Shown here: positions 1 through 64,000 of the stretch, piece after piece | How positions within the stretch are numbered: the first letter of the stretch is position 1 | How the letters are laid out: each line of letters starts with the position of its first letter | Source: a virus | Lineage: Duplodnaviria; Caudoviricetes | Length of the DNA stretch: 64,000 nt | IMG/VR virus record: IMGVR_UViG_3300030330_002422 | Location: 3,574-67,573 of that record | Strand: one strand, 5' to 3' | Notes under the pieces: generated by a model | Databases searched by the model: none | What the model was told of the DNA's origin: nothing | What the model saw: the letters and a program-made list of their open reading frames with translations, nothing else | Program-made: the position numbers and the translations under genes

Positions 1-3000
1 GTAAATCAACGCCCTTAGCTTGTTTAGAAACCTCATCTTCTGGTAATTGTATTTTAACTTTACCAGCATCAACTCTTTTGTTAAAAGTATCTATATACCT
101 CAATACATCTTTAGTAGTGTTCATGTCTAATAACGTAGAGTTTTCACCGTGAACAAGACCTCTAACTTTGTTTATCATAGATTTAAGCTCGTAAAGAACC
201 GACGTATTTTCGCTTTTTAACATACCAGCACGTTTCATAGTACCAATTAAAGTTAAAAGCTCTGACTGATCAGCTACTTTGTTTTTGTTTACTTTATTTC
301 TATATTGATCTACCCTTCTTCTAAACTGCTTGTACGTTTTTTTATCAATAACACCTTGGTCATACTGATCTTTTACATATCTTTGTAAACCATTAACAAT
401 ACGACTATGTGACTTAACTACTTTACCGTCTTTAACAAGACCTTTCGTCATATCGTACTGGTGCTGTAATTCATGGACAGATGCTTGAGTAGCGTCTGCT
501 CTTTGAACGTCATTACCAAGAAGAATATTAAGTCTTCTGTTATTTTCAAAGGTTAATATATCATCACCAACAAAAGTTGCGCTACCACCAATTTTAGTAG
601 GAACACCTAACGCATTTGTTGTTGTGGTAGCACCTTCTATTATACTTTGTTTTTGTTCTTCAGCTGTTATAACAGTACCATCTTCTAACTTTTTATCTTT
701 TAGTTTACCAGACTTAATAGCCTCATCTAAATACTTTTTAAGTTCAGCTAAATCTTGCTCCGAGTTATCATTGTCAAACTTAACAATTTTACCACCCAAA
801 CCTTTCACAAGTCCGTCATAATATGCTGCTCTACCATAATCTATAGAAGCGTCGACAGCTCTCGTATCTTCAATGTTGTTATCTTTAGCTGTTTTCTGTA
901 GTTTTCTATCGCGCTGTTGTTTTGGCTTAGCTAATATAGCTTCTTTTTCATCGTTCAACTCTTTATACTCATCAAGCAGTTTTTGGCGCTCTCTTTTTAT
1001 AGCGTCGTTATTAGCACTAACAGCACCTAGTTCTTGAGCTTGTCGAAATATCTGTAATCTTTTTCTTTGGTTTTCAAATAAATTTACTATGTCAGCATCT
1101 TCGAGGTTGGTAGCTTCCATAAAGTTAGCAACGTCTGTAACACCAGCTTCGTTTAATATTTCTAAACGTCTTTTCTTTAAAAGATCTGCGTCTTTTTTAC
1201 TCAATCGACCACCGTCAGCGCTAACGTTAAAACCTTCTTTTAATATATAATCAAGTTCTATAAACTCAGCTGTTAATTCTCTAAACTTTTCTCTTTGTTC
1301 TTTTGTTTGTAATGTGCTTCTAAGAGAGTTTCTAACAGCTCTAGACACGTTAGGACCACCTATAGCTAAAGAACTAATAGCAACATTTGCTACAAAGTCA
1401 GGATCTAAACCTTCTATAAGGCTTTTATCGTCTTTTAAAACCATTATGTCCATAAAGTTGTGACCAAGCAGTGTAGCACTTTCTTCGAGAACCTCTGTTC
1501 CCATTGGTTTTAACACGTAGTTTTTAGTACCTTTTATAGCGTTTCTAAAAGAAACCCCTCCTGTTATTTTAGAAGTTTGAAATAAATCATCGATAACACG
1601 CATTGTACCAAGAGTTTCAGCAGCGGTGGCTATACCACCGTATGTTAAACTCATAAAAGCTCTTTCTGTTTGTGTGTAGTTTAAAGCTCTTTTATTTCTT
1701 TCTATTTCTTTTTGTATTTCAAGTCTTTGATCTTCAGACATTTTAAGCCTTATCTTACCATCTTCTGGAATACCAGTTCTAGTTTCTGGTATAGCGTCGT
1801 CTTGTTCTAAAATGTTTTCAAGATACTCTATGGTTTCAGCAGCATTTTTTTGCATTATCTCCATTTCAGAAAGCTTAGCACCGCCTTCTGCTGTAAAAAA
1901 CGTTCCTTGTAAAGCTCTCTTTGCGTATTTTTGTAATGGTTTCGATGTTAATTTCTTAGCAATACCAGCGTATGTTAAGGCCGTACCTACACTAAAACTA
2001 TTGTTACCAACAACTTGCGATAAAAAATCACCCCAGTTTCCTGAATCTACATCAGCAAGCTTTATATCTACAGGTAATTGCGCTTGCTTTTTTTGTTTAA
2101 CACTTTCTGCGTAATCAATATGAGAAACGTAAGATTCTTTTAAATAATCTGATACCACACTTTCTGGACTAACTTGATCAGCTATCAAAGCAGCTCCACC
2201 TTTTACAAAAAGACCCATGTCACCTAGTATAGCGTCTTCAAAAGCAAGACCTATTCTGTAGCCAAAAGAATAACTTTTATCCAACGCTTCTAAAGCCACT
2301 GTCATATTGTTAAATTTTACGGCTTTTTGGTGTTGTATTTTTATTCTGTTTTGTAATTCGTTTGTTTGATTTAAAACTTTTCTTCTTTGTTCTATATCAA
2401 TACTCTCATCGTCTAAATAAGCACTAAGATCATTGTTGGGTATGTTTAAACTTTCAATATATTTTTTATAGTTTTCTATATCGCCGTTTAAAACGTTTCT
2501 ACTGTTTTCTAAGTATTTATACTGAAGCTCTACAGCTTCTTTAGCTATGGCTTTTTTTGTTTCTACTTTTCCTTTTTCAGACAAATCAGTTACATACCCC
2601 ATTTCGCTAACACCACCACTACCTGGCGTCGCATCAACAGCGTACGCTTCTGCTTTTTCTTGAATACTAGCGTAATCATCTAAGAAGTCGCCTGAATAAT
2701 ATTCTTGTACGTCCTCATCTATTTCTATAGCACTAACAAAACCTTTGTCAATTAAATTTTTGTTATTACCCACGTAGTCCTGCGTGTTAAACGTAACAGC
2801 TTCAGGTTTGTGTTTCTTTTCTAATTGATGTATACTAGCTAAAATATTAGTGTATGGGTTTGCACCTTCGCCTTCATAGGCTTTTTCAAGGTTTTTTACT
2901 TCTTGTATATCTATATCTAAATTGTTATCAAGATATTTTTTATATAGATTAAATTTTTCTTCACCCCACGTTTCTAATAAATACTCGTCTCTTCTTTCTT

Positions 3001-3490
3001 GATCTCTACGGTTGATGTCCTCTATAACTGGTTGCATGCTAGTCATACCTAAAGTAGAAGTATTGTCACTAACAAGAGGGTTAAATTCAGGGTGATATGA
3101 TGTTGATCCAGCTGGATATTGATACGGCATGTCTGGTACAGCTTCTTTTTCGTCGTAATTAAAAAACTCGTTCAACACAGTTTTTCTTAATCTAGAGTCT
3201 TTTTCAAAAGTTGTGTTATTGTTTATAGCATTTATGCTACGCTCAATATCTTCTCCGCTTTGTGGATTTTCTATAACAGTTGATTCCGGAGGATCAAACT
3301 CTATCACGGGTAAACCCGAAGAACCACTTTCCGAACCTGACCCCGTAACGTTTGACTCCGCCGTTGGGGTCTCTGTCGAGGAGTCTTCTTGCTTTCCCTG
3401 CTTGTTGTAATTTTCTATTACTAACTTAATGTTTTCTTCTGGCTCACCAGCGTCTATCATTCGCTGTACTATAGTTTGTAAATCACTCAT
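1..3490 (-). CDS. giant virion/ejection protein, N-terminal >=1163 aa (runs off left edge); contains HExxH zincin-like motif
   Basis: Not in the ORF track because it has no stop. ATG at 3490 (MSDLQTIVQRMIDAGEPEENIKLVIENY). The frame was open in every segment I translated, including 1-900, where HELQH is at 475-461. It follows two internal virion protein genes. Confidence 0.8.
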   Translation of the reverse strand, partial: MSDLQTIVQRMIDAGEPEENIKLVIENYNKQGKQEDSSTETPTAESNVTGSGSESGSSGLPVIEFDPPESTVIENPQSGEDIERSINAINNNTTFEKDSRLRKTVLNEFFNYDEKEAVPDMPYQYPAGSTSYHPEFNPLVSDNTSTLGMTSMQPVIEDINRRDQERRDEYLLETWGEEKFNLYKKYLDNNLDIDIQEVKNLEKAYEGEGANPYTNILASIHQLEKKHKPEAVTFNTQDYVGNNKNLIDKGFVSAIEIDEDVQEYYSGDFLDDYASIQEKAEAYAVDATPGSGGVSEMGYVTDLSEKGKVETKKAIAKEAVELQYKYLENSRNVLNGDIENYKKYIESLNIPNNDLSAYLDDESIDIEQRRKVLNQTNELQNRIKIQHQKAVKFNNMTVALEALDKSYSFGYRIGLAFEDAILGDMGLFVKGGAALIADQVSPESVVSDYLKESYVSHIDYAESVKQKKQAQLPVDIKLADVDSGNWGDFLSQVVGNNSFSVGTALTYAGIAKKLTSKPLQKYAKRALQGTFFTAEGGAKLSEMEIMQKNAAETIEYLENILEQDDAIPETRTGIPEDGKIRLKMSEDQRLEIQKEIERNKRALNYTQTERAFMSLTYGGIATAAETLGTMRVIDDLFQTSKITGGVSFRNAIKGTKNYVLKPMGTEVLEESATLLGHNFMDIMVLKDDKSLIEGLDPDFVANVAISSLAIGGPNVSRAVRNSLRSTLQTKEQREKFRELTAEFIELDYILKEGFNVSADGGRLSKKDADLLKKRRLEILNEAGVTDVANFMEATNLEDADIVNLFENQRKRLQIFRQAQELGAVSANNDAIKRERQKLLDEYKELNDEKEAILAKPKQQRDRKLQKTAKDNNIEDTRAVDASIDYGRAAYYDGLVKGLGGKIVKFDNDNSEQDLAELKKYLDEAIKSGKLKDKKLEDGTVITAEEQKQSIIEGATTTTNALGVPTKIGGSATFVGDDILTFENNRRLNILLGNDVQRADATQASVHELQHQYDMTKGLVKDGKVVKSHSRIVNGLQRYVKDQYDQGVIDKKTYKQFRRRVDQYRNKVNKNKVADQSELLTLIGTMKRAGMLKSENTSVLYELKSMINKVRGLVHGENSTLLDMNTTKDVLRYIDTFNKRVDAGKVKIQLPEDEVSKQAKGVDL

Positions 3491-3491
3491 G

Positions 3492-5444
3492 TTATGATCC
3501 GTATTTTTTTATTAAATCTTGTGCTTGTTGTTCAGTACTTGTTGAAGAGGCATTTTTTAATATTAACTCAATCATATCTTCTATAGCTGATGGGTTTTTA
3601 CCTTGTCCAGCTGATATTTTACCTATTTGCTTACCGTCTTTTAAAACAGCTACTTCTTCATCAAAGTCGAATGTTGAATAATCAAAAGATATACCTCTAT
3701 CTCTTAACGCTTTACTTGTGTTTAACTTTTTAGCTAACTCCGCGTCATTCATGTCGCCTAAATCTTCAAAACTTCCAATTTCGCTAAACTCATCTGCTAA
3801 TTCGTTATACAACCTGTCTTCAGCTATATTAGAGTCTTGAGTTTCAGCAAACTTTTGATTAAACCCTATACTGTTAGAAAACTCTTTAAAATCAGAGTGA
3901 TCGTTAAAGTTGAAGCCATTGTATTTGTCCACTCTTGATAAAATATCTAAAAACTGATCTCCAGATATAACCTCTCCAGTTGATTTATTTTTAAAAGTAC
4001 CATCTTTTTGCATGTTGTAACCTTCTATATCTCTACCATTTAAAGAATTTATTATGTCACTTTTAACATTACTCAAAACCTTACCAGGTAGACTTACCTC
4101 TTCACCACCAAAAACGTTTGTACTTTTTTCATTCGCTAAGAACTTAGTTGGTTTACCAGGATTTCTATTTTGAGCAACGTTATATACGTTGTTACCTTTT
4201 TGCCACTCTTCTTTAGCTGGGTTGTTTTTAACCCAATTAGCAAATATAGTTCTTGATTTTATTAAGTCATACTGTGGGTTTTGTTTGTCTGTTATAACGC
4301 CAACAAACTTTTCATAACCAGCAACAAAATCATCTAGCTCAACATCACCATCTTCATCAACATCGTAAACAGTAGGATTACCTTTTTTATCTGTTGCGGC
4401 AAAAGTGTATTTGTCTGATAACAAACTAAACATCTCTGCAGAAGCTACACTTGGTTTGTGAAGCGCGTCAACAAAAGAATCTTTCATATTACCCCATTTA
4501 GCATCCATTAAAGATAACAACGTGTTATCGTCTTGAGCTAAGTTTTCAACACTATTTACTATGTTGTTTTCAACATCTTCCCACTTAGTACCTGATTTAG
4601 CTGTCGAATACAAACTGCTAGTAAACTTACTTACGGTTTCTACGGCTTTAGGATTTTTTATAATAAGCATTCGTTCTATATCATCTTTATTACCTCTTAT
4701 TTCCTGACCGTATTTATTTGTTTTAATAGATCCGTCTGGATTTTGAAAAGAAAACTCTGGAAAACCTTTTTTATCAAACCCGACAACAGCTCTACCTATA
4801 ACCTCTCCGTCTGCGTTTGTAACATCTCCTCCACCACCGGCTAAAACAGTAGCAAACTCTAACATGTCAGGTCCAGACATTTTAAGATCTATCTGCTTGT
4901 TGTTAACCATGTCTTCTATTTGGTCAAAAGCTTTTTCAGCTTGAGCAGTGCCAGCGTATAAATTATCCTCCATACGTTTAGCATATTTTCTAGCTGCTTT
5001 TTTATTTTCAAATGTTATTGTTTTTGAGTTTGTTTCGCTTTCCGGTGCATTTGGGTTGTAATCTGGATTATCAAACGTTAAATCCTCTTTTTCTCCATCA
5101 AGATAAGACATAATACCACTCTCGCCTTTAATGTCTTTTATCCAATTCAGTCTATCAGTAAACGCTTGCGTGTAACCTTCGTTTACGTTAACACCAGCGT
5201 CACGAGCGTTTCTTCTTTCTACTTCTTTTTTTATTAGATTACCACCAACTTTACCAACAACTTCTCCAACTTTTGCCCAACCAGCACCAACCTGTGTCAT
5301 AGCTTTTTCATAGCTATCTGCTATATTATTAAATATACCTGTTAAATCTTTAGGTACACCAGCCATAGCAGCTTTATAAGCACCACCTACCAGTGTGCTG
5401 TCTGCTTTCATTGATGACCTAAAATCTACTAATCCTTTTGCCAT
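3492..5444 (-). CDS. putative internal virion (ejection) protein
   Basis: 650 aa, largely helical, Ala/Gly-rich N-terminus; lies between the pilot-like gene and the giant protein; EF-hand-like DVDEDGDVELDD. Confidence 0.55.
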   Translation of the reverse strand: MAKGLVDFRSSMKADSTLVGGAYKAAMAGVPKDLTGIFNNIADSYEKAMTQVGAGWAKVGEVVGKVGGNLIKKEVERRNARDAGVNVNEGYTQAFTDRLNWIKDIKGESGIMSYLDGEKEDLTFDNPDYNPNAPESETNSKTITFENKKAARKYAKRMEDNLYAGTAQAEKAFDQIEDMVNNKQIDLKMSGPDMLEFATVLAGGGGDVTNADGEVIGRAVVGFDKKGFPEFSFQNPDGSIKTNKYGQEIRGNKDDIERMLIIKNPKAVETVSKFTSSLYSTAKSGTKWEDVENNIVNSVENLAQDDNTLLSLMDAKWGNMKDSFVDALHKPSVASAEMFSLLSDKYTFAATDKKGNPTVYDVDEDGDVELDDFVAGYEKFVGVITDKQNPQYDLIKSRTIFANWVKNNPAKEEWQKGNNVYNVAQNRNPGKPTKFLANEKSTNVFGGEEVSLPGKVLSNVKSDIINSLNGRDIEGYNMQKDGTFKNKSTGEVISGDQFLDILSRVDKYNGFNFNDHSDFKEFSNSIGFNQKFAETQDSNIAEDRLYNELADEFSEIGSFEDLGDMNDAELAKKLNTSKALRDRGISFDYSTFDFDEEVAVLKDGKQIGKISAGQGKNPSAIEDMIELILKNASSTSTEQQAQDLIKKYGS

Positions 5445-5445
5445 A

Positions 5446-6420
5446 TTAACTTAATTTTTTAAATTCAACATCAAGCATTGAGTAATCAACCATCTCATAA
5501 CCTCTAGGATGCATTATAACAGCTTCTCTCGGCACTTCATCTGACATTACACCTTGATGTACTCCTGAGCCGTGTTTAGCGTCTATATACTCAAAGTTAT
5601 AAACAGGTATACCGCTCGGTGAATCAAACATATATTCTATATTTTTCTTTAATTTTCTATCAGAACCGATAGCAGAACCAATACCACCAGCAACACCACC
5701 TATTATTTGGCCCCACATACCCATTCTTGCGTTCATCATTTGAGCACCCATACCTAGTGCACCCATTTGGTTAGCATAAGCTTGTTGAACACCAGCGTTT
5801 GCACCAGCGTAATCACCAGACGACATACCTAATAAAGTAGACTGTCTACCGATCTCAGCACCTTGTAACATTGATAAACCACCACGTTCAGCCATATCAG
5901 CAGAAGCAGCGCCTTGAGCAATAGCTTGTTGTATTGTCATGTCTGTAGATCTTTGTAGTTGATCTATTTGTTGTTGTGCTTGAGCTGACATTAACAAGTT
6001 TTGTCTTTGCTGTTGTGCTAAATCTACGGCAACTTGTCTAGACTGCAAAACACCTTGGTTTGCTAAACTTTGTGCTAAAGCACCAATACCAGAACCACCA
6101 GCTGCACCGGATAAAGCTGACATAATATCAGCTCTCTGTTGAGCACCTTGTTGCATTTGGAAGTCTGCAGCTACAGTACTAACTCCTAGGTCTTCAAATT
6201 GATTTTCCATACCTACATACGCATTTTGTAAATCAGCGTAGTAGTTTTGCATGTTTTCGTACGGATTAAAAAATTCCATAGCTTCGTACTCAGCTTGTCT
6301 AGCCTCATACTTAGCTATCATTTCTCTTTGCAACTCTCTGTTTTCAGCCATTTGTTGAGCTGTAAGATCGTTGGCTTGCTGCATTATTCTGTTTTGTTGT
6401 CGTCTTGCTCGTCCTCCCAT
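5446..6420 (-). CDS. DNA pilot/ejection-like protein with C-terminal Peptidase S74-type chaperone domain
   Basis: Gln/Ala/Gly/Met-rich body, GxxxG tail (IIGGVAGGIGSAIG), then SDRKLKKNI...PVYNFEY...QGVMSDEV...VDYSMLDV typical of S74 autocleavage domains. Confidence 0.65.
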   Translation of the reverse strand: MGGRARRQQNRIMQQANDLTAQQMAENRELQREMIAKYEARQAEYEAMEFFNPYENMQNYYADLQNAYVGMENQFEDLGVSTVAADFQMQQGAQQRADIMSALSGAAGGSGIGALAQSLANQGVLQSRQVAVDLAQQQRQNLLMSAQAQQQIDQLQRSTDMTIQQAIAQGAASADMAERGGLSMLQGAEIGRQSTLLGMSSGDYAGANAGVQQAYANQMGALGMGAQMMNARMGMWGQIIGGVAGGIGSAIGSDRKLKKNIEYMFDSPSGIPVYNFEYIDAKHGSGVHQGVMSDEVPREAVIMHPRGYEMVDYSMLDVEFKKLS

Positions 6421-6421
6421 A

Positions 6422-6841
6422 TTATATGTATTTAAAACCTTCCCAAGAAGGTTGCTTGTCGTCTACCCACCAACCTAAGTCTTTGTGGGCTTTTATTAAT
6501 GTATTATTACTACAAACTGTAAACATAAAACTAGCGCCTTGATCTTTAGCTTTTAGTTCTACGTTTTTAATAAACGTTTCTAGTAATTCTTTTCTATTTT
6601 TAACCTTGTAAAAAGGGTTCGACACTATCCATGTTAAGTAACCCATTGGAGCGTCTTTACCCATAAACAAAAAACCAGCATATATAGGCTCGTTTTTATA
6701 TTCTAATACTAAACAGTTTTCGTTAGAGGGTAGTAAATCTTTTTCTATGCCAGGTTCACCTTTCCACCACCATTCCCACCATTTACAAACCATTCCGTAG
6801 TCTATGTCGTCTTTGAAAGACCTAAATGTTATATCACTCAT
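6422..6841 (-). CDS. GNAT-fold acetyltransferase-like protein
   Basis: 139 aa with GNAT-like pattern (PIYAGFL..., WIVSNP, ELKAKDQGASFMFT, HKDLGW); typical position between tail and ejection genes in podoviruses. Confidence 0.55.
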   Translation of the reverse strand: MSDITFRSFKDDIDYGMVCKWWEWWWKGEPGIEKDLLPSNENCLVLEYKNEPIYAGFLFMGKDAPMGYLTWIVSNPFYKVKNRKELLETFIKNVELKAKDQGASFMFTVCSNNTLIKAHKDLGWWVDDKQPSWEGFKYI

Positions 6842-6887
6842 ATTAAATTATATTGTATTATAGTGTAATAATCACACTTTTTAAGCA

Positions 6888-7241
6888 CTATTTACTAGAT
6901 TCAACTATATCAGATCCAACAGCAAACAGCTCTACCGAGTCAGTAGAGTCAGACTTCATTTCAACCTCAGCGAAATAACCAGTAACACCACTTGCACCAA
7001 CAACACTATTTTTACCAAAAAACAAATAATCATCTGGATCTGGAGTTTCCATATTATTACCAACACTAACTGTTACGTTAAAGTACTCATTATCTTTAGA
7101 TATTGCTATACACTCACCTAGCTTTTTAATGTTACCAGTAGCTTGGCCGTTATCCATTTTAACAAAATAAATAATATCTCCAGTATTTGATTGTAAAGAA
7201 GTGTTTATAGGTTGTTTTAGTTTTAGTATTATATTAGACAT
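6888..7241 (-). CDS. tail-associated structural protein
   Basis: 117 aa; SGVTGYFAEVEMK..STDSVELFAVGSDIVESSK resembles C-termini associated with podoviral tail stabilisation proteins. Confidence 0.45.
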   Translation of the reverse strand: MSNIILKLKQPINTSLQSNTGDIIYFVKMDNGQATGNIKKLGECIAISKDNEYFNVTVSVGNNMETPDPDDYLFFGKNSVVGASGVTGYFAEVEMKSDSTDSVELFAVGSDIVESSK

Positions 7242-7242
7242 G

Positions 7243-8340
7243 TTATGCTGATTTTAATAAGTTGTTTACATCTAAAGCAATATCGGTTCTACCACCCGCA
7301 TCATAACCAGATAATATTTTCATTTTACCAGAGATAACCGCGTATGCTTTTGTAGCGTCACCATCTGTAACTCCATCGTTATCTATTTCCAACAACAAAT
7401 CAAAAAACTCTACAGATGTAGGTTTAATTGTATGTGTTGTGTATGTAGCACTAACACCACTTGTTACAGAAAACAAACTTGCGTCAAACGTAGTAGGTTT
7501 CATAGCAAAGTTAAAAGAAGCCTTGTAAACTACAAATCTAAAAAATTCATAGTTATTATTATTATCGTTATAATCGTTGTAAAAGTTTAATTGAGTAGTA
7601 GATGGCAGCGTGGTACCCAAACCACCATCAGAAAGTGTTAACCTTGTTTTTTGCTCTGGATAATGTTCATAAACTTTGTTAAACGGTGACGTTAGTTCTG
7701 TAAACGATCCTGTTGATGTTTCTGTTAAGTTTAGTTTATACCTTGTTAATATTTCTGTTTTTGGTATTCTAACGTTTTCTTGATATAATCCACTTTCAGG
7801 TATAACTATTGTTTTTGGACCACCTATCAAAGTAACACCATCACCTAAAGGGTTAACCAAAGGGTATGTTGCAAAATCAATTGAACACTCAGCGCTTGGA
7901 TCACCGTATATATTTAACAATCTAGTAGTACCTTGTGAAGGTATTATAGACTCTGAAAAATTAAAATCATATATGTTAGTTATACCAACAGTATAGTTAT
8001 CAACAGCTGTTGCTGTTATCGTTATAACATCGTTAACAAACTCCTGCTCTAAAGGCGCTAGATAATGTATATCAAAAGATACAGCTGTACAATAACCAGT
8101 TGCAGCGTCTTCTGTTTTTGTCAATGTGTATGAATATCTTTCTGGATTTTTTGTTTTAGCAAAACTAATATTTGGTAGGTTAGTAAATATATAGTTATTT
8201 TTTACTGTAAACTTTCTGTTAGTAACTATAGTGTTTCTAGACAGAGGAACCAAACCAGTTAAAGCAACTGAAGAGTTACCCGACTGACCACCGCTGTCGT
8301 TTACATTTGTTAAACTTGTATTTATAAATACTTGTGCCAT
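7243..8340 (-). CDS. putative structural protein (beta-rich)
   Basis: 365 aa, Thr/Ser/Asn-rich, within the tail gene block. Confidence 0.45.
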   Translation of the reverse strand: MAQVFINTSLTNVNDSGGQSGNSSVALTGLVPLSRNTIVTNRKFTVKNNYIFTNLPNISFAKTKNPERYSYTLTKTEDAATGYCTAVSFDIHYLAPLEQEFVNDVITITATAVDNYTVGITNIYDFNFSESIIPSQGTTRLLNIYGDPSAECSIDFATYPLVNPLGDGVTLIGGPKTIVIPESGLYQENVRIPKTEILTRYKLNLTETSTGSFTELTSPFNKVYEHYPEQKTRLTLSDGGLGTTLPSTTQLNFYNDYNDNNNNYEFFRFVVYKASFNFAMKPTTFDASLFSVTSGVSATYTTHTIKPTSVEFFDLLLEIDNDGVTDGDATKAYAVISGKMKILSGYDAGGRTDIALDVNNLLKSA

Positions 8341-8341
8341 T

Positions 8342-11300
8342 TTAATTTATTGCTAAAGTAGTAGAACCATCAACAGTAATAGTTATTGCTTGCTCAGAAC
8401 TAGGGAACAAGTTGTTACTATTGTATTCAACTTTTAATGTTATTTTAATTTTGTTTTCTTTATCTCCTGGAGTACCAGTGTCAGTCGCAGCTACAACAGA
8501 TACTCTATTGTTATCAGACGATGTTACAGTAAAGTTAGAAGCTGCAACAGCATAGTTCAATCCATTTATAGTTTTTGGGTGTATATAAAACTCATGTGTT
8601 ACTTCTTGAGATACACCAACAGTAGTTCCTTCTTCGTAGTTATTTGTTATACTAGAGGTTATGCTTTGAGCTTCTGTCGCTGATGTATTTAATGTAAACT
8701 TAGCATTAATATTGTTTATAACACCACTTATAACTAAAGGATAAAACTTACCGTAACCACCCATTGTTATAGAGCTTAACAAACCTAAACCTTGAGTAGA
8801 CTTGCTGTTCAAACTTATGTTTGTTTCGTCTACCTCGACACCTATTATGTTAGCAAACTTTTTACCCTCCTTGTCTTTAAACTCTACAACTTGACCAGAG
8901 TCCATGTCTGTTTCTATACTTGTTGCTCTCCAACCGTTTGAACCTTCATAACCAAGCGTCTTGAAATCTTTAACTACACTAGGAGCATCGTTAAATAAAA
9001 ACTTAACACTAGACTCGTATTGAACACCATAGAAATTATTTCTAATCTCGTTGTCATTATGTTTCCATATATCACCGTTTTTAAACGTGTAATAAACACC
9101 GTTTAAAGAAACAGCAGACTCTGGCAAGAAAGACTTAAAACTAGTCCAACCTACAGTTGACTCGGCAAAACTTATAGTATCACCTTTATCATCGTAGTTT
9201 TGTTTTTTATTTATAGTTAGGTTATAAAGATCTTTGTCTTGATCGTAACTACCTATTAACGTTTCAGCCTCGTGTAAGTTATCTTTAAAATATCTAGACA
9301 TACCTGCTGCAGATATTTCTGTCAAACCGTCCATAGATAATCTTAATACAGACCCTCTTGCTTTATCTGTAAAATAAGCTCTATAACCAAACGACGCAAA
9401 CGACTCTGGGTTTTTAGATATACCGTAGTCTCCAGAAAAAGGTACAGCTTGACCTAAAACAGCGTTACTAGCAACAACTTGTGGGTTACCATCCGCGTTG
9501 TATAATGCATCTTTGTTAGATAATATTCTTAAAACCTTGTCTTCGCAAAAAGCAACTAAATCAGTGTTTCTACTAAATAATTTTTGTAAAGAACCGTATT
9601 CAGGATTTACATCTTTAGTTATTTTATCAGCCATTATAAACTCATTAAGTTTATTAAAGCCTGTTTTTGAATTGTAAAGACCAGAGTATATTAACCCGTT
9701 TTTTCTATTTTCTTCTTCGTATGGCTCGTCTAACGTTGTAGATACTTTAGGACCTTTATCTATTTTAACAGCGTTAAAGTCATCTCTAAGTCTATCAGAT
9801 TCTACACCATTACCAAAAGTGTAACAATTATGCCATCTAACAGGCCTATCAGATACATCAACGGTATCTCCCATTAGTCTAACAGAAACACTTTTTATAT
9901 GAACTCTTTTATAAGTGCCCTTAATATTTACAAGTTCTGCTACAAATAAGTAACCTGATGAAACTGGATTACCATTAGAGTCTTCGTTTTGACTTTGATC
10001 AAACACAAAAAGTCTAGTGTTTAAACCTTGTTTTAAAGTTTCTGTTTTTAAAGGTCTATAAGAACCATTTTCACTACCTATTAAAAAGTATTTTATAGTG
10101 TGTTCTCCACTTACGGAATCAAAAACATCATTATTTATTTCTTCAACATCAATATCTACTTGGTAAGCCTCACCACTAATAAGAGGTATAGGCCCTGTTC
10201 TTAAAAAAGGATAAGTAGACGTGTTAGTACCCGTCTCTATTATAACTCCGTTACCAGCAGAGTTATCAGCTGTTAAACCACTTGAAAGCTCGTAATCTTG
10301 TAAACCATTTACACCTAGCGTAAACTCGTCGTTATCAATAAGATTATCACCTATAGAGTTAGATATACCAGTTTTTGTTATAAAATCTTCATGATACTCA
10401 ATTATTCCATTAGCATCTTTTTTAGAAACCCTAAGGGTTATACCAGCTGGTAGTTGACCTGAGTTTGGATCCCAAGTGTTATTATCTATGTAGAACTCAC
10501 CAGGTCTATCAACTACAATTTTAGCATTAGCTAAAAGAACTGTTCCACCCGGAGCATAAGGTGTGCCAACGTCTGAAACACCTAAGTAGTTACCACCGCC
10601 GTCATTAATGTTTTCATTGTTTAGAGCCTCAACGCTCATACCTGTTTTTAGTATCATACTAGTGTTAGAGGCTTCGTAATACAGATTAAAATCAGTATTG
10701 TCTATAGGTTCAACCTCAAATATAGCTGGATTGTCAGTGCTATATCCACCGTCTCCACTTGCACCACTACTAATTATTTCTAAAGAAGCATAAGCTAAGT
10801 GGTTGGCTGTGTCAGATTCTAGCTCGTCTAATCTTTTTAAAGGAGTTTGACCCCCACCGTAACTACTAGATGTAGGACTCCAAACTATATCTTTATCTAA
10901 CATCAAAGCTATTCTATAACCTTGATTCGATCTAGAATGCATACCCCACTGCATAGATGACGCTGGGTGATAACTTAAACCATAGTCAGCAACAAACTTA
11001 CCGTTTATCGCCGCTGAATGATCAGCTGTTTGGTATGCTTGCGCCGTGTTCCAATCAACTAAATCACCAAAATTAAGAACTTGTTCAACGTTATGGTAGT
11101 TTTTAACCTTACCAGTTGCAACTACTTTTTTAACAGTGTATATAGTGTTTGTTGGATCGTTGCTCCATCTAAATTTAGTACCAGTAGTAGTAAGAGCTTT
11201 TACAACTTTTATATCGTTAAAAAATTCGCTTGTTAAAGAAAAGTCATCAAAAGTGTTTGCGCCTCTAGCATATAACACGTCACCACTTAACGTTCCGCTT

Positions 11301-14300
11301 ACAGTTACAGAATCTAAGTTTGTTTGATTACCTATATTAGCCACTCTAAAACAACAATAGTCATTACCTATAACAAAACCAGTTCCCAACGCGTTGTTCT
11401 CTACGTTTAAATCTTGACCATCGTATAGCTTTTGATACTCTGGCCAACCAAAAGCCCAGGCTTGATCTATACAAAACTTTTGATTACCCTCTTGGTAATC
11501 ATCACATCGCCAGTGACTTCTTTTCCAAGTACCACCAGTAGCGGGTTTATAATAATCAGCGCCTGTTTGTGTCCAGTGAGAAGTACCCGCATCATAATCA
11601 CCAAAATAAGGATTAGCTATTAGTCTATGGCTAGCTGAAGGATCAACAGGGTTTAAATCGTATATTCTACCGTCCCAATCGTTACCATCTGGATCTGAAA
11701 TCCAACCATCATGACCAAATATAGCTTGGTAGAAAAACGAATAATGAGTGTTTGGTGATACACTATTTAGGCTACTATTGTGTCTAGCGTTAACTCCGTT
11801 GTAAACACCTTCATTCAAAGTGTCATTAACATTGCTCTTCCAATAAAATAAAGATTTATTTCTTAATGTAAAGTCACCATCTTTTCCATCTTCTGTAGCT
11901 GAACCCGTGTAAGCAGATAAACTTCTAATGTTTTTGTCAAAAGTATGAGCCCAAAACACATTAGCTGCAGCTGTTACTAGTGTGTTAGTTGAAGCTGCTG
12001 ATTGGTTTTTATCAGATATTCTTTTTAAAATTTCAGCGTCTTTTTTAATTTTAACAAAAAATCGACCTTCAAAAGCGTCGCTATCAACTCTGTCAGACTC
12101 CTCGTAGTACTCTAAAAACAAACCTTTATTCTCAGGGTTAGAATCATTGTGGTTTCCAACAAAACCTACATCAGCACCAAAAGGCTCTATCAAAGTAAAC
12201 TCGTAGTAATCTTCAGCATCAGAGAAGTCTACATCTGTAGAAGAAGCTGATTCGTTAACTCTACTAACACTTAGTATCTCGTAAAAACTAGTCATTGAAA
12301 CAACCTCGTTGTTATCTTCTTTACCTATTTTTATAAACCTACCAGTTTGATCGTCCATTAAAGCACCTCTTGGTTCTACACCTTCAATATCTGGTTGTGC
12401 TAAAAACGAATGATTATGAACATCGTTACCAGCTATTCTAAATGTTGTTTTACCAACCTGAGGAAAACCAACAGCTGTTGCTGTAAACTGCAAACTTTGA
12501 CCGTTTTCAGCATAAACCCTTTCGCCTAATTGTCTTTTTACAAACTTAACAAAGTCTGGGGCCGATCCTTCTTTGGCTAATATTTTGTATCTACTTTTAT
12601 CTACTATACTTTTATCACCGTCGTGTTCTTTTTTAAGTATAATGTAATCATCTCTTTCTACTTTATCAAAATCAGAAGAAGCAAAAGACATCCATATATG
12701 CTCGTCATCATCATCATAATAATGTCTATCTAAAGACAGGTTGTAATACTCTGTAGCAGCATCTTTTACGTAATACTTAACGTGTGTAGCCCAGTCTGGC
12801 GTGTCTCCATTAACATTAGCAACTATAGTGTTAGCTGTTAAAGAGTTTTCTTTTTGTATTTTTACAACTCCGTTAGGTGTAGAAAACACAGGTGTTTGTC
12901 TACCATACTGATCTATGTAAGATATTCCTACTTGGTAGTTTCTAATAGACTTTATTGATTTGTTAGTTTGTTTTGGATCTATATATCTAGAGCTCAAAGA
13001 TGCGCTAACCTGTGGTAACTCATTATCTAATATGTTATATTGTTGTGTGTAGTTACCGTATATTAATCTATTAGAAGATATTTCTTGTGCTTTGGCTTTT
13101 TTAGGAACATTATCAAAGTGTCTTAACAATTGAGAGCTTTCTAACAAACCTTCATACTGTTCACTTGTTATAACGTAGTCAGTTAAATTTGTTAACTCGT
13201 CACCTCGTATACTAGCGAACTTGTATATGTTAGTGCTATCACTATCTTTAACTAATATATCTAATTGTTTTACTCTAGAAGGTTTTGTTTCAAAGTTTCC
13301 AAGGGTTATACGTCTAACCGTATTTAACATAGACTTATTATAAGAATCTATAGCATCGAACTCATACTCATCACCTGGTAAAAAAGCAACCTCTGTAAAC
13401 GGTGACATAGCAGAGTACTCGCCATCAGCGTATCTCCATCTGTAAGCAAATCTTGGAAATCTAAACTTGTATATAGACTCTAGTTCTGTTAATTCAGCGT
13501 CCCAATACCTAGCTGTCTCATTATCTAATTTTACAATGTCATCGCTAATAGAAAGTATTTCACACTCAAATGTAGATCTTTCTTCATTAGAACCATAGTT
13601 ACCGTAATCGCTTTGGTTAACCGTAATAGGATATAGTTTCAAATTGCTTATATGTCCCCTAAAAAAAGCGTTATCATCTCCGTTTAAAGTTTGACCACTG
13701 TTTGAACCTGCTGTCGATAGATTTCCTTGACTATCTACTATAGTACCTCTATCACAGTAAATTCTAAAACTTGTTGAGCTTTTTCTAGCTGTAAAAAACA
13801 CTCTATGAGTACCTACGGTAGAAGGTAACAATAAATTATAATAACCATCACCAACGTGTGTACCATGTATGGCCGATAAATAAAGTTTACCATGCTTAGT
13901 CTCATTATCACCGTCGCTACTAGTTATAGTATATTCTAACTCGTATGTTTTTAAACCTTCTATCTGAAAGTTAGTATCGTTTCCATCTTCGTTATAAGCA
14001 ACCCAACCAGCCTGGTGTTGCGTGTAGTAATTAGCGTATAAGTAGCCATTGGTAGAATTCGTGCTTTGTGGTATAGACCAAACAAGTCTATCAGAGCCAC
14101 TAGTTGTTAAATCTGTATACTCTTTTTTTTCTGCACTCCAATATAAATAACAATTGTTTGGAGTGGATAAAGCACCAGGGCCAGGAAGTGCAGCATCAGC
14201 GTGTATCATATTTGCTCCTCTGCTATAACCTGAGTTTAAATCAAGCGGTGCTGAATACCCATAAGTAGAACCAGCGTATTCTAAACCTGTTTTTTCTTTT

Positions 14301-17300
14301 TTAAGCTTTACTTGAATCTGAACAGCAGAGTCTGTTTGGTTAGTTAATTTTACAATATCTCCTTCTGCAAAGTTTGGCTTAGGAGAGAAAGATAAATCTT
14401 GTATTCTAACTGGTCTAGCACCGTAATATTGTATAGATATATTTGATATTCTAGCCGTAACACCTTTATGGCAAAATATAGGTATCATATTTTGGCCATT
14501 GTAATAACTAGAAGCAGTGTTGTTTATATTGTCAGGTAAATCCGATTGATCGTTAAAATAAGTACCCACAATATATGTACCAACACCAGAAGACTTAGGC
14601 GCTCTTTGATAGGTGCTTAAACCGTTGTTTCTACCACTGTTAGTAGGATCTCCAAAACCAACTGGATAAACATTTGTAGTTCCAGGTATATAAACAGAGG
14701 CGTCTATATCTATTATTTCTACTGTAGCCCTTATAGTAACATGTGTTCCTTTTCCAGCTCCATTAACTTCGTTTAGATTATAAACTATATTATCTACATA
14801 TCTATAATCGGACGCTGTATAACTAGCGTCTTTAGTGTGTTCGTAACCAGCCTCTACACCAACCCAACCTGGACCGAAATCTTGCGCTCTACTTTGAAAG
14901 TGAAACAAACCTTGTTGTGTTTCTGTTTCTAATTTAGGAAATATCCAAGGAACATCTCCAACATAATCTCTTAACCATCTACCTTGTTTGTCTAGCTTAG
15001 GCGTGTTACTTGTTCCTGGTGGCTTTGGAACTATCTCGTTTGTTTCTTCGTGTTTATATGTCCAAAAACTAGTATTGTTAAAACTATCCCAAACAAAAAA
15101 CATTAGAATATCTCCTTCTTGTGGTATGTAGGCGTTACCATCTTCAAAGTATTCGTCTCTCCAGGGGTGTACTGTAACAACACCTTGTTCACTCATGTAG
15201 TGTGTTGTGCCAATGAATTTAACGTAATAATCGGAGCTCGCGTTTCCAAACGCATTAGGTGTAAGAGCGTATACATTATAATAACCTCTACTACCATTCA
15301 TCAAGCTTCTAAACTTTTTATAACCGTTATCAGCAGCGCCTGGTAAATCTCTAATATCCATAGCTTTTTGCCAAATGTTAGGATCGGTACTCCAACTACC
15401 ATGTAATGGGTATCTAGTACCTTGACCTGAGTCTTTTGGATTTGCCCAAGGAGTAACGTTTGTAACATCTAAATGAATTTCATAACTTCTTGACCAGTAA
15501 CCATCACTATTTCTAGGGTTTTTCTTCATCAAGCTCGCACCGTTATACAAGGTAGCTTTTGTGTTGTCGCCGCCAACAGCACTACCAGCCTCAGTACTAT
15601 TAAAACCATCATCAAAATCATAAAACACTATCAGGTTGTTAGTAAAATTAACGTAAGAACCACCGTCGTCTTGAGTTACATCAAAATGGTATTTACTTTT
15701 ACGCAAAGCTAAACAAGCTGACTCAGGTAAATCTGTATTCCAAAGAGCTAAATCGTCTATATTACCTTTTAAGTAGTCACTTAAAGAAGAACCACCATCA
15801 TACTCAGCACCTATAGTCCAGTTTTTATCTGTACTTGCGTTTTCATCAAGAGTAACATTTAAAGTAGTATCTATAGCTAAAACACCTTCTATGTAAAGCT
15901 TTACCTCTGTAGTACTGCTGACCTCCTTGAACGTAGCAACTACGTGATACCATTTTTTCTCTTCTATAGGGAAGTTATTACTGTCAGCGCTCACGCCTTG
16001 ATCATTAAGGTTTACATGCCAAGCGTGGTTTGGTTGCGAGTAAGCACCAATTATAAGCTGGTTGCCACCACCGCTATTGTTTCTACCTATTATAGCTCTA
16101 TTCGACGAGCCTAACTCGTCAAACTTAACCCAACAAGCAAAAGTAAAAGTGTTACCAACAACTATAGATTTATCAAACTGAGCATATTGATTTGATCCGT
16201 CTAAATATAAAGAATGATTTGGTTTGTAACCCTTAAAAGCCGTATAAGCGTTTGCCCAACCGGCTCTTCTTTTAATTTTAGCAAAAACAGGTTGATTATT
16301 CATTTCTAAACCAGCAGAACCATAAAGATGTGATCTATTATAAGAATACGTTGTATTTGCTGGGTGAACACATATAGATTTACTCTTTGCGTTTATATTA
16401 GGCTCACCGTGAACAGTATCACTTAAACTAATAGATGGGGCATTTAAAGGGTATTTTTTTATAACTGTTATGTGTTTTTCTAACACATCTCCAATAACCT
16501 CGTTATTATAACTTCTTTGTTTAGTTGTGGTTGTCCAGTTTAACTTTTCATCTTGACTACCAGTTATGTTTTTGTTAGACCCACCTTTAAAATGATCTAT
16601 AGATATTTTTTTAGGTTCGTTCTCACCGTCAGTCCAGAAAAGCATACCATCAAGTATGTTTATACCTGTTATTTGATTTCCGTTAAATTTTAAGAAGGCA
16701 GACTCTTCATCTGTTGATGCATCTACTAAAACAGGTTCTGTCTCTTCTGTTTTAAAATCATACTCAGCAATACAATTTACGTTTTTCTTTTTAATAGAAA
16801 CCCTATCTATAGTGGTTTCGTCCCAATAAAATTGACTTGGAGACGATCCGTGACTAGAATTTATACCTATCAACAAATCTGTATCACCAGCTGTAAAAGT
16901 ATAAGATACACTACCAACAGCATTACTGTTAGGTATTGTTGGATATGTAAAAACACCGTTAACTGTTTTTCTAATAAACAACTCTTTATGAGTTCCTGTG
17001 GAATTACTAGCGCTAGTGTTAATAGATGTAACATCAAATGTCAACGTGTACTCTTTACCTACCTCAAGTATTTCTTTTTGTTGTATAAAAGGAGTTGTGT
17101 TAACCTGTGTTCCATCTTTTCCAAGAGTAAGGTTTCCGTTAACAGTATCAACAGTAACGTTTTCTTTATCGAAACCATTCCAATTAGTTAAACCATTTGG
17201 ATCAGCTTGACCATCATTAAAGTTTCCGTTTTTTATTATTTCTTCTCTTTGACCATAAACAAACCAGTATATCTTATCGTTAGCATTGTCAACAATAGAA

Positions 17301-17506
17301 CCAACACATTTAGACTTACCTATATAAGGTGATACACTAGACTTTGAGGTATTACCATAAGTATTTTGTAAAGCCCCAACGTCAGAACCTTTAGATGTAG
17401 AAACCTCTATGTTTAAAGCGTCTCTATACTCGTTTTTTTGAACTAGTCTTTCGTCGAGGTCCTTGTTCATCTTCCCCGACATAAATGTATTTTTAATCTC
17501 CGGCAT
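8342..17506 (-). CDS. tail stabilisation/nozzle (muzzle)-type protein, 3054 aa, with inserted LamG and CBM-like modules
   Basis: N-terminus MPEIKNTFMSGKMNKDLDERLV..NEYRDALNIEV and C-terminal DYGISKNPESFASFG..YFTDKARGSVLRLSMDGLTEIS match crAss-like/P22 gp10-like stabilisation proteins. LamG motif (FTFACWVKF..WYHVVATF..LYIEG..GNIDDLALWN) at about 15600-16215. Confidence 0.75.
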   Translation of the reverse strand: MPEIKNTFMSGKMNKDLDERLVQKNEYRDALNIEVSTSKGSDVGALQNTYGNTSKSSVSPYIGKSKCVGSIVDNANDKIYWFVYGQREEIIKNGNFNDGQADPNGLTNWNGFDKENVTVDTVNGNLTLGKDGTQVNTTPFIQQKEILEVGKEYTLTFDVTSINTSASNSTGTHKELFIRKTVNGVFTYPTIPNSNAVGSVSYTFTAGDTDLLIGINSSHGSSPSQFYWDETTIDRVSIKKKNVNCIAEYDFKTEETEPVLVDASTDEESAFLKFNGNQITGINILDGMLFWTDGENEPKKISIDHFKGGSNKNITGSQDEKLNWTTTTKQRSYNNEVIGDVLEKHITVIKKYPLNAPSISLSDTVHGEPNINAKSKSICVHPANTTYSYNRSHLYGSAGLEMNNQPVFAKIKRRAGWANAYTAFKGYKPNHSLYLDGSNQYAQFDKSIVVGNTFTFACWVKFDELGSSNRAIIGRNNSGGGNQLIIGAYSQPNHAWHVNLNDQGVSADSNNFPIEEKKWYHVVATFKEVSSTTEVKLYIEGVLAIDTTLNVTLDENASTDKNWTIGAEYDGGSSLSDYLKGNIDDLALWNTDLPESACLALRKSKYHFDVTQDDGGSYVNFTNNLIVFYDFDDGFNSTEAGSAVGGDNTKATLYNGASLMKKNPRNSDGYWSRSYEIHLDVTNVTPWANPKDSGQGTRYPLHGSWSTDPNIWQKAMDIRDLPGAADNGYKKFRSLMNGSRGYYNVYALTPNAFGNASSDYYVKFIGTTHYMSEQGVVTVHPWRDEYFEDGNAYIPQEGDILMFFVWDSFNNTSFWTYKHEETNEIVPKPPGTSNTPKLDKQGRWLRDYVGDVPWIFPKLETETQQGLFHFQSRAQDFGPGWVGVEAGYEHTKDASYTASDYRYVDNIVYNLNEVNGAGKGTHVTIRATVEIIDIDASVYIPGTTNVYPVGFGDPTNSGRNNGLSTYQRAPKSSGVGTYIVGTYFNDQSDLPDNINNTASSYYNGQNMIPIFCHKGVTARISNISIQYYGARPVRIQDLSFSPKPNFAEGDIVKLTNQTDSAVQIQVKLKKEKTGLEYAGSTYGYSAPLDLNSGYSRGANMIHADAALPGPGALSTPNNCYLYWSAEKKEYTDLTTSGSDRLVWSIPQSTNSTNGYLYANYYTQHQAGWVAYNEDGNDTNFQIEGLKTYELEYTITSSDGDNETKHGKLYLSAIHGTHVGDGYYNLLLPSTVGTHRVFFTARKSSTSFRIYCDRGTIVDSQGNLSTAGSNSGQTLNGDDNAFFRGHISNLKLYPITVNQSDYGNYGSNEERSTFECEILSISDDIVKLDNETARYWDAELTELESIYKFRFPRFAYRWRYADGEYSAMSPFTEVAFLPGDEYEFDAIDSYNKSMLNTVRRITLGNFETKPSRVKQLDILVKDSDSTNIYKFASIRGDELTNLTDYVITSEQYEGLLESSQLLRHFDNVPKKAKAQEISSNRLIYGNYTQQYNILDNELPQVSASLSSRYIDPKQTNKSIKSIRNYQVGISYIDQYGRQTPVFSTPNGVVKIQKENSLTANTIVANVNGDTPDWATHVKYYVKDAATEYYNLSLDRHYYDDDDEHIWMSFASSDFDKVERDDYIILKKEHDGDKSIVDKSRYKILAKEGSAPDFVKFVKRQLGERVYAENGQSLQFTATAVGFPQVGKTTFRIAGNDVHNHSFLAQPDIEGVEPRGALMDDQTGRFIKIGKEDNNEVVSMTSFYEILSVSRVNESASSTDVDFSDAEDYYEFTLIEPFGADVGFVGNHNDSNPENKGLFLEYYEESDRVDSDAFEGRFFVKIKKDAEILKRISDKNQSAASTNTLVTAAANVFWAHTFDKNIRSLSAYTGSATEDGKDGDFTLRNKSLFYWKSNVNDTLNEGVYNGVNARHNSSLNSVSPNTHYSFFYQAIFGHDGWISDPDGNDWDGRIYDLNPVDPSASHRLIANPYFGDYDAGTSHWTQTGADYYKPATGGTWKRSHWRCDDYQEGNQKFCIDQAWAFGWPEYQKLYDGQDLNVENNALGTGFVIGNDYCCFRVANIGNQTNLDSVTVSGTLSGDVLYARGANTFDDFSLTSEFFNDIKVVKALTTTGTKFRWSNDPTNTIYTVKKVVATGKVKNYHNVEQVLNFGDLVDWNTAQAYQTADHSAAINGKFVADYGLSYHPASSMQWGMHSRSNQGYRIALMLDKDIVWSPTSSSYGGGQTPLKRLDELESDTANHLAYASLEIISSGASGDGGYSTDNPAIFEVEPIDNTDFNLYYEASNTSMILKTGMSVEALNNENINDGGGNYLGVSDVGTPYAPGGTVLLANAKIVVDRPGEFYIDNNTWDPNSGQLPAGITLRVSKKDANGIIEYHEDFITKTGISNSIGDNLIDNDEFTLGVNGLQDYELSSGLTADNSAGNGVIIETGTNTSTYPFLRTGPIPLISGEAYQVDIDVEEINNDVFDSVSGEHTIKYFLIGSENGSYRPLKTETLKQGLNTRLFVFDQSQNEDSNGNPVSSGYLFVAELVNIKGTYKRVHIKSVSVRLMGDTVDVSDRPVRWHNCYTFGNGVESDRLRDDFNAVKIDKGPKVSTTLDEPYEEENRKNGLIYSGLYNSKTGFNKLNEFIMADKITKDVNPEYGSLQKLFSRNTDLVAFCEDKVLRILSNKDALYNADGNPQVVASNAVLGQAVPFSGDYGISKNPESFASFGYRAYFTDKARGSVLRLSMDGLTEISAAGMSRYFKDNLHEAETLIGSYDQDKDLYNLTINKKQNYDDKGDTISFAESTVGWTSFKSFLPESAVSLNGVYYTFKNGDIWKHNDNEIRNNFYGVQYESSVKFLFNDAPSVVKDFKTLGYEGSNGWRATSIETDMDSGQVVEFKDKEGKKFANIIGVEVDETNISLNSKSTQGLGLLSSITMGGYGKFYPLVISGVINNINAKFTLNTSATEAQSITSSITNNYEEGTTVGVSQEVTHEFYIHPKTINGLNYAVAASNFTVTSSDNNRVSVVAATDTGTPGDKENKIKITLKVEYNSNNLFPSSEQAITITVDGSTTLAIN

Positions 17507-17507
17507 A

Positions 17508-18782
17508 CTAGTGTTTTATATGTTTAGATCTACCTCTTAATAGTTGAGCTAGTTCTTCTATTTTCAAATTAGATAATCTTAGCTTAGCAGTTCTTGTTGC
17601 AGCAAACTTTTCTCTTTTGTACATCATTTTAGCGCTACCACCAACGTTGGCTCTAGCCATCATAACATTACATAATATACACTTGTACATCGCTTCTTCA
17701 GCTAGTTTATGAACCCTCATCTCTTCTTCTGTCCCTAAACTATCACTAATATATTTTAAAATAATTGTTTTTCCACTTATGTTTGAGCTAAAATGTATTT
17801 TACCGTTTTCTTGATCTATATAAAAAGATCCGTTTGTTTGAGAAAACCTAGGGTCTAATCCATATCTCTGACCTATATTTAAATCATAGTCATCATGATC
17901 GTAATTATAATCTTGATTTGCTATTTCGTTAGGTGTTTGGCTTTTAAATTTTGTCCAACTATTTGATTCACTTTGATAAGACAAACCTGACTTAGTTAAA
18001 GTCACATCATCTATACTGCAGTTCAACGCTGTAGCGCTAACGTTTGTAAACCAAAACCTTTGGTTATAACCAGCTGCACCAGGGCTATTTTCGTCAAGAG
18101 TTAATGTTTCTGTATATGTACCATTGGCTGTTCTATTAGAAAATATTATATACTTTCCGTTTGGACCATACAACCTTGGTTGTACTGTGCCAGAGCTATA
18201 ATTAGATATAGTGTATGTTAAAGTATAAGATTCACCAAAAGCAACATCAACGTTGTTCCAGTTTAACTTGTGCCATTTACCAACATTAGTAAAGTCAATA
18301 TGTTTGTTTACTGAATCATAGGTTATACCTGTACCTAAATCGTAACCTAAGTTTTGCGAAAAATCACCATTTATAAGTAAGTTGCCCGATCCAAAAACGT
18401 AATCACCATCTGTATCTTGAGTAATTGCTTTAGGATTATTTGTTTTTGTAGCTGGATATATAGTGTGTTGTATTCCAGAACCGTCGATCCAAGCTATATT
18501 AGTATAATTAACATAGTCATGAGGTAACGTCATTTGTAGTGTAGCAGGAACTTCTATCTCTTGAGATTTTTCAGCTTTAAAAGTATCAAAAGATAATTCG
18601 GCTAAAGCTCTTTGTGCGTGAAAAGCTACATCAACTCTTTTTATTCTAGGAATAATTTTATCTTCACCAACATAAGCAACCATAAAATTATTTATTATAT
18701 CTCTTATAGAAACAAATTGGTAGTCACCAAAATTAGATGAGTTACCATAGTATTCGTTTTGTGATTTATCTATTAATGCCAT
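17508..18782 (-). CDS. tail ring/adaptor structural protein with CBM-like insertion
   Basis: Conserved-looking ends (RIKRVDVAFHAQRALAELSFD; RTAKLRLSNLKIEEL) flank an insert NLLINGDFS...SIDDVTLTK. Confidence 0.6.
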   Translation of the reverse strand: MALIDKSQNEYYGNSSNFGDYQFVSIRDIINNFMVAYVGEDKIIPRIKRVDVAFHAQRALAELSFDTFKAEKSQEIEVPATLQMTLPHDYVNYTNIAWIDGSGIQHTIYPATKTNNPKAITQDTDGDYVFGSGNLLINGDFSQNLGYDLGTGITYDSVNKHIDFTNVGKWHKLNWNNVDVAFGESYTLTYTISNYSSGTVQPRLYGPNGKYIIFSNRTANGTYTETLTLDENSPGAAGYNQRFWFTNVSATALNCSIDDVTLTKSGLSYQSESNSWTKFKSQTPNEIANQDYNYDHDDYDLNIGQRYGLDPRFSQTNGSFYIDQENGKIHFSSNISGKTIILKYISDSLGTEEEMRVHKLAEEAMYKCILCNVMMARANVGGSAKMMYKREKFAATRTAKLRLSNLKIEELAQLLRGRSKHIKH

Positions 18783-18785
18783 TTA

Positions 18786-20504
18786 CTATGCTTTTTCTTG
18801 TTGTATATTAAACATGTCTTCTCTAGCTCCTACGCTATATATTTGTGGATCTTCTATTGTTATACCCGCTAGTTTTAATATTTTAAAAACCAAATTAACC
18901 TCTTCAGATTCATGTAACTCAAAGTCACTAGAGGTTGAAGAGTTGTATAAAGCTGTACCGTTAACTTCTGTATATCCCCATTGAACTTGGTTAGGCTTTC
19001 TAATATAATTACACGTCACTCCATCAACTATATCTTGTGGGTGAACATTTAATAAGTTATTTCTTCTAGAATAAACAGGTCTAGTTGTTGTTGGTTTGTT
19101 TATTTTAGAACCTAGCACGTATGTTAATTCTTGTTCTGTAACGTGTTCTATTTCTATAGCAGCTGCATTATCTTCGACTAGTCTTACAGACAAACCTTTT
19201 ATACTACCATCAAAACCTCCAGTTTTATAAATTTCTATTCTATTTGTGTTTATTCCTCCTTGTGTCCAAAACAGGTCTACAAACTTAGAATCACCGTCCT
19301 TGTCAAATGAGTATAACGTTAGGTTGTCGTAATTACCATTATTTATTTCCTCAGTATGAGTTTGAAAACTTTCAGCTAAAGCTTTTTGTAAAAAAAGTTT
19401 TCCCTGTGTAGCATCTGCAACATTTAGCGTTATTCTATATGTTGAACCAGTAATAAAATTTTCTTGAAAAGTAAATGTAGAGCCAGTGGTAAGTGTTGTT
19501 CCATCAGCGTGAATACCCCAAATTCTGTTTTTTCTTTCGTCACTAACCTCACCAAGTTTTAAATTAGGAATGTAAGTATTGTTTAGATCCGTTAAAGAAG
19601 CTTTTACGTTACCACCAACTCTCCAACCACCACCAGGTGAATATTCAGAACCAACCTGTTTAACAGAAATGTTGTCTATAGATAATGTAGTGCTAGAGGC
19701 ATTAGATAAAAAACCAAAAGCAGCTGTTTTACTAGAACTGTGTATATCACTATTAAGATACGCAGTTTTTAATTGATCTAACTCTATGTCAAACGAATAT
19801 GTTCCAACTTCGTTTACCTCTGGACCAACACCAAACCTTGTGGAAAGTCCATCAGACGTTCTTACAGCAGCTATCGGAACTATAGAACCGCCAACGTGAT
19901 TGGTAACTTCAAAGCTAACTCTATATGTAGCTAGATGTAGCGCATGACCACCAGCAAAAGAAATTTTACTAAACCAATAGTATTCAGTTTCATTCGCAGC
20001 TAGAAACAGTACATCGGTGTCTCCCGGTGAACTAGCAACAAAAGAACTTTTAAACACTGTCGCGTTTGAAATAGTGCCAAAATCTGTTACGGTGCTAGCA
20101 TCATTAGTTAGCACGTTGTTACCAAGAGCTTGGTTAAAATAAGGATCTGTTATAACGTTAGGATATACCGGAGCGTGTTTAACAGTACCAAGTCTATAAA
20201 AGTTATCTACTTCTGGAAGTTTAAAAGAAGAAAATCTAGTACTACCATCTACTAATTTTCTACAGTCACCAACCATTTCAAATAGATTTATTTTTTCATT
20301 CAATATATCTATATGGTTAGAGTACTCTGTTTGATTACCCGGAACCCTGTTTATTTGATTTATATCGTAAAAGTATTGCTCAAACAAGTCCATTTGAGCT
20401 TGATTGGCAAATAAGTTAAACTCTTGAGGCGTTATATATCCTCTTTGCTCTTTGTTAGCGATTGCTAATACTCTTTGATATACTGTGTCTACACTTACTG
20501 CCAT
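18786..20504 (-). CDS. tail ring/head-tail connector protein with two CBM-like insertions
   Basis: N-terminus VDTVYQRVLAIANKEQRGYITPQEFNLFANQAQ and C-terminus YIRKPNQVQWGY..DFELHESEEVNLVFKIL typical of crAss-like ring proteins; about 340 aa of beta-rich insert between them. Confidence 0.6.
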   Translation of the reverse strand: MAVSVDTVYQRVLAIANKEQRGYITPQEFNLFANQAQMDLFEQYFYDINQINRVPGNQTEYSNHIDILNEKINLFEMVGDCRKLVDGSTRFSSFKLPEVDNFYRLGTVKHAPVYPNVITDPYFNQALGNNVLTNDASTVTDFGTISNATVFKSSFVASSPGDTDVLFLAANETEYYWFSKISFAGGHALHLATYRVSFEVTNHVGGSIVPIAAVRTSDGLSTRFGVGPEVNEVGTYSFDIELDQLKTAYLNSDIHSSSKTAAFGFLSNASSTTLSIDNISVKQVGSEYSPGGGWRVGGNVKASLTDLNNTYIPNLKLGEVSDERKNRIWGIHADGTTLTTGSTFTFQENFITGSTYRITLNVADATQGKLFLQKALAESFQTHTEEINNGNYDNLTLYSFDKDGDSKFVDLFWTQGGINTNRIEIYKTGGFDGSIKGLSVRLVEDNAAAIEIEHVTEQELTYVLGSKINKPTTTRPVYSRRNNLLNVHPQDIVDGVTCNYIRKPNQVQWGYTEVNGTALYNSSTSSDFELHESEEVNLVFKILKLAGITIEDPQIYSVGAREDMFNIQQEKA

Positions 20505-20517
20505 TTATATATTTTTT

Positions 20518-20558
20518 TATAGTTAGTAACCACCCCGAAGAGTGGCTACTCAACTATA
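20518..20558 (-). other. long C(UUCG)G-capped RNA hairpin (not a U-tailed terminator)
   Basis: Minus strand TATAGTT-G-AGTAGCCACTC-TTCG-GGGTGGTTACT-AACTATA; 18 bp with G.U pairs, followed by an A-run. Confidence 0.7.
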
Positions 20559-20564
20559 GGGTGA

Positions 20565-21395
20565 TTAATTTTTTAATCTTTTTTCAACTGTGTTGAAAAC
20601 CTCCATACCTTCATCAGTTTTAAACCAAGCGGCTAAAGCTGAGTATGGGTGTTCATCAAATGGGACATTACAAAGTTTTCTACCGTTAGAAGCCCAACTA
20701 AAAGATCTTTGATCTCCTGATAGATTAATTATACCCATCTCTACAGATTTAATACCAATATTACGTAAATGTACATTTCCGTCTTTTACTAAATCTAAGA
20801 ATAGTTTAGGTTTTTTCTTAGCATACAACAATAAATCTCTTCTAACCTCCTTAGAACTCATCTCTGTTACCTTAGAACCAACCTCTACACGCATAATAGC
20901 TTCAGCCATATCAATATCTATGCTTTTAGCTGTGTTTAAAGCTTTAATCTCTAGCTCTATTAAATCAATTTGTGATGTTGCTTTTTTAACCTCATCAACC
21001 TCGTAATATACTTTGTTTCTATGAGGGTGATACAATGATAGTAGCTTCTGTAGTACAACTTTGTTTTTAGGAACTGCTAAAATACCGTTTCTAAATACTA
21101 TATGCTCTAATCTTTGGTCACCTGTCATCTCATCTACAAAAGGAGTTCTTTGATTAGAAGTGTTTTTGAGCTCTCTTTCGTAACCTTTTTCTTCGTCAAA
21201 CCAATGTATATTTGCTGCTCTTATTGATTTACTCAAAGGAGTTTTGTTGTATTTTAATCTATAAATTCTATCTTTTATCTCCCAAGTGTTTGTTTTTTTT
21301 TCAACCGGTTTTACAGTCGGTTGCACTGTTTCTATTTTTTGCTCTGGCTTAGGCTTGTTAGAGCTATCACCAAAGACTATTCTTTCTTCTGCCAT
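20565..21395 (-). CDS. conserved hypothetical protein downstream of major capsid gene
   Basis: 276 aa ORF, co-oriented in the head gene block. Confidence 0.6.
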   Translation of the reverse strand: MAEERIVFGDSSNKPKPEQKIETVQPTVKPVEKKTNTWEIKDRIYRLKYNKTPLSKSIRAANIHWFDEEKGYERELKNTSNQRTPFVDEMTGDQRLEHIVFRNGILAVPKNKVVLQKLLSLYHPHRNKVYYEVDEVKKATSQIDLIELEIKALNTAKSIDIDMAEAIMRVEVGSKVTEMSSKEVRRDLLLYAKKKPKLFLDLVKDGNVHLRNIGIKSVEMGIINLSGDQRSFSWASNGRKLCNVPFDEHPYSALAAWFKTDEGMEVFNTVEKRLKN

Positions 21396-21421
21396 AATAT
21401 AATATAATAATAAAAGTTAAT

Positions 21422-21450
21422 AAAAAAAGATCGAGAGCCGAAGCTCTCGA
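21422..21450 (-). terminator. rho-independent terminator after major capsid gene
   Basis: Minus strand TCGAGAGC-TTCG-GCTCTCGA followed by TCTTTTTTT. Confidence 0.85.
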
Positions 21451-21463
21451 CCTTAAATAAATA

Positions 21464-22927
21464 CTAGTTCATCAACATAAAGTTGTTAGCACCTTGTACA
21501 ACTAAACATCTTTCAGATAAGTAGTGTACCTCCATTGCATCTAGATCAGATGTTGTTGCTCCAACAGAACCAGTCGTCCAAGTTTTGAAACGTCTGTCAT
21601 CAGTTTGAGAAGCTCTAAATCTAGTGTGTAAGAATGGTCTCTTTAAGTTTTGACCTAAAGTTTGGTCATAAACCGAAGAAACACCAGCAGGAATAATAAC
21701 TCCTCTGATAGCACCAACAGTGTTCTTTTCGTTGATAATACCTCTAGTAGCTAAATCATTTAAGTATTTCCAGTCAGACTTGTAGAAGTCATAAGAACCT
21801 CTTCTGAAACCAGAGAAACCTAAATTCAACGCCATATCTTCGTCGTTATCAAAAACTCCGTAAGAAGTACCACCAGCACCGTAAGAATTCATAGAAGCTA
21901 ACATGTCATCAATAGCTAAAGCAGTTGATCTGTTAACAAACATCATGTTTTCTTCAATAGCACCGTTTTTATCAAACTCAGCTAAGATTAAGTCAAACTC
22001 AGCTAAATCAGTAGCAGCGTTAACACCAGTTACACCAGTAGTTTCGTTACCTCTAGCTTCAATAGCAGCGAATAAACCTTCAGTACCAGTAATAGCACCA
22101 GAAGTACCACCATGAGATAAAGCAGCTAAGTCAGATAGACCGTCACCAGTTGCTTTTTCAGACTCAATCATTGCCATTTCTAAATAATCAGTAAATCTAG
22201 CTCTAGTGTCACCTTCAGCTTTTAAGTACCATAAGTAACCTGATTGACCTTCTTCACCAGCAACTTCAACCCAACCAATTTGAGAAGCGTCAGATCCAGA
22301 GATCTCATACTTGTCTTTAATGATGATTGGCTTGTTGTTGTACTGCTTGAATCTTGGCTTGTTAGCTCCGTCTCTACCAGTAGCACCTTTAGAGTACTCA
22401 GATCCAAAAACTAAACATTTAACATCTGTAGCATTTGCGATACCAGCAGCTGTCATAGTTGCAGCTCCATAAGGCTGAATACTAACAGCACCAGTTGTTC
22501 CGTCAACAGCAGATGCATAAGCTTTAACAGTTTTATCAGCATCAGCTAATAATAACATATCTCCAGCTCTAATACCGTGATCACCAGTTGAGTAAACATC
22601 AGTAGTTGCAGCTGTTCCATCAGCATCTTTTTTAACCTCTAAAGTAATACCGTTAGTACCTTTTATTTCTACCTCGTAAGATAGGTGTAATCTTGATTGC
22701 TCAGACCAAATAACTTGATCAGCAGTCATAGACTCTTCAGCACCTACTTGTGCTAAAAATCCTGAGATAGTTCTTGTTCCGAACACCTCAGCTTCTTGCT
22801 CCATTAAATCTGGAACGTATTGTTGTGCCCAACCTGCCGTGTTACTATCTGTAAAGTCAATGTAAGCTGTAGCTAACGTTTGCTTCATAGCAGCTGGAGT
22901 TGGCACGTAATTACTTGTAATTGCCAT
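21464..22927 (-). CDS. major capsid protein
   Basis: 487 aa after portal and scaffold, followed by a strong terminator; motifs NKPIIIKDKYEISGSDASQIGWVEV and GFSGFRRGSYDFYKSDWKYLND recall phi14:2/crAss-like capsid proteins. Confidence 0.8.
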   Translation of the reverse strand: MAITSNYVPTPAAMKQTLATAYIDFTDSNTAGWAQQYVPDLMEQEAEVFGTRTISGFLAQVGAEESMTADQVIWSEQSRLHLSYEVEIKGTNGITLEVKKDADGTAATTDVYSTGDHGIRAGDMLLLADADKTVKAYASAVDGTTGAVSIQPYGAATMTAAGIANATDVKCLVFGSEYSKGATGRDGANKPRFKQYNNKPIIIKDKYEISGSDASQIGWVEVAGEEGQSGYLWYLKAEGDTRARFTDYLEMAMIESEKATGDGLSDLAALSHGGTSGAITGTEGLFAAIEARGNETTGVTGVNAATDLAEFDLILAEFDKNGAIEENMMFVNRSTALAIDDMLASMNSYGAGGTSYGVFDNDEDMALNLGFSGFRRGSYDFYKSDWKYLNDLATRGIINEKNTVGAIRGVIIPAGVSSVYDQTLGQNLKRPFLHTRFRASQTDDRRFKTWTTGSVGATTSDLDAMEVHYLSERCLVVQGANNFMLMN

Positions 22928-22949
22928 TTTCTAAAATTTTTTAAATTAA

Positions 22950-24080
22950 CTATTTCTTTCTACTTTTAATTTTGAATTTGTAGTCAGAAGAAGTGTTACC
23001 CAAAACTTTGTATCTAGTACCAGCAGCTTTAACCTCTCTGTGCTGTTGTCTTGAGTTCATATTAATGTTTTTAGATTTAGACATGCTGTCTTTAATAGCA
23101 TCTGCTTTACCCTGTTCATAAAAATGCTGAGCAATAGCGTCTGCATTCATTGCTGTATAAAGACCTTTGTGATAACCAACAGCGTCTTCCATTAAACCAT
23201 CTTCATTCAGAAACTTTCTGATATAGTTGTTAACGTCTGCTTGTGTATCTCTAACAGTGTCTACGTCTTTAACATTATACCTAAACCTTTTGTCTCCAAT
23301 TTGATATTCAAAACCTTTGAAATCTTGGTTAAAAAGATTGTCAGTTTTGCTTAGGAAATGCTCAACTTCTTTTTCATTGTTGGCAGTCCATTGCTTCTCC
23401 TGTTCAACGTATTCGTTATAAAAATTTACAGCTTGCTCCACTTCTTCAGACATCTCTGCTTCTCGACCTGGTAGCTGTATATTATTATAATAATCGGACT
23501 TTAGCCCGTCCAAATAGGCTTTAGCCTCGGCAACTTGCTCTTTGTAGGCTATTTTTTTTCTTCTAATCTCTACGTCACTATCTTCATCTTCATTGATACC
23601 AAACTCTTGCTCAATTAAAAAGTTCATATCTTCTCTACTAAGATGGTTTTTAGTCATAGAGTAGTATTCTTCTAACGCTTGTCTGTCGTCCATGTTAGAG
23701 TAGTCTTTGTTTAGACTTACAAAATCTTCTAAACTACCACCAGTCTCTTCCATAAACTCAACAAGCTTAGCTATATGCTCAGGAACATTTCCGTAATCCT
23801 CTTCGTAATCATCATCTTCATACTCGTCGTCCTCATACTCTTGCTGCTCCTGTTCTTGCTCTTCTTGTTTATCTATACCCATTACCTCTTCAACAGTAGG
23901 TAATTTTTTCTCTTCTTTAGCTTCTTCTGTTTCATCTACAGGTGAACTAATGTCAACCTTATAAACTGAATCATCATCAGCACTATCGAATTTACTTAAA
24001 TCAATATCGTTATTAACGTTTTGATCTTCATTGTTTGAAGTTATTTCTTCAACAATATTCTCTTTGTTTTCTTCTTGCAT
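22950..24080 (-). CDS. capsid scaffolding/assembly protein
   Basis: 376 aa, very acidic coiled-coil, between portal and capsid genes. Confidence 0.6.
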   Translation of the reverse strand: MQEENKENIVEEITSNNEDQNVNNDIDLSKFDSADDDSVYKVDISSPVDETEEAKEEKKLPTVEEVMGIDKQEEQEQEQQEYEDDEYEDDDYEEDYGNVPEHIAKLVEFMEETGGSLEDFVSLNKDYSNMDDRQALEEYYSMTKNHLSREDMNFLIEQEFGINEDEDSDVEIRRKKIAYKEQVAEAKAYLDGLKSDYYNNIQLPGREAEMSEEVEQAVNFYNEYVEQEKQWTANNEKEVEHFLSKTDNLFNQDFKGFEYQIGDKRFRYNVKDVDTVRDTQADVNNYIRKFLNEDGLMEDAVGYHKGLYTAMNADAIAQHFYEQGKADAIKDSMSKSKNINMNSRQQHREVKAAGTRYKVLGNTSSDYKFKIKSRKK

Positions 24081-24104
24081 AATATAAAATATAAAAATTA
24101 GTTA

Positions 24105-26507
24105 TTAAAATTGGTTTAAACCAAATCCACCTCCAATTATATCATTACCTGATGACTCAAAGTTTTTAGGTGGCTTACCTGTTTTTCTTTGTTCTATCAT
24201 TTCTGATTGTTGAGTGGCTTGTATCTTTGTTCTTTCGTCTTTTCTATCTTCTTTCATCTTGTCTTTATCCTTGGCAACGCTATTGTTTACTTGAGCTAAC
24301 TGCATGTTATAGTTAAACTCAAGCTCCATTAATTGCTTCTTAGCCTCTACCTCAGCCATCATTCTAGCTTTTTCAAACTCAGACTTAGCTTGCTCTAACT
24401 GTATCTTTTGTTGTGTTATAGCGCTTTGTTTTTGCATTTCAGATTGAGCAGCAACTTGAGCGGCTTGCGCGTTTGACTGTGACTGTGCTTGGATATTTCT
24501 CTCTTGATCTTCTTGATCTCTTTGTCTTTTCTTTGTTCTACGTATTTTTAAAAGTTGATTAGCTAGTTTTAAGTTTCTAACTTCTCTAATCTCAATAGCA
24601 TCTTCAAGCTCTATGCTTTGTTGCGCTAAAGCTGTTTGTATATTAGATTCTAATATCTGTCTTTCTTCTTCGTCTGGCATTAACTCTATAAATATACCAA
24701 AATCTCTAGTGTGCAAACTATACATTTCCTCTAACGTTCCGACGTTATGAGCACCTATTGATTGTATAAAAGCATCTTTAGTTGGAGAGTACTCTACAAC
24801 GTCAGAAACCCTTAGCATTATTTGCTCTGCAACTTCAGCTGTTAAAAACAAACTAGAGTCCAGTATATGTCTTGTGGCTACATTAGAGTTTGCAGCTGCT
24901 ATTTTTTGTATACCAACCAAAGCGTCTTTATCTGGCATACTACCGTCTCTAGCCTCGTTTAAACCGGTTACATCCCTTATCATTTGTAGGTAGTAATTGT
25001 AATTACCTATTAAAGCTTGTATCTTGTTACCGCCAGATCCAGACGTTAATTCTTGAATAGGTATTTTGCCAGCGTTCATATCACCTTCAGAAGTATATGA
25101 TCTACCTATAACACTACCCGTTTGGAAGAACATGTTTAAAGCTTCTTGAGGACTATAGCTAGTTCCATTACCTAGATCAACTTCCGCTAAACCGTCAGCA
25201 TCTAAATAAACACCATCAGGAACCATACGTGATAAAACTTGTTGTAGTTTTAAATGTGTCAACTGTATCATATCAGCAAAAGTAGTAACCCTGCTAACTA
25301 AACTCTCTATTCTACCGTTGTACATACGTGGCGCAACAATAGAATAATTCATTTTAACTTTTGTGTGGTCGTTTTTAGGTCTAAGCATATTAGGTGCTAA
25401 CTCCCATTTAAGCATTAAGTCTGTTCCTAATATTTTCACACCTTCATATAGACACTCTATTTTTCTAGACTCAACATCCATGTACTCCAACATTTCCGCA
25501 GGTGGATTAAACGTGTCGTCTTTCATTATAGCTTTTAAACCTCCAGTAGCAGTTTCTTTCATTTTAAAAACCTCGCTCATATACGTCTTATAGTTAAAAT
25601 ACAAAACTTGAACTGTGTTTTCGTCTTCGTCCTCTCTGTTAAACCTGTTGTTATAAGAAGACTGGTGTGATTTTTTATTTTCAAGTATTTTCTCTATTTC
25701 AGACTGTAGCATGTTAGGAAACTCTTTTACAAGCTCGTTTATAGGTAAAGTCTTCACCTCACCAACATAATAAACGTCTTCAAAGTAAGGAGACTCAGTA
25801 TGTGAATAAACTATATTAGCTGGATCTACATATTGAACTCTTATACCGCTAGCAACGTCAAAAGTTGTTTTAACACAACCTATACCTAAAACAGTTAGGT
25901 CATAATATACTTGTTTTTGTATTAAATCGTATCTATTGTTTTCTAACGTTAAATTTATGGCTTGCTCTTCTGCCATTTCAACAGCTTGTTTATAGGTAAG
26001 CTGCATGTGAAGTCTTAACTCTTCATTTGTTTCTGGTAACTGAGGCTCATCACTTCTTCTTAAATCTATACCAAAAACAGTTGCCGCTCTTTGGTTAAAC
26101 TGATTATTTGTCATATCTGAAACGATATTTTCCATATACTCAGTTCTTTCTTTCAAACTGTGCGGGTCTTGAGAAAAAGCCTTTATATCATAAGTTCTTT
26201 GAGCCATACCATTTACAACTATATCTACAAACTTAGGTATAATTGGCACCGGCTTCCAGTCTAGGTTTAAATAAGACAGATCACCATTGATGGATAATTC
26301 ATCTTTATATTTTTGAACTGACTGTTCGCCTCTAGCGTACAGCCTTAGTTTATGAAAGTTGTTTAAGGTAGTAAGGTGTTTGTTTTTATTTCGATCATTA
26401 TTAAACCACTCACTCTCTATAGCTTTAGCAACTTTCAAGCCATAGTCAATTGATTCTTTTTCAAAATCATTAACTGCTTGGCTAGGAAAATAACTTTTTA
26501 AACCCAT
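24105..26507 (-). CDS. portal protein
   Basis: 800 aa immediately after terminase; LSYLNLDWKPVPIIPKFVDIVVNG motif and C-terminal Gln-rich coiled coil. Confidence 0.85.
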   Translation of the reverse strand: MGLKSYFPSQAVNDFEKESIDYGLKVAKAIESEWFNNDRNKNKHLTTLNNFHKLRLYARGEQSVQKYKDELSINGDLSYLNLDWKPVPIIPKFVDIVVNGMAQRTYDIKAFSQDPHSLKERTEYMENIVSDMTNNQFNQRAATVFGIDLRRSDEPQLPETNEELRLHMQLTYKQAVEMAEEQAINLTLENNRYDLIQKQVYYDLTVLGIGCVKTTFDVASGIRVQYVDPANIVYSHTESPYFEDVYYVGEVKTLPINELVKEFPNMLQSEIEKILENKKSHQSSYNNRFNREDEDENTVQVLYFNYKTYMSEVFKMKETATGGLKAIMKDDTFNPPAEMLEYMDVESRKIECLYEGVKILGTDLMLKWELAPNMLRPKNDHTKVKMNYSIVAPRMYNGRIESLVSRVTTFADMIQLTHLKLQQVLSRMVPDGVYLDADGLAEVDLGNGTSYSPQEALNMFFQTGSVIGRSYTSEGDMNAGKIPIQELTSGSGGNKIQALIGNYNYYLQMIRDVTGLNEARDGSMPDKDALVGIQKIAAANSNVATRHILDSSLFLTAEVAEQIMLRVSDVVEYSPTKDAFIQSIGAHNVGTLEEMYSLHTRDFGIFIELMPDEEERQILESNIQTALAQQSIELEDAIEIREVRNLKLANQLLKIRRTKKRQRDQEDQERNIQAQSQSNAQAAQVAAQSEMQKQSAITQQKIQLEQAKSEFEKARMMAEVEAKKQLMELEFNYNMQLAQVNNSVAKDKDKMKEDRKDERTKIQATQQSEMIEQRKTGKPPKNFESSGNDIIGGGFGLNQF

Positions 26508-26509
26508 AT

Positions 26510-28726
26510 TTATTTTATTAGTTTAGATAAACTTCCGTTGTTAGAATATCTAGCAATTTTTAAATTCACTTTTGGTCTTTCGACCTTCGCGTTTGGCGTA
26601 TATAAGTGTCTGTTACAAGCCATTATAGCTAAACCAGAACTTATAGCCGCGTCAAACTTTGTTCTTTTAGTTATGTCAAACTTAGCCCAATCATTTAAAG
26701 TTTCATTAAAATATATATTTCCGTATTGACCATCTCCAGTTATACCAACATGGTTTTGAATATACATCTCAATTGCCGCTGCGTGAGCTTGTTTAATATC
26801 TTCGCTTGAGTTTGGTATACCACCTATTTCTTTTTCAGCTGTAGATAGTTTATTCCAAACTTTATCTGGTCTATTCATACTATAACCTCTATAACCTCTT
26901 CTTCTCAAATAGTATAGTAATCTTGGTTTGTTGTTTTCTGCTAAAAGCGGCATGCCATAAAATACTAACGACATCAACACATCTTCAAAAAACATCTCAG
27001 CGGTTTGTGGTCTAGCTATATATTCTAAAAAAAATGTATTAGCAGGAGCATCTTCCATGCTAAACTTAGTTAAACCGTGTAAAGCTCCATTAGATCCTCG
27101 GCCGTCTACTGTTCCTGATATATCGTAACTATCACAACCAAAAGCTCCAACGTGTTCATTACCTGGGTAACGTACTCCATTTTTTATTACTACTCTATTT
27201 TGTAGGTTTGCTGGTGGAGCCCAACTTATTTTAAACCTACCTTTTGGGTCTGGATAAAAAATAACTCTTGAATCTTTTATTCCGTTTTCCCATTGAAAAT
27301 TACCTTGAGTTATACCTAGTGTTCTAGACATTTCATCATTGTAATCTATTTGCTCGTATATTTTTACTAAATTAAATATACTATTTTTTGTTTCGTCTCT
27401 AAACGCGTGTTCTTCAGTTCTTGGAAACTGTCGATAAAATTCGTTTAAAGCGTCTTGATCGTCTTTTAACCCATCAACCTCGTTTTGCCAGTGGTCTACA
27501 ACTCCTACATCTATTAATTCACCGTCTGGTCCATAACATCTTCCTCTTGGAGTGTTAAATACTGGCTGTCCAAACTGGTCAATAAAACCTTCATAGTTCC
27601 ATTCCATTGGGATAAACAAAGAATATAAACCAGACTTTGTTTGACCATTTCTATTTCTTTCGTTAACATTGCTATCGGTGTATAATTTTTTAAAATTATC
27701 ACCACCCTTATCTAAAGCGTTTGATGTTGATCCCATCATACACTTACCAACAATTCTAGCTCCTAACCTTAAACAGGTTTTTGTTACCCGCCAGTTGTTT
27801 AAAATATTATCAGGTCTTTCCCATTTACCACTTTCGTCGTGTACTAGTAGATTTAGCTTTTCACCATCATAACTATTATCACCTGTATTTTTCCAGTCTA
27901 TCGTCGTGTCAAGACCTTCAATCTCTTCAAGCCCGTCTGTAGCAGCCATTTTCTTCCTTGTAAACTTACTTGCAGGAACTCTGTAGGCCAGTTCGGATTT
28001 TGGGCGATCCATACCATCTTGGATAGGCTTGAAGAAAAACGGATAATTAATAGAGATAGGTACAACCTTATCTGTAAACATTTTTTTAGCATCAGCACCG
28101 GTTTTTGATAATATTCCATATCTACTATCACTCGATATTGTAGCTAAGTTAACCGTTTCAGCACTACTCATAAAAGAAAAACCACTACGTCTGTTTTTTA
28201 AATAACACATACCGTAACATCTTTTATCAGCTTTACAAGCTTCCCAAAATATAAAAAACAATCTATTGGCTTCTCTATAGTTAGGAGCACCAACATCAAT
28301 TTTGCTCCACTGTAGATACATATAATGAGTTCCAGTTATATAAGTAGGTATGTTGTTGTTGTTAAACCAAAAACCTTCTTCTCTACGCTTAAACTCCTCG
28401 TCTATGTAATCGTACCATTGTTCTTTTTGCTCCTCAGGATAATTTCTCCAGTCAAATATATTTTTTAACCTACTTAACTCCTTAGGATATTCTATTCTTT
28501 GCCACTTTTTTAGTTTGTTTTTATACAGTTGCACTGGCAGCATTGGCAAAGCAATCCGCAAACCTTGGATCTCAAGTATCTCCCCAATTGTGCCATTTTT
28601 TGATATAATGATAATATCATAGTCTTTATTGTACCCATATTTCCATTTTTTAGATTTGTTAAGTCGATTTATTACGTTCGTCCTAACAGGATTAATTATT
28701 TTATATAAACTTTGTTCGTAACTCAT
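26510..28726 (-). CDS. terL: terminase large subunit
   Basis: Walker A-like KNRRSGFS, Walker B LLVHDESGK, GSTSN motif, nuclease GCDSYD and final D in KFDAAIS. Confidence 0.9.
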   Translation of the reverse strand: MSYEQSLYKIINPVRTNVINRLNKSKKWKYGYNKDYDIIIISKNGTIGEILEIQGLRIALPMLPVQLYKNKLKKWQRIEYPKELSRLKNIFDWRNYPEEQKEQWYDYIDEEFKRREEGFWFNNNNIPTYITGTHYMYLQWSKIDVGAPNYREANRLFFIFWEACKADKRCYGMCYLKNRRSGFSFMSSAETVNLATISSDSRYGILSKTGADAKKMFTDKVVPISINYPFFFKPIQDGMDRPKSELAYRVPASKFTRKKMAATDGLEEIEGLDTTIDWKNTGDNSYDGEKLNLLVHDESGKWERPDNILNNWRVTKTCLRLGARIVGKCMMGSTSNALDKGGDNFKKLYTDSNVNERNRNGQTKSGLYSLFIPMEWNYEGFIDQFGQPVFNTPRGRCYGPDGELIDVGVVDHWQNEVDGLKDDQDALNEFYRQFPRTEEHAFRDETKNSIFNLVKIYEQIDYNDEMSRTLGITQGNFQWENGIKDSRVIFYPDPKGRFKISWAPPANLQNRVVIKNGVRYPGNEHVGAFGCDSYDISGTVDGRGSNGALHGLTKFSMEDAPANTFFLEYIARPQTAEMFFEDVLMSLVFYGMPLLAENNKPRLLYYLRRRGYRGYSMNRPDKVWNKLSTAEKEIGGIPNSSEDIKQAHAAAIEMYIQNHVGITGDGQYGNIYFNETLNDWAKFDITKRTKFDAAISSGLAIMACNRHLYTPNAKVERPKVNLKIARYSNNGSLSKLIK

Positions 28727-29001
28727 TTCGATCTGCCTTCCGCGAATCCTTTAAATACGCGTTCTTTTTTCTCTTCTTGTGTCTTTCCTTCCAAAATATT
28801 CTCTTCTTCTTGTATACGGTTGAGTATTTCAAATGCATCAAATATAGCTAGCTTTTTAGTAGCTGCGGCATTTTTCAGTCTATCAGCAGAAACGTCGTCT
28901 TCAGTGTTAGTAATAATTTTTTCTTTAGCAACGTTAATTAACTCCTCAACAGCTTTGTGCCCAGCTTGGATTATAAGTTTCTTCGTTTCCTTGATGTTCA
29001 T
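28723..29001 (-). CDS. putative terminase small subunit
   Basis: 92 aa helical ORF overlapping the terL start; assignment is positional only. Confidence 0.4.
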   Translation of the reverse strand: MNIKETKKLIIQAGHKAVEELINVAKEKIITNTEDDVSADRLKNAAATKKLAIFDAFEILNRIQEEENILEGKTQEEKKERVFKGFAEGRSK

Positions 29002-29539
29002 ATTTAATTGTAATTGCTTGTGATAAAACTCTATATAATTTTTGATTATCTATAATAAACTCGTACTCTGAACCAGGTCTAAAACCTACTAAATCACCAA
29101 CCTCAACAGTGTTATCAGAATAAACAACAACACCTTGCAATGGTTTTTCTTTGTCCATATCAAACATATCTTTGTTTAATATAGGTTTTACAAAGCAATA
29201 ACCTTTTGGACAAGACCAGTTCTTGTTACGTTTATATAAAAATATTTGATCTGAGTTTATTATGTAGGTGTTTTCGTCGAAATAATTCTTACTGTTTTTC
29301 TCTAAACCTTTTATATTATGCCATCTTCTAAAAACGTTGTGATGAACAACAACCTCATCACCTGGTTTTATACCTAGATCGTCACCTATTATAGGGCAAG
29401 AAACAATAGTCGCTAACCTGTTAACAAACTGATGATTAAATATTTCAGTATTTAATATAAGTTCTTTGTCACCTATTGATTTTTTATTGTTGTATCTTTT
29501 ACCAATAGGTTTTATAACAAAGCTGTATACACTTCTCAT
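28946..29539 (-). CDS. GroES-like protein with two tandem Cpn10-like domains
   Basis: Domain 1 FVIKP..ELIL..ATIVS..IKPGDEVVV; domain 2 YCFVKPI..QGVVVY..VEVGDLVGF..EYEFIIDNQKLYRV. Confidence 0.55.
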   Translation of the reverse strand: MRSVYSFVIKPIGKRYNNKKSIGDKELILNTEIFNHQFVNRLATIVSCPIIGDDLGIKPGDEVVVHHNVFRRWHNIKGLEKNSKNYFDENTYIINSDQIFLYKRNKNWSCPKGYCFVKPILNKDMFDMDKEKPLQGVVVYSDNTVEVGDLVGFRPGSEYEFIIDNQKLYRVLSQAITIKYEHQGNEETYNPSWAQSC

Positions 29540-29760
29540 TAATATTCTAAATTATATTCTACTGATATAGCCATGTTTTTATTAAAGTCCTTCCATGGTA
29601 ACACATCTTTGTTTTTTCTTATATATATAGAATACTTTTCATCTTCTTCTATAATATCACAAATAGTGTGACCACCATATACTTCTTGACCAACAGAATA
29701 ATGCATGGCATCTATTTTATAATCTTTACCTATAGTTATCTTACGAATCAGCTTGCTCAT
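29539..29760 (-). CDS. hypothetical protein
   Basis: 73 aa, translationally coupled (TAATG) to the next gene. Confidence 0.6.
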   Translation of the reverse strand: MSKLIRKITIGKDYKIDAMHYSVGQEVYGGHTICDIIEEDEKYSIYIRKNKDVLPWKDFNKNMAISVEYNLEY

Positions 29761-30016
29761 CTGTGTACTTTATAGATCCGTCAGTAACATCAATATCAAA
29801 TGTACCGTACTCTTTTTCAAACTCTTTTTGAAGTTCTAAAAGTTGAGCTTGGTTTTCACCCATTTGATGCATCATGTTATGTTTTTTAGTTTCCATAACA
29901 CCTATTTGATGTTGCACCATGTTAATATCGCTAACTACTTTTTGTAGTTTTGTTAATTGTTCTTTTGTGATTTTTTCAGCCTTTGGCTTTAAATCTACCA
30001 TTACTTCTTTTGACAT
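29741..30016 (-). CDS. hypothetical coiled-coil protein
   Basis: 91 aa heptad-rich ORF. Confidence 0.55.
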   Translation of the reverse strand: MSKEVMVDLKPKAEKITKEQLTKLQKVVSDINMVQHQIGVMETKKHNMMHQMGENQAQLLELQKEFEKEYGTFDIDVTDGSIKYTDEQADS

Positions 30017-30040
30017 AATTTAATATAATAATTGTTAATA

Positions 30041-30439
30041 TTAGTAACCGTAATAAACGATTACACCGTGTGTGTAGTTTGAACCTTGTAAAGATACTTC
30101 AGTCCATCTACCATAAATTGTTAAACCTTTTGGAAAACTAACAGTATTAGCAACAGCAACACTTGTAGTAGCGTTATAGCCACCAGCTTCTCCGTCACCG
30201 CCATTAGCAGCAACTTGAGATCCACTTCCAAAAAAAGCAGTTCCATCATCAACACTAGAGGTTCCAGCACCAACAAATGTAGTGTCAGCTACAAGTTTGT
30301 CAAACAGTACATCTTCAAGCATTGTTATAGCTATTATAACTTTTCCTTTTGGTGCAAATAAATCTGTAGCTACAGCCTTTAAATGACCACTACCCATTTG
30401 GCCAAAGCCATACGAGGTTTCTTGTGAGTTTATTCCCAT
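30041..30439 (-). CDS. small structural protein (paralog of 30451-30780)
   Basis: Shared pattern GQ.G..L....F.P..GKVI.AI...F..L...FP.G..IYGR(W/F)...L...VY.G. Confidence 0.55.
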   Translation of the reverse strand: MGINSQETSYGFGQMGSGHLKAVATDLFAPKGKVIIAITMLEDVLFDKLVADTTFVGAGTSSVDDGTAFFGSGSQVAANGGDGEAGGYNATTSVAVANTVSFPKGLTIYGRWTEVSLQGSNYTHGVIVYYGY

Positions 30440-30450
30440 GATATTTTATT

Positions 30451-30780
30451 TTACTCTTCTCCGAAATATACAAACGCAGAGCCATCAGCTAAAGTGCAAG
30501 CTGAAAACCTACCATATATCCATTGTCCAGCTGGAAATTCGTCTGAATTTACAATAGCTTGAGCGTTAGTCCCGTTGCCAGCGGCTGAAGCTGTCACACT
30601 TGTTCCAGGATAATAATTACCAACATCGTTTGTTGGTGTTAGCGCCGTGAAACTAGTGTTAGCAGCTACTACGTTAATTGCAACTATTACTTTTCCTGTT
30701 GGTGGTGTAAAAGCATCTGTAGTGTCTAAGTAAGCCCCACCAGCTTGACCTATATCTATTTGCGACATATTGTGTGCCAT
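30451..30780 (-). CDS. small structural protein (paralog of 30041-30439)
   Basis: Same pattern as the neighbouring gene; tandem duplication. Confidence 0.55.
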   Translation of the reverse strand: MAHNMSQIDIGQAGGAYLDTTDAFTPPTGKVIVAINVVAANTSFTALTPTNDVGNYYPGTSVTASAAGNGTNAQAIVNSDEFPAGQWIYGRFSACTLADGSAFVYFGEE

Positions 30781-30784
30781 AATT

Positions 30785-31171
30785 TTATTTTTTTACTTTT
30801 TCTAGTGAACGTCCTCCAAAATAAGCACCGATCACAGTGATTAATACTAATTGTAAAAGATCTACCCAAGAAGCTTTAACTTCAAAAGATATAACTCCAG
30901 CGTCTATAAATATCAACAACACTGTTGACACACATAAGAATATTAAAACTAATGGTCTTATGTTTTTAGACAACCAAGAATCAGACTGCATATCAACCTT
31001 CCATCTTTCGGTTACTTGCTTTTGCATTTCAGCTTCGTAACCCATTATCATATCTTTTATTTTCTTTTCAGCTTCAAGCTTTTCTTCTTTAGAAGTGTGG
31101 AGATTGTCTATAACACTCCCCACACCTTTAACTAGTTCTGCAGCTCCGCCACCAAATATTTTATCTAACAT
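30785..31171 (-). CDS. holin (3TM/GTA-type)
   Basis: ERWKVDMQSDSWLSKNIRP followed by two hydrophobic helices and GAYFGGRSLEK, typical of the 3TM holin family. Confidence 0.75.
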   Translation of the reverse strand: MLDKIFGGGAAELVKGVGSVIDNLHTSKEEKLEAEKKIKDMIMGYEAEMQKQVTERWKVDMQSDSWLSKNIRPLVLIFLCVSTVLLIFIDAGVISFEVKASWVDLLQLVLITVIGAYFGGRSLEKVKK

Positions 31172-31181
31172 AATTTATTTT

Positions 31182-32033
31182 TTAAACTAATCTATCTCTA
31201 TTAGCTGTACGTCTACGCCTTGTAGGTCTTTTTATATTTTTACCTAAAACCTGAGTTCTGTTTCTACCTCTTTTTTTAACACTAGCATCTTGCTCCATGT
31301 TAGCAAAAGTGTTTTTACTCCAGTCTCTAGTAGATCTTTTAGCATACTCTGGAGCAGCTGGTTTTGGAGGTGGAGGTGGTTTTACAATTAAAGGTTTTTT
31401 AACTGGAGCTTTAGGTCTTTTACCTTTTAAAACGCTACTAACAGCTTTACCTAAACCACCTACTACTCCACCAGCAACTTTACCTACTCCTTTAGTTACT
31501 TTACCAGCAGTTTTTAAAACGCCTGATACTAAACCTTTTTTACCAAGAACACCTTTAGTTACTCCTTTAACCACTTTGCCAGCTCCTTTGAATATACCAC
31601 TTATAGCGCCAAACAACCCTCTTTTTCTTCTTCTTTTCTTTTTACCAACGGTTGTTGATTTCATGTTCTTCATCTGCTTTGCTAAAGGAGACCCTGCAAC
31701 CGAAGCTGTTACACTACCAACCTTACCAGCTGTTTTTAAAGCGCCACCAGCAACCTTGCTACCAGTCTTAGCAACAGTCCCAACAGCTTTACCAACGCCT
31801 TTTGCAATACCACCTATAGCTCTACTTATTGAACCGAATAAACCTCTTCTTCTTTTTCTTTTCTTTTTAGGAGCAGCTTTAGATAATTTTTTTGATTGAG
31901 ATACTTTACTAGCAACATCTTTTTTAGCTACAGCGGTATTTATACCACCAACAACTGGCTTGTTAGCTGCTATGGCTCTTGAAGCTCTTGCTTTAGCTCT
32001 AGCTTGCTTTTTACGTCTTCTTCTTCCTCCCAT
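31182..32033 (-). CDS. highly basic Lys/Arg/Gly-rich protein with amphipathic repeats
   Basis: 283 aa; two copies of KKKR(K/R)R(R/K)R-GLFG(S/A)IS followed by G/K/V amphipathic repeats. Confidence 0.6.
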   Translation of the reverse strand: MGGRRRRKKQARAKARASRAIAANKPVVGGINTAVAKKDVASKVSQSKKLSKAAPKKKRKRRRGLFGSISRAIGGIAKGVGKAVGTVAKTGSKVAGGALKTAGKVGSVTASVAGSPLAKQMKNMKSTTVGKKKRRRKRGLFGAISGIFKGAGKVVKGVTKGVLGKKGLVSGVLKTAGKVTKGVGKVAGGVVGGLGKAVSSVLKGKRPKAPVKKPLIVKPPPPPKPAAPEYAKRSTRDWSKNTFANMEQDASVKKRGRNRTQVLGKNIKRPTRRRRTANRDRLV

Positions 32034-32036
32034 ATT

Positions 32037-32570
32037 TTATCCTCTTAAAAATTTATCACTTTGAAAGTTTTCTCCAGTTTTGTTAACGTTTCTTCCTTTT
32101 TCTCCTTTTCTTATTTTTCTTTTTCTAACGTTAGCTACTCTTAATCTAACAGCATTTCCAGCAGCATCAACAATTCTTTTAAAACTACCACCTTTTCTTG
32201 GGCCCGATCCGCTGCTTGGTCTTCTTTGATAGCCTGGAGCTTTTCCTAACGCTATATCTCCAGCGGTATAAGTCCTACCTGCTCCAGGTCTAGGCCTTCT
32301 CATTGGTCTTTTTGTCATCACGGCCATTGCTGCGCCTTTGATGCCTTTACCCATAACACCTTTGATACCCATTAATTTTTGATCTGGTCTAGCAGACCCA
32401 GGTCTTCTTCTACTTCTTCCTTTACTACCCGGCCCTCTTCTTTTGGAAGAAATAGCCTTCATAGCACCTTTAGGCATAGCGGCTTTTGAAGCGGCTATAT
32501 TTCCTTTAACAGCTTGAGAGTCAGCGGCCTTTTGACCTCTCATAGCTCTTCTTCTTGATTTTCTTCCCAT
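32037..32570 (-). CDS. highly basic Arg/Lys-rich protein
   Basis: 177 aa, almost no acidic residues. Confidence 0.55.
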   Translation of the reverse strand: MGRKSRRRAMRGQKAADSQAVKGNIAASKAAMPKGAMKAISSKRRGPGSKGRSRRRPGSARPDQKLMGIKGVMGKGIKGAAMAVMTKRPMRRPRPGAGRTYTAGDIALGKAPGYQRRPSSGSGPRKGGSFKRIVDAAGNAVRLRVANVRKRKIRKGEKGRNVNKTGENFQSDKFLRG

Positions 32571-32689
32571 TATTTCTTTTTCTTTTTCATCATTTTCGCT
32601 TTAGCTTTAGCTTTAGCGTTTGTATTCATTTTTGCTTTCTTAGAAGGTCTTCCAACTTTAGACCCGTATGTTCCTTTTCCGTATGGCAT
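32570..32689 (-). CDS. small basic protein (39 aa)
   Basis: Hand-translated MPYGKGTYGSKVGRPSKKAKMNTNAKAKAKAKMMKKKKK; TAATG coupling to the next ORF. Confidence 0.65.
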   Translation of the reverse strand: MPYGKGTYGSKVGRPSKKAKMNTNAKAKAKAKMMKKKKK

Positions 32690-32692
32690 GAT

Positions 32693-33133
32693 TTATCTGT
32701 TTGTGTCTTTTATCATATCGTCTATTGATTTATTATAGACTTTATCTGTATAAGACTTGTTATTAAAAAAAACACTTCTTTCTGAAGTGGGCAAGTCCTC
32801 CTCGCCTAGTAGTATTCTATATATCCTACTTATCAGCTGTGAACATTTAAAAGAAGTTTTGTAAATAGAATACTTCATTGTAGTTCTATTTCTTTGTCTC
32901 CAAACTTCTATCCACTCTTCTCTTCTGAGACGCTCCCACCTTTCTTTGTCCCAAGAGTAAGTATAAGTACCATCTATAAACTCTTGTCTTGTGAAACGTT
33001 CTTTGCAATCTAAGTATATTAAAAGTTCTAAGTCAGCATCTTTCAACCCGTAAGTCTTACAGGCCCATTTTCTAACGAGCCTGTAATACTTAAGGATATT
33101 CATCTCACGCAAATCTTGCGCAGTTAGTCGCAT
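32693..33133 (-). CDS. putative winged-helix DNA-binding protein
   Basis: 146 aa; LKDADLELLIYLD..FTRQEF..WERLRREEWIEVW..SIYKTSFK pattern is MarR/wHTH-like. Confidence 0.4.
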   Translation of the reverse strand: MRLTAQDLREMNILKYYRLVRKWACKTYGLKDADLELLIYLDCKERFTRQEFIDGTYTYSWDKERWERLRREEWIEVWRQRNRTTMKYSIYKTSFKCSQLISRIYRILLGEEDLPTSERSVFFNNKSYTDKVYNKSIDDMIKDTNR

Positions 33134-33136
33134 CTA

Positions 33137-33463
33137 TTATGTAGCGTAAAGTATCTCAGCGCAAGCAGTGATACCACCACCTACGTAAACACCGTTTTCG
33201 CTATCAGCAATAACTACCATAGGCTCTTTTGTAGAACCAGTAGCAAGAGCAGCGTCAATTACAGCTTTTACAGCTGCTTTTTCGTCAGCACCACAAGTTA
33301 ACTGAACTCTATCAACATTATCACCAGTAACAACGTGGTTGATTCTTTGAGGTGTAAAGTACAGATAAAGATTTCCAGCTGCAGTATCAATACCTTTAAG
33401 AGCTGAAATTGGGTAAGCAGTTGCGTTATCAGCAGCAACAGCAAAGTACAAAAATTTTTCCAT
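33137..33463 (-). CDS. hypothetical (possibly structural) protein
   Basis: 108 aa Ala/Val-rich ORF. Confidence 0.55.
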   Translation of the reverse strand: MEKFLYFAVAADNATAYPISALKGIDTAAGNLYLYFTPQRINHVVTGDNVDRVQLTCGADEKAAVKAVIDAALATGSTKEPMVVIADSENGVYVGGGITACAEILYAT

Positions 33464-33538
33464 TTTTAAAATTTTTAATGATTAATAAATAATTTGTTTG
33501 TCGTTTTGAGTTTAAGGTTTATTGTTTGTGGTTTAGGC

Positions 33539-33796
33539 TTAATCAATTAATACCACGTCAACCGAACGGATAACTTGGTATAATTTATCTTTATATTGTA
33601 CACCATGACCAGCGTGCTTGTCGTAATATACAACATCGTTATCTTTTATTCCCTCGACTAGATTACCAGCAGATAATACTTTTGCTTTTATATATCTATT
33701 ATCTTTATCTAGGTCTTCAGTCATTATAAGTCCTGCAACCTTTTTAGGTTCAGTCTTTAGTTTTTCTACGATCATGTAATGGTTAACTGCTTTCAT
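33539..33796 (-). CDS. groES: co-chaperonin GroES
   Basis: 85 aa; MKAVNHYMIVE..AGLIM..AKVLSAG..IKDNDVVYY; overlaps the groEL end. Confidence 0.85.
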   Translation of the reverse strand: MKAVNHYMIVEKLKTEPKKVAGLIMTEDLDKDNRYIKAKVLSAGNLVEGIKDNDVVYYDKHAGHGVQYKDKLYQVIRSVDVVLID

Positions 33797-35345
33797 TTAC
33801 TCTTACGTTTGAGATTACACAATCAGCTGATATAATAGTTGAAACTACACTTACAGCATTTTTAAGAGCAGACTTTGTAACTAACACTGGATCTATAATA
33901 CCATGTTTGATCATATCTACAGATTCACCTGTTACAACGTCTATACCATTACCATCGTACAGGTCTATATTCACATCTAAACCTGCATTATCTAATATTG
34001 TTTTGAAAGGAGATTTTATTGCATTTAATAAGACGTCCTCACCAATACTATTAGACTTTATACTTTTGGCAGCATTAAGAAGGGCTATTCCTCCTCCAGG
34101 AACGATCCCTTCTTTTAGTGCAGCCTTCGTAGCATAGATAGCATCCTCCACTCTATCTTTCTTTTCCTTAAGCTCAACCTTTGAGTTAGCGCCTACTCTA
34201 ACGATTCCTACGGATCCGGACAACGTAGCTAATCTATCTTCTAGCTTTCTTTTTAGAAAACCATTCTTTTCTTCAGCTATTTTTTTAACTAACTCAGCTA
34301 TTCTATCTTCTATTTCTGGAGTTTCTTCAAGGGTCAACACAGTGTGTTTATCGTCGGTAGAAGCAAACTCAGCTTCGCCTAAGTGATCTACAGTTATTAA
34401 ATCTAAATCATCTCCTAACTCTTCGTTGATCACTGTGGCTCCAGTAAGAATAGCAAGATCTTCAGTAGCATCTTTCTTTGTAGGACCAAAGCCTGGTAAA
34501 TCAATAATGTTAACCTTAATGTTACCTTTAACTTTGTTCATCATTAATGCAGACTTAACCTGTTGTGATACAGGTGCCACGATTAACAAGGCTCTACCTT
34601 TCTTGATGACATGCTCAAGAATCTTTTGTATCTTACGAATATTTGGTATTTCGCTTGATACAATTAACACGAGAGGATTATCTAGCTCGCATTTATGCTT
34701 TTCTGTATTAGTAACGAAGTTTGTCGATGTTAGACCACACTCTAGTTGAACTCCATCTACTAACTCTACGTAAGTGTCCTCTGTTTCCGATGTTTCCATT
34801 AATACAACGCCGTCCTTACCTACTTTAGTATATGCCTCAGCTATAATAGATCCTAATTCTTTATCATTGTTAGCTGATATAGTAGCAACGCTACTTAACA
34901 TATCTCCTTCTACACTTACTGATATATTTTCTAGGTATTCATTAACTTTGTCTGCAGCGGATTTTAAACCACTTTTAACTTCTCTTACAGATCTACAAGT
35001 TTTTATACCTTTTTCTGCTTCTTTTAATAGTGATTGAGCAAGGACGGTAGCTGTTGTAGTACCATCACCTGCTTCTTTCACTGTATTTTGTGCTGCTTCT
35101 TTGATAAGTGTTGCCCCTATGTTTTCAACCGGGTCAAACAAGACTACGCTTTGCGCAACGGTTACACCATCTTTTGTGATCACCGGTTTACCTCGTCCAT
35201 CTTCATATATTACGCACTTACCAGAAGCGCCTAATGTGGACTTAACGGCTTGAGCTAGCTTATCAACACCAGCTATAACTTTATCTTTAGCGGTTTTGCC
35301 AAAATTTAAGTCTTTGACAATCTCGCTAGGTAGATTATATTCCAT
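33783..35345 (-). CDS. groEL: chaperonin GroEL
   Basis: 520 aa; VKSTLGASG, ITKDGVTVA, AGDGTTTATVLAQ, KDRVEDA, GIVPGGG, GIIDPVLV; lacks the GGM tail. Confidence 0.97.
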   Translation of the reverse strand: MEYNLPSEIVKDLNFGKTAKDKVIAGVDKLAQAVKSTLGASGKCVIYEDGRGKPVITKDGVTVAQSVVLFDPVENIGATLIKEAAQNTVKEAGDGTTTATVLAQSLLKEAEKGIKTCRSVREVKSGLKSAADKVNEYLENISVSVEGDMLSSVATISANNDKELGSIIAEAYTKVGKDGVVLMETSETEDTYVELVDGVQLECGLTSTNFVTNTEKHKCELDNPLVLIVSSEIPNIRKIQKILEHVIKKGRALLIVAPVSQQVKSALMMNKVKGNIKVNIIDLPGFGPTKKDATEDLAILTGATVINEELGDDLDLITVDHLGEAEFASTDDKHTVLTLEETPEIEDRIAELVKKIAEEKNGFLKRKLEDRLATLSGSVGIVRVGANSKVELKEKKDRVEDAIYATKAALKEGIVPGGGIALLNAAKSIKSNSIGEDVLLNAIKSPFKTILDNAGLDVNIDLYDGNGIDVVTGESVDMIKHGIIDPVLVTKSALKNAVSVVSTIISADCVISNVRVNESS

Positions 35346-35373
35346 ATTTTATTTAATTTAATTATATTGGTTA

Positions 35374-35667
35374 TTATTTAAAGGTTTTTACAACCTTTGG
35401 TCCTTTTACAGACTCTAATTTCTTTGTAAAATGCTCAACACTACCGTCGATAGCTTTTTCAGCACCCTCTAAAGTTTCTCTACGTGTAACATCTGTCCAC
35501 TCGTCTTTTTTATCAGGGTGTGAAACTTCTGTTTGGTAGTAACCATTTGCTAGTTGTGTGATTCTCCAGTTACTTTTAGTAGCTAGATGCTCCCACTGAG
35601 CCTTGGTTGTTTCATTGATTTGTGGATTATTGGTCCACGTACTAGTTTTGTAATACAAATACGTCAT
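35374..35667 (-). CDS. hypothetical protein
   Basis: 97 aa ORF upstream of groEL. Confidence 0.6.
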   Translation of the reverse strand: MTYLYYKTSTWTNNPQINETTKAQWEHLATKSNWRITQLANGYYQTEVSHPDKKDEWTDVTRRETLEGAEKAIDGSVEHFTKKLESVKGPKVVKTFK

Positions 35668-35735
35668 TTTTGGTTTTATTTATTGGTTAATAATTAGTTT
35701 ACAATAGCATATTTACATGCTAGGTGTCAAGTTTA

Positions 35736-35864
35736 CTATTTTTTCTTTTGTTTCTGCATGAAGGTTCTTCTTCTACCACAGCTAGTTACCTTATATGGGT
35801 TGTTTTTTTGAACATAACCTCTAGTTTTCTTTTTAAACATGTTATTTTGTCTATTACTAGCCAT
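35736..35864 (-). CDS. small basic protein (42 aa)
   Basis: Hand-translated MASNRQNNMFKKKTRGYVQKNNPYKVTSCGRRRTFMQKQKKK; TAATG coupled. Confidence 0.55.
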   Translation of the reverse strand: MASNRQNNMFKKKTRGYVQKNNPYKVTSCGRRRTFMQKQKKK

Positions 35865-35974
35865 TATTTCTTCTTTTTAGTAACTTTTTTCTTCTTACGG
35901 TTAGGATTACCTTTACCACCGTCTTTTTTACTTGCCCAAACTGCTTTTCTTTGAGCTGCACTTTTATATCCCAT
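35864..35974 (-). CDS. small basic protein (36 aa)
   Basis: Hand-translated MGYKSAAQRKAVWASKKDGGKGNPNRKKKKVTKKKK; TAATG coupled at both ends. Confidence 0.6.
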   Translation of the reverse strand: MGYKSAAQRKAVWASKKDGGKGNPNRKKKKVTKKKK

Positions 35975-36108
35975 TACTTTTTCTTTTTAATTTGTGATTT
36001 TTTTATAAGTTTTTCGATTTTAGCAGCCTGTTGTGCGTGCATTTTAGAGGCGTTTTTAAGTTGTTTTACAACTTCTTTCATTTGTTTTATATTGTCGTTA
36101 CGTTTCAT
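35974..36108 (-). CDS. small basic protein (44 aa)
   Basis: MKRNDNIKQMKEVVKQLKNASKMHAQQAAKIEKL...; start moved from 36246 to the ATG at 36108 to avoid overlap with the upstream ORF. Confidence 0.55.
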   Translation of the reverse strand: MKRNDNIKQMKEVVKQLKNASKMHAQQAAKIEKLIKKSQIKKKK

Positions 36109-36112
36109 GATA

Positions 36113-36370
36113 TTATTTTTCTCCACATTTTTTACTAGGATTACCAACTTGTCTCCAGTCCTCTCTTTTGAACCAGTCTCTAAGTGTAGCACCTTTTCTA
36201 CGTGCGCCTCTAACAAAAGAAGAGCTAGATCTCTTATACTTACCACCTTTAGCAGCAGTTCTTTTAGCTCTAGTTACTTTTAACCTTTCAGATTTACTCA
36301 TGCTACGTATTTTACGAGCAGGTAAGCAAACCTTTTTAGTTCCTCCTCCTTTTATTTTCTTTCTAGGCAT
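36113..36370 (-). CDS. small basic Cys-containing protein
   Basis: 85 aa; KKVCLP..MSKSER..AKR and LRDWFKREDW..KKCG motifs. Confidence 0.6.
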   Translation of the reverse strand: MPRKKIKGGGTKKVCLPARKIRSMSKSERLKVTRAKRTAAKGGKYKRSSSSFVRGARRKGATLRDWFKREDWRQVGNPSKKCGEK

Positions 36371-36525
36371 TACTTTTTCTTTTTCTTACGACCAAATCTA
36401 CTTGGACCACCAGCTCTAGTACATCTTACACCCCAACCAGAAGCATAAGCACTAGGCCAAACTTTAAATTTCTTCTTTGCTGCACTTTTACATGCTCCAC
36501 TTATTTTAGTTCTCTTTATAGCCAT
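36370..36525 (-). CDS. small basic protein (KVWPSAYASG family, DUF5872-like)
   Basis: MAIKRTKISGACKSAAKKKFKVWPSAYASGWGVRC...; start at ATG 36525. Confidence 0.6.
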   Translation of the reverse strand: MAIKRTKISGACKSAAKKKFKVWPSAYASGWGVRCTRAGGPSRFGRKKKKK

Positions 36526-36535
36526 GATATATTGT

Positions 36536-36859
36536 TTAACAGTTCCACCTTCTTCTAGCTGCTCGACCTCTTTCACCGGTCCAGCCCCTTGATCTAGCGC
36601 AAAATGATTTTCTTCTTTTGGCAGCTTTGCTACCTCTTTTTAGTTTGGAAGGCGGAGTAGTTACAGCGGTCTTTAATTTACTACCAGGGTTTTTACGTCT
36701 ATACGCTTTAACACCCTTTTCAGTCATACCGCCTCCAGCTTTAGCACCAGTACCAGTAGGATTAGCTTTATTAAAATTCTTACCTCTACCAATAGTTCTA
36801 CGCACGTCAGGTTTACGTTTACGTTTTCTTCCTATGCTAATGCTATTTCGTCTTCTCAT
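36536..36859 (-). CDS. small basic protein (DUF6321-like)
   Basis: GGMTEKGVKAYRRKNPGSKLKTAV..RRKSFCARS..ARRRWNC, a family common in marine phages. Confidence 0.65.
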   Translation of the reverse strand: MRRRNSISIGRKRKRKPDVRRTIGRGKNFNKANPTGTGAKAGGGMTEKGVKAYRRKNPGSKLKTAVTTPPSKLKRGSKAAKRRKSFCARSRGWTGERGRAARRRWNC

Positions 36860-37083
36860 TTTCTTTTACCTTCTTTTTTAGTGCCTTTACCAAAGTTGCC
36901 TCTATTTGCTTTTATAGAAACACGACGAACGCTACCGCCCTTACCATGATGTATGTCAGAGTTTGATTTTTGTCCGATGCGTTGATTCTGTGCTTTACGA
37001 GCCTTACGTTTGGCGGTCATTGCCGCTTTTTTATCTCTAGCTAATTTAGCAGCTCTCGCTGTCTTTGATAATTTTTGTCTCAT
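36856..37083 (-). CDS. small basic protein, possibly degenerate HNH-like
   Basis: 75 aa; DIHH..SVRRVSIKANRG; first gene of the late (-) arm. Confidence 0.5.
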   Translation of the reverse strand: MRQKLSKTARAAKLARDKKAAMTAKRKARKAQNQRIGQKSNSDIHHGKGGSVRRVSIKANRGNFGKGTKKEGKRK

Positions 37084-37388
37084 AGTGATATAATTACACG
37101 TAGTTATAGATAAATAAAAAATGTGACATTAGCTTGTTACTAGTATTACTTTACTACCTAGTGTCATACTTTTTGGTATTACAAATATAGAAGTATAGTG
37201 TAACCCCTATCCTACTGATTATCAACGCGTTACGAAACTCGTTTTGTTTAGGCCCACGGGCCCCGTTTTTCATATTTTTCTGTAAAAGTTTTCACGTTTT
37301 CATATTTATACAGTATATTGTATACATTTTTGACAAACTAACTACGGAATTAGTTCGATAATATATATGTAACTAAAAACAAATAACA
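37084..37388. promoter_or_regulatory. non-coding divergence region between late (-) and early (+) arms
   Basis: Transcription direction and T/A skew switch here; imperfect inverted repeat 37122-37168; GGCC-CACG-GGCC hairpin near 37251-37262. Confidence 0.6.
37333..37365 (+). promoter_or_regulatory. putative early promoter, copy 1
   Basis: ACAAACTAACTACG-N9-CGATAATATA. Confidence 0.75.
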
Positions 37389-37526
37389 ATGTCAAAATCA
37401 ATTATTAAATCAATTAAACAAACTAACTACACTACAATAATAACTACTAAAAGTAATATAGTAAAAGTCTACACATTTAAAACAAAAAAACAAAATAACG
37501 AATATTATAAATCATTAACAAACTAA
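37389..37526 (+). CDS. small early protein (45 aa)
   Basis: Hand-translated MSKSIIKSIKQTNYYTIITTKSNIVKVYTFK...; directly after promoter copy 1. Confidence 0.45.
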   Translation: MSKSIIKSIKQTNYTTIITTKSNIVKVYTFKTKKQNNEYYKSLTN

Positions 37527-37550
37527 ATACGAACTACTGTCGATAATATA
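37518..37550 (+). promoter_or_regulatory. putative early promoter, copy 2
   Basis: ACAAACTAAATACG-N9-CGATAATATA. Confidence 0.75.
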
Positions 37551-37593
37551 AATGTAACTAAAATAAATATTAACTAAATTAAATTAAATTATT

Positions 37594-37833
37594 ATGTCAA
37601 ACAAAATTAACAACTTAACTACAAAAAGATTTGTAATCAGAAAAACTCTAATTGGTACTAATACAGTAATAACATTTACTAACAAAAAAGGTGATACATA
37701 TTCTTACAATCACGACGAAGTATACAATACATTTTCAGATAAATTTGAGTCAATGAACTGTTTTCAAAAGTACAAAAGTTACACTAACTCAAATGTAATA
37801 CCAAAATTCTGTCGACACTTACAAATCAAGTAA
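37594..37833 (+). CDS. hypothetical early protein
   Basis: 79 aa after promoter copy 2; stop codon abuts the hammerhead. Confidence 0.65.
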   Translation: MSNKINNLTTKRFVIRKTLIGTNTVITFTNKKGDTYSYNHDEVYNTFSDKFESMNCFQKYKSYTNSNVIPKFCRHLQIK

Positions 37834-37885
37834 GATTCACTGATGAGACTTGAGTAGTCGAAACACCTTCTATGGTGTCTGAATC
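37834..37885 (+). ncRNA. type I hammerhead ribozyme
   Basis: GATTCA-CTGATGA-GACT(TGAGT)AGTC-GAAA-CACC(TTCTAT)GGTG-TC-TGAATC: full core, three perfect stems, GUC cleavage triplet (cut 3' of 37879). Confidence 0.92.
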
Positions 37886-37898
37886 AAAATATATAACT

Positions 37899-38030
37899 AT
37901 GAAAGTAATTTTTAACAACAAATTCAAAGTATGGACAGTAAATACTATACACACAAATCACATTTTATTCAGTCATAAGTCAAAAACTGAATGTTATGAG
38001 TGGATATTCTCAAAAATGAGTTATGTGTAA
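37899..38030 (+). CDS. small early protein (43 aa)
   Basis: Hand-translated MKVIFNNKFKVWTVNTIHTNHILFSHKSKTECYEWIFSKMSYV. Confidence 0.5.
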   Translation: MKVIFNNKFKVWTVNTIHTNHILFSHKSKTECYEWIFSKMSYV

Positions 38031-38130
38031 ACTGAGAGAGTCAGTGGAATACCTCAACACTAATTCTATTAACTAAACAAACTACCTACTTTACTAAACT
38101 AAATTATTAACTACTAAAATATAAAATACT

Positions 38131-38403
38131 ATGTGGAAAAATATAGATAAAACTAGAATGAAAAGAGAAGTATTAAAGAACATTTGGTTTAACTTAGACC
38201 ACTCAAATACTCCTGAAGTAAAACAAATAATTGTTACTATGGATTCTTATCCTGACAGGTTAGGTTATGGTAAAGTAAAGATAGAAAGTGATACTTCAAA
38301 CGGTTACTCTTCTTACACTTCACTAAGAGAAAATCCTTTCTTATACTTAAGTGAAAACAAAGAGTTTTTGTCAGGTGAATATGAGTTAATTGTAATAGAA
38401 TAG
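38131..38403 (+). CDS. hypothetical early protein
   Basis: 90 aa ORF. Confidence 0.55.
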   Translation: MWKNIDKTRMKREVLKNIWFNLDHSNTPEVKQIIVTMDSYPDRLGYGKVKIESDTSNGYSSYTSLRENPFLYLSENKEFLSGEYELIVIE

Positions 38404-38404
38404 T

Positions 38405-38437
38405 ACAATACAATTACGGACGAGTATCGATAATATA
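38405..38437 (+). promoter_or_regulatory. putative early promoter, copy 3
   Basis: ACAATACAATTACG-N9-CGATAATATA. Confidence 0.7.
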
Positions 38438-38480
38438 TACGTAAATAAAATAATAATAAACTTAAAAAATTAAACTAACT

Positions 38481-38717
38481 ATGTCTAATACTATTAAAAC
38501 TAATTCAATTCAAATTATTAAATTAAACAATAAAACTTATTTACCTTATCAATTACACCAACTACCAAAGTTCTTTGATAAGTACTCAACAGACTTCTTT
38601 TCTCTAAAAGGTTACTGTTATATAAACTTAAATGACCACCCAGATAACTTTAATTTAACTAATTTTAAAACAAGATTAACTTTTAATAAAGATATTCACT
38701 ACACAGAAAAAAGATAA
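38481..38717 (+). CDS. hypothetical early protein
   Basis: 78 aa ORF after promoter copy 3. Confidence 0.55.
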   Translation: MSNTIKTNSIQIIKLNNKTYLPYQLHQLPKFFDKYSTDFFSLKGYCYINLNDHPDNFNLTNFKTRLTFNKDIHYTEKR

Positions 38718-38749
38718 CAAATAAAATACGAACGAGTGAGGATAATATA
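38717..38749 (+). promoter_or_regulatory. putative early promoter, copy 4
   Basis: ACAAATAAAATACG-N9-GGATAATATA. Confidence 0.7.
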
Positions 38750-38781
38750 ATTGAATATAAACTTAATAAAATAAATAAATT

Positions 38782-38976
38782 ATGTCAAAGAAAATAATAA
38801 ATAAAGTCGTAGATGAAACAGTAGATACTATAATAGATAATATAGATGAAGTACTAGTAGATTATATGTTTGACTATGGTAACTATGAAGAGTCAGATGA
38901 CAAGTTCTTTAATGACAAAGAAGAAATGTTTACTAAAGTAGTAGAAGAATTATATAATAGAATAAAAAATAAATAA
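38782..38976 (+). CDS. small acidic early protein
   Basis: 64 aa, Asp/Glu-rich helical core. Confidence 0.55.
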   Translation: MSKKIINKVVDETVDTIIDNIDEVLVDYMFDYGNYEESDDKFFNDKEEMFTKVVEELYNRIKNK

Positions 38977-39089
38977 TATGTCAAGAATAAAAAACTATAT
39001 TAAAAGAGAGTATTTATCAATAATTTGTTTACTATATGTTATGTTTATAGTATCAGTAATGGTAAAAATACTAGTAAATTAAGTAAAAT

Positions 39090-39269
39090 ATGAAGTTTAC
39101 ACATACAACAATTAACTCTTATGGTACAACAACAAGAGAATACACTGTCAACAAAGATAATAAAGTGACAGAAAAAATAAAATTCACCCATGACGAAGTA
39201 GAGTTCGACAAGTGGTTTGAACAAGTGGAAAAAGAATATAAAGAACAACAAGAAAATAAATACTACTAA
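39090..39269 (+). CDS. small early protein (59 aa)
   Basis: Hand-translated MKFTHTTINSYGTTTREYTVNKDNKVTEKIKFTHDEVEFDKWFEQVEKEYKEQQENKYY. Confidence 0.5.
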   Translation: MKFTHTTINSYGTTTREYTVNKDNKVTEKIKFTHDEVEFDKWFEQVEKEYKEQQENKYY

Positions 39270-39270
39270 T

Positions 39271-39534
39271 ATGAAAATAACACTATCAAAATGGAAAGGT
39301 AATACAGTATACTCGTTATACGTAGAAAAGTTCGGTGAAGACCATCACTTGGGTTTCATAAATTCAAAAGAAATTGACAAATTGTTACCAAATGATATAG
39401 AAGATAAGTATGATGCTATACACAAACCGACTCCAGAACAAGAAAGTCTTAATATGGCGATCGGAGCGATGATAAAACAAGATAGAACCTACTTCACAGA
39501 CGATAGAGGTAATCATAGAGACGGTTTAGACTAA
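39271..39534 (+). CDS. hypothetical early protein
   Basis: Start moved to ATG 39271 (MKITLSKWKG), just after the previous stop. Confidence 0.5.
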   Translation: MKITLSKWKGNTVYSLYVEKFGEDHHLGFINSKEIDKLLPNDIEDKYDAIHKPTPEQESLNMAIGAMIKQDRTYFTDDRGNHRDGLD

Positions 39535-39600
39535 TGGGTGCGTGGATAGTACTAGTACTAATAACTATAATGATAGGTAGTTATCTACTAGATGAGTAAT

Positions 39601-39633
39601 ACAAACAAAATACGATAAGTAGTCGATAATATA
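39601..39633 (+). promoter_or_regulatory. putative early promoter, copy 5
   Basis: ACAAACAAAATACG-N9-CGATAATATA. Confidence 0.75.
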
Positions 39634-39654
39634 TATGACAAAAGACTGTTAAAT

Positions 39655-39867
39655 ATGAAATGTATAAAATGTAAAAGTATAATACCTGACGGACGAGTTA
39701 GACTTGGTTACAAAACATGTGTCAACTGTTCTACTACAGAAAGATATGGCTGTGTACCCATCACTTATCATAAAACTGGTAACTCTATCCAGATTATGTC
39801 GGCTAGTCAAGCTGCTGAGATAGCTAAGTCAACTCGCCGTAAAGGTTATGGAACAATGTTAAGATAA
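39655..39867 (+). CDS. DksA/TraR-type C4 zinc-finger protein
   Basis: CIKCKSIIPDGRVRLGYKTCVNC matches CxxC...IP..R......CxxC. Confidence 0.65.
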   Translation: MKCIKCKSIIPDGRVRLGYKTCVNCSTTERYGCVPITYHKTGNSIQIMSASQAAEIAKSTRRKGYGTMLR

Positions 39868-39878
39868 AATAAAGTAAT

Positions 39879-40034
39879 ATGAAATACGAAATAACATACG
39901 AAGATTGGATAGGTATGGGTTGTATTGAAGAAATATCTGCTACTGATGAAAAAGAAGCTGTTATGAAGCTACAACTAAAACTTATAGACGAAGGTGATTT
40001 AATGACTAAACTAATAGAAACCAAAGAATTATGA
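39879..40034 (+). CDS. small hypothetical protein (51 aa)
   Basis: Hand-translated MKYEITYEDWIGMGCIEEISATDEKEAVMKLQLKL...; ATGA overlap with the next gene. Confidence 0.5.
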   Translation: MKYEITYEDWIGMGCIEEISATDEKEAVMKLQLKLIDEGDLMTKLIETKEL

Positions 40035-40570
40035 AAACAGTATACAAAGGCGACCCAAGATACGAGGCTATCAAGGAAAAAATGGATATGCTAGGTATAA
40101 AAGACACTAGCTCTCCAAGACAAGTAAAAAATGGTACAATTGAGTGGGAATTACCAATTAAAAACAACTGGCCAAACCATAACCCAGAGTATATCAGAGT
40201 AGCATCTTTTGCTAGTGGTTATGTAAGAAACCAAAACAGTGGTTACAGTAACTACCAATTAAATAAAAGATGTATGAATGAACCGGAATACTACAAAAGC
40301 TACAAGTGGGTTGATGGTAAACAGGTACACGATGGTAAGTATTACAAGTTTCAGACAAGAGGTTGTAAACTAATACCAATAGAAATAGATAGATTAGAGT
40401 ACATGTTAAAATACTGCATCAAAAACTACTTCATAAAACATGCTAATCAAGTAGCAAATGGTGATTTTTATCCAAAATGGATGTATGAGGACAAATGTAA
40501 TGAGTGTGATAGTAATTCACAACCAGAAGTAAAAGTAATAGTAAATGGACGTAGATATAACGTAATATGA
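40031..40570 (+). CDS. hypothetical protein
   Basis: 179 aa ORF. Confidence 0.6.
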   Translation: MKTVYKGDPRYEAIKEKMDMLGIKDTSSPRQVKNGTIEWELPIKNNWPNHNPEYIRVASFASGYVRNQNSGYSNYQLNKRCMNEPEYYKSYKWVDGKQVHDGKYYKFQTRGCKLIPIEIDRLEYMLKYCIKNYFIKHANQVANGDFYPKWMYEDKCNECDSNSQPEVKVIVNGRRYNVI

Positions 40571-40797
40571 AAAAGAAAATATTTTGGACCGATGAGGCTC
40601 ATTTACACTTCCACAGAAATGGTAAACAATTAAGAGGTGGTTTGTGGTTTAGAGCATTTGACTTGGTTAAGTTTATGAAAAAAGTAGAAGAAGAAGCGGG
40701 TGAAGTAGTAGGATTATGCTTCGAAGGTAATAATGTAGATGTAATAATAAAAGAAAATGAAACTGACAAACAAACAGAAGAGCAAAATCAGGCGTGA
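40567..40797 (+). CDS. hypothetical protein
   Basis: 76 aa ORF, ATGA overlap. Confidence 0.55.
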   Translation: MKKKIFWTDEAHLHFHRNGKQLRGGLWFRAFDLVKFMKKVEEEAGEVVGLCFEGNNVDVIIKENETDKQTEEQNQA

Positions 40798-40897
40798 AGT
40801 TGATATTGAGTTAGGTAATTTACCTTTTAAGCAAAAAATACATAAAAATAAAAAGAAATACAATAGAAAAAACAAACACAAAGACAAATGGGATTAG
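40757..40897 (+). CDS. ArfA-like small basic protein (46 aa)
   Basis: Hand-translated MKLTNKQKSKIRREVDIELGNLPFKQKIHKNKKKYNRKNKHKDKWD; F....K.KK.Y.RK.KH spacing resembles ArfA. Confidence 0.4.
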   Translation: MKLTNKQKSKIRREVDIELGNLPFKQKIHKNKKKYNRKNKHKDKWD

Positions 40898-41025
40898 CAA
40901 TTGGAGCAATAATTTTAGTTTATTTAATTATTAAAGCTGCTTCGGCGGTAGAACAAGATAAGAGACATAAAGAATTTATTAAAAACTTAGAAAAATATGA
41001 CAAAAAAGAGGAAACTAAACAGTAA
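40888..41025 (+). CDS. small membrane-anchored protein (45 aa)
   Basis: MGLAIGAIILVYLIIKAAS... one hydrophobic segment. Confidence 0.4.
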   Translation: MGLAIGAIILVYLIIKAASAVEQDKRHKEFIKNLEKYDKKEETKQ

Positions 41026-41134
41026 AAACCCAAAGTACATGGACAAAAGCCGGTTAACTGAAAGAGAAGTACTTAAAAAAGTATTGTTCAAAGAGGTTAA
41101 AGGTGCTAAAATTTATGGGGTTTGGTATAAATAG
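40997..41134 (+). CDS. small hypothetical protein (45 aa)
   Basis: MTKKRKLNSKNPKYMDKSRLTEREVLKKVLFKEVKGAKIYGVWYK. Confidence 0.5.
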   Translation: MTKKRKLNSKNPKYMDKSRLTEREVLKKVLFKEVKGAKIYGVWYK

Positions 41135-41156
41135 CAAAATTGCTATACACAAATAT

Positions 41157-41323
41157 ACGAGCGTGGCGCGTGAGATGTGTAGTCGAAAAGTGAGTACCTC
41201 GCCTAGAACAGGTGTATGATACTGTCAAAGTATCACGAGCAAATAACTATCGACATCTTACACAGTGAATTGGCCCGATGAGTGATGGTAACGAAACTGT
41301 GTGTACTCACTTGGCCACCTCGT
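41157..41323 (+). ncRNA. candidate pseudoknotted structured RNA upstream of tRNA-Arg
   Basis: Non-coding GC-elevated island. Stems 41157-67/41314-23, 41170-78/41253-61, 41188-97/41303-12 (10 bp perfect, crossing), 41217-23/41229-35, 41262-66/41296-300. Confidence 0.65.
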
Positions 41324-41329
41324 TTTTAT

Positions 41330-41403
41330 GGCCGAATAGCTCAACTGGATAGAGCAACAGCCTTCTAAGCTGTAGGTTGCAGGTTCGAGTCCTGCTTCGG
41401 TCA
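41330..41403 (+). tRNA. tRNA-Arg (anticodon TCT)
   Basis: GGCCGAA/TTCGGTC acceptor, D-arm TAGCTCAACTGGATAGAGCA, anticodon arm ACAGC-CTTCTAA-GCTGT, T-arm GCAGG-TTCGAGT-CCTGC; no encoded CCA. Confidence 0.95.
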
Positions 41404-41435
41404 CAAACCAATTACGATTGGTGAACGATAATATA
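41403..41435 (+). promoter_or_regulatory. putative early promoter, copy 6
   Basis: ACAAACCAATTACG-N9-CGATAATATA. Confidence 0.75.
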
Positions 41436-41460
41436 TATGTAACAAATAAAATTAAATGAT

Positions 41461-41850
41461 ATGCAAGAACTTGAAAACAAAAAAGCTGCGTTAGAGCTTT
41501 TACAAAATGAAACTAACGAAAAGTTGCAAGATTATAGGCAACAAATATCTATTTTACAAAAACAAATAGATGATTACAACAAACCAGAGTTAACACCAAT
41601 GTATATGGACAAGGTATACGAGGCAATTGAAACTGCTGTTGATGGTTTTGACTTTGACGATACTGATAATTACGACATTGAGTACGGTATTGATTATGAT
41701 GGTAGAGTACATTGTGAGAGCTTTGGTTTTTGCAACGCGAGTGATTTAGTACAAGAAGTCGCAGATGAAGTAATGAAACTATTTAGAGAGGCTGAATGCC
41801 CTGAAGAATTAGATACAACAGAACCTGATAACCATAAACCAGTAGAATAA
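41461..41850 (+). CDS. hypothetical protein (coiled coil plus acidic domain)
   Basis: 129 aa ORF. Confidence 0.6.
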   Translation: MQELENKKAALELLQNETNEKLQDYRQQISILQKQIDDYNKPELTPMYMDKVYEAIETAVDGFDFDDTDNYDIEYGIDYDGRVHCESFGFCNASDLVQEVADEVMKLFREAECPEELDTTEPDNHKPVE

Positions 41851-41851
41851 T

Positions 41852-42085
41852 ATGAAGACATTATATGACAAACTCAAACCAGAGTATAAAAACAAATTAG
41901 AAAGCAATAAGTTCGAGTACGAATCTTCTATTAAAGCTATAGAAGACACGCTTAAAACAAACCATAGTTGGTATAGTCTGAGTATGCATGATATATCTAA
42001 CATCCTTGTATTCACTGATGTTACATTATACTCTATAACTAGTTCAGACCTTATGTTTGGTGAAATGTTTTTTAACGAAGATTAA
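41852..42085 (+). CDS. hypothetical protein
   Basis: 77 aa ORF. Confidence 0.55.
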   Translation: MKTLYDKLKPEYKNKLESNKFEYESSIKAIEDTLKTNHSWYSLSMHDISNILVFTDVTLYSITSSDLMFGEMFFNED

Positions 42086-42096
42086 ATTAAATAGAT

Positions 42097-42306
42097 ATGA
42101 TAGTATTAACAGTATTAGACTTTGAAGACGGATTAGTGTATCAGTATCATATAGATATTACGCTTAATTCAAAATCAGACAGACTCAATAGACTAGGAGA
42201 GCTAGACTTTGAAAAAATTATTATTGACCAAGGTCATAGACTAGATGATTGCGAGTGGATGTCACATAGTGACGACACTATTAACAAGATTAAAATTGAA
42301 TTATGA
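42097..42306 (+). CDS. hypothetical protein
   Basis: 69 aa ORF. Confidence 0.55.
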   Translation: MIVLTVLDFEDGLVYQYHIDITLNSKSDRLNRLGELDFEKIIIDQGHRLDDCEWMSHSDDTINKIKIEL

Positions 42307-42620
42307 AAAATACTAATGAAATAGAAAAGCAATTGCAGCGCAAAGCTGATAATTATTTAGAACAAAAAGCAAAAGAAATTCAAAACATACTGAAAGAAGT
42401 TAAAGAATTTGCAGGTGTAAGAGCTAGTTTTTATGACTATATTGCAGACTATACCGAATTTAAACATACTGACGCACCAAAAGCAGATGATTCTTGCAGG
42501 TTTACAGACTTCGGTAACATGAAAGATAAGTTTCACAAAGAGTTAAAGCTTAACTTTAAGAATGCTTTAGTGGCTAAATATACAAAAGAATTAATTACTA
42601 AACTAGAAATATTTGAATAA
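42303..42620 (+). CDS. hypothetical protein
   Basis: 105 aa ORF. Confidence 0.55.
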   Translation: MKNTNEIEKQLQRKADNYLEQKAKEIQNILKEVKEFAGVRASFYDYIADYTEFKHTDAPKADDSCRFTDFGNMKDKFHKELKLNFKNALVAKYTKELITKLEIFE

Positions 42621-42621
42621 A

Positions 42622-42873
42622 ATGAAAGAAAATAAATTACCAAAATGGTTCAACGGTGAAGTGTATGCCGAAGGAGCCGAAGTAACAAACAGATTTGGTG
42701 GTGACAGTTGCTACCTAAATGCAGAAGAGCTTAGTATGTATGACTTTGTCATAGGCGCTAGTAATATGTATGAAATGGGTATGCACCACGATAAATTAGT
42801 AACCGATCTTAGAAAAGGTCTTGACTGGTTTAGAAAAAATAACGCGGAAGCATATATGAAATTATTAGATTAA
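42622..42873 (+). CDS. hypothetical protein
   Basis: Start moved to ATG 42622; ...DLRKGLDWFRKNNAEAYMKLLD. Confidence 0.6.
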   Translation: MKENKLPKWFNGEVYAEGAEVTNRFGGDSCYLNAEELSMYDFVIGASNMYEMGMHHDKLVTDLRKGLDWFRKNNAEAYMKLLD

Positions 42874-42874
42874 C

Positions 42875-43147
42875 ATGGATATAACAGGAGAACAAATAGA
42901 AAATTATATTATCAACGAGCTTGATAGTAAACCAAGACACAATTGCATGGCTTTAGCTGAGGCTATTAACCATATAGCAGACGAAGTCGAATATGACTCG
43001 TTTGCTTTAATGCAGTTGTTGTTAGAAAATAAACCAATAGATGCTTTGCATACACATAGCTATGGCTTTCACACGGCTAACGGTAGGTCGTTAATTGAAG
43101 GTATGCAAAACGCTTATTATACCGAAGTACAATTTTATGTCGACTAG
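42875..43147 (+). CDS. hypothetical protein
   Basis: 90 aa ORF. Confidence 0.55.
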   Translation: MDITGEQIENYIINELDSKPRHNCMALAEAINHIADEVEYDSFALMQLLLENKPIDALHTHSYGFHTANGRSLIEGMQNAYYTEVQFYVD

Positions 43148-43502
43148 AGCACAAATTAGATTTGCAACAAGAGAAGAAGGTGTATCGTTTAGCGAACAAC
43201 CAAATGCTATACATGCACAGTTTTACAAACACAGCGATGGTTATCCAGAAGGATTAGGTGTAGATATAGCCAAGTCATTACTAGATTCAACCAAAATATA
43301 TAATTGGGAAATAGAACACTTAGATACAAAACATAGCGATCTTGAGTACATATATTATATATGGCAAGCACCACAGAAAACTACATGGATAAGTATATTT
43401 GAAGTAAGGCCATTTGTAGACCAAGTTGGCGAGTGTATATTTGTAGGTGAACCACAAAAACTAATTGATAAATACAAACAAAATACGGACTATGACGGAT
43501 AA
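43137..43502 (+). CDS. conserved phage protein (YxHxDGYP family)
   Basis: Start moved to ATG 43137 (MSTRAQI...QFYKHSDGYPEGLG). Confidence 0.55.
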   Translation: MSTRAQIRFATREEGVSFSEQPNAIHAQFYKHSDGYPEGLGVDIAKSLLDSTKIYNWEIEHLDTKHSDLEYIYYIWQAPQKTTWISIFEVRPFVDQVGECIFVGEPQKLIDKYKQNTDYDG

Positions 43503-43506
43503 TATA
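43474..43506 (+). promoter_or_regulatory. putative early promoter, copy 7
   Basis: ACAAACAAAATACG-N9-GGATAATATA. Confidence 0.7.
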
Positions 43507-43509
43507 AAT

Positions 43510-43776
43510 ATGACAGATGAAACAATAGATAAATTAGTTAACAAGCTAGTTGACAGATTAGCTGGCGCTATGATAAAAAGAATATATGGCGTCGAACAAC
43601 AAGAGGCTAGAGACTCAATGTCTTATTATGCTGATAATATTGACGACCATCACGTTGGTGAGTTAGCTAGGCTAATGACACTAATGAATATATACGAAGA
43701 AAGAGAAGAGTATGAAAAGTGTGCAGCTGTAAACAAACACTTAAAAAGAATAAATAAAATAGTAGACAAATTATGA
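43510..43776 (+). CDS. hypothetical protein with C-terminal UVR-like helix pair
   Basis: EREEYEKCAAVNKHL resembles the UvrB/C motif; start moved to ATG 43510. Confidence 0.45.
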   Translation: MTDETIDKLVNKLVDRLAGAMIKRIYGVEQQEARDSMSYYADNIDDHHVGELARLMTLMNIYEEREEYEKCAAVNKHLKRINKIVDKL

Positions 43777-44627
43777 GAAAAAAACCAATGCTGGCATATC
43801 CAGTCAGCGACAAACCAATAGACTACAACAATACCGTATTCATGCAACCAAAGCTTGATGGCGTACGTTGTCTTATACAAGCAGAAAAGCTACCATTTGA
43901 TATGGGTTATGATGTTGTAGCTTACTCACGTACAGGTAAAGAGTGGAAAAATATTGACCACATACTAGAAAATCTAGTACCATTTTTTACAAAACACCCA
44001 AATGTTATACTCGACGGCGAATTGTATAATCACGATTTTAGAGATGATTTTGAATCTATCATATCTATGGTCAGAAAAACAAAACCAACAGCAGAGGACA
44101 GGCTTAAATCAGCTGAGAATGTACAATTTCATTGTTATGATATTGTAGACGAAACAACGCCATTTGTAGACCGCATCAAGTTTATATATGATAACTTGAG
44201 AGACTCTTATTGTGTTAGAACTGTCGAGTCAGAATCTGTTCTCAATGATGTAGATGCTAAATCATTTCATAAATATTGTCTAAAACAAGGTTACGAAGGC
44301 TCTATACTACGTACCAACGAAGTTTACAAATGTGGTAGATCATGGTCATTGCGTAAATTCAAAGACTTTCATGACGCTGAAGCTAAACTAGTTAGCTGGG
44401 TCGAAGGTAAAGGCAAACGTAAAGGTACAATCGGCAAGTTTATAGCGGTTGATGCTGATGGCAACGAGTTCGGTATGCCAGTTATGGACAATTTCAAAAA
44501 GTTACAAACAATGTTCAAAGAAATGCAGTCATGGGTTGGTAAAGAAGCTACGTTCACATATTTTGAGCGTACAAAAGCTGGCTCGTACAGACACCCTTTG
44601 TTTAAAGCAATTAGAGATTACGAATAA
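43773..44627 (+). CDS. ATP-dependent DNA ligase
   Basis: Motif I QPKLDGVR, III ILDGELY, IIIa FHCYDI, IV GYEGSILR, V LRKFK, OB domain RHP. Confidence 0.93.
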   Translation: MRKKPMLAYPVSDKPIDYNNTVFMQPKLDGVRCLIQAEKLPFDMGYDVVAYSRTGKEWKNIDHILENLVPFFTKHPNVILDGELYNHDFRDDFESIISMVRKTKPTAEDRLKSAENVQFHCYDIVDETTPFVDRIKFIYDNLRDSYCVRTVESESVLNDVDAKSFHKYCLKQGYEGSILRTNEVYKCGRSWSLRKFKDFHDAEAKLVSWVEGKGKRKGTIGKFIAVDADGNEFGMPVMDNFKKLQTMFKEMQSWVGKEATFTYFERTKAGSYRHPLFKAIRDYE

Positions 44628-45103
44628 TGAATATATTTTACTTACACCAAAACCCAGAAAAAGCCGCTAGATACCAATATAATAAGCATGTAGTCAAGAT
44701 GATACTTGAGTCTGCTCAAATGTTGTGTACTGCACACCACTGTATTATGGGTGACGATGCTGATGTACCATACAAACCAGCGCATAAAAACCACCCATCA
44801 ACTAAATGGGCTAGACAATCAGGTGAGAATTACACCTGGTTATACAGACACATGATAGAGCTTGGTAAAGAATATGAAAAACGTTATGGTAAAAAACATT
44901 TATCTATAATTAAGTGTGAAGACCCGTTGTCTATATTACCAGGAGGTATATTAGAAACAGGATTAACTGAAATGCCGCAGTGTATGCCTGATGAATACAA
45001 AGATAAGTGTAGTGTACAAGCCTACTGGAATTATTACATAGGCGAAAAACACACAGTAGCAAACCCTAAAACCGAAAAAATATATGAACAAAGACCTTAT
45101 TGA
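44627..45103 (+). CDS. pyrimidine-dimer DNA glycosylase (endonuclease V-like)
   Basis: MNIFYL..KHVVKMILESAQMLCTAH..HKNHPSTKW..NYTWL..EYEKRYGKKH..MPQCMPDEY. Confidence 0.75.
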   Translation: MNIFYLHQNPEKAARYQYNKHVVKMILESAQMLCTAHHCIMGDDADVPYKPAHKNHPSTKWARQSGENYTWLYRHMIELGKEYEKRYGKKHLSIIKCEDPLSILPGGILETGLTEMPQCMPDEYKDKCSVQAYWNYYIGEKHTVANPKTEKIYEQRPY

Positions 45104-45190
45104 AAGAATTAGAGTATTTAATAATATTAAATACGGTACTAATGATAATGAAACAAGAATTATAATAGCAAAATTAAAACCTCAAACCAA

Positions 45191-45211
45191 GGGGACTGTG
45201 ACAACAGCCCC
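45191..45211 (+). other. GC-rich hairpin upstream of putative replication protein
   Basis: GGGG-A-CTGT-GACA-ACAG-CCCC; contains TGTGACA, also found at 37122. Confidence 0.4.
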
Positions 45212-45235
45212 TAAATAGAATATAATAACAGGCTT

Positions 45236-45856
45236 ATGTCATACGAAAGAAATTTGAAATACCTAAATGACAGGAGATTAGTTTATAGACAACATCCTAA
45301 ATCAGATAAACCAACTATTGATACTAAAGATTTTATGTATTACGAGCATGGTACTTATCAATGTTACGAATTATTTAGGTCATCTGCTAAAATAACAACT
45401 TATAAATCTCTAAAATGGCATTTACTTGTATTATGGTACTTAAACCCTAATCTTACGCCAGATGATTTTACTGCTTTAGCGGAATACATAGTACATAAGC
45501 CAAACGGGTTTGTTAGTTTTAACATATCAGAACGTTTATTAGAAAAAGTAATATATGAGGTTAGCATGTCTGACCTTGATAGACCACCTAAAAATAAATT
45601 ACGTAAAGTAATATTCAAACCATTTACAGGTCTAACCAAACAAGAAAAATTATCTATCGTTGGTCAATTGGTAGGTCAAGGCCCAAGAGTCTGTTCTGAC
45701 GACATTTATCAATGTATGATAGATATGCATGACATGGGCAAAAAGATTACGATAGGACGCATCGCAGGACTGTTAGACTGTTCATCACGTACAATACACA
45801 GAAACATGTGTAATGAACTTAAAAAAGAAAAAGAATTACTAAATCAATCACTATGA
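45236..45856 (+). CDS. putative replication/DNA-binding protein (PriCT-like helical region plus C-terminal HTH)
   Basis: C-terminal ITIGRIAGLLDCSSRTIHRNM HTH; central helical region. Confidence 0.45.
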   Translation: MSYERNLKYLNDRRLVYRQHPKSDKPTIDTKDFMYYEHGTYQCYELFRSSAKITTYKSLKWHLLVLWYLNPNLTPDDFTALAEYIVHKPNGFVSFNISERLLEKVIYEVSMSDLDRPPKNKLRKVIFKPFTGLTKQEKLSIVGQLVGQGPRVCSDDIYQCMIDMHDMGKKITIGRIAGLLDCSSRTIHRNMCNELKKEKELLNQSL

Positions 45857-46599
45857 AAAAATATGATCAAGATAACTATTCCAAGTATAAGAACGATGTT
45901 AACGCAGCGATCAAGAACTTAGATAAACCTTGGGAGTTATTAACAAGAGATAACCTGATAATAAAGTTTATGCCTCTTGTAGAAAACTTAGCTAGAAAAT
46001 TTTCAACATCACATCAAGCTACAGGTGTTATGTCAATAAACGACTTGATACAGTTTGGCCACTTAGGTTTAATAAAAGCTGTAGATAAAATATTATGGGC
46101 TACAATAAAAGAAGCTAAAGACCCTGAAAAAAGATTAAAATCTTTTCTAGCAAAAAGAATTAAAGGTGCAATACGTAGAGGTATTGATAATACAAGAGGT
46201 ACAATGCGTATACCAGAGCACAAACTAAATGAAATGAGAAAATCAGATGACGATAAAAAATCTTTATTATATAACTCTGTGTTTACATCTGTAGAAGACT
46301 TAATAAAAGATAATGAAGATATAGTATATGAAATACCAGATATTAACAATGATACTAATTATGATGCTTTGTGTAAGTTCTTAGTTGATAAGTTAGATTC
46401 AACGCTTACAGCTAAAGAAGCTAGCATAATAAAACTTAGTTACGGGTTAAATTGTGAGAAACATTCTGCTAAAGAAATAGCAACAATATTAAACATAAAG
46501 GGTGATAGCGCTTATGTAAGAATATCACAGCTAAAAAGACAAGCTATTGACAAGTTAAGAAATACATTAGACCACTCGCAAGTGCTTGATTATCTGTAA
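45853..46599 (+). CDS. phage sigma-70-family RNA polymerase sigma factor
   Basis: Region 2 (LVENLARKF..DLIQFGHLGLIKAVDK..KRIKGAIRR) and region 4 HTH (LTAKEASIIKLSYGL..SAKEIATIL..RISQLKRQAIDKLR). Confidence 0.85.
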   Translation: MKKYDQDNYSKYKNDVNAAIKNLDKPWELLTRDNLIIKFMPLVENLARKFSTSHQATGVMSINDLIQFGHLGLIKAVDKILWATIKEAKDPEKRLKSFLAKRIKGAIRRGIDNTRGTMRIPEHKLNEMRKSDDDKKSLLYNSVFTSVEDLIKDNEDIVYEIPDINNDTNYDALCKFLVDKLDSTLTAKEASIIKLSYGLNCEKHSAKEIATILNIKGDSAYVRISQLKRQAIDKLRNTLDHSQVLDYL

Positions 46600-46660
46600 G
46601 TTACTAAGTTAAATAATAAAATTCTCGTGTGATAATATATATACACCAAATACCAATATT

Positions 46661-47224
46661 ATGAAAGAATTAAACCAAAAACTAGCTACAATTCAGACTG
46701 AATTAAAAGCTAAAAAATCGAGTTACAACTCGTTCGGTAAGTATCATTTCAGGAAAGCCGAAGACATCTTAGAGGCAACAAAGCCTTTTTTATTAAAACA
46801 CAAAGTGTCTGTTACTATAAACGAAGAAATAATAGCTACAGACCCAGTTCCTACACTTAAATCAACAGCAACAATTACAGATGGTCAAGATGCTATACAC
46901 GCGACCGCTATTGTCGGCGTAGACCTAAATCAAAAAGGTATGCAAACAGCACAACAATTTGGCGCAGCGTCTTCTTATGGAAAGAAATATGCATTAGGTA
47001 ATCTATTTTTAATTGATGACACTCAAGACGCCGATGCTAACAATGATCACGGTAAATCTAAAGCTGTTACTAAAATTAAACAAGCTGCTAAACCAGCTAT
47101 AACCAAAGAACAAATAGCTAAAGCTAAGGAGTATATGGCTGCAGGAGGTAATATTGAGGCTATTGAAACTAAATACAAATTGACAAATGAACAAAAAGCA
47201 GATATTACAAAGGCTAAAAAATGA
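46661..47224 (+). CDS. erf: ERF-family ssDNA-annealing protein
   Basis: KLATIQTELKAKKS..NSFGKY.FR..EDI; QQFGAASSYGKKYALGNLFLIDDTQDAD. Confidence 0.85.
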   Translation: MKELNQKLATIQTELKAKKSSYNSFGKYHFRKAEDILEATKPFLLKHKVSVTINEEIIATDPVPTLKSTATITDGQDAIHATAIVGVDLNQKGMQTAQQFGAASSYGKKYALGNLFLIDDTQDADANNDHGKSKAVTKIKQAAKPAITKEQIAKAKEYMAAGGNIEAIETKYKLTNEQKADITKAKK

Positions 47225-47915
47225 CGAAGACTATTACGGTGATTTTGGTAATCAGTTTTTATCTAATTCACACGTTGGTAAACTACTGAAAGATCCGTTA
47301 AACGTCTTCAAGCCTAGCAAACCATCACCAGCATTTTTAGTTGGTGGGTACTTTCACACTTGTATACTAGAACCAGATAAAATAGACAAGTATAGAGTAA
47401 TAAAGTCTAGCACTAGAAATACAAAAGAGTATAAAGATGTTAGTGGTGGCGAGCTATGTCTACTACAAAAAGAGGTAGACGAAATCGAGTTGATGAGAGA
47501 TAAACTAATGGCTAATGATATATGTAGAGATTTAGTACAAGGAAACACGGAGTATGAAGTTCCAGGTGTTACAGATTTATTTAACAATAAATGGAAAGGT
47601 AAAGCAGATATTATTAACCACGATGAAAAACTAGTAGTCGATTTAAAAACAACAGCAGACATTGACAAGTTTCAATGGTCAGCGTCTAAATTTAACTATG
47701 ATTCACAGGCTTATATTTATAGTAAGTTATTTGGATATGAGATGTTATTTATAGTTATAGACAAGACGACACACCAAATAGGTATGTTTGATTGTTCACC
47801 AGAGTTTTATAAACGAGGTGAAGACAAGGTGAGTAAAGCAAGTGACGCTTATGACTTGTTTTACAAGACCAAGGACTTTGATCCTAAACAGTATTTCATA
47901 AGCAAAACCCTTTAA
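47187..47915 (+). CDS. PD-(D/E)XK exonuclease (RecE/exonuclease VIII-like)
   Basis: AFLVGGYFHTCILEP; WKGKADII..VVDLKTT; YDSQAYIY; adjacent to erf. Confidence 0.8.
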   Translation: MNKKQILQRLKNDEDYYGDFGNQFLSNSHVGKLLKDPLNVFKPSKPSPAFLVGGYFHTCILEPDKIDKYRVIKSSTRNTKEYKDVSGGELCLLQKEVDEIELMRDKLMANDICRDLVQGNTEYEVPGVTDLFNNKWKGKADIINHDEKLVVDLKTTADIDKFQWSASKFNYDSQAYIYSKLFGYEMLFIVIDKTTHQIGMFDCSPEFYKRGEDKVSKASDAYDLFYKTKDFDPKQYFISKTL

Positions 47916-47925
47916 ACCAATTATT

Positions 47926-48093
47926 ATGGCAAGAACAAAAACAAAAGTATGTGACGTTACAGGATTAAAAACTTCTGAAAAGAATTTTTACAAAAATCAA
48001 AGTCATGTTAAAGCTGTAGACAATATTAGAAGATCAACGTCTGCGACTAAAGAACAATTACAAAGAATGTTTAACCAATTAATGAATTACTAA
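47926..48093 (+). CDS. small hypothetical protein (55 aa)
   Basis: Hand-translated MARTKTKVCDVTGLKTSEKNFYKNQSHVKAVDNIRR... Confidence 0.55.
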   Translation: MARTKTKVCDVTGLKTSEKNFYKNQSHVKAVDNIRRSTSATKEQLQRMFNQLMNY

Positions 48094-48095
48094 TT

Positions 48096-48404
48096 ATGGC
48101 AAGTATTATTAAAACTAGTATTAATCTTAACAACATACCTAAAGATAAAATCTTTGAGGGTAAAAAAGGTAAATACTTACCGATTACAATTACACTGAAC
48201 AATGAGCCAGATCAGTTTGGCAACCAAGGTCCAGTTGTAGTTGAACAGACAAAAGACGAAAGAGATGCTAAGATGGAAAAAACGTATCTCGGTAACGTCA
48301 AAGTAGTTTGGACTGACGGAAACAATGTTGACACAGCTCCAAGAGATAATAACCATACAGCTGCAGCGCCTGCTCCTGCTACAGCTGAAGATTTACCGTT
48401 TTAA
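48096..48404 (+). CDS. putative single-stranded DNA-binding protein
   Basis: 102 aa, beta-rich with flexible tail ending EDLPF; precedes primase-helicase. Confidence 0.6.
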   Translation: MASIIKTSINLNNIPKDKIFEGKKGKYLPITITLNNEPDQFGNQGPVVVEQTKDERDAKMEKTYLGNVKVVWTDGNNVDTAPRDNNHTAAAPAPATAEDLPF

Positions 48405-48407
48405 TAG

Positions 48408-50117
48408 ATGATTCAAGAGATCAATGGATTTTTGATTGATAAGTACAATCAATACGACCTAAAAGATGGTGCAACGCAAGGGATTTGTCCCTTGTGTTCC
48501 CACAATAGGAAACCTAAAAATCAGAAGCTGCAATGCGCTTCTTATGATTGGGAACGTGGTCTCGGTACATGTCACAATTGTGATACTAGTTTTCAACTTC
48601 ATACCTATCAACGCAAGGGTGCAAGCGAGAAGGTTTACACTAGACCTACTGAGCCCACTGACTTAAACGAGGTAGGTACGAAAGTTGAAGAATGGTTTAA
48701 ATCACGTGGTATATCATCAGCTTCCCTTCGTGACTTAAAAGTTACCACAGGTGAAGAATATATGCCACAGACAGGTAAACTTGAGAATACAATTCAATTT
48801 AACTATTACATGGGTGATCAACTCATAAACGTTAAATACCGAGATGGACGTAAGAACTTTAAGCTTTATAAAGGAGCTGAAAAAGTATTCTACAACATCA
48901 ACAGTATTGTAGGTTATGATACTTGTGTAATAGTTGAAGGCGAAATGGATGTGTTAGCGTTACACGAGGCTGGTATACCAAATGTTATATCAGTTCCAAA
49001 TGGCGCTACGCTAAACCGTAACAATCTAGATTACTTAGATAATTGTATTGACTACTTTGATGATAAAACTAAAATAATAATCGCTGTTGATGCAGACGAG
49101 CCTGGCCAAATGCTACAACGTGAGCTTGTTAGACGTCTTGGAGCAGAAGTATGTTACATTATAGATTTTAATGGTAACAAAGACGCTAACGACTACTTGC
49201 TTGAGCATGGTACAGAAGCGCTACGTAATGCTATACACACTGCAAGACCAGTACCGTTAGAAAACGTATCAACACTAAAAGATATAGAAGATGAACTTAA
49301 AGACTTTGTTAAAAATGGATTTAAACCAGGATTTCAAATCGGACTTAAAAACTTTGATTCTATTTTCAGTACTTACACCGGTCAGTTTATTACTGTTACC
49401 GGCGTACCTAGCTCTGGGAAGTCTGACTTCGTTGACCAGATGGTTGTGGGATATAACCAACTCTATGGTTGGAAGACTGCGTATGCTAGTCCTGAAAACC
49501 AACCAGTCTATTTGCACGCGCACAAGCTCATGAGAAAGCATTGGCAAGATATGCCAAGTGTGGGTGATATAGGCGGCAATAAATGGGAGCAGGTATCAAA
49601 CCATGTTAATGATAATTATTTCTTCATTGATATGGATAAGTACAACTTAGAAGCTGTATTACGCAAAGGCGCTGAGCTTGTTAAACGTAAGGGTATTAAA
49701 TGTTTAGTTCTAGACCCATTTAATAAGATCAGAGACACAAACGCGGTGTCAGATGATGTAAACCGTTATACAATGGATTATCTGGCTAAAATCGAAGCTT
49801 TTTGTAAAAAGTACGATGTGTTAACCTTTATAGTTGCTCACCCAACCAAAATGTACAAAGGTCAAGATGGCAAGATGGAAGAGCCAACAATGTACAATAT
49901 CAAAGGTGGTGGTGAGTGGTACGACGCTAGTTATCATGGTTTGTTAGTGCACAGAGATTATGAAGCTAAAACAACTAAGGTTAAAGTACTTAAAGTTAAG
50001 TTTCAAAATCTTGGTGAAAATGGTGCTGAATCCTTTTTTACATGGGAACCGAGATCTGGTAGCTTTGTTCCACACGAAGACGTTGTTACTGAAACAGAGC
50101 CAATGCCCTGGGAATAA
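48408..50117 (+). CDS. primase-helicase (T7 gp4/Twinkle-like)
   Basis: Zn ribbon CPLC..CHNC, Toprim IVEGEMD..AVDADEPG..KDAND, Walker A TGVPSSGKS, LVLDP, HPTK. Confidence 0.92.
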   Translation: MIQEINGFLIDKYNQYDLKDGATQGICPLCSHNRKPKNQKLQCASYDWERGLGTCHNCDTSFQLHTYQRKGASEKVYTRPTEPTDLNEVGTKVEEWFKSRGISSASLRDLKVTTGEEYMPQTGKLENTIQFNYYMGDQLINVKYRDGRKNFKLYKGAEKVFYNINSIVGYDTCVIVEGEMDVLALHEAGIPNVISVPNGATLNRNNLDYLDNCIDYFDDKTKIIIAVDADEPGQMLQRELVRRLGAEVCYIIDFNGNKDANDYLLEHGTEALRNAIHTARPVPLENVSTLKDIEDELKDFVKNGFKPGFQIGLKNFDSIFSTYTGQFITVTGVPSSGKSDFVDQMVVGYNQLYGWKTAYASPENQPVYLHAHKLMRKHWQDMPSVGDIGGNKWEQVSNHVNDNYFFIDMDKYNLEAVLRKGAELVKRKGIKCLVLDPFNKIRDTNAVSDDVNRYTMDYLAKIEAFCKKYDVLTFIVAHPTKMYKGQDGKMEEPTMYNIKGGGEWYDASYHGLLVHRDYEAKTTKVKVLKVKFQNLGENGAESFFTWEPRSGSFVPHEDVVTETEPMPWE

Positions 50118-50389
50118 TGTGGAAGTTTAAAAAGAATACTGGTAGAAATCCTGGTGCACATTCATATACTAAAGAAGACATAAAGCACGTTGGTTGGTGT
50201 ATGAATAAAAACATATCAGTAGCTGTTTGCCCGTATTGGGAAGGTTCAAGCGATGAATGGAAGATAGAAATTAAAATTAACAAAAAAGTACATTTGGACC
50301 CAGCTGTTTACAAAGCTGATGAAGCTTATAAAAAAATGTATGAATATTATAAATACTACTATGACAAATACAATAAAACATCTAAGTAA
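50117..50389 (+). CDS. hypothetical protein
   Basis: 90 aa, TAATG coupled. Confidence 0.55.
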   Translation: MWKFKKNTGRNPGAHSYTKEDIKHVGWCMNKNISVAVCPYWEGSSDEWKIEIKINKKVHLDPAVYKADEAYKKMYEYYKYYYDKYNKTSK

Positions 50390-50490
50390 AACAACTATTA
50401 AACTAACTCGTTTAGGTGAATCTGTTATACTAACAGAAATAAAACATCCTAAAAAAGAAAAAGTTTACTATAAAATAAACAACAAATTTT

Positions 50491-51147
50491 ATGCTTAATA
50501 CAATAAACAATAAAGTTTTTAGAAATGCAAACGAAGCTTACGAGTACTTACACGACCGCATCATACAAGACGGCGTAGACTTTGCAGGTACTAAAGCCTT
50601 GTTTAATGTAGGTTTTTATATTACAAACTCACAAGACAACAAGATAATAAACAGAGAGCGTAATTGGAAAGAAGATTATGCTGAAGCTGAATGGCAATGG
50701 TATTTATCTGGTGATCGCAATATAGCTAAGCTTGGCGAGTTGTATGGTAAAGTTCCAGCTATATGGAAGCGTATGGCTGATGCTGATGGCAATGTAAACT
50801 CTAACTATGGTTGGCAATGGGAAAGAACTAGTCAACTAGATATTATTGTGCAAATGCTAAAAGATAATCCTGAAACTAGACAAGCTGCAATATCTATTTA
50901 CGACGCTAAAGAGATAAGCGATTATACTAACGACACACCTTGTACTTACGCTGTACAATTTACAATAGTACATGGTAGACTTGATATGTGTGTGACTATG
51001 CGTAGCAACGATTTATGGTATGGTTTTTGTAATGATCAATATTGTTTTTCTAAACTACAAGGATTAATTGCTTTTAAACTAGATATTGAACCAGGTGTAT
51101 ATTATCATTTTGCACATAATATGCATCTATATAATGACAAAATATGA
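50491..51147 (+). CDS. dCMP hydroxymethylase-like (thymidylate synthase superfamily)
   Basis: Catalytic Cys in DTPCTYAVQF. MRSNDLWYGFCND puts Asp at the E. coli ThyA N177 position. PAIWKRMADADGNVNSNYGW parallels T4 gp42 (PKIWQQVASSKGEINSNYGW, recalled from memory). Confidence 0.75.
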   Translation: MLNTINNKVFRNANEAYEYLHDRIIQDGVDFAGTKALFNVGFYITNSQDNKIINRERNWKEDYAEAEWQWYLSGDRNIAKLGELYGKVPAIWKRMADADGNVNSNYGWQWERTSQLDIIVQMLKDNPETRQAAISIYDAKEISDYTNDTPCTYAVQFTIVHGRLDMCVTMRSNDLWYGFCNDQYCFSKLQGLIAFKLDIEPGVYYHFAHNMHLYNDKI

Positions 51148-51977
51148 CGTATTGTATATACCATATACCGGGTGTAAAAATAGGTGTAACAAACAATGTA
51201 AGATACAGGGTTGAAGAGCAACAAGGTTATAAAGAAGGAGAATATGAAATAGTTGAAATGTCAGACGACATAAACTACATCTCTGAAAAAGAACACGAGC
51301 TTCAACGTAAGTACGGTTATAGAGTAGACCGAAAACTATACTCTGAATTATTTAATAACAATTTTATAAAATTAGGAAACATGAATATTAACGTAACAGA
51401 AATGACAACAACGTTTCCATGTCCTGTTAACAAATTAAAAGGACGACTAATGGATAACAAAGGTATGAGATGGAATATAGCTGATAGTTCAGTTGTGATA
51501 ACAGACAACACTATAGACTGGATCATGGACAATGTCAAATCATCTCAATACACAAATGATAGGTGTTATATATATAACAAAGCTTTTGTTAGATGGTTTG
51601 ATAATAACGATGCATACGGTGGTAAAACTAGAACAGGTGCTCTAGCACCAACAGGTGTAAGATGTGCGCAGCCTGATTGTAGTAACGAAACCTTATTTGA
51701 CTGTATAAGATCTTGGGCTAATGAAAGAGGTTTATATGACAAGGGTGATGTTAAAACACAGTATATAAAATTAATGGAGGAAACAGGCGAAATAGGTAGA
51801 GCTATACTAAAACAAGACACTGAAGAAGTTATTGATGGTATTGGCGATGCTGTAGTTGTGCTAACTAATTTAGCTGAACTAGTTGGTGTACCTATTGAAG
51901 ACTGTATGCAGCAAGCTTATAATGTAATAAGCAAGAGAACAGGTAAAATGGTTAACGGAACATTTAAAAAAGATTAA
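51144..51977 (+). CDS. fusion: GIY-YIG-like N-terminus plus MazG-like NTP pyrophosphohydrolase
   Basis: YCIYHIPGVKIGVT at the N-terminus; C-terminal WANERGL..QYIKLMEETGEI..EEVIDGIGDAVVVL. Confidence 0.7.
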   Translation: MTYCIYHIPGVKIGVTNNVRYRVEEQQGYKEGEYEIVEMSDDINYISEKEHELQRKYGYRVDRKLYSELFNNNFIKLGNMNINVTEMTTTFPCPVNKLKGRLMDNKGMRWNIADSSVVITDNTIDWIMDNVKSSQYTNDRCYIYNKAFVRWFDNNDAYGGKTRTGALAPTGVRCAQPDCSNETLFDCIRSWANERGLYDKGDVKTQYIKLMEETGEIGRAILKQDTEEVIDGIGDAVVVLTNLAELVGVPIEDCMQQAYNVISKRTGKMVNGTFKKD

Positions 51978-51978
51978 T

Positions 51979-52290
51979 ATGAGCGATAGAGAAATTATGG
52001 ACGGCAAAAACGGTATCGTAGCTAGAAAGTCTTACGGCTTTCGCGACCCAGTTGTTAAAAACGTAGTTGACAAATTTATTAAAAGATCTGATGTAGGTTA
52101 TGAAAAATATAACAATACATTAGATGATGAACGTAGATTTAAAATGAAAGACCTTCAAGGTTATTTAAACGATATACAAGAAGAATTAATGGATGCTATA
52201 TTGTATATTCAAACTGCTAGAGAAGAGCTTCGTGATTTATCTGAAGAAGCTTTAATCGATAAGTTTAATACCGATGAAGAAGAAATATAA
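51979..52290 (+). CDS. second MazG-fold/all-alpha dNTP pyrophosphatase-like protein
   Basis: RSDVGYEKYNNTL..YLNDIQEELMDAILYI (EExxD). Confidence 0.5.
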   Translation: MSDREIMDGKNGIVARKSYGFRDPVVKNVVDKFIKRSDVGYEKYNNTLDDERRFKMKDLQGYLNDIQEELMDAILYIQTAREELRDLSEEALIDKFNTDEEEI

Positions 52291-52729
52291 AAAGAAAAAA
52301 GGACCTGTCAGAGCTAAAAAAGTTAGCTTTGACGGGATAACCTTTGCTTCTGGTCTAGAGAGATATATGTACCAAGCATTAAAAAAAGCTAAAATACACG
52401 CTGATTATGAAGGGTGTACGTTTACTTTACAAGAAGACTTTATGTTTAATATTGAGAGTTACGAAAGACAAAGCAATGGTAAAGGCGAAATGGTTAATAG
52501 AGGCAATAAAAAAATATTGCCAATTAAGTACACGCCAGACTTTGTTGGAAGTGACTTTGTTATTGAGTGTAAAGGTAGAGCTAACGAAAGCTTCCCAATG
52601 CGATGGAAACTATTTAAAAATTATGTAAACCACAAAATGACTCATGTGACTTTATATAAACCTCAAAACCAAAAGGAGTGCGATAAAGTAATAGAGTTAA
52701 TAACAAAAAAAAGAAAAACAAATGAATGA
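52274..52729 (+). CDS. T7 endonuclease I-like Holliday junction resolvase
   Basis: FASGLE..YE..KYTPDF..VIECKG. Confidence 0.8.
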   Translation: MKKKYKKKKGPVRAKKVSFDGITFASGLERYMYQALKKAKIHADYEGCTFTLQEDFMFNIESYERQSNGKGEMVNRGNKKILPIKYTPDFVGSDFVIECKGRANESFPMRWKLFKNYVNHKMTHVTLYKPQNQKECDKVIELITKKRKTNE

Positions 52730-52862
52730 TAAATGGCAATTAAGCTTTGGGACTTTTCCAGGTATATTATTTGGAGCTAGGTCTTATGTAGAAAAAACAA
52801 GAACGAACCATGTGTTGTATATTGGGTTTATAGATGTGTGTTTAACAACTTATAATAATTAA
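52722..52862 (+). CDS. small hypothetical protein (46 aa)
   Basis: Hand-translated MNDKWQLSFGTFPGILFGARSY...HVLYIGFIDVCLTTYNN. Confidence 0.5.
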   Translation: MNDKWQLSFGTFPGILFGARSYVEKTRTNHVLYIGFIDVCLTTYNN

Positions 52863-52863
52863 T

Positions 52864-54717
52864 ATGAGCGATATATTATCAGACATCACTGTTCACATGA
52901 AATATGCAAAGTATATTCCTGAGCTAAACAGAAGAGAAACTTGGGAAGAGCTAGTGGACAGAAATAAAGCAATGCATATTAAAAAATACCCAAGTTTAGA
53001 AAACGACATTAACACCTATTATAAATACGTATATGATAAAAAAGTTTTACCAAGTATGCGCTCGCTTCAGTTTGGTGGTAAGCCAATTGAAATTAGCCCG
53101 AATAGATTATACAATTGCGCTTACTTACCTATTGATCACATTGATAGCTTCAGCGAAGTTATGTTTCTTTTATTATCTGGTTGTGGCGTAGGTTATTCTG
53201 TGCAACTACACAGTATTAAAAAACTACCAGAAATAATTAAACCTCATTTAAAAAGATCAAGAAGGTTTGTTATTGGCGACAGTATTGAAGGTTGGTCAGA
53301 CTCTATTAAAGTACTTATAAAGTCTTATATGGGCGGCAAAAAAACATCTAAAATAAATTTTGACTACTCTGATATTAGGCCTAAAGGTGCTAGACTGGTT
53401 ACGTCTGGTGGTAAAGCTCCGGGACCTCAACCATTAAAAGAATGTTTAATTAAAATACAAGGAATATTAGATGCGAAACAAGATGGTGAAACTCTTACTT
53501 CTCTTGAAGTACACGATATTATTTGTCACATTGCTGATGCTGTCCTTGCTGGTGGTATTCGTAGAGCAGCTCTTATTAGTTTATTTTCGGCTTACGACGA
53601 AGAAATGATAGCTTGCAAGTCAGGTAATTGGTGGGAAACAAATCCACAAAGAGGTAGAGCTAATAACTCAGCAGTACTAATGAGACATAAAATAACTAAA
53701 GAGTTTTTTATGGACCTATGGAAACGTATTGAGCTATCTGGTTCTGGAGAACCTGGTATATACTTTAATAACGATAAAGACTGGGGAACCAATCCATGTT
53801 GTGAGATAGCGTTAAGACCTTTTCAGTTTTGTAACTTATGCGAGGTAAATGTGTCTGATGTAGATACACAAGAAGAACTAAACCAAAGAGTTGCTGCTGC
53901 CGCTTTTATAGGTACTCTTCAAGCAGGTTATACAGAGTTTCATTATCTTAGAGAAGTTTGGCAAGAGACTACAGAAAAAGATGCTTTACTAGGTGTATCA
54001 ATGACAGGTATTGGTAGCGGTAAAGTTTTAAAGTTAGACTTAAACGAAGCTGCTGATCAAGTTAAAATAATGAATAAAGTTGTATCTAAGGTTATAGGTA
54101 TAAAACCAGCGGCTAGAACAACATGTGTAAAACCTGCAGGGACAACATCTCTGGTGTTAGGAACATCTTCTGGTATACATGCATGGCATAATGATTATTA
54201 TGTTCGTAGACTGCGTGTGGGTAAAAACGAAGCTATATACACATATCTTAATGCTAATCACCCTGAATTAATTGAAGATGAGTATTTTAGACCTCATGAT
54301 ACTGCTGTAATATCGGTTCCACAAAAAGCGCCTGAAGGCTCTATAATTAGAACAGAGTCTCCGTTTGATACTTTGAAAAGAGTTAAAAAAGTAGCTACAG
54401 AGTGGGTTAAGTCTGGACATATAAAAGGTTCTAACACTCACAATGTTTCAGCTACAATTAGTTTAAAAACTGATGAGTGGAAAAAAGCAGGTAAATGGAT
54501 GTGGGAAAATAGAGACCATTACAACGGCCTGTCTGTTCTACCTTATGATGGTGGTAGTTACACCCAAGCTCCGTTTGAGGACATTAACGAAGCTAAGTAT
54601 AATAAAATGTCTAAGGTATTATCTAAAATAGATTTAACAAAAGTAATAGAATTAGAAGATAATACCGATTTAAAAGGTGAGCTAGCTTGTGCTGGCGGTA
54701 ATTGTGAAATTAACTAA
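52864..54717 (+). CDS. nrdJ: class II (B12-dependent) ribonucleotide reductase, monomeric RTPR type
   Basis: LPSMRSLQFGG, NCAY, GGIRRAALISL, TNPCCEI, FCNLCE, VKPAGTTS, C-terminal CAGGNC; no nrdB partner. Confidence 0.92.
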   Translation: MSDILSDITVHMKYAKYIPELNRRETWEELVDRNKAMHIKKYPSLENDINTYYKYVYDKKVLPSMRSLQFGGKPIEISPNRLYNCAYLPIDHIDSFSEVMFLLLSGCGVGYSVQLHSIKKLPEIIKPHLKRSRRFVIGDSIEGWSDSIKVLIKSYMGGKKTSKINFDYSDIRPKGARLVTSGGKAPGPQPLKECLIKIQGILDAKQDGETLTSLEVHDIICHIADAVLAGGIRRAALISLFSAYDEEMIACKSGNWWETNPQRGRANNSAVLMRHKITKEFFMDLWKRIELSGSGEPGIYFNNDKDWGTNPCCEIALRPFQFCNLCEVNVSDVDTQEELNQRVAAAAFIGTLQAGYTEFHYLREVWQETTEKDALLGVSMTGIGSGKVLKLDLNEAADQVKIMNKVVSKVIGIKPAARTTCVKPAGTTSLVLGTSSGIHAWHNDYYVRRLRVGKNEAIYTYLNANHPELIEDEYFRPHDTAVISVPQKAPEGSIIRTESPFDTLKRVKKVATEWVKSGHIKGSNTHNVSATISLKTDEWKKAGKWMWENRDHYNGLSVLPYDGGSYTQAPFEDINEAKYNKMSKVLSKIDLTKVIELEDNTDLKGELACAGGNCEIN

Positions 54718-54726
54718 AATTAAATT

Positions 54727-54918
54727 ATGAACAAAATCGAAACAAAACTAAAACAAATGCTTGATACATTAATAGCAACACAGACTGATTATGATAAGTT
54801 TGAAGGCGGAAACAAATCTGCTGGAACTAGACTCAGGAAGTCAATGCAAGAGATAAAGACTTTAGCTCAAGAAGTTAGAGTTGAAGTCCAACAGCAGAAG
54901 AACTCTGTGTTGGTTTAA
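54727..54918 (+). CDS. histone H1-like (Hc1-family) nucleoid protein
   Basis: DYDKFEGGNKSAGTRLRKSMQEIKTLAQEVR matches the Hc1 N-terminal motif. Confidence 0.75.
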   Translation: MNKIETKLKQMLDTLIATQTDYDKFEGGNKSAGTRLRKSMQEIKTLAQEVRVEVQQQKNSVLV

Positions 54919-54921
54919 TAT

Positions 54922-54946
54922 AAAAGGGGCGAAAGCCCCTTTTTTT
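54922..54946. terminator. bidirectional rho-independent terminator
   Basis: AAAAGGGGC-GAAA-GCCCCTTTTTTT between the converging gene arms. Confidence 0.9.
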
Positions 54947-55415
54947 ATTTCATTTCCTCGTGAATATAAGCGGTTCTACCAAACTCTTTTTTAGCTATAG
55001 TTAGCTTTTTTCTATTTGGCCTATGTGTAACGTAACTTACGTGAACCCAATTAGGATTTTCATTATCACCAAACTCCCATATTAACTGATCAAAGTCTAA
55101 ATGATCTTTTATAAAATGATACATTTCAGCATTGGTCATTCTACCAAACGTATCATCAATATCCATAGCTTGACCTTTCATGTGTTGAGAGTATTTACTT
55201 CCACCAATAGCTGTGTTAACTGGCTCGCCTCTAAAAAAACTATTTATTTTTATTGGCCCGCCAACATAAGCTCTTAATGGTTCAAATATATTTTCAGCAA
55301 CTTCTTTCATACATTTTAATTGCTCTTCATTTGGTGTGTTGTCTAAGCCTTTTCTTTCAGCTGTTCTGCTATACACACCTTCTTTATAACTAACGTGTTT
55401 ACTTATTCTTTCCAT
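54945..55415 (-). CDS. endolysin, peptidase M15A family
   Basis: INSFFR..N..IGGSKYSQHMKGQAMDI..FDQLIWEF..WVHVS. Confidence 0.88.
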   Translation of the reverse strand: MERISKHVSYKEGVYSRTAERKGLDNTPNEEQLKCMKEVAENIFEPLRAYVGGPIKINSFFRGEPVNTAIGGSKYSQHMKGQAMDIDDTFGRMTNAEMYHFIKDHLDFDQLIWEFGDNENPNWVHVSYVTHRPNRKKLTIAKKEFGRTAYIHEEMK

Positions 55416-55419
55416 AATT

Positions 55420-55818
55420 TTAAAATGTTATTACTATACTAACCGATGCATCGCCAACTGAACCATCTCTTTCAAGAGTGAACTGTAAGCCTTTTTCAGA
55501 TGGGTTTATAGGTATATCATCACTGTCTAACTTTAACGCAGCTCCAACAGGTATTTTTACTTTAGTATATAATTGTATTACAGTAGAAGGAATTGCTACC
55601 GCTACACTAATGAAACAACTAACAGTGTCAGAGGTGTTTGCTATAACCACGCTAGAAGGTTGTTGAGCTGTTGCAATAGCTTGAGTAGTAGAACTAGCTG
55701 TTGATACATTAGCGTGTACATAATTTTTTATAACACCAGTTATGTTTTTATTGGTTGTTTTCTCTTTTATTGAAGGTGGTATATACCTTCTTCTTGAAAC
55801 TATACTTTTTTTAGGCAT
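55420..55818 (-). CDS. putative structural protein
   Basis: 132 aa, beta-rich, in the tail-fibre block. Confidence 0.45.
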   Translation of the reverse strand: MPKKSIVSRRRYIPPSIKEKTTNKNITGVIKNYVHANVSTASSTTQAIATAQQPSSVVIANTSDTVSCFISVAVAIPSTVIQLYTKVKIPVGAALKLDSDDIPINPSEKGLQFTLERDGSVGDASVSIVITF

Positions 55819-55828
55819 ATTGTTTTTT

Positions 55829-57121
55829 TTATGGTATTAAAGTTTTTAATACTATTGTGAATGATCCCCATAGTAAACCGTTACTATTACTCATGGCCTC
55901 ATCAAGACCAACGGCAGGAAACAACAAATCTCCTTGTGCTAAATCAGTATTTAAACCTGATGTTTCTAACTTTAAAAATCTATTCTTTCTATTACCAGTT
56001 GAGGTATCATATTTGTCTATTGCTACACAAGTAGCTGTAACATCAGTGTTGTTACTATCAGAAGGTTCTGCAGCCCTAAACAAACCTACAACAGGTCTAG
56101 CAGTGTTAGGTGTTGTATTGTTTGTTCTACAGTTACCATAAAAACCGTCTAGCTTACAAGCTTTCGGTATAACAAAAGCAGATGGTTGATCTAAATAATC
56201 TATTTCTATTGTTGAAGACCCAACACTAGAAGCGGCTGGAGTATGACTAGCTGGTTCAGGAGATCCGCCAGTTGTGTGTGAGTTGTTCCACAAATAGTAT
56301 TCAGGTCCATTTTGACTAGGTGTATGCCAAGCTTCAGATGTACAACCATTAACTTTAAATGAAAAATGTAAATATTGGTAGCTATATCTAGCGTCAACGT
56401 GTGATTTTAAACCAGCGGGCGTTACCGCTCTAGCGGTATCAGTACCCGTATCAGCTTCGCTTGTTGTAGCTAGCTCAACAATACCTTTGTTACTATCACT
56501 AGCGTCTTCACCCGCTACAGTTATAGTCGTATCAGCATTAGTTACATCTATACCCTCACCACCTAAAACCTCAAAAGTAATATTACCAGAAGAACCTATA
56601 CAGTTAGCATCACCGGTATCTGTAGTAAACTTAACAGCTGTTATATCACCTGTATTGCTAGTAAATCCAGAATCGTTATTTAAGGAGCTTATGTTTATGC
56701 TGCCTAATGATGTAACGCCTGTCCCTCCATTTGCTACAGGTAAAGTTCCCGTTACATCAGCTGCTAAGTCAATAGCATTTCTAGTTATTTCTTGCCCTGA
56801 TAAAGTTATATAATCTAAACTTCCAGCTAATGTTACGTTAGTTGAGTTATCTGTACCAGCAGCGTCTACACCTAAAGAAGTTCTAGCTGCCGCCGCTGTG
56901 TTCGCGTTTGTACCCCCGTTAGCTATTGGTAAAACACCAGTTACGTCGCTGGTTAAATCTGTTGTACCGCCACCACCTACAGTGTTCTTTACTATTTTGT
57001 TGTTTGAGTCTAAACCTAAATTGGAACCGCTAGCAATAGTACCGGTTTCAATATCTTCTAAATAAACGTCGCTTCTAAACCTAGATATTAACTGCCATAT
57101 ATGTTGGCCTATCCATTTCAT
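55829..57121 (-). CDS. tail fibre protein
   Basis: Repeats DVTG(V/T)LP(I/V)ANGGT and KGIVELATTSEADTGTDTARAVTPAGLK are typical fibre motifs. Confidence 0.8.
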   Translation of the reverse strand: MKWIGQHIWQLISRFRSDVYLEDIETGTIASGSNLGLDSNNKIVKNTVGGGGTTDLTSDVTGVLPIANGGTNANTAAAARTSLGVDAAGTDNSTNVTLAGSLDYITLSGQEITRNAIDLAADVTGTLPVANGGTGVTSLGSINISSLNNDSGFTSNTGDITAVKFTTDTGDANCIGSSGNITFEVLGGEGIDVTNADTTITVAGEDASDSNKGIVELATTSEADTGTDTARAVTPAGLKSHVDARYSYQYLHFSFKVNGCTSEAWHTPSQNGPEYYLWNNSHTTGGSPEPASHTPAASSVGSSTIEIDYLDQPSAFVIPKACKLDGFYGNCRTNNTTPNTARPVVGLFRAAEPSDSNNTDVTATCVAIDKYDTSTGNRKNRFLKLETSGLNTDLAQGDLLFPAVGLDEAMSNSNGLLWGSFTIVLKTLIP

Positions 57122-57124
57122 TTA

Positions 57125-57490
57125 TTACGACTTAGTCCAGTAACCAAATTCTAATACACACGCAGAAGTGTTGGCTGTAGCTTCTAAACCAACAGCACCT
57201 TTAACAGGTAAGAAAGCCCACTCTGTAGGACCCAAATCCATAACAGCTGTACCATCATCTAATTTTACAGTTATAATATTAGACGTATCTACGTTTTTTA
57301 AATAAACGTAAGTTATAGAAGCGTTGTCAGCTGTAGTTAACACATTGTATTGTCCAGAAGTAGCAACTGAGACTCTAGAAATATTTACCTGTGGGTTTGT
57401 TACAGATAAAGCATCTGTATAAGTTAAGTCTAAAGCGTTACTACTAGCGTCAGTGCTAGTTAGCACAATTTTAGCATTTAATGTAGCCAT
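57125..57490 (-). CDS. putative structural protein
   Basis: 121 aa, beta-rich. Confidence 0.45.
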   Translation of the reverse strand: MATLNAKIVLTSTDASSNALDLTYTDALSVTNPQVNISRVSVATSGQYNVLTTADNASITYVYLKNVDTSNIITVKLDDGTAVMDLGPTEWAFLPVKGAVGLEATANTSACVLEFGYWTKS

Positions 57491-57495
57491 AGTTT

Positions 57496-59688
57496 TTAAT
57501 TTTTAATTATCGTTTTATTTATTATTTTATCTTCGTAATTTATACGTAACATATACACCCCAGAACTCATTTTAGATACATCTAAGACATTTACGTTCTT
57601 TTTAGATATAATTACATCTCCGATATAGTTAATTACGTCTATATCAACGTTTTTACTAATGTTGATTTTACTGTTAGTTGGGTTAGGATATACAGAAAGA
57701 GAGTTGTAGTCTAATCTTGAAACAGGTTGAGGACCTGTCCAACCCTCGTAACAATAGTTGTAAGTTAGTTGGCATATATTATCCCACTCATTATCGCAAC
57801 AATAAGCATCAACATCTATTACCCAAGCATAACAAGGATCGTTCAACCAGTATGGTATACTGTCACCTGTTACACAGCCAGCGCTGTACAAGCAAGACTC
57901 TGGATTATCTATGTTTGCGAGTTCGTTATAGTTGTAAGCATTTTGATCCATACACCCTTCAACCACCGCAACACACGATCCATTATCTGTATTGGCTTCT
58001 GGATTGTAATTAATAGCAGTAGAATCGGTACAGCCATAAATATAAGGTATGCAACTAAAATCTTCTGTATTGGCTTGCGGATTATAGTTAAGCATGCTAG
58101 GGTCGGTGCAACCAAAGATAAATGGTACACAGGAATTATTGTCAACATTTGCTAAGGGATTGAAATTAAACATAGTACTATCCATGCAACCATAAACAAA
58201 AGGCTCACAAGAACCATTGTCTATGTTCGCTGTAGGATTATAATTAAACATAGTAGCATCAGTACAACCATATACAATTGCTATACACGAACTATCATCA
58301 ACATTTGCGAGAGCGTTATAGTTAAAAGCGTTTGGATCTGTACAGCCTGGTATCGGTAGTATACAAGAGTTATCATCAACGTTTGCTAAAGTATCGTAGT
58401 TTAAAGCTATAGGATTTGTGCAACCTTCAACAATCGCGATACACGTGTCATTAACATTTGCATTTGGATTATAGTTAAACGCTAAAGGGTTCATACAACC
58501 ATAAACAACAGCAATACAAGAGTTAGGTATTTCCACATTAGCGTTTGGGTCATAGTTTAAAGCTGTGCTATCCATACAACCTAAAACAACCAATGTAACA
58601 CAACTACCATCGTCATAATCAGCTATTGTATCATACTCTAAATAAAGTGGGTTCATACACCCAGGGTTGTAATAACAACTACCATCGTCTGTGTTAGCTA
58701 AAGTATCATAGTTTATAGCCGCAGTATCTATACAACCAAATATTTTTTCTACACAAGTATTACCGCAGTAAGGTTCTCCTATAATAGGAAAAAATGGTGG
58801 TATAGGATTTACAAATCCACCTTCAATATCTATAGCGACATAATCTTCTGAGTACAAACTATAACCACACTGTACAGCTGTAAAGTCTGATTGCTGTGTA
58901 ATTTCAAACACCGCTCTAACAGGGTAACCAGCTGCTAGATTTATAAAAAACGTAGTGTCAAAACCATCTATTAAGGTATAAGTTCCAAGATCTTGATAGT
59001 TAAAAGGTGGTATTAAACTAGTTGCTTGTGATATCTTTAAGCTAGATCCAGCCCAACCATTACCAGCTAAATCTGTTAGTTCTAACTCGTGCATACAGCT
59101 ATCAATGTTAATATCTGTATTAGCTGAGTCTATATAATTATAAGCTAGTGAGTCTGTGCAGCCATATATTTTAGAAATAAAACACATACCCGTGTCTAGC
59201 GTAGCAGCAGGATTAAACTCTACATAGCTCGTGTCCATACACCCAAAAACCGGTGGTGGAGGTGGACAACCAGATGTATATATTGTGTCAAATATTTGAT
59301 AACCAAAATTAGCAACAGGTAGTTCCCATATAGTATCGCCACACTGTTCTATATACACAGAGCCATCGTTACCGCCCCACAAACTACCAGCAATACCATC
59401 TCCATACAAATCATTTATAACAATGTAAAAGCTATCGATAGGCGCACAAGCAGAAGCGTATTGTGGTTCATAATCAATTATATTAGTATAAGGCCCACCG
59501 CTTATGAGAGTGTCTCCGCTAAAATCTACAATATACCAAGACGTTTCTTCTGGATATTGATCTGGGTTTATAGTAATATTTAAGCTCCATGTACTAGGTG
59601 GACATTGTCCAAATGCCGTGCTAATTGAAAAAACTAAAAACATTAATATAATATATATATAACTTGATATGTCTTTTTTTACTTCCAT
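57496..59688 (-). CDS. secreted Cys-repeat protein with Sec signal peptide and type IX secretion (T9SS) C-terminal sorting domain
   Basis: Signal KK-YIYIILMFLVFSIS-TAFG/Q; 13 GC(M/T/I)(D/N)...NY...A..D..SC repeats; C-terminus LSVYPNPTNSKINI..LDVSKMSSGVYMLRI..KTIIKN. Confidence 0.85.
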   Translation of the reverse strand: MEVKKDISSYIYIILMFLVFSISTAFGQCPPSTWSLNITINPDQYPEETSWYIVDFSGDTLISGGPYTNIIDYEPQYASACAPIDSFYIVINDLYGDGIAGSLWGGNDGSVYIEQCGDTIWELPVANFGYQIFDTIYTSGCPPPPPVFGCMDTSYVEFNPAATLDTGMCFISKIYGCTDSLAYNYIDSANTDINIDSCMHELELTDLAGNGWAGSSLKISQATSLIPPFNYQDLGTYTLIDGFDTTFFINLAAGYPVRAVFEITQQSDFTAVQCGYSLYSEDYVAIDIEGGFVNPIPPFFPIIGEPYCGNTCVEKIFGCIDTAAINYDTLANTDDGSCYYNPGCMNPLYLEYDTIADYDDGSCVTLVVLGCMDSTALNYDPNANVEIPNSCIAVVYGCMNPLAFNYNPNANVNDTCIAIVEGCTNPIALNYDTLANVDDNSCILPIPGCTDPNAFNYNALANVDDSSCIAIVYGCTDATMFNYNPTANIDNGSCEPFVYGCMDSTMFNFNPLANVDNNSCVPFIFGCTDPSMLNYNPQANTEDFSCIPYIYGCTDSTAINYNPEANTDNGSCVAVVEGCMDQNAYNYNELANIDNPESCLYSAGCVTGDSIPYWLNDPCYAWVIDVDAYCCDNEWDNICQLTYNYCYEGWTGPQPVSRLDYNSLSVYPNPTNSKINISKNVDIDVINYIGDVIISKKNVNVLDVSKMSSGVYMLRINYEDKIINKTIIKN

Positions 59689-59954
59689 TCTTCTTTTCGT
59701 AATTCGTTTGTAATTTGCTCGTGTGTTAATATTCTTTTATCTTTAACAAAATCAGGTTTAGTAGCAATAGATATTATAGCTTTTGTTTTGTCTTTATTAT
59801 ATCTAAGGCTTTTGTCGCTGTTTTCGTTTATTAAATTAAAATCTAAATGTTTTAAATATGGTTTAGCCCAACTAGCTATAGGCTTTTTCCAATTCCACTT
59901 AACGTTTATTATTACGTAAAACGCTCTTGTTCTTTTGTTGTTTACTCCTTGCAT
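59679..59954 (-). CDS. small tail-associated protein
   Basis: LDFNLINENSDKSLRYNKDKTK..P.F..LTHEQI..EEW pattern, a type seen next to LamG genes in marine phages. Confidence 0.45.
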   Translation of the reverse strand: MQGVNNKRTRAFYVIINVKWNWKKPIASWAKPYLKHLDFNLINENSDKSLRYNKDKTKAIISIATKPDFVKDKRILTHEQITNELRKEEWK

Positions 59955-60760
59955 TATGTACTTGGTGTATCTGATGAAGATTTAGCTCCGTTTTGTAACC
60001 TAATAGCATTACCACCCTCGTCTGGGTTTTTTTTATCTGGAACAGTTACGTTAGGTACAGTTCCAGTCATGCTTTCTGGAAGATACAAAGCTGTAACAAA
60101 ATTACTTCCTAAATAATAATTCGTATTGGTGTTAAAATTAAACTGGTTTTGAGCGTAGTATATTTGCTTTATAGCAGTCTCTGGTAGGTAAGAATTAAAA
60201 AAACAAGTATCACCAATCAAACAAGTATGATGGCTTTGAAATGTTTCACCCCAACCAGAACTACCATCAAGCTCAGCGCCAAACACTATTCTGCTAAAAG
60301 CTGTGCCTTGCGTCCAGTTAGTGGCTGGAACAGATACAGGGCCATTATTAGCCTTGCTTCCGTTTATATAAAGCTCACCCGACCAATTATTACCATCTAT
60401 GTAACCTATTTGGACGTGAACGTTATACCAAACACCATAATCAATAGCAGTACCATCTAGAGTAGTGTAATTATTTACTGGCACGTCAAAATCAAGCTGT
60501 AGCTTGCTAGAACTGTTTAACGATACCTTTATCCAATAATTTTCCTCAGTATCTGAAACTTGAATAACAGTACCAGGGGTTGCGTTTTTATCTTTATTGT
60601 ACCAAAAGTTAAACGCAATACCACGAGCATCAGTAGCAGGTCTCAATGTTTCGTGAAAGGCTACAATACCATTATCATTTACACCATCAAAGATCATGCT
60701 TAATTTATTACCCATTATTCTTTGTGGCATGGGCGGCATACATCTACCTAATCCTAACAT
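59954..60760 (-). CDS. LamG/concanavalin A-like lectin domain protein
   Basis: SMIFDGVND..IAFNFWY..GVWYNVHV..ELYING..IVFGA..IGDTCFFN. Confidence 0.75.
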   Translation of the reverse strand: MLGLGRCMPPMPQRIMGNKLSMIFDGVNDNGIVAFHETLRPATDARGIAFNFWYNKDKNATPGTVIQVSDTEENYWIKVSLNSSSKLQLDFDVPVNNYTTLDGTAIDYGVWYNVHVQIGYIDGNNWSGELYINGSKANNGPVSVPATNWTQGTAFSRIVFGAELDGSSGWGETFQSHHTCLIGDTCFFNSYLPETAIKQIYYAQNQFNFNTNTNYYLGSNFVTALYLPESMTGTVPNVTVPDKKNPDEGGNAIRLQNGAKSSSDTPST

Positions 60761-60761
60761 A

Positions 60762-61091
60762 TTAAAAATCGCTTAATATTATTTCGCTAATAGCTTCTTG
60801 CACTTCTTTTTTTGTTGCCACCATTTTAAAAGATAAATCTGCTTGAAACCTAGCAACTTCTTCACCATCTTTAAATATTATTATAGTAGGTATAACAGCG
60901 ATTTTATATTTACTCTGTGCTTTAACGTCTTTGGCAACGTCTATATATTTTACATTTTCAACATCTGAAAGCTTTGTAACCCAACTAACTTTGTTAGCAG
61001 AGTTCCATTCAGCATTAAAGCTTTTTATTGTTATTTGTGAAAAACTATTTAAACAAAAAAACAATAAAATTGTTGTAATAAATTTACTCAT
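60762..61091 (-). CDS. exported thioredoxin-fold protein lacking CxxC
   Basis: Signal peptide ..LLFFCLNSFS/Q; SFNAEWNSAN replaces WCxxC; YIDV..KYKIAVIPTIIIFKDGEEVARF (cis-Pro loop). Confidence 0.75.
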   Translation of the reverse strand: MSKFITTILLFFCLNSFSQITIKSFNAEWNSANKVSWVTKLSDVENVKYIDVAKDVKAQSKYKIAVIPTIIIFKDGEEVARFQADLSFKMVATKKEVQEAISEIILSDF

Positions 61092-61369
61092 TATTGGTAT
61101 ATTTTTTGTTCAATTTTTTCTAATGTAGCTTTTATTTCAGTTACATCTTCTTGTGTGTTCATGATAGTGTTACGTATCATTTGATCTTTCATATCAAACT
61201 CCATACGTGTTACTTCTGGATCAGGGGCTACAGGCAGTTCTTTTGCCTCTGCAATATCTGCTTGAAGTGTAAACCACATACCAGTCATCGTTACTAATAC
61301 CACACCTAGTGAAATTATAGTCTCTAGGCTTAATTTTACCTTTGTTGCTTTACTTATTTCTGTTGCCAT
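61091..61369 (-). CDS. single-pass membrane protein with coiled coil
   Basis: TM IISLGVVLVTMTGMWFTL; C-terminal heptads; TAATG coupled to the thioredoxin-fold gene. Confidence 0.6.
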   Translation of the reverse strand: MATEISKATKVKLSLETIISLGVVLVTMTGMWFTLQADIAEAKELPVAPDPEVTRMEFDMKDQMIRNTIMNTQEDVTEIKATLEKIEQKIYQ

Positions 61370-61387
61370 TTTATTACTATTTATACA

Positions 61388-62437
61388 TTAAAAGATTACA
61401 TAATTAATACCACACTTAAAGTCATACCACTCTCTGTTCCAGTACTTATTATATTTACCTTCTATGAACATTCCTAAATGTTTATTTATTTTGGTTCCTA
61501 CTATTAAACCACCTGAATAATCATACCACTGACCATCTACATAGTTGTGATAACTAAACTCACCACCATCATCGTAGTGCCAAGGCATAAAATTAGCCCA
61601 ACTATGAGCCCAAAACGTTTTTGTATAGTGGTAAAAATCAAAACCAACAACCACAGATTGTTGCATTTTATCGTCTAATTCATTTCTTTTTCTTTCAGTA
61701 TAATCAGAAAGTACTTGTGGTATAACTACCGCCTCCCAAACTTCAGGGCTATTAGCCACTAAATAACCGTTTGGATCATAATATTCACTCTCAAATACAT
61801 CAATGTTGTAACCTTCTTGTATTGCTAAGTATGTATAATGTATATCTCCATTGCTTAGCTTCCACTCTTCAAGAGGATCGTAACCATAAGGCTCTGATAA
61901 CCTTTGTACAACACCAGCATTAAAAGATAGCTTACTGTTTACTTTATACCTTAACCTTTGTGACGTTTCAAAATATTTTATATCAGCAAAACCATCTTGT
62001 AGATATTCACCTTTTAAAATATAATTGTTAGCAGCATATCTTAAAAAGTGGTGTTGATCAAGATACTCTACACCCTCTTGTCTTTTCATGTCAACTTGGA
62101 ATAAGTATTCTAAACCTTTTGTTTTACCAACATTAGCAGCGTCACTGTAATTAGACTCTGTACCATCGTAAAACGTATTAGCTCTATTTTCGTAACCAAA
62201 CCTAGCTATTTTACGTATACCCATTGTTAGGTTGTAGTCATAAGGTGTTTTTATAGTAGTTGTTGTTAAGCCGTTTGTTACAGAAAACACATCAACATCA
62301 GATATAGATGTACCTCCGTTAGCAGCTACGTAAAACGTAGAAAACTTTAATGGTTTAAAATTTTGAGAGCAACATTTTTTAGGAGCCGAACAAGCTACTA
62401 AAATTACTAAAATAATTATTGTTAAAAATTTCTTCAT
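61388..62437 (-). CDS. putative outer-membrane beta-barrel protein with signal peptide/lipobox
   Basis: MKKFLTIIILVILVAC; many alternating aromatic/hydrophobic strands (YNLTMGIR, YLFQVDM, LSFNAGV, HLGMFIEGKY); ends FKCGINYVIF, a beta-signal-like terminus. Confidence 0.65.
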   Translation of the reverse strand: MKKFLTIIILVILVACSAPKKCCSQNFKPLKFSTFYVAANGGTSISDVDVFSVTNGLTTTTIKTPYDYNLTMGIRKIARFGYENRANTFYDGTESNYSDAANVGKTKGLEYLFQVDMKRQEGVEYLDQHHFLRYAANNYILKGEYLQDGFADIKYFETSQRLRYKVNSKLSFNAGVVQRLSEPYGYDPLEEWKLSNGDIHYTYLAIQEGYNIDVFESEYYDPNGYLVANSPEVWEAVVIPQVLSDYTERKRNELDDKMQQSVVVGFDFYHYTKTFWAHSWANFMPWHYDDGGEFSYHNYVDGQWYDYSGGLIVGTKINKHLGMFIEGKYNKYWNREWYDFKCGINYVIF

Positions 62438-62442
62438 ATTTA

Positions 62443-64000
62443 TTATCTATTACGTCTTTTTCTTACATCTCTTCTTCTTGGTGCAGGAGTCGATGGTTCC
62501 TTTCTTCTTGACCTTTGGTTTTTAAAATCAGGTTCACCATAACTCTTCTTTTTCTTCTTTTTCTTTTCTTTTATATCTTCTTTTATTTGTTCTATTTTTT
62601 CGTTTTTAAGACCAAGGTTCCACTTGCTCCAACCACCAAACATTAAAGCTCTTTGCATAGCTGTATGTTGACTATCTAGTGCGTCTCTAACATTCACGGT
62701 TTTGTTGTACAACCTGTTAAGAGGTACGTTTGTAATAGCCTCAATGTAGCTTGTGGTTGCTGACCACATAGGATTATCGATGTCAAAAGTGCTCATTTCA
62801 TCAATAACCTTTTTATTATAGTTTAATGTTTTTTCAGCATTAACTATTTTTCTAGCCTTGATACCAAGTGGAGGTGAAACATTTAACATCTCCATTAAAA
62901 CAGCACTTTCGTCCTTGTTGTAACCCTTATCTCTTTGCTCATGCCATTTTATAGCCATGTTTTTTAAAGTAGCAACAGCCGCACCCCAAACACCAGCACC
63001 TCTTAAAACAGAGTCAATACTACCGCTTATCATACGTTCTTTCTTTTTTAAGAACTGTTCGTCATCTTCGTCGTCATCAAACATAACTGCAAACAAAGCT
63101 GATTGCAAAGCATAGAACACTAAGTTTTGTATAACAAAATAATAAGCTATTCTAGACAAGTTTGATAAATCACTTTGTAACTGCGTAGTATTACCAGGTG
63201 TTATTCTTCTATTTTTAATATCTAAAAATGCTTTTTTACCTAACCTATTAAACTGTGAGGTTACGTTTTGGAAAGCGAGTATAACCTTACCAAGAGGTGA
63301 AGCTTGTTGTTGCGATACCATGTCAGGTCTTGCAGACTGCTGAGTTGATTCGGCTAATATAACAAAATCAGTCCAAGCTCTTTCCTCAGCTTGTTTTTGA
63401 CTTAACCCTTGTTTTAAATAAGTGTTAACTCTGTTTCTAAAAAACGAAGCACCACCCGTAGCTATAGCTATATTATCACCTATTTGTGTCGGTAAAAAAC
63501 CTATTTGCAATAATTTTTTTATTACAGCTTGAGCTGGGTTTTTAGCGTTTCTAACAGACGCTGCTAGTTCAGCACCGTTGACATCTGTCATTATACCACC
63601 TCTTCTTTGTTTCATGAAGTCTGAGTTAAATATATAAGCCCAGTCTTTCCAATATTGATCTTGATTAGCAAAAGCTTTAGCAGCTGCTAGTATGTTGTTG
63701 TCAGCAAAGTTTATAAAGTTAACCATAGACATTTGCTGTAAAACGGCAGAACGTATGTTAAAGAACATTGTCGATGCAACAGATCCGTTTAAGTAATTTA
63801 AAAACTTGTTTACTAAAGCGTTCGAACCACTAGGCCTGTTTTTACCAGTCTTAGTTCTATAAAGAATATCTTTTATAGCTTCGACAACCTCTGCCCCGTA
63901 AGCAGCTTCTATTTTGTTTAAATTTTCTTTTGAAAATATAATGTCAGCATTTTCAAAAAACTCTTCAAAAAATTCTGCTCTACCAACTCTACCGGTAGCG
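62443..64000 (-). CDS. C-terminal >=519 aa of a giant virion/ejection protein (enters from right edge)
   Basis: Frame is open from 63999 (ATGRVGRAEFFEEF...YLNGSVASTMFFNIRSAVLQ) to the stop at 62443; the ORF-track start at 63768 is internal. Confidence 0.8.
   Translation of the reverse strand, partial: ATGRVGRAEFFEEFFENADIIFSKENLNKIEAAYGAEVVEAIKDILYRTKTGKNRPSGSNALVNKFLNYLNGSVASTMFFNIRSAVLQQMSMVNFINFADNNILAAAKAFANQDQYWKDWAYIFNSDFMKQRRGGIMTDVNGAELAASVRNAKNPAQAVIKKLLQIGFLPTQIGDNIAIATGGASFFRNRVNTYLKQGLSQKQAEERAWTDFVILAESTQQSARPDMVSQQQASPLGKVILAFQNVTSQFNRLGKKAFLDIKNRRITPGNTTQLQSDLSNLSRIAYYFVIQNLVFYALQSALFAVMFDDDEDDEQFLKKKERMISGSIDSVLRGAGVWGAAVATLKNMAIKWHEQRDKGYNKDESAVLMEMLNVSPPLGIKARKIVNAEKTLNYNKKVIDEMSTFDIDNPMWSATTSYIEAITNVPLNRLYNKTVNVRDALDSQHTAMQRALMFGGWSKWNLGLKNEKIEQIKEDIKEKKKKKKKSYGEPDFKNQRSRRKEPSTPAPRRRDVRKRRNR

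Follow-up and report, generated by a model that had tools for sequence, protein, structure and literature searches.

A predicted self-cleaving type I hammerhead ribozyme between two small phage genes belongs to an abundant phage hammerhead subfamily

Analysis of a 64,000-nt stretch (hereafter the window) of an IMG/VR phage record of 67,573 bases identified a 52-nt type I hammerhead ribozyme at 37834-37885 on the + strand, which could be read from the sequence without a single mismatch and which lies between ORFs 2 and 3 of a rightward gene module, on the same strand as the module. The copy belongs to a sharply defined and abundant phage hammerhead subfamily, and from its sequence we infer that it is a genuine self-cutting RNA, with the predicted cleavage site given in Table 1. 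Its function is probably that of a cis-acting element within a polycistronic early transcript, which it would split into separate messages.

Table 1. Positions of the ribozyme, its parts and the surrounding features in the window
Feature	Coordinates	Strand	Evidence
Near-identical promoter-like copy, before first ORF of module	37331-37375	+	sequence
Promoter-like repeat ACAAACTAAAT, 12 nt, CGATAATATAAATGTAAC, before 79-aa ORF	37517..37565	+	sequence
Upstream 79-aa ORF, TAA stop ending at 37833	37594..37833	+	ORF list
Whole ribozyme with conserved flanks A 37833 and AA 37886-37887	37833..37887	+	R1 72.5 bits, E 5e-17; descriptor; fold
Stem I GAUUCA/UGAAUC, 6 bp	37834-37839 with 37880-37885	+	sequence, fold
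Catalytic core strand CUGAUGA (C3 to A9)	37840..37846	+	sequence; invariant in alignment A1
Stem II GACU/AGUC, 4 bp, pentaloop UGAGU	37847-37850 with 37856-37859 (loop between)	+	sequence, fold
Core GAAA (G12 A13 A14, A15.1)	37860-37863	+	sequence
Stem III ACACC/GGUGU, loop UUCUAU	37863-37867 with 37874-37878	+	sequence, fold, R1
Cleavage-site nucleotide C17 = C37879; predicted cut between 37879 and 37880	37879	+	sequence, fold, R1
Leader of downstream message after predicted cut, 19 nt, 5'-OH	37880..37898	+	sequence
Downstream 43-aa ORF, small conserved protein family	37899..38030	+	homologue alignment
GroEL-like chaperonin (Cpn60_TCP1, E 6.5e-58)	33783-35345	-	domain match
Sigma-70-family factor (regions 2 and 4)	45853-46599	+	domain match

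The core contained C3 U4 G5 A6 N7 G8 A9 and G12 A13 A14, together with an H17 that is not G (here C). The pairs adjacent to the core, none of which may be mispaired under the rule given in the Methods of PMC3088659, were all formed (G37847-C37859, 10.1-11.1; A37839-U37880, 1.1-2.1; A37863-U37878, 15.1-16.1), and the topology was that of type I, with stems II and III closed by loops and stem I open, its strands being outermost. Both the 52-mer and a 161-nt native context adopted the hammerhead as their minimum-energy fold, and the free energy of the 52-mer was ordinary for its composition (z = -1.2). An earlier note on this DNA had described an intact type I hammerhead with a CUGAUGA/GAAA core, starting right after the stop of the preceding gene, co-oriented with its neighbours and cut after C37879. 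The motif was borne out by the parse, the fold and a covariance model (R1, 72.5 bits), the TAA ends on the base preceding the ribozyme, every ORF from 37389 to 54717 lies on the + strand, and the predicted cut falls at the place named, with the ATG at 37899 lying 19 nt beyond the new end. The stem lengths given there (6, 4 and 4 bp) held for stems I and II, while counting A15.1-U16.1 brings stem III to 5 pairs.

A descriptor scan of both strands of the window returned this copy as the single complete hammerhead, and a relaxed descriptor gave 4 matches per 300 shuffles when applied to shuffled windows. At the gathering score, Rfam reported no hammerhead family for the window, and a whole-window scan by E-value returned no hammerhead, twister, pistol, hatchet or other ribozyme. 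When the scan was confined to 300 nt around the locus, the best match was RAGATH-1-hammerhead (RF03152) at 23.7 bits and E 0.069 against a cut-off of 56.3, and Hammerhead_3 (RF00008), the only member of clan CL00010 listed, reached 14.4 bits against a threshold of 48.5. Since Rfam likewise missed clear hammerheads of the same subfamily at 7 of 7 other loci tested, its silence reflects a gap in model sensitivity and is not evidence against the motif. The comparison with Rfam hammerhead models that had been suggested earlier stayed below threshold for the curated models.

Relatives were collected by scanning IMG/VR contigs with the pattern CTGATGA-N4-TGANT-N4-GAAA, which occurred at at least 120 loci. 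Among the matches listed, 143 in number, 102 had a perfect 4-bp stem II and 92 were complete hammerheads, 76 of them distinct. Alignment A1 comprised 42 of the distinct phage hammerheads, mutually unrelated sequences whose short stem III allowed unambiguous alignment. Pairing in A1 was 100%, 12 of its 15 pairs varied on both sides with covariation in all three stems, and the covariation score was 0.805 compared with 0.04-0.08 for slid controls; the pairing itself was in part a product of the filter, the variety of pairs was not. These 42 sequences, with the window copy left out, served to build covariance model R1. Its sole match, in the window as in the entire 67.5-kb record, was 37830-37891 at 72.5 bits and E 5e-17.

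The subfamily shares several traits outside every search pattern used. Stem I was exactly 6 bp in 91 of the 92 complete hammerheads among the matches listed, and its outer pair was always G-C in A1. Among the distinct members in the same matches, the base before stem I was A in 75 of 76, and the two bases after it were A in 76 of 76 (+1) and 68 of 76 (+2). The subfamily is further defined by a stem II of 4 bp that starts with G-C, present in 21 different strand combinations (matches listed), and by the pentaloop UGANU of the scan pattern. The window copy carries all of these traits: A37833, which is the last A of the upstream TAA, the pair G37834-C37885, A37886 and A37887, the GACU/AGUC stem II and the loop UGAGU. 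Some other contigs of the subfamily hold 2-3 hammerhead copies.

Could the match nonetheless be an inactive chance resemblance to the hammerhead consensus? Sub-threshold scores of the curated Rfam models and the unremarkable free energy of the 52-mer would suit that reading; against it stand the E-value of the independent R1 model, the agreement with subfamily invariants outside the core (A, outer G-C, AA), none of which had been part of any search pattern, and the equal blindness of Rfam to all seven clear subfamily loci. A chance origin is excluded for practical purposes.

The invariant A, G-C and AA around stem I may form a clamp that serves as the partner of the stem II pentaloop, in a tertiary contact that would allow fast cleavage at cellular Mg2+. 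In the full-length crystal structure of the type I hammerhead of Schistosoma mansoni, the stem II loop contacts unpaired nucleotides of stem I, resulting in fast cleavage (PMC6155905). The window copy has the same topology, and its geometry, with 4 bp plus a loop placed opposite unpaired As after 6 bp, would be compatible with such a contact. The Schistosoma receptor is an internal loop of stem I, whereas the putative receptor here consists of the single-stranded A/AA flanks of a stem I that ends at 6 bp, and the loop sequences of the two are unrelated.

Comparison with the curated families located the copy more precisely. It shares the type I topology, with open stem I, and an identical core with Hammerhead_1 (RF00163, clan CL00010) but falls below the gathering score of that model. 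The RF00163 seed consists mostly of eukaryotic repeats in which stem I is longer and has internal loops. Its short stem I and the string GAGACUUG...CGAAAC are shared with RAGATH-1 (RF03152); that model, however, combines a one-pair stem II with an upstream hairpin, whereas stem II is a full 4-bp helix here and the apparent upstream 'hairpin' falls within the final codons of a gene and lacks conservation. Membership in RAGATH-1 was ruled out by this full helix and by the score reported above. Two viral contigs (L007:2604-2624 and L016:1906-1926) contain hammerheads whose stem II is a single pair (G ACUUGG. C) and in which an upstream CCAAG can pair with the loop CUUGG; these look like true pseudoknotted RAGATH-1-like forms and are distinct from the window copy and its subfamily with a 4-bp stem II.

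The position of the ribozyme relative to its neighbouring genes was also regular within the subfamily. Among the matches listed, an upstream ORF could be recognised for 66 members, and in 48 of these its stop codon reached 0 to 10 nt inside the ribozyme, with preferred offsets of 0, +6 (TAA within stem I) and +10 (a core TGA). The next ORF had its ATG 18-32 nt past the cut in 59 of 76 members, in most cases preceded by a ribosome binding site of the GGAG type. The window copy, with a stop offset of 0 and a leader of 19 nt, falls inside both ranges. This stop-ribozyme-start spacing could simply reflect the compactness of phage genomes.

The same spacing bears on a reading in which the ribozyme is a translation-coupled switch, unfolded by the terminating ribosome, so that cleavage and downstream expression report translation of the upstream gene. 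In its favour, the stop codon abuts stem I here and the offsets are 0 to +10 in most subfamily members; abutting stops are partly automatic, however, because CUGAUGA contains TGA in two frames. A further point in its favour is that UCAAGU at 37825-37830 is complementary to ACUUGA at 37848-37853 and could compete with stem II, but other members sharing this stem II do not conserve the match, which is probably due to chance, and the minimum-energy fold in context retains the hammerhead. We consider a switch of this kind improbable. For the same lack of conservation, a pseudoknot between UCAAGU and the ACUUGA of stem II was rejected as a feature of the element.

Downstream of the predicted cut, the leader opens with the 6 nt that make up the 3' strand of stem I in the uncut RNA. 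The leader is A/U-rich, and in the fold of 37880-37960 the first 49 nt are unpaired. The ORF that follows starts at ATG 37899 and not at the in-frame ATG 37872 within stem III: its homologues, found with a 52-aa in-frame extension as the query, occur in loci L140 (60% identity), L153 (35%) and L212, have an equivalent Met start and share the motif ...FSHK..ECYEWIF.K. A structured non-coding RNA downstream of the ribozyme found no support, the region being unstructured in the fold and encoding a conserved small protein. The upstream 79-aa ORF had homologues at 72 loci in viral contigs, at 49-79% identity. A PHROG search with the 79-aa and 43-aa ORFs gave no match, and BLAST against deposited phage genomes found no close cultured relative; its matches were confined to short stretches, at 70%, between a neighbouring gene and Pelagibacter and Methylophilales phages.

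The phage itself is a marine one, with a host probably among the Bacteroidota, as deduced from three features together, namely a crAss-type muzzle C-terminal domain in a protein of 3054 aa, a type IX secretion sorting domain in another protein, and the GroEL-like chaperonin. The rightward module, called early here from its position, opens with roughly a dozen small ORFs that have no assigned function, followed by genes for DNA ligase, the sigma-70-family factor, ERF recombinase, primase-helicase, thymidylate synthase and ribonucleotide reductase. A pair of near-identical promoter-like repeats of the form ACAAACTAAAT-N12-CGATAATATAWATGTAAC precedes its ORFs 1 and 2. The motif GATAATATA was ten-fold over-represented in the window (15 copies against 1.35 expected) and clustered in the rightward module, with 9 copies on the + strand between 37357 and 46639; apart from the two repeats ahead of ORFs 1 and 2, the + positions are 38429, 38741, 38836, 39625, 41427, 43498 and 46631. 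We presume that the transcript carrying the ribozyme starts at the repeat ahead of the 79-aa ORF, a putative promoter. No GATAATATA-type motif was present in the gap between the 79-aa and 43-aa ORFs, because the ribozyme fills that gap.

Several other elements of the region were recorded. The promoter-like repeat is unlike the usual sigma-70 or Bacteroidota -7/-33 consensus, and the same motif stands ahead of early ORFs in many sister phages. The small-ORF module contains a single tRNA gene (41330-41403, +, 72.5 bits) 3.4 kb past the ribozyme, and the GATAATATA motif at 41427 comes directly after it. A conserved inverted repeat of about 45 nt (GTGACA...GTTACTA...TGTCA) lies in the divergent intergenic region at 37124-37170; the same element also follows the 79-aa homologue in four relatives (L165, L175, L184 and L194), and in two others (L181 and L182) it comes after the hammerhead. 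It could be an operator or an origin.

We then compared the junction across the sister phages. Only 3 of the 72 loci with a homologue of the 79-aa ORF carried such a ribozyme anywhere in the region fetched. L181 and L182, with a CUGACGA core that is permitted at position 7, were the only relatives with a hammerhead at the same junction, and in L172 the hammerhead lay 1.3 kb deeper in the early region. The clamp and the GACU/AGUC stem II of the window copy recur in each of the three. The ribozyme was thus absent from 69 of 72 loci with the upstream gene, as it was from 3 of 3 with a homologue of the downstream gene, and a linkage to the flanking ORF families, which the earlier note had proposed to check, was rejected. 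Its presence at only 3 of 72 related loci indicates that it is dispensable for this phage group. In the three loci with a 43-aa homologue, a promoter-like motif GATAATA(T)A occupies the place of the ribozyme ahead of that gene, indicating that a separate 5' end just upstream is a recurring arrangement. In other relatives the junction after the 79-aa gene held a promoter-like motif, GTGTATAGCA repeats, a GTGACA inverted repeat, terminators or a tRNA-like element.

Two of these alternative occupants recur in sets of sister phages. The first is a conserved element of about 110 nt, ending in a tRNA-like minihelix, that occupies the hammerhead junction in about 21 sister phages (alignment A2; loci L140, L143, L144, L146-L149, L153, L196-L199, L201, L202, L204, L205 and L208-L211), at a distance of about 80-145 nt from the end of the 79-aa homologue. 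It consists of an acceptor-like stem, then AATGGT, then a canonical T arm GTGAGTTCGATTCTCAC, and the acceptor-like stem covaries (TGTAGT/ACTACA, GACAT/ATGTC, GTGTG/CACAC, GTACG/CGTAC). ARAGORN found no tRNA at this element, and the Rfam match was confined to the T arm of tmRNA. The element may be a processing signal for RNase P/Z that does the same job as the ribozyme. The second, GTGTATAGCA, occurs as tandem copies a few bases apart, 20-40 nt after the 79-aa homologue, in nine loci (L150, L151, L160, L166, L167, L171, L177, L179 and L193).

The patchy distribution is what would be expected if an active ribozyme were a neutral or selfish passenger, a small mobile unit hopping among phage intergenic gaps with no regulatory benefit: the three sister copies sit at two different junctions, the gap after the 79-aa gene is hypervariable (promoter-like motifs, repeats, terminators and the tRNA-like element in relatives), and the stem II GACU..AGUC recurs in otherwise unrelated contigs. 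We saw neither flanking repeats nor an associated mobility gene, however, and every conserved position is intact, including the flanks outside the core; moreover, the regular placement relative to stop and start codons across the 76 members (matches listed) suggests selection on context. On balance, a passenger is a less than likely explanation, albeit one to be taken seriously.

Division of an early transcript, the reading preferred here, had been put forward in the earlier note; it is the best-supported function, as judged from genomic context, and fits the published hypothesis that hammerheads of phages and prophages process long phage transcripts to mRNAs that each carry one gene (Perreault et al. 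2011, PMC3088659; also PMC6765202). Some similar prophage hammerheads were shown to cleave in vitro and in E. coli (PMC3088659). The window copy shares its catalytic core and its arrangement of three stems with the phage and prophage examples (PMC3088659; reviews: PMC6155905 and PMC6765202), and like them it is intergenic, lies beside small ORFs of unknown function, is oriented with the genes and has the same proposed role (PMC3088659). It differs from the clusters of Perreault 2011, in which 2 or 3 ribozymes bracket one or more genes, in being single in the 67.5-kb record.

In the proposed sequence of events, the rightward transcript would be read presumably from the promoter-like repeat at 37517-37565, and the ribozyme would fold once 37833-37887 has been synthesised and cut itself after C37879. 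The upstream piece, with the 79-aa gene, would retain its stop codon, and its 3' end would be the compactly folded ribozyme, bearing a 2',3'-cyclic phosphate, while the downstream piece would begin with a 5'-OH and an unstructured, A/U-rich leader of 19 nt followed by the 43-aa gene. The outcome would be two physically separate messages, with lifetimes and translation uncoupled. The further suggestion that a 5'-OH end would protect the downstream mRNA from decay found no support in the analyses performed here. RNase J1 reportedly degrades the 5'-OH product of the glmS ribozyme in Bacillus, so that the direction of any 5'-OH effect would depend on the host.

The same end chemistry, a 2',3'-cyclic phosphate and a 5'-OH, would suit RtcB-type ligation, by which the ends could feed into circular or spliced RNA, and RtcB is present in a Bacteroidota control genome. 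A search for RtcB encoded by the phage found none, and the whole phage record holds one hammerhead and no other ribozyme family. Because the ribozyme is single, one cut would give one cyclic-phosphate end and one 5'-OH end, which could be rejoined only to each other, and no RNA segment bearing both kinds of end would be freed. Spliced or circular products of clustered prophage hammerheads have been sought, and none were found (Perreault et al. 2011, PMC3088659). The suggestion of RtcB-ligatable RNA is therefore weak, with one ribozyme in the genome and no phage RtcB, and we regard it as highly improbable.

Beyond the splitting of the transcript, we tentatively propose, as a possibility that we rate below an even chance, that the ribozyme stands in for an early promoter, of the GATAATATA type in sister phages, in providing the short-leader message of the 43-aa gene, and that the A, G-C and AA clamp on a fixed 6-bp stem I, together with a fixed 4-bp stem II capped by a U-N-A-N-U pentaloop, would constitute the compact tertiary lock of a large phage subfamily missed by Rfam. 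The explicit subfamily consensus with invariant nucleotides outside the core appears modestly new. The demonstration that curated models miss the subfamily, and the interchange of ribozyme and promoter-like motif at the same gene, are modestly new as well.

The ribozyme in the window is an ordinary element of an already described kind and alone adds little, whereas the comparative material around it is useful. Reviews treat the function of hammerheads in bacteria and phages as unsettled (PMC6155905, PMC6765202). A clean definition of the subfamily, with its invariant non-core nucleotides, provides a testable tertiary contact, and Rfam-based annotation under-detects an abundant class of phage hammerheads. 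The sister phages that have a promoter-like motif, a tRNA-like element or nothing at the junction are natural controls for the effect of cleavage on the neighbouring genes.

Follow-up and report, generated by a model that had tools for sequence, protein, structure and literature searches.

Bacteriophage T4, whose hosts are Enterobacteria, carries two small stable RNAs, RNAC and RNAD, in its tRNA-gene region, and we know of no fixed core with exchangeable hairpins in either. Structured units also stand at early-gene boundaries: in T7 early RNA these are the intergenic hairpins processed by RNase III, in T4-type phages the ‘promoter-early stem-loop’ cassettes. Like the RNA described below, these cassettes lie by repeated early promoters in a region of gene gain and loss; to our knowledge they have no long invariant core and no shuffled, internally conserved repertoire of hairpins. 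Structured phage RNAs beside tRNA genes are already known, T4 RNAC and RNAD being examples (PMC9697503). HDV-like ribozymes carry a catalytic cytosine at the first J4/2 position, and theta ribozymes have been proposed to cut tRNA 3' trailers (PMC10879173).

We analyzed a stretch of 64,000 nucleotides (the window), most of a 67.6-kb virus record, in which a 167-nt element lies within a + strand block of small early genes. The element is a real, strongly conserved structured non-coding RNA of uncultured marine phages and a member of a previously uncatalogued, phage-specific modular family of structured RNAs, whose common domain we call module A. Like T4 RNAC and RNAD, it is phage-encoded, non-coding and of unknown function, a likeness in general description (PMC9697503). 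Shared with Y RNA/YrlA (RF02553; PMC4201824) are paired ends with a bulged stem, variable inner modules, a following U-run, possible tandem copies, and an association with tRNA-like domains; the differences are that the tRNA or tRNA-like unit of module A stands beside the stem rather than nested in it, and that no Ro60 gene was found. TROVE/Ro60 (PF05731) had no match in the phage with valid controls, DUF2828 (PF11443) had none in the phage but none in its 14 control genomes either, and the GNCGAA-type Ro motif (PMC4201824) is absent from the element. RAGATH and other small self-cleaving ribozymes resemble module A in being compact, with invariant junctions, variable stems, and a region that holds a hammerhead-like element, but no Rfam match to RAGATH, pistol, hatchet, twister, or twister-sister was obtained. 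HDV-like and theta ribozymes are, like the window copy, phage RNAs beside a tRNA with the same strand order (a likeness of the window copy only), whereas module A lacks the catalytic C and a conserved double pseudoknot and lies on the wrong side of the tRNA.

Rfam 15 was searched at gathering threshold with the window and 12 loci, and at E<=10 with the window element, the RNA island of a relative, and a scaffold-S2 copy; both searches returned nothing beyond tRNA-related or chance matches, and the models for manA, GOLLD, ROOL, 6S-Flavo, SRP, RNase P, and tmRNA gave no match. An earlier sequence-only reading of this DNA had proposed an unassigned non-coding RNA here, to be checked against manA, GOLLD, ROOL, and HDV/theta. 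The RNA is indeed structured, non-coding, and on the + strand, and Rfam 15 matched none of these families, only tRNA. Likenesses to the Ro-binding strand of Y RNA and to the SRP Alu domain at its 5' end were dropped for want of model support, as was a 13-of-14 resemblance of the S2 5' end to the T-box sequence, which had no RF00230 match at E<=10.

The element in the window and its relatives

The element occupies 41157-41323 (+), 167 nt; element numbering is the window coordinate minus 41156. Its features, by window coordinate and then by element numbering, are as follows.

41157..41167 (+): clamp 5' strand, made of ACGAG (P1a), bulged C41162, and GUGGC (P1b)
41168..41181 (+): invariant 5' core of module A (GC, GUGAG-AU, GUGUA), identical in relatives with ligases 47-78% identical
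41182..41254 (+): P3 stem (41182-41186/41250-41254) and its cargo; P3 pairs covary in 125 sequences
41188..41197 (+): AAGUGAGUAC, 5' strand of a window-specific 10-bp helix crossing P3
41198-41201/41236-41239 (+): three-way-junction cargo within P3, with hairpins at 41202-41212 and 41217-41235
41255..41261 (+): AUCUUAC, invariant, pairing with GUGAGAU (register H_A)
41262..41300 (+): P4 hairpin, cargo module ‘M3’, holding a hammerhead-like box
41301..41313 (+): invariant 3' core, GUGUAC-UCAC-UUG
41303-41312 (+): 3' strand of the 10-bp helix
41306-41310 (+): CUCAC, the alternative partner of GUGAG (register H_B)
41314..41329 (+): clamp 3' strand (GCCAC, CUCGU), then UUUUAU; a terminator-like end
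41330..41404 (+): tRNA-Arg(UCU), found by ARAGORN; Rfam 72.5 bits
Element 1-5/163-167 and 7-11/158-162 (+): P1 clamp, with C6 bulged
Element 14-20/99-105 (+): GUGAGAU/AUCUUAC stem, extendable to 9 bp with (GU)/(AC)
Element 32-41/147-156 (+): perfect 10-bp helix, crossing the GUGAGAU/AUCUUAC stem
Element 42-45/80-83 (+): CUCG/CGAG domain, enclosing hairpins 46-48/54-56 and 61-67/73-79
Element 106-110/140-144 (+): ACAGU/ACUGU stem

Every pairing listed in the sequence-only reading is present at 41157-41323 (+), and the gap of 6 nt that it gave between element and tRNA agrees with the start of tRNA-Arg(UCU) at 41330 (ARAGORN, Rfam). The predicted minimum free energy is -51.7 kcal/mol (z = -2.6 against dinucleotide shuffles, + strand), and G+C is 0.44-0.49 compared with ~0.30 in the flanks and genome. 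The window copy has a 10-bp clamp followed by UUUUU, an intervening ‘loop’ of 145 nt, and behind it a tRNA that lacks its own promoter motif; the copy scores 36 bits against our model R1 (E = 2.5e-7) with the core matched exactly.

A DNA ligase gene 2.5 kb downstream led to 78 related viral loci at 47–78% identity, many of which proved to carry the element when searched with nhmmer and by motif. Pattern scans added further viral loci and at least 120 marine metagenome contigs, giving at least 125 distinct copies in all, from uncultured marine phage or viral and metagenome contigs. Because the pattern scans fixed the core sequence, core invariance is unbiased in the ~30 loci reached via the ligase or via scaffold S3. 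Homologues are identical over their first ~25 nt and last ~24 nt and differ in the middle, with total lengths of 69–193 nt; the minimal natural form of the module A RNA is 69 nt long (L007:3258-3326). Length differences are not multiples of three and the element is thus non-coding, and it was assigned to the + strand because of its G-U pairs and its co-orientation with the early genes. Predicted folds beat shuffles in five of six homologues (z = -2.3 to -3.1). Genomes carry one or two copies, always at the same locus and in the same orientation, and always at gene or promoter boundaries.

All public runs containing the window, as assembled contigs, are marine, and no GenBank phage has the module A motif. 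In genome collections the single match (L099/L224; JAAXIF010000025.1, 63,395 bp) is a contig of phage size that was binned with a Sphingobacteriales MAG, a placement that either hints weakly at the host or is an artefact of binning; a covariance-model search of 150 other genomes, a sample of the phylum to which that MAG belongs, found no module A. The closest counterparts of the window primase-helicase come from phages of Cellulophaga, Flavobacterium, and Tenacibaculum. A 3054-aa protein (8342-17506, -) bears Laminin_G_3, a carbohydrate-binding domain, and a crAss-type muzzle C-terminal domain, and by Pfam it is a predicted tail structure, not a virion RNA polymerase.

The invariant core, its pairing registers, and the crossing helix

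Module A runs in the order closing helix, GC, GUGAG, RY, GUGU, x1, P3, y1, UCUUAC, UCAC, UUG, closing helix. Its ~28 near-invariant bases (GC, GUGAG, RY, GUGU ... UCUUAC, UCAC, UUG) are unchanged while the neighbouring ligase stands at 47–78% identity, and a covariance model with the core unpaired recovered only two divergent core types among 59 sources (the window and 58 ligase-linked loci). The innermost three pairs of P3 are formed in 125/125, 118/125, and 118/125 copies, with all four Watson–Crick types represented. In a 70-row alignment, paired cells reached 90% against 74% in shuffles and 36–46% in slid controls, and the observed level of covariation was attained in 0/500 shuffles. This P3 ‘covariation’ is in part whole-hairpin replacement rather than point compensation. 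In the closing helix, the two pairs beside the core (inner P1b) covary across scaffolds. Covariation among homologues, which the sequence-only reading had named as a check on its RNA, is found in stems of a large family (125 sequences; 70-row alignment).

No trans target complementary to the invariant 3' core was found within the window, and Pfam and PHROGs yielded no RNA-binding candidate among the neighbouring ORFs. Gene co-occurrence in 6-kb flanks followed overall relatedness only, with no protein partner found nearby. A 70-aa protein (39655-39867, +) with a CxxC...CxxC pattern ends in RRKGYGTMLR and has no match in Pfam or PHROGs; in many relatives the RNA island lies directly 3' of it. 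A kink-turn reading of the core was dropped because it fits one variant only (L033).

GUGAG has two mutually exclusive partners, UCUUAC (H_A) and CUCAC (H_B). The latter is favoured by RNAalifold, single-sequence folds, and constrained energies, with a mean difference of 3.4 kcal/mol in 50 short forms. Among variants, L247 (reached via scaffold S3) has a compensatory A-U at H_B pair 18-73 (short-form numbering), and changes in L248, L009, and L071 give rise to pairs 22-70 and 20-72, which would fit a helix that is continuous but irregular; the S3-anchored informative variants are a few, too few to pick the native register. On the side of H_A, L059/L102 have an extra GCGAG that pairs with a CUCGC variant, leaving H_A free to form, and AAGUGAGUAC in the window does the same by pairing with GUACUCACUU. 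At minimum energy, homologues fold as rods or as three-way junctions, with the clamp and GUGAG/CUCAC closing them, and in predicted folds of the short forms the clamp, GUGAG/CUCAC, the irregular loop, and P3 would stack at least 25 pairs.

Three folds of the window copy are near-equal in energy: a family-like nested fold (-50.9 kcal/mol), one that is likewise nested but uses the 10-bp helix (-51.7 kcal/mol), and H_A with P3 and P4 (-47.4 kcal/mol, plus -12.9 kcal/mol for the duplex minus a pseudoknot penalty). When the insert was shuffled, 10 nt perfectly complementary to the fixed 3' core turned up in 47 of 20000 trials (p ~0.002), and when the whole element was shuffled, in 7 of 1000; the 10-bp crossing helix is absent in all relatives, including 119 short forms. 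Because the helix is improbable by chance yet missing in relatives, and the nested folds are near-equal in energy, a pseudoknot specific to this genome is possible. Thus the crossing helix of the sequence-only reading exists in the sequence and is unlikely to be accidental, but it is confined to the window copy, where a nested fold has similar energy.

Scaffolds and cargo hairpins

Module A is embedded in several settings. The simplest, scaffold S1, is the bare ACGAG/CUCGU clamp with a U-run; it accounts for 59 copies including that of the window, and UUUU follows 56 of the 59. In scaffold S2 (31 copies) module A is a branch of a larger, probably pseudoknotted structure, and in scaffold S3 (17 copies) it fills one slot of a three-way junction that often abuts a start codon and has no U-run. 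The other 18 copies have other closing helices. Both S2 and S3 also occur without module A. S2 (L003:4386-4559, L028:3749-3848, L019:4414-4573) has a conserved core of its own, in which GGCAGG/CCUGCC would cross GUGGU/ACCAC to form a pseudoknot, and its slot holds module A, another hairpin, or nothing.

Hairpins occupy two defined sites within module A, the P3 site and the P4 site, where a second hairpin is inserted between UCU and UAC of UCUUAC (six copies, including the window). Seven of the eight hairpin modules tracked by BLAST were found in more than one setting (P3 apex, P4 site, second slot of S2, or alone inside the clamp); some were also seen by eye in S3 slots, and one lies inside a tRNA-like chassis downstream of some S1 copies. 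Homologues of the window P4 module in L083, L003/L082, L079, and L111 occupy other insertion sites and carry compensatory changes, this module being found elsewhere at the P3 apex or in another scaffold. No homologue was found of the window three-way-junction cargo (the 42-83 domain), which is unique to this genome. These occurrences show that the hairpins at the P3 and P4 sites come from a common pool and have moved from site to site and from scaffold to scaffold.

The bases that flank P3 (41181 and 41255 in the window) are A/A in 99 and U/U in 19 module A copies and never A/U or U/A; they could form a non-Watson–Crick pair, or insertion of the hairpin could have left them as a 1-nt direct repeat. 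Around the P4 insert, too, both flanks are alike (UAC...UAC).

In some relatives (L007:3140-3440, L004, L006/L090, L085, L093, L099) two further structured units flank the element. The upstream unit is a ~90-nt RNA closed by GUCAGGU/ACCUGAC, and the downstream one is tRNA-like, having a perfect T arm and a stem that resembles an acceptor (AGCUAG/CUAGCU), and is missed by ARAGORN and the Rfam tRNA model. L085 has a ~200-nt acceptor and T-arm RNA upstream.

Genomic setting and possible roles

The early region around the element is punctuated by a bipartite promoter-like motif, ACAAA..A.TACG, 10 nt, then GATAATAT, with seven copies in the window against 0.09 expected by chance.

37333, 37518, 38405, 38717, 39601, 41403, 43474 (+): positions of the early promoter-like motif
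40997..41134 (+): last small early-unit ORF, 45 aa; in relatives the stop of the homologous ORF abuts the RNA
41403..41434 (+): promoter-like copy overlapping the last two bases of the tRNA

The motif was not found between 39601 and 41403, so a transcript shared with the tRNA is most likely, as the sequence-only reading had held, and from the arrangement of motifs the element and tRNA are most simply the tail of a transcript that would start near 39640. At its 5' edge the clamp overlaps what is left of a promoter upstream box, and in relatives the next promoter motif directly follows the U-run. No other terminator-like hairpins were found in the early region. Between two early genes at 37816-37884 (+) lies a hammerhead-like element with an intact CUGAUGAG / CGAAAC / GUC core; its score with the RAGATH-1 hammerhead model, 23.7 bits (E = 1), falls short of the gathering score of that model, 56.3.

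Of the 118 copies with enough downstream sequence, six have a canonical tRNA within ~20 to 95 nt (Arg-UCU in two, Asp-GUC in three, and Ser-GCU with Asp-GUC in one), four of these starting 5–6 nt past the clamp. A T-arm-bearing tRNA-like unit follows 28 copies, and 84 have neither. Marine contigs join 41326 to ~42081 with ~12 other bases between, which makes tRNA-Arg and the ORFs 41461-41850 and 41852-42085 an insertion relative to close relatives. Since the downstream counts vary and these contigs lack it, the tRNA is a frequent but optional neighbour; the link to tRNA in the sequence-only reading is sound for tRNA-Arg, 6 nt downstream, but is not obligatory in the family, most copies having no tRNA or tRNA-like unit. 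One contig from an RNA-labelled viral library spans the element–tRNA junction and may be DNA.

We favour, tentatively and at somewhat short of an even chance, a modular phage RNA that is stable, is freed from an early transcript, and has the invariant core as its working surface. The early transcript starting near 39640 would yield the element as its 3' end, and the element would then be released as a compact, stable RNA, through termination at the clamp and U-run or, in the window, through RNase P cutting at the 5' end of tRNA-Arg. The core (GUGAG, GUGUA, UCUUAC, UCAC, UUG), partly unpaired, would be the working part, and the variable hairpins would be exchangeable cargo. The core is probably a recognition or switch domain. 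Its invariance over such divergence argues for a partner that does not co-evolve, for which it may be the recognition surface: a conserved host machine, an RNA, a small molecule, or chemistry. It may also act as a two-state switch, GUGAG pairing with UCUUAC or with CUCAC, and one 5' strand with two 3' partners would forbid covariation.

The clamp and U-run alone could make the element a purely cis-acting terminator. More generally, it may be nothing but a punctuation or processing cassette between early transcription units, in which the inner hairpins are passengers and either the clamp and U-run terminate transcription and protect the 3' end or the long irregular helix serves as a T7-like RNase III site. 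We regard this as possible and rather unlikely. The constant position at gene or promoter boundaries, the U-run with the next promoter motif behind it in relatives, the lack of other terminator-like hairpins in the early region, the rods and three-way junctions closed by clamp and GUGAG/CUCAC, and the promoter remnant at the clamp edge would all suit such a cassette, but terminators and nuclease-blocking hairpins need no ~28 invariant bases, and the core also occurs in S3 as an optional side branch directly before start codons, with no U-run. Behind an efficient terminator, moreover, tRNA-Arg would be poorly expressed from the same transcript or stay unexpressed. A ligand- or factor-sensing two-state switch coupled to the terminator (clamp and U-run) or to occlusion of the start codon (S3) appears improbable. 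The three-way constraint of GUGAG and its two invariant partners would explain the missing covariation, the registers differ by only ~3.4 kcal/mol, rare variants (the window; L059/L102) bring in an additional strand that lets both partners be paired, and the domain adjoins a U-run or AUG. Against such a switch, some scaffolds take module A as an insert but also occur without it, the genes downstream are served by promoters of their own, no candidate ligand emerged, and the S1 clamp forms in either register.

A new small self-cleaving or otherwise catalytic RNA, cutting the early polycistronic RNA beside the upstream hammerhead-like element and the tRNA, seems equally improbable to us. Invariant junctions with freely variable peripheral stems are the usual ribozyme pattern, the embedding contexts are varied, and the hammerhead-like element with its intact core lies in the same early region; no Rfam ribozyme family matches at E<=10, however, no candidate cleavage site can be named, and a simple irregular helix fits the core equally well. 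More doubtful still is a mosaic of small selfish palindromic elements in one hot spot, REP/BIME- or BOX-like and of no function to the phage. Hairpin modules do move between sites, and the flanks of P3 (A/A, U/U) and P4 (UAC...UAC) resemble short target duplications, but each genome has one or two copies at a constant locus and orientation, the core is invariant over deep protein divergence, and compensatory changes occur within a module type. The lead of the sequence-only reading, an HDV-like/theta or hammerhead ribozyme that matures the tRNA, we consider exceedingly improbable. The HDV-like strand order is real in the window copy and absent in relatives, where the crossing helix is missing and the nested double pseudoknot is not conserved; that reading had itself remarked that the HDV catalytic nucleotides are not evident, and the J4/2 equivalent (41301-41302; G145, U146) is indeed GU, with no C. 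No Rfam 15 covariance model of this type matches at E<=10, and the element lies 5' of the tRNA while theta ribozymes are tied to 3' trailers (PMC10879173). The supposed echo of a hammerhead core fails as well: the CCGAUGAG...CGAAAC box in the P4 loop has no stem II, homologous hairpins show CUCGACUAG or CCGAUCAG at its position, and Rfam gives no match.

The free, stable RNA with a working core can also be read more boldly. Module A would then be a new class of RNA domain, self-cleaving, a two-state ligand switch, or a binder of a conserved host machine, plugged by marine phages into several chassis (bare clamp, pseudoknot-like scaffold, three-way-junction scaffold). We think this unlikely, if worth stating. 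As part of the same reading, and held at the same low probability, the whole would be a ‘chassis-and-cargo’ system with a hairpin pool shuffled among chassis, the tRNA-like one included, whose hairpins might be fast-evolving decoys against the host.

Phage RNAs adjacent to tRNAs, T4 RNAC and RNAD being the classic case, have gone for decades without an assigned function, and the module A family offers an unusually clean handle on them: a 28-nt core that stays constant while neighbouring proteins fall to ~50% identity, and a minimal form of 69 nt. The family, its invariant core, and its chassis-and-cargo build were found neither in Rfam nor in the literature searched. Nature also supplies ‘experiments’ in the form of extra strands that fill the alternative pairing, hairpins at two defined sites, and a core that is an optional plug-in. 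If the core is catalytic, binds a ligand, or mimics a host machine, it would represent a new class of RNA that is abundant in the ocean; if it is a punctuation cassette only, the shuffling of hairpins between scaffolds would still show how phages rebuild their early regions.

Follow-up and report, generated by a model that had tools for sequence, protein, structure and literature searches.

Flavobacteriia are the main marine degraders of algal polysaccharides, and their type IX secretion system (T9SS) puts adhesins and enzymes on the cell surface. Among phage envelope proteins, T5 Llp, phi80 and N15 Cor and lambda Lom are encoded beside receptor-binding or tail-fibre genes and travel along with these. 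Both Llp and Cor block the receptor, which protects the progeny and excludes rivals. These proteins are small lipoproteins or an 8-strand barrel and reach the outer membrane via Lol or Bam. To our knowledge, none of the three uses the T9SS and none is a stalked protein of 700 aa.

Phage genes with a T9SS sorting domain have been described before. Bellas et al. (2020, Nat Commun, PMC7468147) reported 'Cryophage' genes with a T9SS type A sorting domain and proposed that the host T9SS is hijacked and the proteins are brought on or outside the cell, possibly for superinfection exclusion or competition. The Cryophage cargo comprises an endoglucanase, a GH39 enzyme and a PA14 protein, encoded in hypervariable islands of a glacier phage (PMC7468147). 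In gut phages, de Jonge et al. (2019, Viruses, PMC6949934) found ORFs with T9SS sorting domains next to crAss-BACON ORFs. The concept of a phage T9SS cargo is therefore not new. Of the interpretation given in the initial annotation of our locus, the Sec and T9SS type A features, the lytic phage and the position among tail-fibre genes stand, while its novelty was overstated.

Similar to the Cryophage genes, the gene analysed here encodes a phage-borne product with a T9SS type A sorting domain. In contrast to the Cryophage cargo, this product presents a conserved, putative binding head on a stalk, is encoded in a four-gene cassette and occurs in several marine phage lineages. With the gut phages it shares the setting in uncultured Bacteroidota phages and the position of T9SS-domain ORFs near structural genes, one of the gut ORFs being fused to carbohydrate-binding repeats. 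The gut phages differ in their origin and their BACON repeats, and PMC6949934 reports neither conserved envelope partners nor tag swapping. Like the genes of Llp and Cor, the cargo gene is linked to a tail-fibre gene. Its product has 730 aa, however, and is not a small outer-membrane lipoprotein. In sequence and fold the cargo is unrelated to Llp, Cor and Lom, and the likeness would be one of functional analogy.

The cellular type A cargo proteins NucA, FspA and RemA of F. johnsoniae (PDB 8glk, 8glj, 8gl6) and RgpB of P. gingivalis share the signal with Gln at +1 and the Ig-like C-terminal domain (CTD) with the phage cargo; between the CTDs of cargo and NucA the identity is 27% at an rmsd of 2.4 Å. 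The phage cargo differs from cellular type A cargo in being part of the late operon of a lytic phage and in its linkage to three envelope genes. It is also shorter, with 730 aa compared to 1000–2800 aa for the marine cellular homologues.

Export tags and passenger of the cargo

The phage record is that of a complete marine podophage of 67,573 bp (67.6 kb), and the window, the whole stretch of 64,000 nucleotides analysed here, comprises record bases 3574–67573. No tyrosine integrase, serine recombinase or resolvase was found across the entire 67,573-bp record. This supports a lytic phage and agrees with the initial view that the cargo is not a case of lysogenic conversion. Hosts of the terminase relatives are Flavobacterium, Cellulophaga, Tenacibaculum and Maribacter (Flavobacteriaceae), and it is solely from these that we deduce a probable Flavobacteria-type host. 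Megablast of the region against GenBank phages matched a tRNA-Arg gene only. The features of the locus are collected in Table 1.

Table 1. Features of the cargo gene and its surroundings (positions in the window)
Feature	Position	Strand	Basis
Cargo ORF P0001, predicted T9SS type A cargo	57496..59688	minus	730 aa, intact
Predicted Sec/SPase I signal peptide, residues 1-27, TAFG|Q (Bacteroidota Q-rule)	59608..59688	minus	inspection; hydrophobic core; modelled helix
Head domain 1, beta-sandwich, residues 28-140	59269..59607	minus	strands of the AF2 model, residues 33-137
PPPPP linker with two Cys repeats, residues 141-198	59095..59268	minus	sequence, repeat enumeration
Head domain 2, beta-sandwich, residues 199-310	58759..59094	minus	strands of the AF2 model, residues 197-304
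Stalk, 11 tandem two-Cys repeats of ~26 aa, residues 318-599	57892..58737	minus	regex enumeration
Small helical Cys knot, CC..WD..C motif, residues 600-655	57724..57891	minus	AF2 model, sequence
T9SS type A C-terminal sorting domain, residues 661-730	57499..57708	minus	PF18962, TIGR04183, model
g268 (268 aa) and g91 (91 aa), between g109 and cargo	59679..60760	minus	phage-specific insertion
g109, predicted exported thioredoxin fold, WNSAN replaces CxxC	60762..61091	minus	Pfam, TIGR01068
g92, N-terminal transmembrane helix and short tail	61091..61369	minus	sequences
g349, predicted exported (lipobox LVAC) outer-membrane beta-barrel, C-terminal Phe	61388..62437	minus	AF2
C-terminal part of giant protein ahead of the cassette	62443..63999	minus	match to relatives
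Conserved 121-aa protein, 430-aa tail-fibre-like protein, 132-aa protein, Peptidase_M15 endolysin	54945..57490	minus	PHROG, PF08291

The cargo ORF exists as annotated, is intact and is read from the minus strand. Its N-terminal Sec signal was identified by inspection and has the cleavage context TAFG|QCPP, with the end already noted in the initial annotation. Its h-region averages 2.2 on the Kyte-Doolittle scale, and residues 7–25 are modelled as a helix. There is no lipobox ahead of the first Cys of the cargo, and cleavage is predicted at G|Q. Among the cargo homologues the identity of the signal peptide is just 25%; nonetheless, 176 of 182 satisfy a strict simple rule for a signal followed by Gln at +1. 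The retention of Gln at +1 behind a divergent signal agrees with the Bacteroidetes Q-rule, which places Gln at +1 after signal cleavage (PMC5837995).

At the other end, the assignment of a type A CTD holds against both profiles proposed for its check, with 39.7 bits for PF18962 (cut-off 27, residues 666–728 of 730) and 31.4 bits for TIGR04183 (cut-off 23). A six-frame search of the phage record gave 44.1 bits. Among the NCBIfam models type A alone matches, and a type B CTD was not found on the cargo. The CTD is modelled as an Ig-like beta-sandwich with pLDDT 83–91 (residues 666–729), compared to the modest confidence of the AF2 model of the entire cargo (mean pLDDT 68, pTM 0.28), for which fold-search matches are mostly due to the CTD. 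Foldseek aligns the modelled CTD with 8glk_D over 75 columns (TM 0.76 normalised to the target, rmsd 2.4 Å), and phmmer relates the two sequences at E 0.003. With VIA, Z-scores of 7.8–8.4 are obtained for the CTDs of FspA, NucA, RemA, RemZ, RgpB and mirolase, with 65–68 residues aligned at an rmsd of 2.0–2.3 Å. The modelled CTD thus resembles the F. johnsoniae NucA, FspA and RemA CTDs that were solved within the SprA-PorV translocon. A tblastn search of GenBank phages with the CTD alone returned nothing credible.

All sequence and fold features of a Sec and T9SS type A cargo are therefore present, which supports this assignment. With both host export tags on the protein, the infected cell very probably displays it on or outside its surface, and the predicted export is well supported in silico.

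The passenger between the tags holds every one of the 39 Cys of the cargo and is extremely acidic, with 81 D+E against 5 K+R. No enzyme domain is recognisable in the cargo, and it finds no match in PHROGs, hence none to structural proteins. The domain containing PDQYPEETSW..INDLYGDG is indeed a beta-sandwich at residues 33–137 and carries a Gly/Asp-rich loop, DLYGDG..GSLWGGNDGS. It matches the Ca-dependent carbohydrate-binding module 2xhh_A weakly (Z 7.1, rmsd 3.6 Å, 95 residues), and the head also matches a PLAT domain (Z 6.6); both matches are too weak to name the fold family. The likeness of the head to a carbohydrate-binding module is this one middling match to 2xhh_A (Z 7.1). The second domain was initially taken as partial. 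A second beta-sandwich is present, but it is complete (residues 197–304, pLDDT about 77–81).

Exactly 13 repeats of the form GCxD..NY..C were counted, as had been stated, two at residues 149–198 and eleven in tandem at 318–599 with a period of ~26 aa. The annotated motif DAYCCDNEWDNIC was found at residues 627–639, within a small helical Cys knot at 618–647. Its CC..WD..C pattern is shared by signal-peptide proteins from MAGs of Hydrogenedentota, Planctomycetota and Myxococcales. The full cargo, searched by tblastn against GenBank phages, matched with its Cys repeat only; the hits are Synechococcus phage S-CAM3 and one marine virus. The Synechococcus phage gene with this repeat is annotated 'virion structural protein', and the repeat is also present in phage proteins of 1450–1630 aa that carry neither signal peptide nor CTD. 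The repeat by itself is thus no proof of export.

A cellular counterpart is a 1589-aa protein on a 617-kb contig of an uncultured marine Flavobacteriales genome (G128:C1), whose head-like module is 29% identical to that of the phage (E 2e-22) and which also has Cys repeats, a type A CTD and a signal peptide with Gln at +1. In addition to the tags, this marine protein therefore shares the head-like module and the Cys repeats with the cargo. Giant surface proteins of cellular Flavobacteriales contain counterparts of the head, the repeats and the CTD alike, which bears out the flavobacterial character ascribed to the head from the start.

Conservation of the head and exchange of the C-terminal tag

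Marine metagenomes yielded more than 100 homologues of the cargo at 50–79% identity, and a homologue is present on at least 93 viral contigs of IMG/VR. Numbers of this size show that the features of the cargo are not a chance pattern. More than 130 distinct homologues have an intact ORF. Conservation is distributed unevenly along the protein. Mean identity is 80% for head domain 1 and 87% for head domain 2 and amounts to 66% for the stalk and 37% for the CTD. The high conservation of the head, with many invariant residues, indicates purifying selection. The number of stalk repeats varies between 8 and 20.

The homologues carry as C-terminal tag either the type A CTD or a short tail (DLLGR..IYDDGTVEKK), and at least seven exchanges of one for the other are observed among them. 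The short tail is found in 34 of 132 classified homologues, about a quarter. It is unrecognised by PF18962, TIGR04183 and the other NCBIfam models, and its hhalign comparison with the type A CTD profile, made in view of a possible origin by truncation of such a CTD, is not significant (probability 5%, E 0.008). In marine Flavobacteriales genomes, which have the head and the repeats in common with the phage as well, the short tail terminates dozens of cellular proteins, next to 18–52 type A CTD proteins per such genome. The natural swaps of CTD and short tail represent a ready test of the short tail as a candidate sorting signal. Both the swappable tag and the conserved four-gene envelope cassette are absent from the initial annotation.

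The envelope cassette within the late operon

The cargo is accompanied by g349 in 79 of 91 loci, by g109 in 77 and by g92 in 76, and export signals are present on all three partners. Phage lineages with the cassette include some whose TerL is unrelated or merely 25% identical. Homologues of the 121-aa (g121) and 430-aa (g430) proteins flank it in many loci, unrelated lineages included. Neither PF18962 nor the g349 barrel is present in the five GenBank terminase relatives searched, namely Manatee Spring podovirus, Elemovirus, Cellulophaga phi18:3 and phi38:1 and Tenacibaculum Gundel_1 (TerL 34–64% identical, four of them cultured phages). There is thus no cultured model with the module among these five. 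In the cassette of our phage, g268 and g91 are inserted. A homologue of g268 is found in none of the other loci and one of g91 in two loci only, and neither protein matches a family.

The AF2 model of g349 (pTM 0.71) contains ~14 strands and an inserted helical domain. Its top fold matches are generic barrels of 12–14 strands such as porins and autotransporters, and many members of the family have a lipobox. Neither Pfam nor NCBIfam yields a match for g349 up to E 1. The idea that g349 is a phage-borne PorV, PorP/SprF or PorQ is unsupported, since no profile matches and PorV (6h3i_F) ranks 21 in the fold search with Z 8.0. Matches in the ESM Atlas are generic barrel clusters, and a 'Phage_OMP' cluster among them was unconfirmed by a Pfam scan. 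A cognate barrel of the PorP/SprF family, as in the SprB/SprF pairing, was not found beside the cargo. As a working analogy to SprB/SprF, the g349 barrel may nonetheless serve as the anchor of the cargo.

The tail of g92 is probably helical and predicted to be periplasmic. For g109 we find a weak match to Pfam Thioredoxin (E 1e-4) and one to TIGR01068 (E 2e-6). Its signal peptide ends ..FS|Q, and signal and Gln at +1 are kept in 64 of 66 homologues. PHROGs gave no match for g349, for the neighbours of g92 or for g121.

The initial annotation placed the cargo among tail-fibre genes, and late tail-fibre and lysis genes are indeed found around it. The tail-fibre-like 430-aa gene, assigned by its PHROG match, lies two genes downstream of the cargo. 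The endolysin (phrog_894, PF08291, Peptidase_M15) follows ~2 kb downstream in the same operon, which ends after it with a bidirectional terminator at 54922–54943. In 17 other loci an endolysin is likewise located a few kb downstream of the cassette. On its upstream side, the start of the cargo overlaps the preceding ORF. The gene for the giant protein ahead of the cassette is split by the ends of the linear record, and the 441-aa ORF in the window corresponds to the C-terminus of proteins of 2785–3155 aa in relatives. A scan for sigma-70 promoters found 36 compared to 35.6 expected from shuffles and is thus uninformative on Bacteroidota promoters.

Proposed role and alternatives

The best explanation of the locus, which we hold to be moderately probable, is a T9SS stalk protein that is exported late and alters the surface of the infected cell together with three envelope partners. 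In silico we observe how the protein is built and tagged, how it is conserved, its synteny and its host-like origin. The cargo would be expressed late and taken across the inner membrane by Sec and signal peptidase I, leaving an N-terminal Gln. Its disulfides would be made in the periplasm, and the host T9SS would then read the type A CTD and let the cargo cross the outer membrane. The protein would represent a phage-borne, shortened form of the giant surface proteins of the host. Its head of two beta-sandwiches is the putative conserved binding part, with binding that is probably Ca2+-dependent, and the rigid acidic stalk with its 13 disulfide-bracketed repeats would keep the head away from the cell. 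The C-terminal tag would be an address only and could be freely exchanged. The cargo would work with g349 as outer-membrane barrel, g92 as single-pass protein of the inner membrane and g109 as redox-dead thioredoxin fold of the periplasm, and the four genes may form a mobile host-interface module that moves with tail-fibre genes.

From these features we infer export, surface retention, binding and purpose. The most likely purpose would be a changed binding by the surface of the infected cell and its debris, late in infection. A T9SS-dependent receptor could be masked, so that progeny and rival phages are not adsorbed, or the cell could be stuck to glycan particles or neighbouring cells. In F. 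psychrophilum, loss of gliding-motility genes brings about phage resistance (PMC9804748). Counting against the best explanation, the gene lies inside the late structural block, a module of such wide conservation could serve egress instead of surface masking, and about a quarter of the homologues end in the short tail that the T9SS models do not recognise.

If the module feeds the T9SS, marine phages would routinely rewrite the surface of the infected cell late in infection, with possible effects on competition among phages, the loss of progeny to debris, attachment to particles and the flow of carbon. The large family, on at least 93 IMG/VR contigs, offers a concrete handle, through expression of the head domain and a search for its ligand. 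A more far-reaching form of the proposal appears rather unlikely to us. Here the cassette would be a self-contained re-surfacing device, in which the barrel anchors or receives the stalk, the CxxC-less thioredoxin fold chaperones the 39-Cys passenger, the head masks a T9SS-dependent receptor and the short tail is an undescribed sorting signal of the T9SS or an equivalent system. If so, the masking head would protect progeny from adsorption to debris and exclude rival phages, and the short tail would sort dozens of proteins per streamlined marine Flavobacteriales genome.

Unlikely, in our estimate, is that the cargo is exported by Sec and T9SS and then released in soluble form like F. johnsoniae ChiA or NucA-type proteins, where it would coat glycans and particles or act as a decoy for phages or grazers. 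The export evidence is identical for this case, the sequence does not decide between anchoring and release, and an acidic, disulfide-rich passenger is expected of a stable extracellular protein. The layout of N-terminal head, middle stalk and C-terminal tag is, however, that of a surface-anchored adhesin. Variation of the stalk between 8 and 20 repeats makes most sense with one end fixed to the cell, and the co-inherited outer-membrane barrel suggests a membrane-bound partner.

Less likely again is an egress machinery, in which the cassette including the cargo would be a Bacteroidota-specific spanin substitute with g92 as inner-membrane and g349 as outer-membrane arm. The layout of g92, an N-terminal transmembrane helix followed by a probably helical, predicted periplasmic tail, is that of an i-spanin, and g349 as an outer-membrane protein has a lipobox in many members. 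An egress role is also in line with the co-transcription with the M15 endolysin and the proximity of an endolysin in the 17 other loci, and the conservation of the cassette resembles that of a life-cycle function. A two-component spanin (Rz/Rz1) was not found, however, as the outer-membrane neighbour of the i-spanin-like g92 is a 349-aa barrel of 12–14 strands and no small o-spanin lipoprotein. A T9SS-dependent head on a stalk, 730 aa in length, has no obvious role in membrane fusion, and the cassette adjoins tail-fibre genes also in unrelated lineages. In addition, the five GenBank relatives are without barrel and CTD protein, so that lysis by this type of virion does without the cassette.

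Virions commonly bear Ig-like domains, and the cargo could also be a virion part, such as a tail fibre or decoration, with its N-terminal hydrophobic stretch and Ig-like domain being structural and no sorting signals. The position of the gene between the giant tail-associated protein and the tail-fibre-like genes fits such a part, as does the presence of the Cys repeat in the cyanophage 'virion structural protein' and in some large phage proteins that lack export tags. We nevertheless consider a virion part very unlikely. An N-terminus of 25% identity retains a canonical signal with Gln at +1 in essentially all homologues, and the C-terminal domain has been replaced at least seven times by the other host-type tag. 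The three conserved neighbours are envelope-targeted as well, a protein with 39 Cys would not form disulfides in the cytoplasm, and PHROGs contain no structural-protein match.

Next to no credence is left for a functionless passenger, a recently captured fragment of a host surface protein: every module does have a Flavobacteriales cellular counterpart, but more than 130 distinct homologues retain an intact ORF, the 80–87% conserved head with its invariant residues indicates purifying selection, the G+C of the cargo gene is that of the remaining phage, and the synteny with the three partners is fixed across unrelated phage lineages.

Architecture and tags of the cargo

The cargo, the predicted Sec and T9SS substrate of this phage, is encoded by an intact reading frame where the initial annotation had placed it, with the qualification that it reads on the minus strand. 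Its Sec signal ending TAFG/Q (mean Kyte-Doolittle value of the hydrophobic core 2.2) and its type A C-terminal sorting domain (CTD) are both borne out, the latter by two family models above their cut-offs. The thirteen two-Cys repeats counted earlier are all present, two in the linker and eleven in the stalk; the second beta-sandwich domain, previously described as partial, turned out to be complete. All 39 Cys lie within the passenger, which carries 81 acidic versus 5 basic residues.

Features of the cargo and its locus. Residues refer to the cargo, other positions to the window; identities are means across homologues with the cargo of this phage as reference; co-occurrence was counted over 91 loci with a cargo homologue.
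Feature	Position	Strand	Mean identity	Loci	Description
Cargo ORF	57496-59688	minus			intact, 730 aa
Signal peptide	residues 1-27		25%		canonical Sec; basic n-region MEVKKD; cleavage context TAFG/QCPP
Head domain 1	residues 33-137		80%		beta-sandwich, from model
Linker	between head domains				PPPPP and two Cys repeats
Head domain 2	residues 197-304		87%		beta-sandwich, from model
Stalk	residues 318-599		66%		eleven tandem repeats, ~26 aa each; 8-20 per protein among homologues
Helical Cys knot	residues 618-647		60%		small; contains DAYCCDNEWDNIC
CTD	C-terminal end of cargo		37%		PF18962 39.7 bits (cut-off 27); TIGR04183 31.4 bits (cut-off 23)
g349				79/91	exported outer-membrane barrel
g109				77/91	exported thioredoxin fold, WNSAN instead of CxxC
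g92				76/91	N-terminal transmembrane helix and short tail, probably helical
Two extra genes	59679-60760	minus			268 aa and 91 aa, between g109 and cargo
g121	57125-57490	minus			conserved, starts MATLT..; follows cargo
Terminator hairpin	54922-54943				strong, bidirectional; 9-bp stem, 5 G-C pairs, T-runs both sides

The structural model of the cargo has modest overall confidence (pLDDT 68) and good confidence over the CTD (83-91). Among solved structures, the modelled CTD is matched best by its counterparts in F. johnsoniae NucA, FspA and RemA, which were captured in the SprA-PorV translocon, and in RgpB, mirolase, PorZ and HBP35. Foldseek aligns the CTD to 8glk_D with a target-normalised TM of 0.76, an rmsd of 2.4 Å and 27% identity, and phmmer also finds 8glk_D (E 0.003). 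VIA gives Z ~8 against solved CTDs over 65-68 residues at an rmsd of 2.0-2.3 Å.

In a protein search, more than 100 homologues with 50-79% identity came up, nearly all from marine metagenomes, and homologues are encoded on at least 93 IMG/VR contigs. Under a strict rule, 176 of 182 homologues have a signal peptide with Gln directly after it; the other six fail solely because the start is truncated or the -3 residue is unusual. Gln at +1 follows the Q-rule of Bacteroidetes signal peptidase I substrates (PMC5837995), which phage proteins from P. gingivalis prophages have also been seen to obey (PMC10367356). Conservation along the cargo is uneven, and we therefore consider the N-terminal head to be the working end. 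The stalk would set the reach of this head, and both ends of the protein would serve as address labels.

Two C-terminal ends occur among 132 distinct homologues: the type A CTD (98) and a short tail of ~38 aa (34; examples in L031, L006, L057, L072 and others) that is recognised by no Pfam or NCBIfam model. The pattern of the tail is ..KKL...TD.LGR......N..LFYIYDDGTVEKK.I, reading ..TDLLGR......N..LFYIYDDGTVEKK.I in the 34 phage homologues. It also stands at the end of ~30 ORFs of a single marine Flavobacteriales MAG, with several further examples in two more genomes (cellular loci L099-L106), always 2-4 residues before the stop. Because it ends many ORFs of genomes that also hold type A CTD proteins (18-52 each), the short tail is a cellular tag. 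Profile comparison between short tail and type A CTD was not significant, and the tail is a candidate for an undescribed sorting signal. On a FastTree phylogeny of the conserved head the tag state changes at least 7 times, a count that tree errors could somewhat inflate; with the labels shuffled, changes average 30 and never number fewer than 25.

Cellular relatives of the cargo

Of 301 sampled Flavobacteriales genomes, 126 contain homologues of the cargo head; many of the matches extend over the Cys repeats alone. A subset spans domain 1 through domain 2 with 31-39% identity in ORFs of 1000-2800 aa. One such example, a 1589-aa protein encoded among housekeeping genes on a 617-kb contig, combines a signal peptide ending NA/QC, Cys repeats and a type A CTD, and its head-like module is 29% identical to the cargo head (E 2e-22). 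With cellular counterparts for head, repeat and CTD, the gene carried by the phage is related to host T9SS surface proteins and shorter than they are. It matches the phage in G+C, so the capture was not recent.

Proteins with a signal peptide in MAGs of Hydrogenedentota, Planctomycetota and Myxococcales also contain the CC..WD..C knot. It recurs there as D.YCCD..WD..C (L010-L013), at times in tandem, and looks like an as yet unnamed extracellular mini-domain. The GCxD..NY..C repeat occurs in a few copies in large phage proteins of 1450-1630 aa that have neither signal peptide nor CTD, encoded upstream in L025, L028, L033, L034, L036, L070, L083 and L098, and in a Synechococcus phage S-CAM3 gene annotated 'virion structural protein'. 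This repeat is therefore not confined to exported proteins.

The phage and its envelope cassette

The source record (67,573 bp, CheckV 100% complete; the window is its bases 3574-67573) encodes a large terminase, portal, several virion proteins, an M15 endolysin, a tail-fibre-like protein and one tRNA-Arg within the window. Its terminase is closest to that of an uncultured podovirus in GenBank (64% identity), and the relatives there are lytic and infect Flavobacterium sp. BAL314 (Elemovirus), Cellulophaga, Tenacibaculum and Maribacter. Neither a tyrosine integrase nor a serine recombinase was found in the record, in agreement with the initial annotation. From these relatives and this absence, it is fair to read the record as a lytic phage whose host is of the Flavobacteriaceae type. 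The linear record begins and ends within a giant gene (62443-63999 and 2-3490, both minus). At the right end, a 518-aa open frame matches 2785-3155-aa proteins of relatives at their C-terminus; an ORF of more than 1163 aa running off the left end of the window is probably its N-terminal part. It follows that the genome either is circularly permuted or was cut open within this gene.

The cargo and the envelope trio g349, g92 and g109 form a cassette whose order is sometimes permuted with the four genes still together. It is usually preceded by a 2500-3155-aa protein, with g121 and tail-fibre-like genes nearby. g349 has Phe or Arg as its last residue and, at the other end, either a lipobox or a signal peptide with Gln at +1. 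It is modelled by AF2 (pTM 0.71) with ~14 strands and an inserted helical domain, and its fold matches are generic barrels. Signal peptide and Gln at +1 are present in 64 of 66 g109 homologues. Relatives of g349 occur in just 2 of 301 genomes: a 404-aa homologue of a Flavobacteriales genome (L110 9379-10593, G062:C35; 29% identity, E 8e-36), near prs, the ribosomal protein L25 gene and pth and like g349 without family match, and one on a phage contig binned into a MAG (G195:C32).

The 268-aa gene, annotated initially as LamG-like, and the 91-aa gene have no signal peptide and no family match; the former has no homologue in other loci, the latter in 2 only. At its start the cargo gene overlaps the 3' end of the 91-aa ORF, and its stop is followed 5 nt later by the start of the next gene. 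In 33 loci g121 borders the cassette, before or after it. This protein likewise lacks a signal peptide and family match; it is small and probably belongs to the virion or is associated with the fibre. The terminator separates the convergent ribonucleotide reductase and endolysin genes and ends the minus-strand unit of the cargo just past the endolysin, which makes the cargo a late gene. The cassette is absent from all five GenBank relatives searched, and cargo and trio are present in near-complete IMG/VR records of 80-119 kb (L052, L089, L078, L034, L083) whose terminase is just 25% identical or undetectable. We conclude that it is a mobile accessory module, passing from one phage lineage to another along with host-recognition genes.

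Proposed route and purpose

Established in silico are the tags and their conservation, the CTD fold, the host-like origin, the synteny and the late-operon position. In the proposed route, Sec export and cleavage would leave an N-terminal Gln, disulfides would form in the periplasm, the host T9SS would recognise the CTD, and a binding head on an acidic stalk would be displayed or released. As a kind, the phage-borne cargo gene is a real and well supported finding; the principle itself is not new. ORFs with T9SS sorting domains are known beside crAss-BACON ORFs in gut phages (PMC6949934) and from 'Cryophage' (PMC7468147); the cargo family, its envelope partners and tag swapping are described in neither of these papers.

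For the purpose, the weakest step, we favour altered binding by the infected cell and its debris, through receptor masking and exclusion or through adhesion. The gene travels with tail-fibre genes, as the T5 llp and cor genes do, and the head is strongly constrained while stalk length varies; both argue for this reading. So does the dependence of phage susceptibility on gliding-motility genes in Flavobacterium (PMC9804748). Release of the cargo as a soluble factor seems unlikely to us, and a role of the cassette in egress slightly more doubtful. That the cargo is a virion part is improbable; repeated exchange between host-type C-terminal tags would be expected of a sorting signal, not of a structural domain. 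Least credible is a functionless passenger gene.

What the first reader, a model, noticed from the sequence alone, without database searches (positions are those of the whole stretch)
59679..62437. Exported-protein cassette (outer-membrane beta-barrel, membrane protein, CxxC-less thioredoxin) upstream of the T9SS cargo: candidate phage envelope-remodelling system
Seen: contiguous co-oriented genes encode a 349-aa protein with lipobox/signal (LVAC or CCS/Q), amphipathic strands and terminal Phe; a 92-aa single-pass coiled-coil protein; an exported thioredoxin fold with WNSAN in place of WCxxC; then LamG, a small protein and the T9SS cargo. Three of these carry host-type signal peptides. Established: some T9SS substrates need dedicated barrels (PorV, SprF/PorP), and redox-inactive thioredoxin folds act as chaperones. 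Inference: a dedicated export/anchoring apparatus (barrel as adaptor or pore, thioredoxin fold as chaperone for the roughly 30-Cys cargo). Alternatively the barrel and membrane protein could bridge the membranes in lysis. I know of no described phage system with this architecture.
Basis: partly seen in the sequence, partly recalled or inferred. Interest (0 to 1): 0.85.

Follow-up and report, generated by a model that had tools for sequence, protein, structure and literature searches.

The report
Phage envelope trio linked to lysis
An uncultured marine phage of flavobacteria-like hosts encodes an outer-membrane barrel, an inner-membrane coiled-coil protein and an inactive periplasmic thioredoxin; this trio recurs in thousands of ocean phage sequences, usually beside the lysis genes rather than a secretion cargo, so it may be an undescribed way of breaking the host outer membrane.

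Summary
On the minus strand, 61388-62437 encodes a signal/lipobox protein that folds as a 12-stranded outer-membrane barrel. 61091-61369 encodes an N-in single-pass coiled-coil protein. 60762-61091 encodes an exported thioredoxin fold whose CxxC is deleted.

Barrel, membrane protein and thioredoxin form a near-obligate trio: complete in 63/64 close and 54/54 distant loci. The Cys-rich cargo lies nearby in only 2 of 12 barrel clades, and only about a quarter of its homologues carry a recognisable T9SS tail. The LamG-like gene and the 91-aa gene are not conserved.

In 9 of 12 barrel clades the trio lies within 700 nt of an endolysin or holin. In this phage it shares the late operon that ends with the endolysin. 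The genome has no other lipoprotein or spanin candidate.

My best reading (about 0.5) is a three-part, envelope-spanning lysis module acting on the outer membrane.

No family in Pfam, PHROGs or NCBIfam covers the barrel. Four barrel queries found no match in 50,697 phage records. Function is untested.

This scan has reached the same trio and a similar reading before on other DNA.

The parts
61388..62437 (-). g349: exported 12-stranded outer-membrane beta-barrel. It has a lipobox (LVAC16), a PKKCCSQ linker and a C-terminal ...NYVIF. There is a large insert at 182-256, and a conserved, poorly modelled loop at 77-107.
61091..61369 (-). g92: type II (N-in) single-pass inner-membrane protein with a periplasmic part of about 55 aa that is Pro-rich and then coiled-coil. 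Its topology is like that of an i-spanin.
60762..61091 (-). g109: periplasmic thioredoxin-fold protein. The signal peptide follows the Bacteroidota Q-rule. The CxxC is deleted (FNAEWNSAN), the cis-Pro is kept, and the C-terminus ...MSDF is conserved. Its start overlaps the g92 stop (ATGA).
59954..60760 (-). g268: LamG/ConA-like accessory protein without a signal peptide. It is a variable insert, not part of the conserved module.
59679..59954 (-). g91: small basic protein of unknown role, found in 1 of 86 related loci.
57496..59688 (-). g730: Sec-signal, Cys-rich repeat protein with a type A T9SS C-terminal domain. It is a clade-specific neighbour of the trio.
54945..55415 (-). Peptidase_M15_3 endolysin, the last gene of the same minus-strand late operon.
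54922..54943 (.). G+C-rich hairpin followed by a T run, immediately after the endolysin stop. It is the likely end of the late transcript.
30785..31171 (-). Holin (phrog_3427, E 2e-31). In other clades its homologues lie directly beside the trio.
62443..63999 (-). C-terminal part of a giant protein of about 2840 aa. It continues across the contig junction into the gene at window 2-3490 and ends 5 nt before the g349 start.

Best explanation
The conserved unit is three genes: an outer-membrane barrel (g349), an inner-membrane N-in coiled-coil protein (g92) and a redox-dead periplasmic thioredoxin fold (g109). I read it as a lysis-associated, envelope-spanning module of marine Bacteroidota phages. 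It most likely performs the last step of lysis, disruption of the outer membrane, in the place that spanins occupy in other phages.

Shown here: the folds and export signals, the near-obligate co-occurrence of the three genes, their position in or next to lysis cassettes, and late co-orientation with the endolysin.

Inferred: g92 anchors the complex in the inner membrane. The barrel anchors it in the outer membrane. g109 bridges or chaperones the barrel, possibly through the conserved loop 77-107, which by strand parity I place on the periplasmic side, and through its own conserved C-terminal Phe. Once holin and endolysin have removed the wall, the complex would destabilise or fuse the membranes.

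The Cys-rich T9SS protein, the LamG-like gene and the 91-aa gene are clade-specific insertions between the trio and the endolysin. They are not parts of the module.
For: - Folds: the barrel has VIA Z 12-14 to 12-stranded OM barrels. The thioredoxin fold lacks CxxC. g92 has an N-in TM segment plus a coiled-coil-like tail.
- Co-occurrence: the trio is complete in 63/64 close and 54/54 distant loci with enough flank. It is kept even when the gene order changes, barrel first or last.
- Lysis link: in 9 of 12 barrel clades (>=55% identity clusters) with usable loci, an M15 endolysin and/or a phrog_3427-type holin lies within 700 nt of the trio. Examples are L103 barrel-g92-g109-endolysin-holin, L108 barrel-g92-g109-holin-endolysin and L123 g92-g109-barrel-endolysin-holin. 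Other endolysin types follow the trio in L131 and L151.
- This phage: the trio sits in the tightly packed minus-strand late operon whose last gene is the endolysin, followed by a terminator hairpin. The holin is present at 30785-31171. g349 is the only lipobox protein, and no u-spanin-like ORF exists.
- Divergence: the trio members diverge in step with each other (distance correlations 0.71-0.86) more than with neighbouring holin or endolysin genes (0.43-0.57).
- Literature: the survey in PMC12596118 reports that Bacteroidetes phages use only unimolecular spanins. [quoted passage not shown]
Against: - No experiment exists. The evidence is synteny and topology only.
- In this window the trio is 5.3 kb from the endolysin and about 30 kb from the holin.
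- In the two largest clades a recognised lysis gene is directly adjacent in few loci: 2/62 and 3/16.
- The OM partner is a 349-aa BAM-type barrel, unlike any o-spanin.
- The g92 periplasmic part (about 55 aa) looks too short to span a periplasm on its own.
- A redox-dead thioredoxin has no precedent in lysis.
- The barrel's predicted surface insert (182-256) is highly conserved, which a pure lysis role does not explain.
- Another note on this genome proposes a cationic amphipathic protein at 31182-32033 as the OM disruptor.
- Genes unrelated to lysis can sit beside lysis genes, as lambda bor does (from my own knowledge).
Confidence: 0.5

Rival explanations
1. One reading: the barrel is a dedicated T9SS adaptor or anchor (PorV- or PorP/SprF-like), and the thioredoxin fold is a chaperone for the Cys-rich T9SS cargo encoded downstream.
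For: - In the window's own clade the Cys-rich protein lies within 4 kb of the trio in 48/52 loci.
- The cargo has a Sec signal and a type A CTD above the Pfam and NCBIfam cut-offs.
- In two loci the cargo carries the same lipobox plus PKxCCGQ N-terminus as the barrel.
- Barrel-cargo gene pairs are known for type B CTD proteins (from my own knowledge of SprB/SprF).
Against: - The cargo is near the trio in only 2 of 12 barrel clades and 2/43 distant loci.
- About three quarters of cargo homologues end in a tail that Pfam does not recognise as a T9SS CTD.
- No PorP_SprF or other Pfam/NCBIfam hit appears for the barrel family.
- The best fold matches are 12-stranded barrels; a FadL homologue scores only Z 7.5.
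- To my knowledge, type A CTD cargo needs no private barrel.
- This idea gives no role to the inner-membrane g92.
Confidence: 0.08
2. The trio is an envelope-remodelling or superinfection-exclusion device: a phage-made OM protein with periplasmic and IM partners that masks or alters a receptor, or blocks incoming DNA, and is not involved in lysis.
For: - Phage-encoded OM proteins and lipoproteins with such roles are known (lambda Lom and Bor, T5 Llp, Cor; from my own knowledge).
- The BFVD fold search lists many phage-encoded OM barrels.
- The barrel's predicted surface insert is strongly conserved.
- The family is extremely abundant, with 3815 clusters.
Against: - The genes sit in a late, structural and lysis operon of an apparently lytic phage.
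- The repeated direct adjacency to holin and endolysin in 9 of 12 clades is not expected for exclusion genes.
- There is no sequence relation to the Lom/Ail or Cor families.
Confidence: 0.17
3. The trio is lysis-related but regulatory: it sets or senses lysis timing (holin/antiholin-like, as with T4 T and RI) or controls endolysin access, rather than breaking the outer membrane.
For: - The same synteny with holin and endolysin applies.
- g92 has the N-in, one-TM, periplasmic-tail topology of class III holins, and g109 is a small secreted partner.
- Some g92 homologues carry a cytoplasmic extension of about 110 aa that could receive a signal.
Against: - A separate holin of a recognised family is present in this phage and in most cassettes.
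- A regulatory role does not explain an obligatory OM barrel.
- Nothing else in the genome could do the OM step, apart from the untested cationic protein at 31182-32033.
Confidence: 0.15
4. The barrel is an outer-membrane enzyme or channel acting alone: an OMPLA/LpxR-like lipid hydrolase, or a Tsx/KdgM-like uptake pore. The neighbouring genes would be incidental.
For: LpxR (Z 11.8), OMPLA (Z 11.1), Tsx (Z 13.1) and KdgM (Z 13.3) are among the best structural matches. Many conserved charged residues lie on the strands.
Against: - The fold similarity is generic to 12-stranded barrels.
- The nearly invariant Ser261 and His278 are out of register across their hairpin, so no triad is evident (my reading).
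- The 117/118 co-occurrence with g92 and g109 argues against a stand-alone protein.
Confidence: 0.05

Closest known systems
Two-component spanins (lambda Rz/Rz1 type; Kongari et al. 2018, PMC6139136)
   Same: There is an inner-membrane type II protein with a periplasmic coiled coil and a partner anchored in the outer membrane. The genes lie in or beside the holin-endolysin cassette, and the cassettes are mosaic, with different endolysin types.
   Different: The OM partner is a 12-stranded barrel of about 350 aa, lipidated in only some clades, rather than a small Pro-rich lipoprotein. A third, periplasmic thioredoxin-fold subunit is obligatory. g92 is short. No sequence similarity to any spanin family was found.
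phiKT gp28 cationic peptide (bioRxiv 10.1101/515445) and unimolecular spanins
   Same: They are alternative solutions to the outer-membrane step in phages that lack Rz/Rz1-type pairs.
   Different: Each is a single small protein. Here three exported proteins have defined folds in three compartments.
T9SS outer-membrane partners PorV and PorP/SprF
   Same: They are Bacteroidota OM barrels encoded near, or acting on, CTD cargo. In this clade the barrel lies upstream of a type A CTD protein.
   Different: There is no family hit. The fold matches 12-stranded barrels rather than the FadL/PorV type. The link to cargo holds in only 2 of 12 clades.
Phage-encoded T9SS cargo in 'Cryophage' (Bellas et al. 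2020, PMC7468147)
   Same: A phage of a Bacteroidota host encodes proteins with type A T9SS sorting domains, as g730 has here.
   Different: That report describes variable enzymes in flexible islands and mentions no barrel, coiled-coil or thioredoxin set.
Lambda Lom and Bor, T5 Llp (phage OM proteins and lipoproteins)
   Same: They are phage-made proteins inserted in the host outer membrane, some encoded next to lysis or tail genes.
   Different: They are single proteins of temperate phages or early genes. There is no homology, and they have no IM or periplasmic partners.
Redox-inactive thioredoxin-fold proteins
   Same: g109 keeps the fold and the cis-Pro loop but has no CxxC.
   Different: g109 forms its own viral family, with an obligatory barrel partner and a conserved C-terminal Phe. 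No such protein is known in lysis.

Membership tests
Two-component spanin (i-spanin/o-spanin) | i-spanin: N-in single TMD followed by a periplasmic coiled-coil domain | tested here: met
   g92 and 72 further homologues share the layout: positive N-terminus, one hydrophobic segment, a Pro-rich stretch, then a heptad-like charged tail. Coiled-coil character is read from the sequence and from weak coiled-coil PDB hits, not from a dedicated predictor.
Two-component spanin (i-spanin/o-spanin) | o-spanin: small outer-membrane lipoprotein with a lipobox | tested here: not met
   The OM component is a 349-aa 12-stranded barrel. A lipobox is present in only 38 of 164 distinct barrels; the rest have SPI/Q-rule signals.
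Two-component spanin (i-spanin/o-spanin) | Genes located in the lysis cassette next to holin and/or endolysin | tested here: met
   A lysis gene lies within 700 nt of the trio in 9 of 12 barrel clades. In this window the trio shares an operon with the endolysin but is 5.3 kb away.
Two-component spanin (i-spanin/o-spanin) | Sequence membership of a known spanin family | tested here: not met
   No spanin PHROG, Pfam or NCBIfam hit. g92 relatives hit only the unnamed phrog_20984 and phrog_1009.
Two-component spanin (i-spanin/o-spanin) | Required for outer-membrane disruption after wall degradation | not testable with these tools
   This needs genetics or expression in a Flavobacteriia host.
T9SS PorP/SprF or PorV cargo partner | Membership of the PorP_SprF or PorV families by sequence | tested here: not met
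   No Pfam family at E<=0.05 in any of 30 diverse barrel homologues, and none in NCBIfam for the window protein.
T9SS PorP/SprF or PorV cargo partner | Consistent pairing with a CTD-bearing cargo gene | tested here: not met
   The cargo lies within 4 kb in 48/52 close loci but in 2/43 distant loci and 2 of 12 clades. Only about 13 of 53 cargo homologues have Por_Secre_tail.
T9SS PorP/SprF or PorV cargo partner | FadL-like 14-stranded barrel fold (PorV) | tested here: inconclusive
   The best matches are 12-stranded barrels at Z 12-14. A FadL homologue scores Z 7.5. PorV itself was not among the rows shown.
Thioredoxin | Thioredoxin fold with a cis-Pro loop | tested here: met
   The profile against the PDB gives E 6e-8. 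The model has pLDDT 89.6, and the Foldseek rows shown are almost all thioredoxins or thioredoxin domains, probability 1.0. P68 is invariant in 36 sequences.
Thioredoxin | CxxC redox-active site | tested here: not met
   The WCGPC position reads W-N, with a 5-residue deletion in the profile alignment. None of the g109 homologue sequences listed shows a CxxC at that position.
Bacterial outer-membrane beta-barrel protein | Export signal, closed antiparallel barrel and a C-terminal aromatic beta-signal | tested here: met
   The signal peptide is present. The model shows 12 long strands and matches OM barrels only. 102 of 164 barrels end in Phe and 8 in Tyr.
Lom/Ail, Cor or Llp exclusion and adhesion proteins | Sequence membership of those families | tested here: not met
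   No Pfam or PHROG hit. The functional analogy cannot be tested here.

The most novel reading that the evidence does not exclude
The trio is a fourth, previously unrecognised class of phage outer-membrane-disruption machinery. It would be a three-component trans-envelope complex built on a BAM-inserted beta-barrel, an i-spanin-like inner-membrane protein and a redox-dead thioredoxin adaptor. It would be used by a very abundant set of uncultured marine Bacteroidota phages in place of spanins.
Probability: 0.45. Interest if true: 0.85.

Novelty: new variant of a known kind. Interest (0 to 1): 0.7.

Why it matters
How phages of Bacteroidota breach the outer membrane is poorly known. The survey I read reports only unimolecular spanins for them (PMC12596118), and about 15% of phages are reported to lack a spanin gene (bioRxiv 10.1101/515445).

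A barrel-based, three-compartment module present in thousands of ocean viral sequences would add a new class to the lysis toolbox. It would give a handle for annotating lysis cassettes in marine viromes. It would also explain one of the most conserved unknown gene sets in these phages.

If the lysis reading is wrong, the trio is still a very widespread phage device that places a folded barrel in the host outer membrane late in infection. That alone is worth testing.

Tried and rejected
- Virion or capsid protein mistaken for a barrel. I rejected this because of the export signals and because only OM barrels matched the fold.
- Catalytic Ser-His-Asp triad (S261, H278, D306), as in OMPLA or PagL. 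Hairpin register puts S261 opposite P285, not H278, so there is no support.
- Fused forms of the barrel. None appeared among proteins of 612-2000 aa, which is weak evidence.
- Cultured or deposited phages carrying the trio. tblastn with four barrels, g109 and two g92 variants found nothing relevant in 50,697 records. g109 hit only ordinary phage thioredoxins.
- Cellular homologues. Six MAG hits lie on short, probably mis-binned viral contigs, and a seventh on a 120-kb contig. One cellular-looking contig carries a 31%-identical protein, but 0 of 300 Bacteroidia genomes matched it.
- Searching four complete relatives for Por_Secre_tail through the genome search gave no match. The control genomes also failed the cut-off, so this is uninformative.
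- An MshEN-like reading of the N-terminal extension of two g92 homologues. Pfam does not support it.
- Sigma-70-type promoters inside the cassette are no more frequent than in shuffled sequence.
- ESM Atlas leads (DUF6850, Phage_OMP, DUF7365, DUF2730) scored at most 0.93 and hmmscan does not confirm them.

Full report
**What is there**

The window is almost the whole genome of an uncultured phage. The contig is 67,573 nt and its ends overlap by 134 nt. The portal is 43-53% identical to those of Flavobacterium, Cellulophaga, Maribacter and Tenacibaculum podophages. Relatives' contigs carry crAss-type capsid and ring Pfam families.

All genes of the finding lie on the minus strand, tightly packed or overlapping. 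In order they are:

- the C-terminus of a giant protein (62443-63999). The overlap and the repeated C-terminal peptide show that this is the end of a protein of about 2840 aa that begins in the gene at window 2-3490;
- g349 (61388-62437), g92 (61091-61369) and g109 (60762-61091);
- g268 (59954-60760) and g91 (59679-59954);
- the Cys-rich g730 (57496-59688) and g121;
- a tail-fibre-like g430 and g132;
- a Peptidase_M15_3 endolysin (54945-55415), followed by a strong hairpin terminator.

**Checking the observation**

g349 has no Pfam, PHROG or NCBIfam family, and none of 30 diverse relatives has one either. Its AlphaFold2 model (pLDDT 75, pTM 0.67) shows about twelve long antiparallel strands and a helical insert at 182-256. 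Foldseek returns only outer-membrane barrels. An independent all-against-representatives alignment gives Z 12-14 to 12-stranded barrels: the EstA and NalP translocators, KdgM, NanC and Tsx, followed by LpxR and OMPLA.

The N-terminus has a lipobox (LVAC16) followed by PKKCCSQ. C16, C22, C23 and Q25 are invariant among close relatives. Across the wider family only 38 of 164 distinct barrels have a lipobox. The rest have signal-peptidase-I sites followed by Gln, the Bacteroidetes 'Q-rule' cited in PMC10367356. 102 of 164 barrels end in Phe.

g92 is an N-in single-pass protein with a short Pro-rich stretch and a charged, heptad-like tail. It has no detectable homology to known families.

A profile of g109 hits thioredoxins at E 6e-8, with the CGPC stretch deleted after the conserved Trp. 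Its model (pLDDT 89.6) matches only thioredoxins. The cis-Pro is invariant and the C-terminal Phe nearly so.

g268 has only four database relatives, two of which carry Laminin_G_3.

**What belongs together**

The barrel has 3815 homologous 90%-clusters, mostly from marine metagenomes and viromes, and 328 hits among 50% representatives. I fetched 86 close loci (barrel 62-76% identical). I then fetched 80 distant ones (30-40% identical to the query barrel P0141, apart from a few close P0141 relatives), plus single look-ups. I scored all of them with profiles of each gene.

- Barrel, g92 and g109 are all present in 63 of 64 close loci and 54 of 54 distant loci that have at least 2.5 kb on both sides.
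- g92 and g109 are nearly always adjacent, in that order. The barrel lies before or after them.
- g268 and g91 were found in 0 and 1 of the 86 close loci.
- The Cys-rich protein is within 4 kb in 48 of 52 close loci but in only 2 of 43 distant ones.
- Of about 53 distinct Cys-rich homologues, only about 13 end in a tail that Pfam recognises as Por_Secre_tail. The others end in a different conserved tail with no family hit.

**The lysis link**

I grouped the barrels at 55% identity to avoid counting relatives many times. Twelve clades have usable loci. In nine of them an M15 endolysin and/or a phrog_3427-type holin starts within 700 nt of the trio. The cargo is linked in two.

Typical arrangements are:

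- barrel-g92-g109-endolysin-holin (L099, L103, L164, L177);
- barrel-g92-g109-holin-endolysin (L108-L110);
- g92-g109-barrel-endolysin-holin (L123, L126, L129, L141, L155).

Two loci that my two profiles scored as lacking lysis genes carry other endolysin types right after the trio (L131, L151).

In the window phage the holin is at 30785-31171 and the endolysin closes the same late operon. In rearranged members of the window's clade the order is g92-g109-cargo-barrel-endolysin (L027). Among coding-strand ORFs of this genome, g349 is the only plausible lipobox protein (the one other hit is a 42-aa basic ORF with no hydrophobic segment). Nothing has the lipobox-plus-C-terminal-TM layout of a unimolecular spanin.

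Pairwise-distance matrices of the three proteins correlate with one another (0.71-0.86, highest for barrel and g109). They correlate less with neighbouring holin or endolysin genes (0.43-0.57). Shared ancestry inflates all these values, so this is a hint only.

**Interpretation**

The conserved unit is the trio. Its three members are addressed to the outer membrane, the inner membrane and the periplasm, and its usual home is the lysis cassette. That is the position and topology logic by which spanins are recognised (PMC6139136).

I therefore read it as a lysis-associated, envelope-spanning module that most likely serves the outer-membrane step (confidence 0.5). The folds, signals, co-occurrence and synteny are shown. 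The physical complex, the role of g109 as adaptor or chaperone, docking at the conserved periplasmic loop 77-107 and the membrane-disrupting act are inferred.

There are real weaknesses:

- No experiment exists.
- The OM partner is unlike any o-spanin.
- g92 is short.
- The barrel's predicted surface insert is conserved for no obvious reason.
- In this window the trio is 5.3 kb from the endolysin.

**Comparison with what is known**

I found no description of this set. Literature searches on phage T9SS cargo, phage OM barrels and spanins in Bacteroidota phages returned nothing matching. A recent survey states that Bacteroidetes phages use only unimolecular spanins (PMC12596118). Phage-encoded T9SS cargo has been reported once, in 'Cryophage' (PMC7468147), with no mention of a barrel set.

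Four barrel queries, g109 and two g92 queries found nothing relevant in 50,697 deposited phage records. Hits in prokaryote genome collections are six MAG contigs of inconsistent taxonomy, probably mis-binned virus.

Earlier notes of this scan, on other genomes, describe the same trio and reach a similar lysis-linked reading. I derived my reading from my own synteny analysis before reading them. They are not independent evidence.

**Verdict**

I class this as a new variant of a known kind (phage trans-envelope lysis devices), with non-homologous parts and an added third subunit. Interest is 0.7.

Noticed in passing
window 62443-63999 and 2-3490 (contig junction): The contig ends overlap by 134 nt (97.8% identical). 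The two open-ended ORFs share the peptide ...FENADIIFSKENLNKIEAAYGAEVVEA..., so they are one giant gene of about 2840 aa. It has a hydrophobic segment and a poly-Lys/Arg tail and lies directly upstream of the barrel. A second giant gene (3054 aa) lies at 8342-17506.
   Followed up: partly
L007, L014 and others (homologues of window 57496-59688): The Cys-rich secreted protein family has two alternative C-termini. About 13 of 53 end in a Por_Secre_tail type A CTD. The rest end in a shorter conserved tail (...TDLLGRP..LLFYIYDDGTVEKKLIK) with no Pfam hit, possibly a degenerate or different sorting signal.
   Followed up: partly
L070:11815-14157, L075:11803-14136: In these two loci the Cys-rich protein starts with the same lipobox plus PKxCCGQ motif as the window barrel. 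The same motif recurs on barrels of distant clades (L110, L144, L161, L170). This suggests a mobile N-terminal targeting module whose vicinal Cys pair is unexplained.
   Followed up: no
L118:9092-9763, L136:6852-7475: Two g92 homologues carry a cytoplasmic N-terminal extension of about 110 aa with a poly-Pro linker. By eye it resembles an MshEN/T2SSE_N-type domain, but Pfam gave no hit.
   Followed up: partly
L100:112-1200: A barrel homologue that reads through only with TGA=W. At least one carrier of the family may therefore use a recoded genetic code.
   Followed up: no
L101:9568-10770: A 400-aa protein 31% identical to the barrel lies in a cellular-looking contig (GAPDH, flavodoxin, esterase) without g92 or g109 nearby. 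It was not found in 300 sampled Bacteroidia genomes. It may be a rare cellular relative or the source of the viral family.
   Followed up: partly
window 54922-54943: A perfect 9-bp G+C-rich hairpin with flanking A and T runs sits between the converging plus-strand genes and the minus-strand endolysin. It is a likely bidirectional terminator.
   Followed up: no
window 31182-32033: A 283-aa protein next to the holin, proposed in another note as a cationic OM disruptor. It has only a weak tape-measure PHROG hit and a sub-threshold haemagglutinin Pfam hit. If it is active, it competes with the trio for the outer-membrane role.
   Followed up: partly
L174:2403-2991: Two g92 paralogues lie in tandem between the barrel and g109 in one locus.
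   Followed up: no
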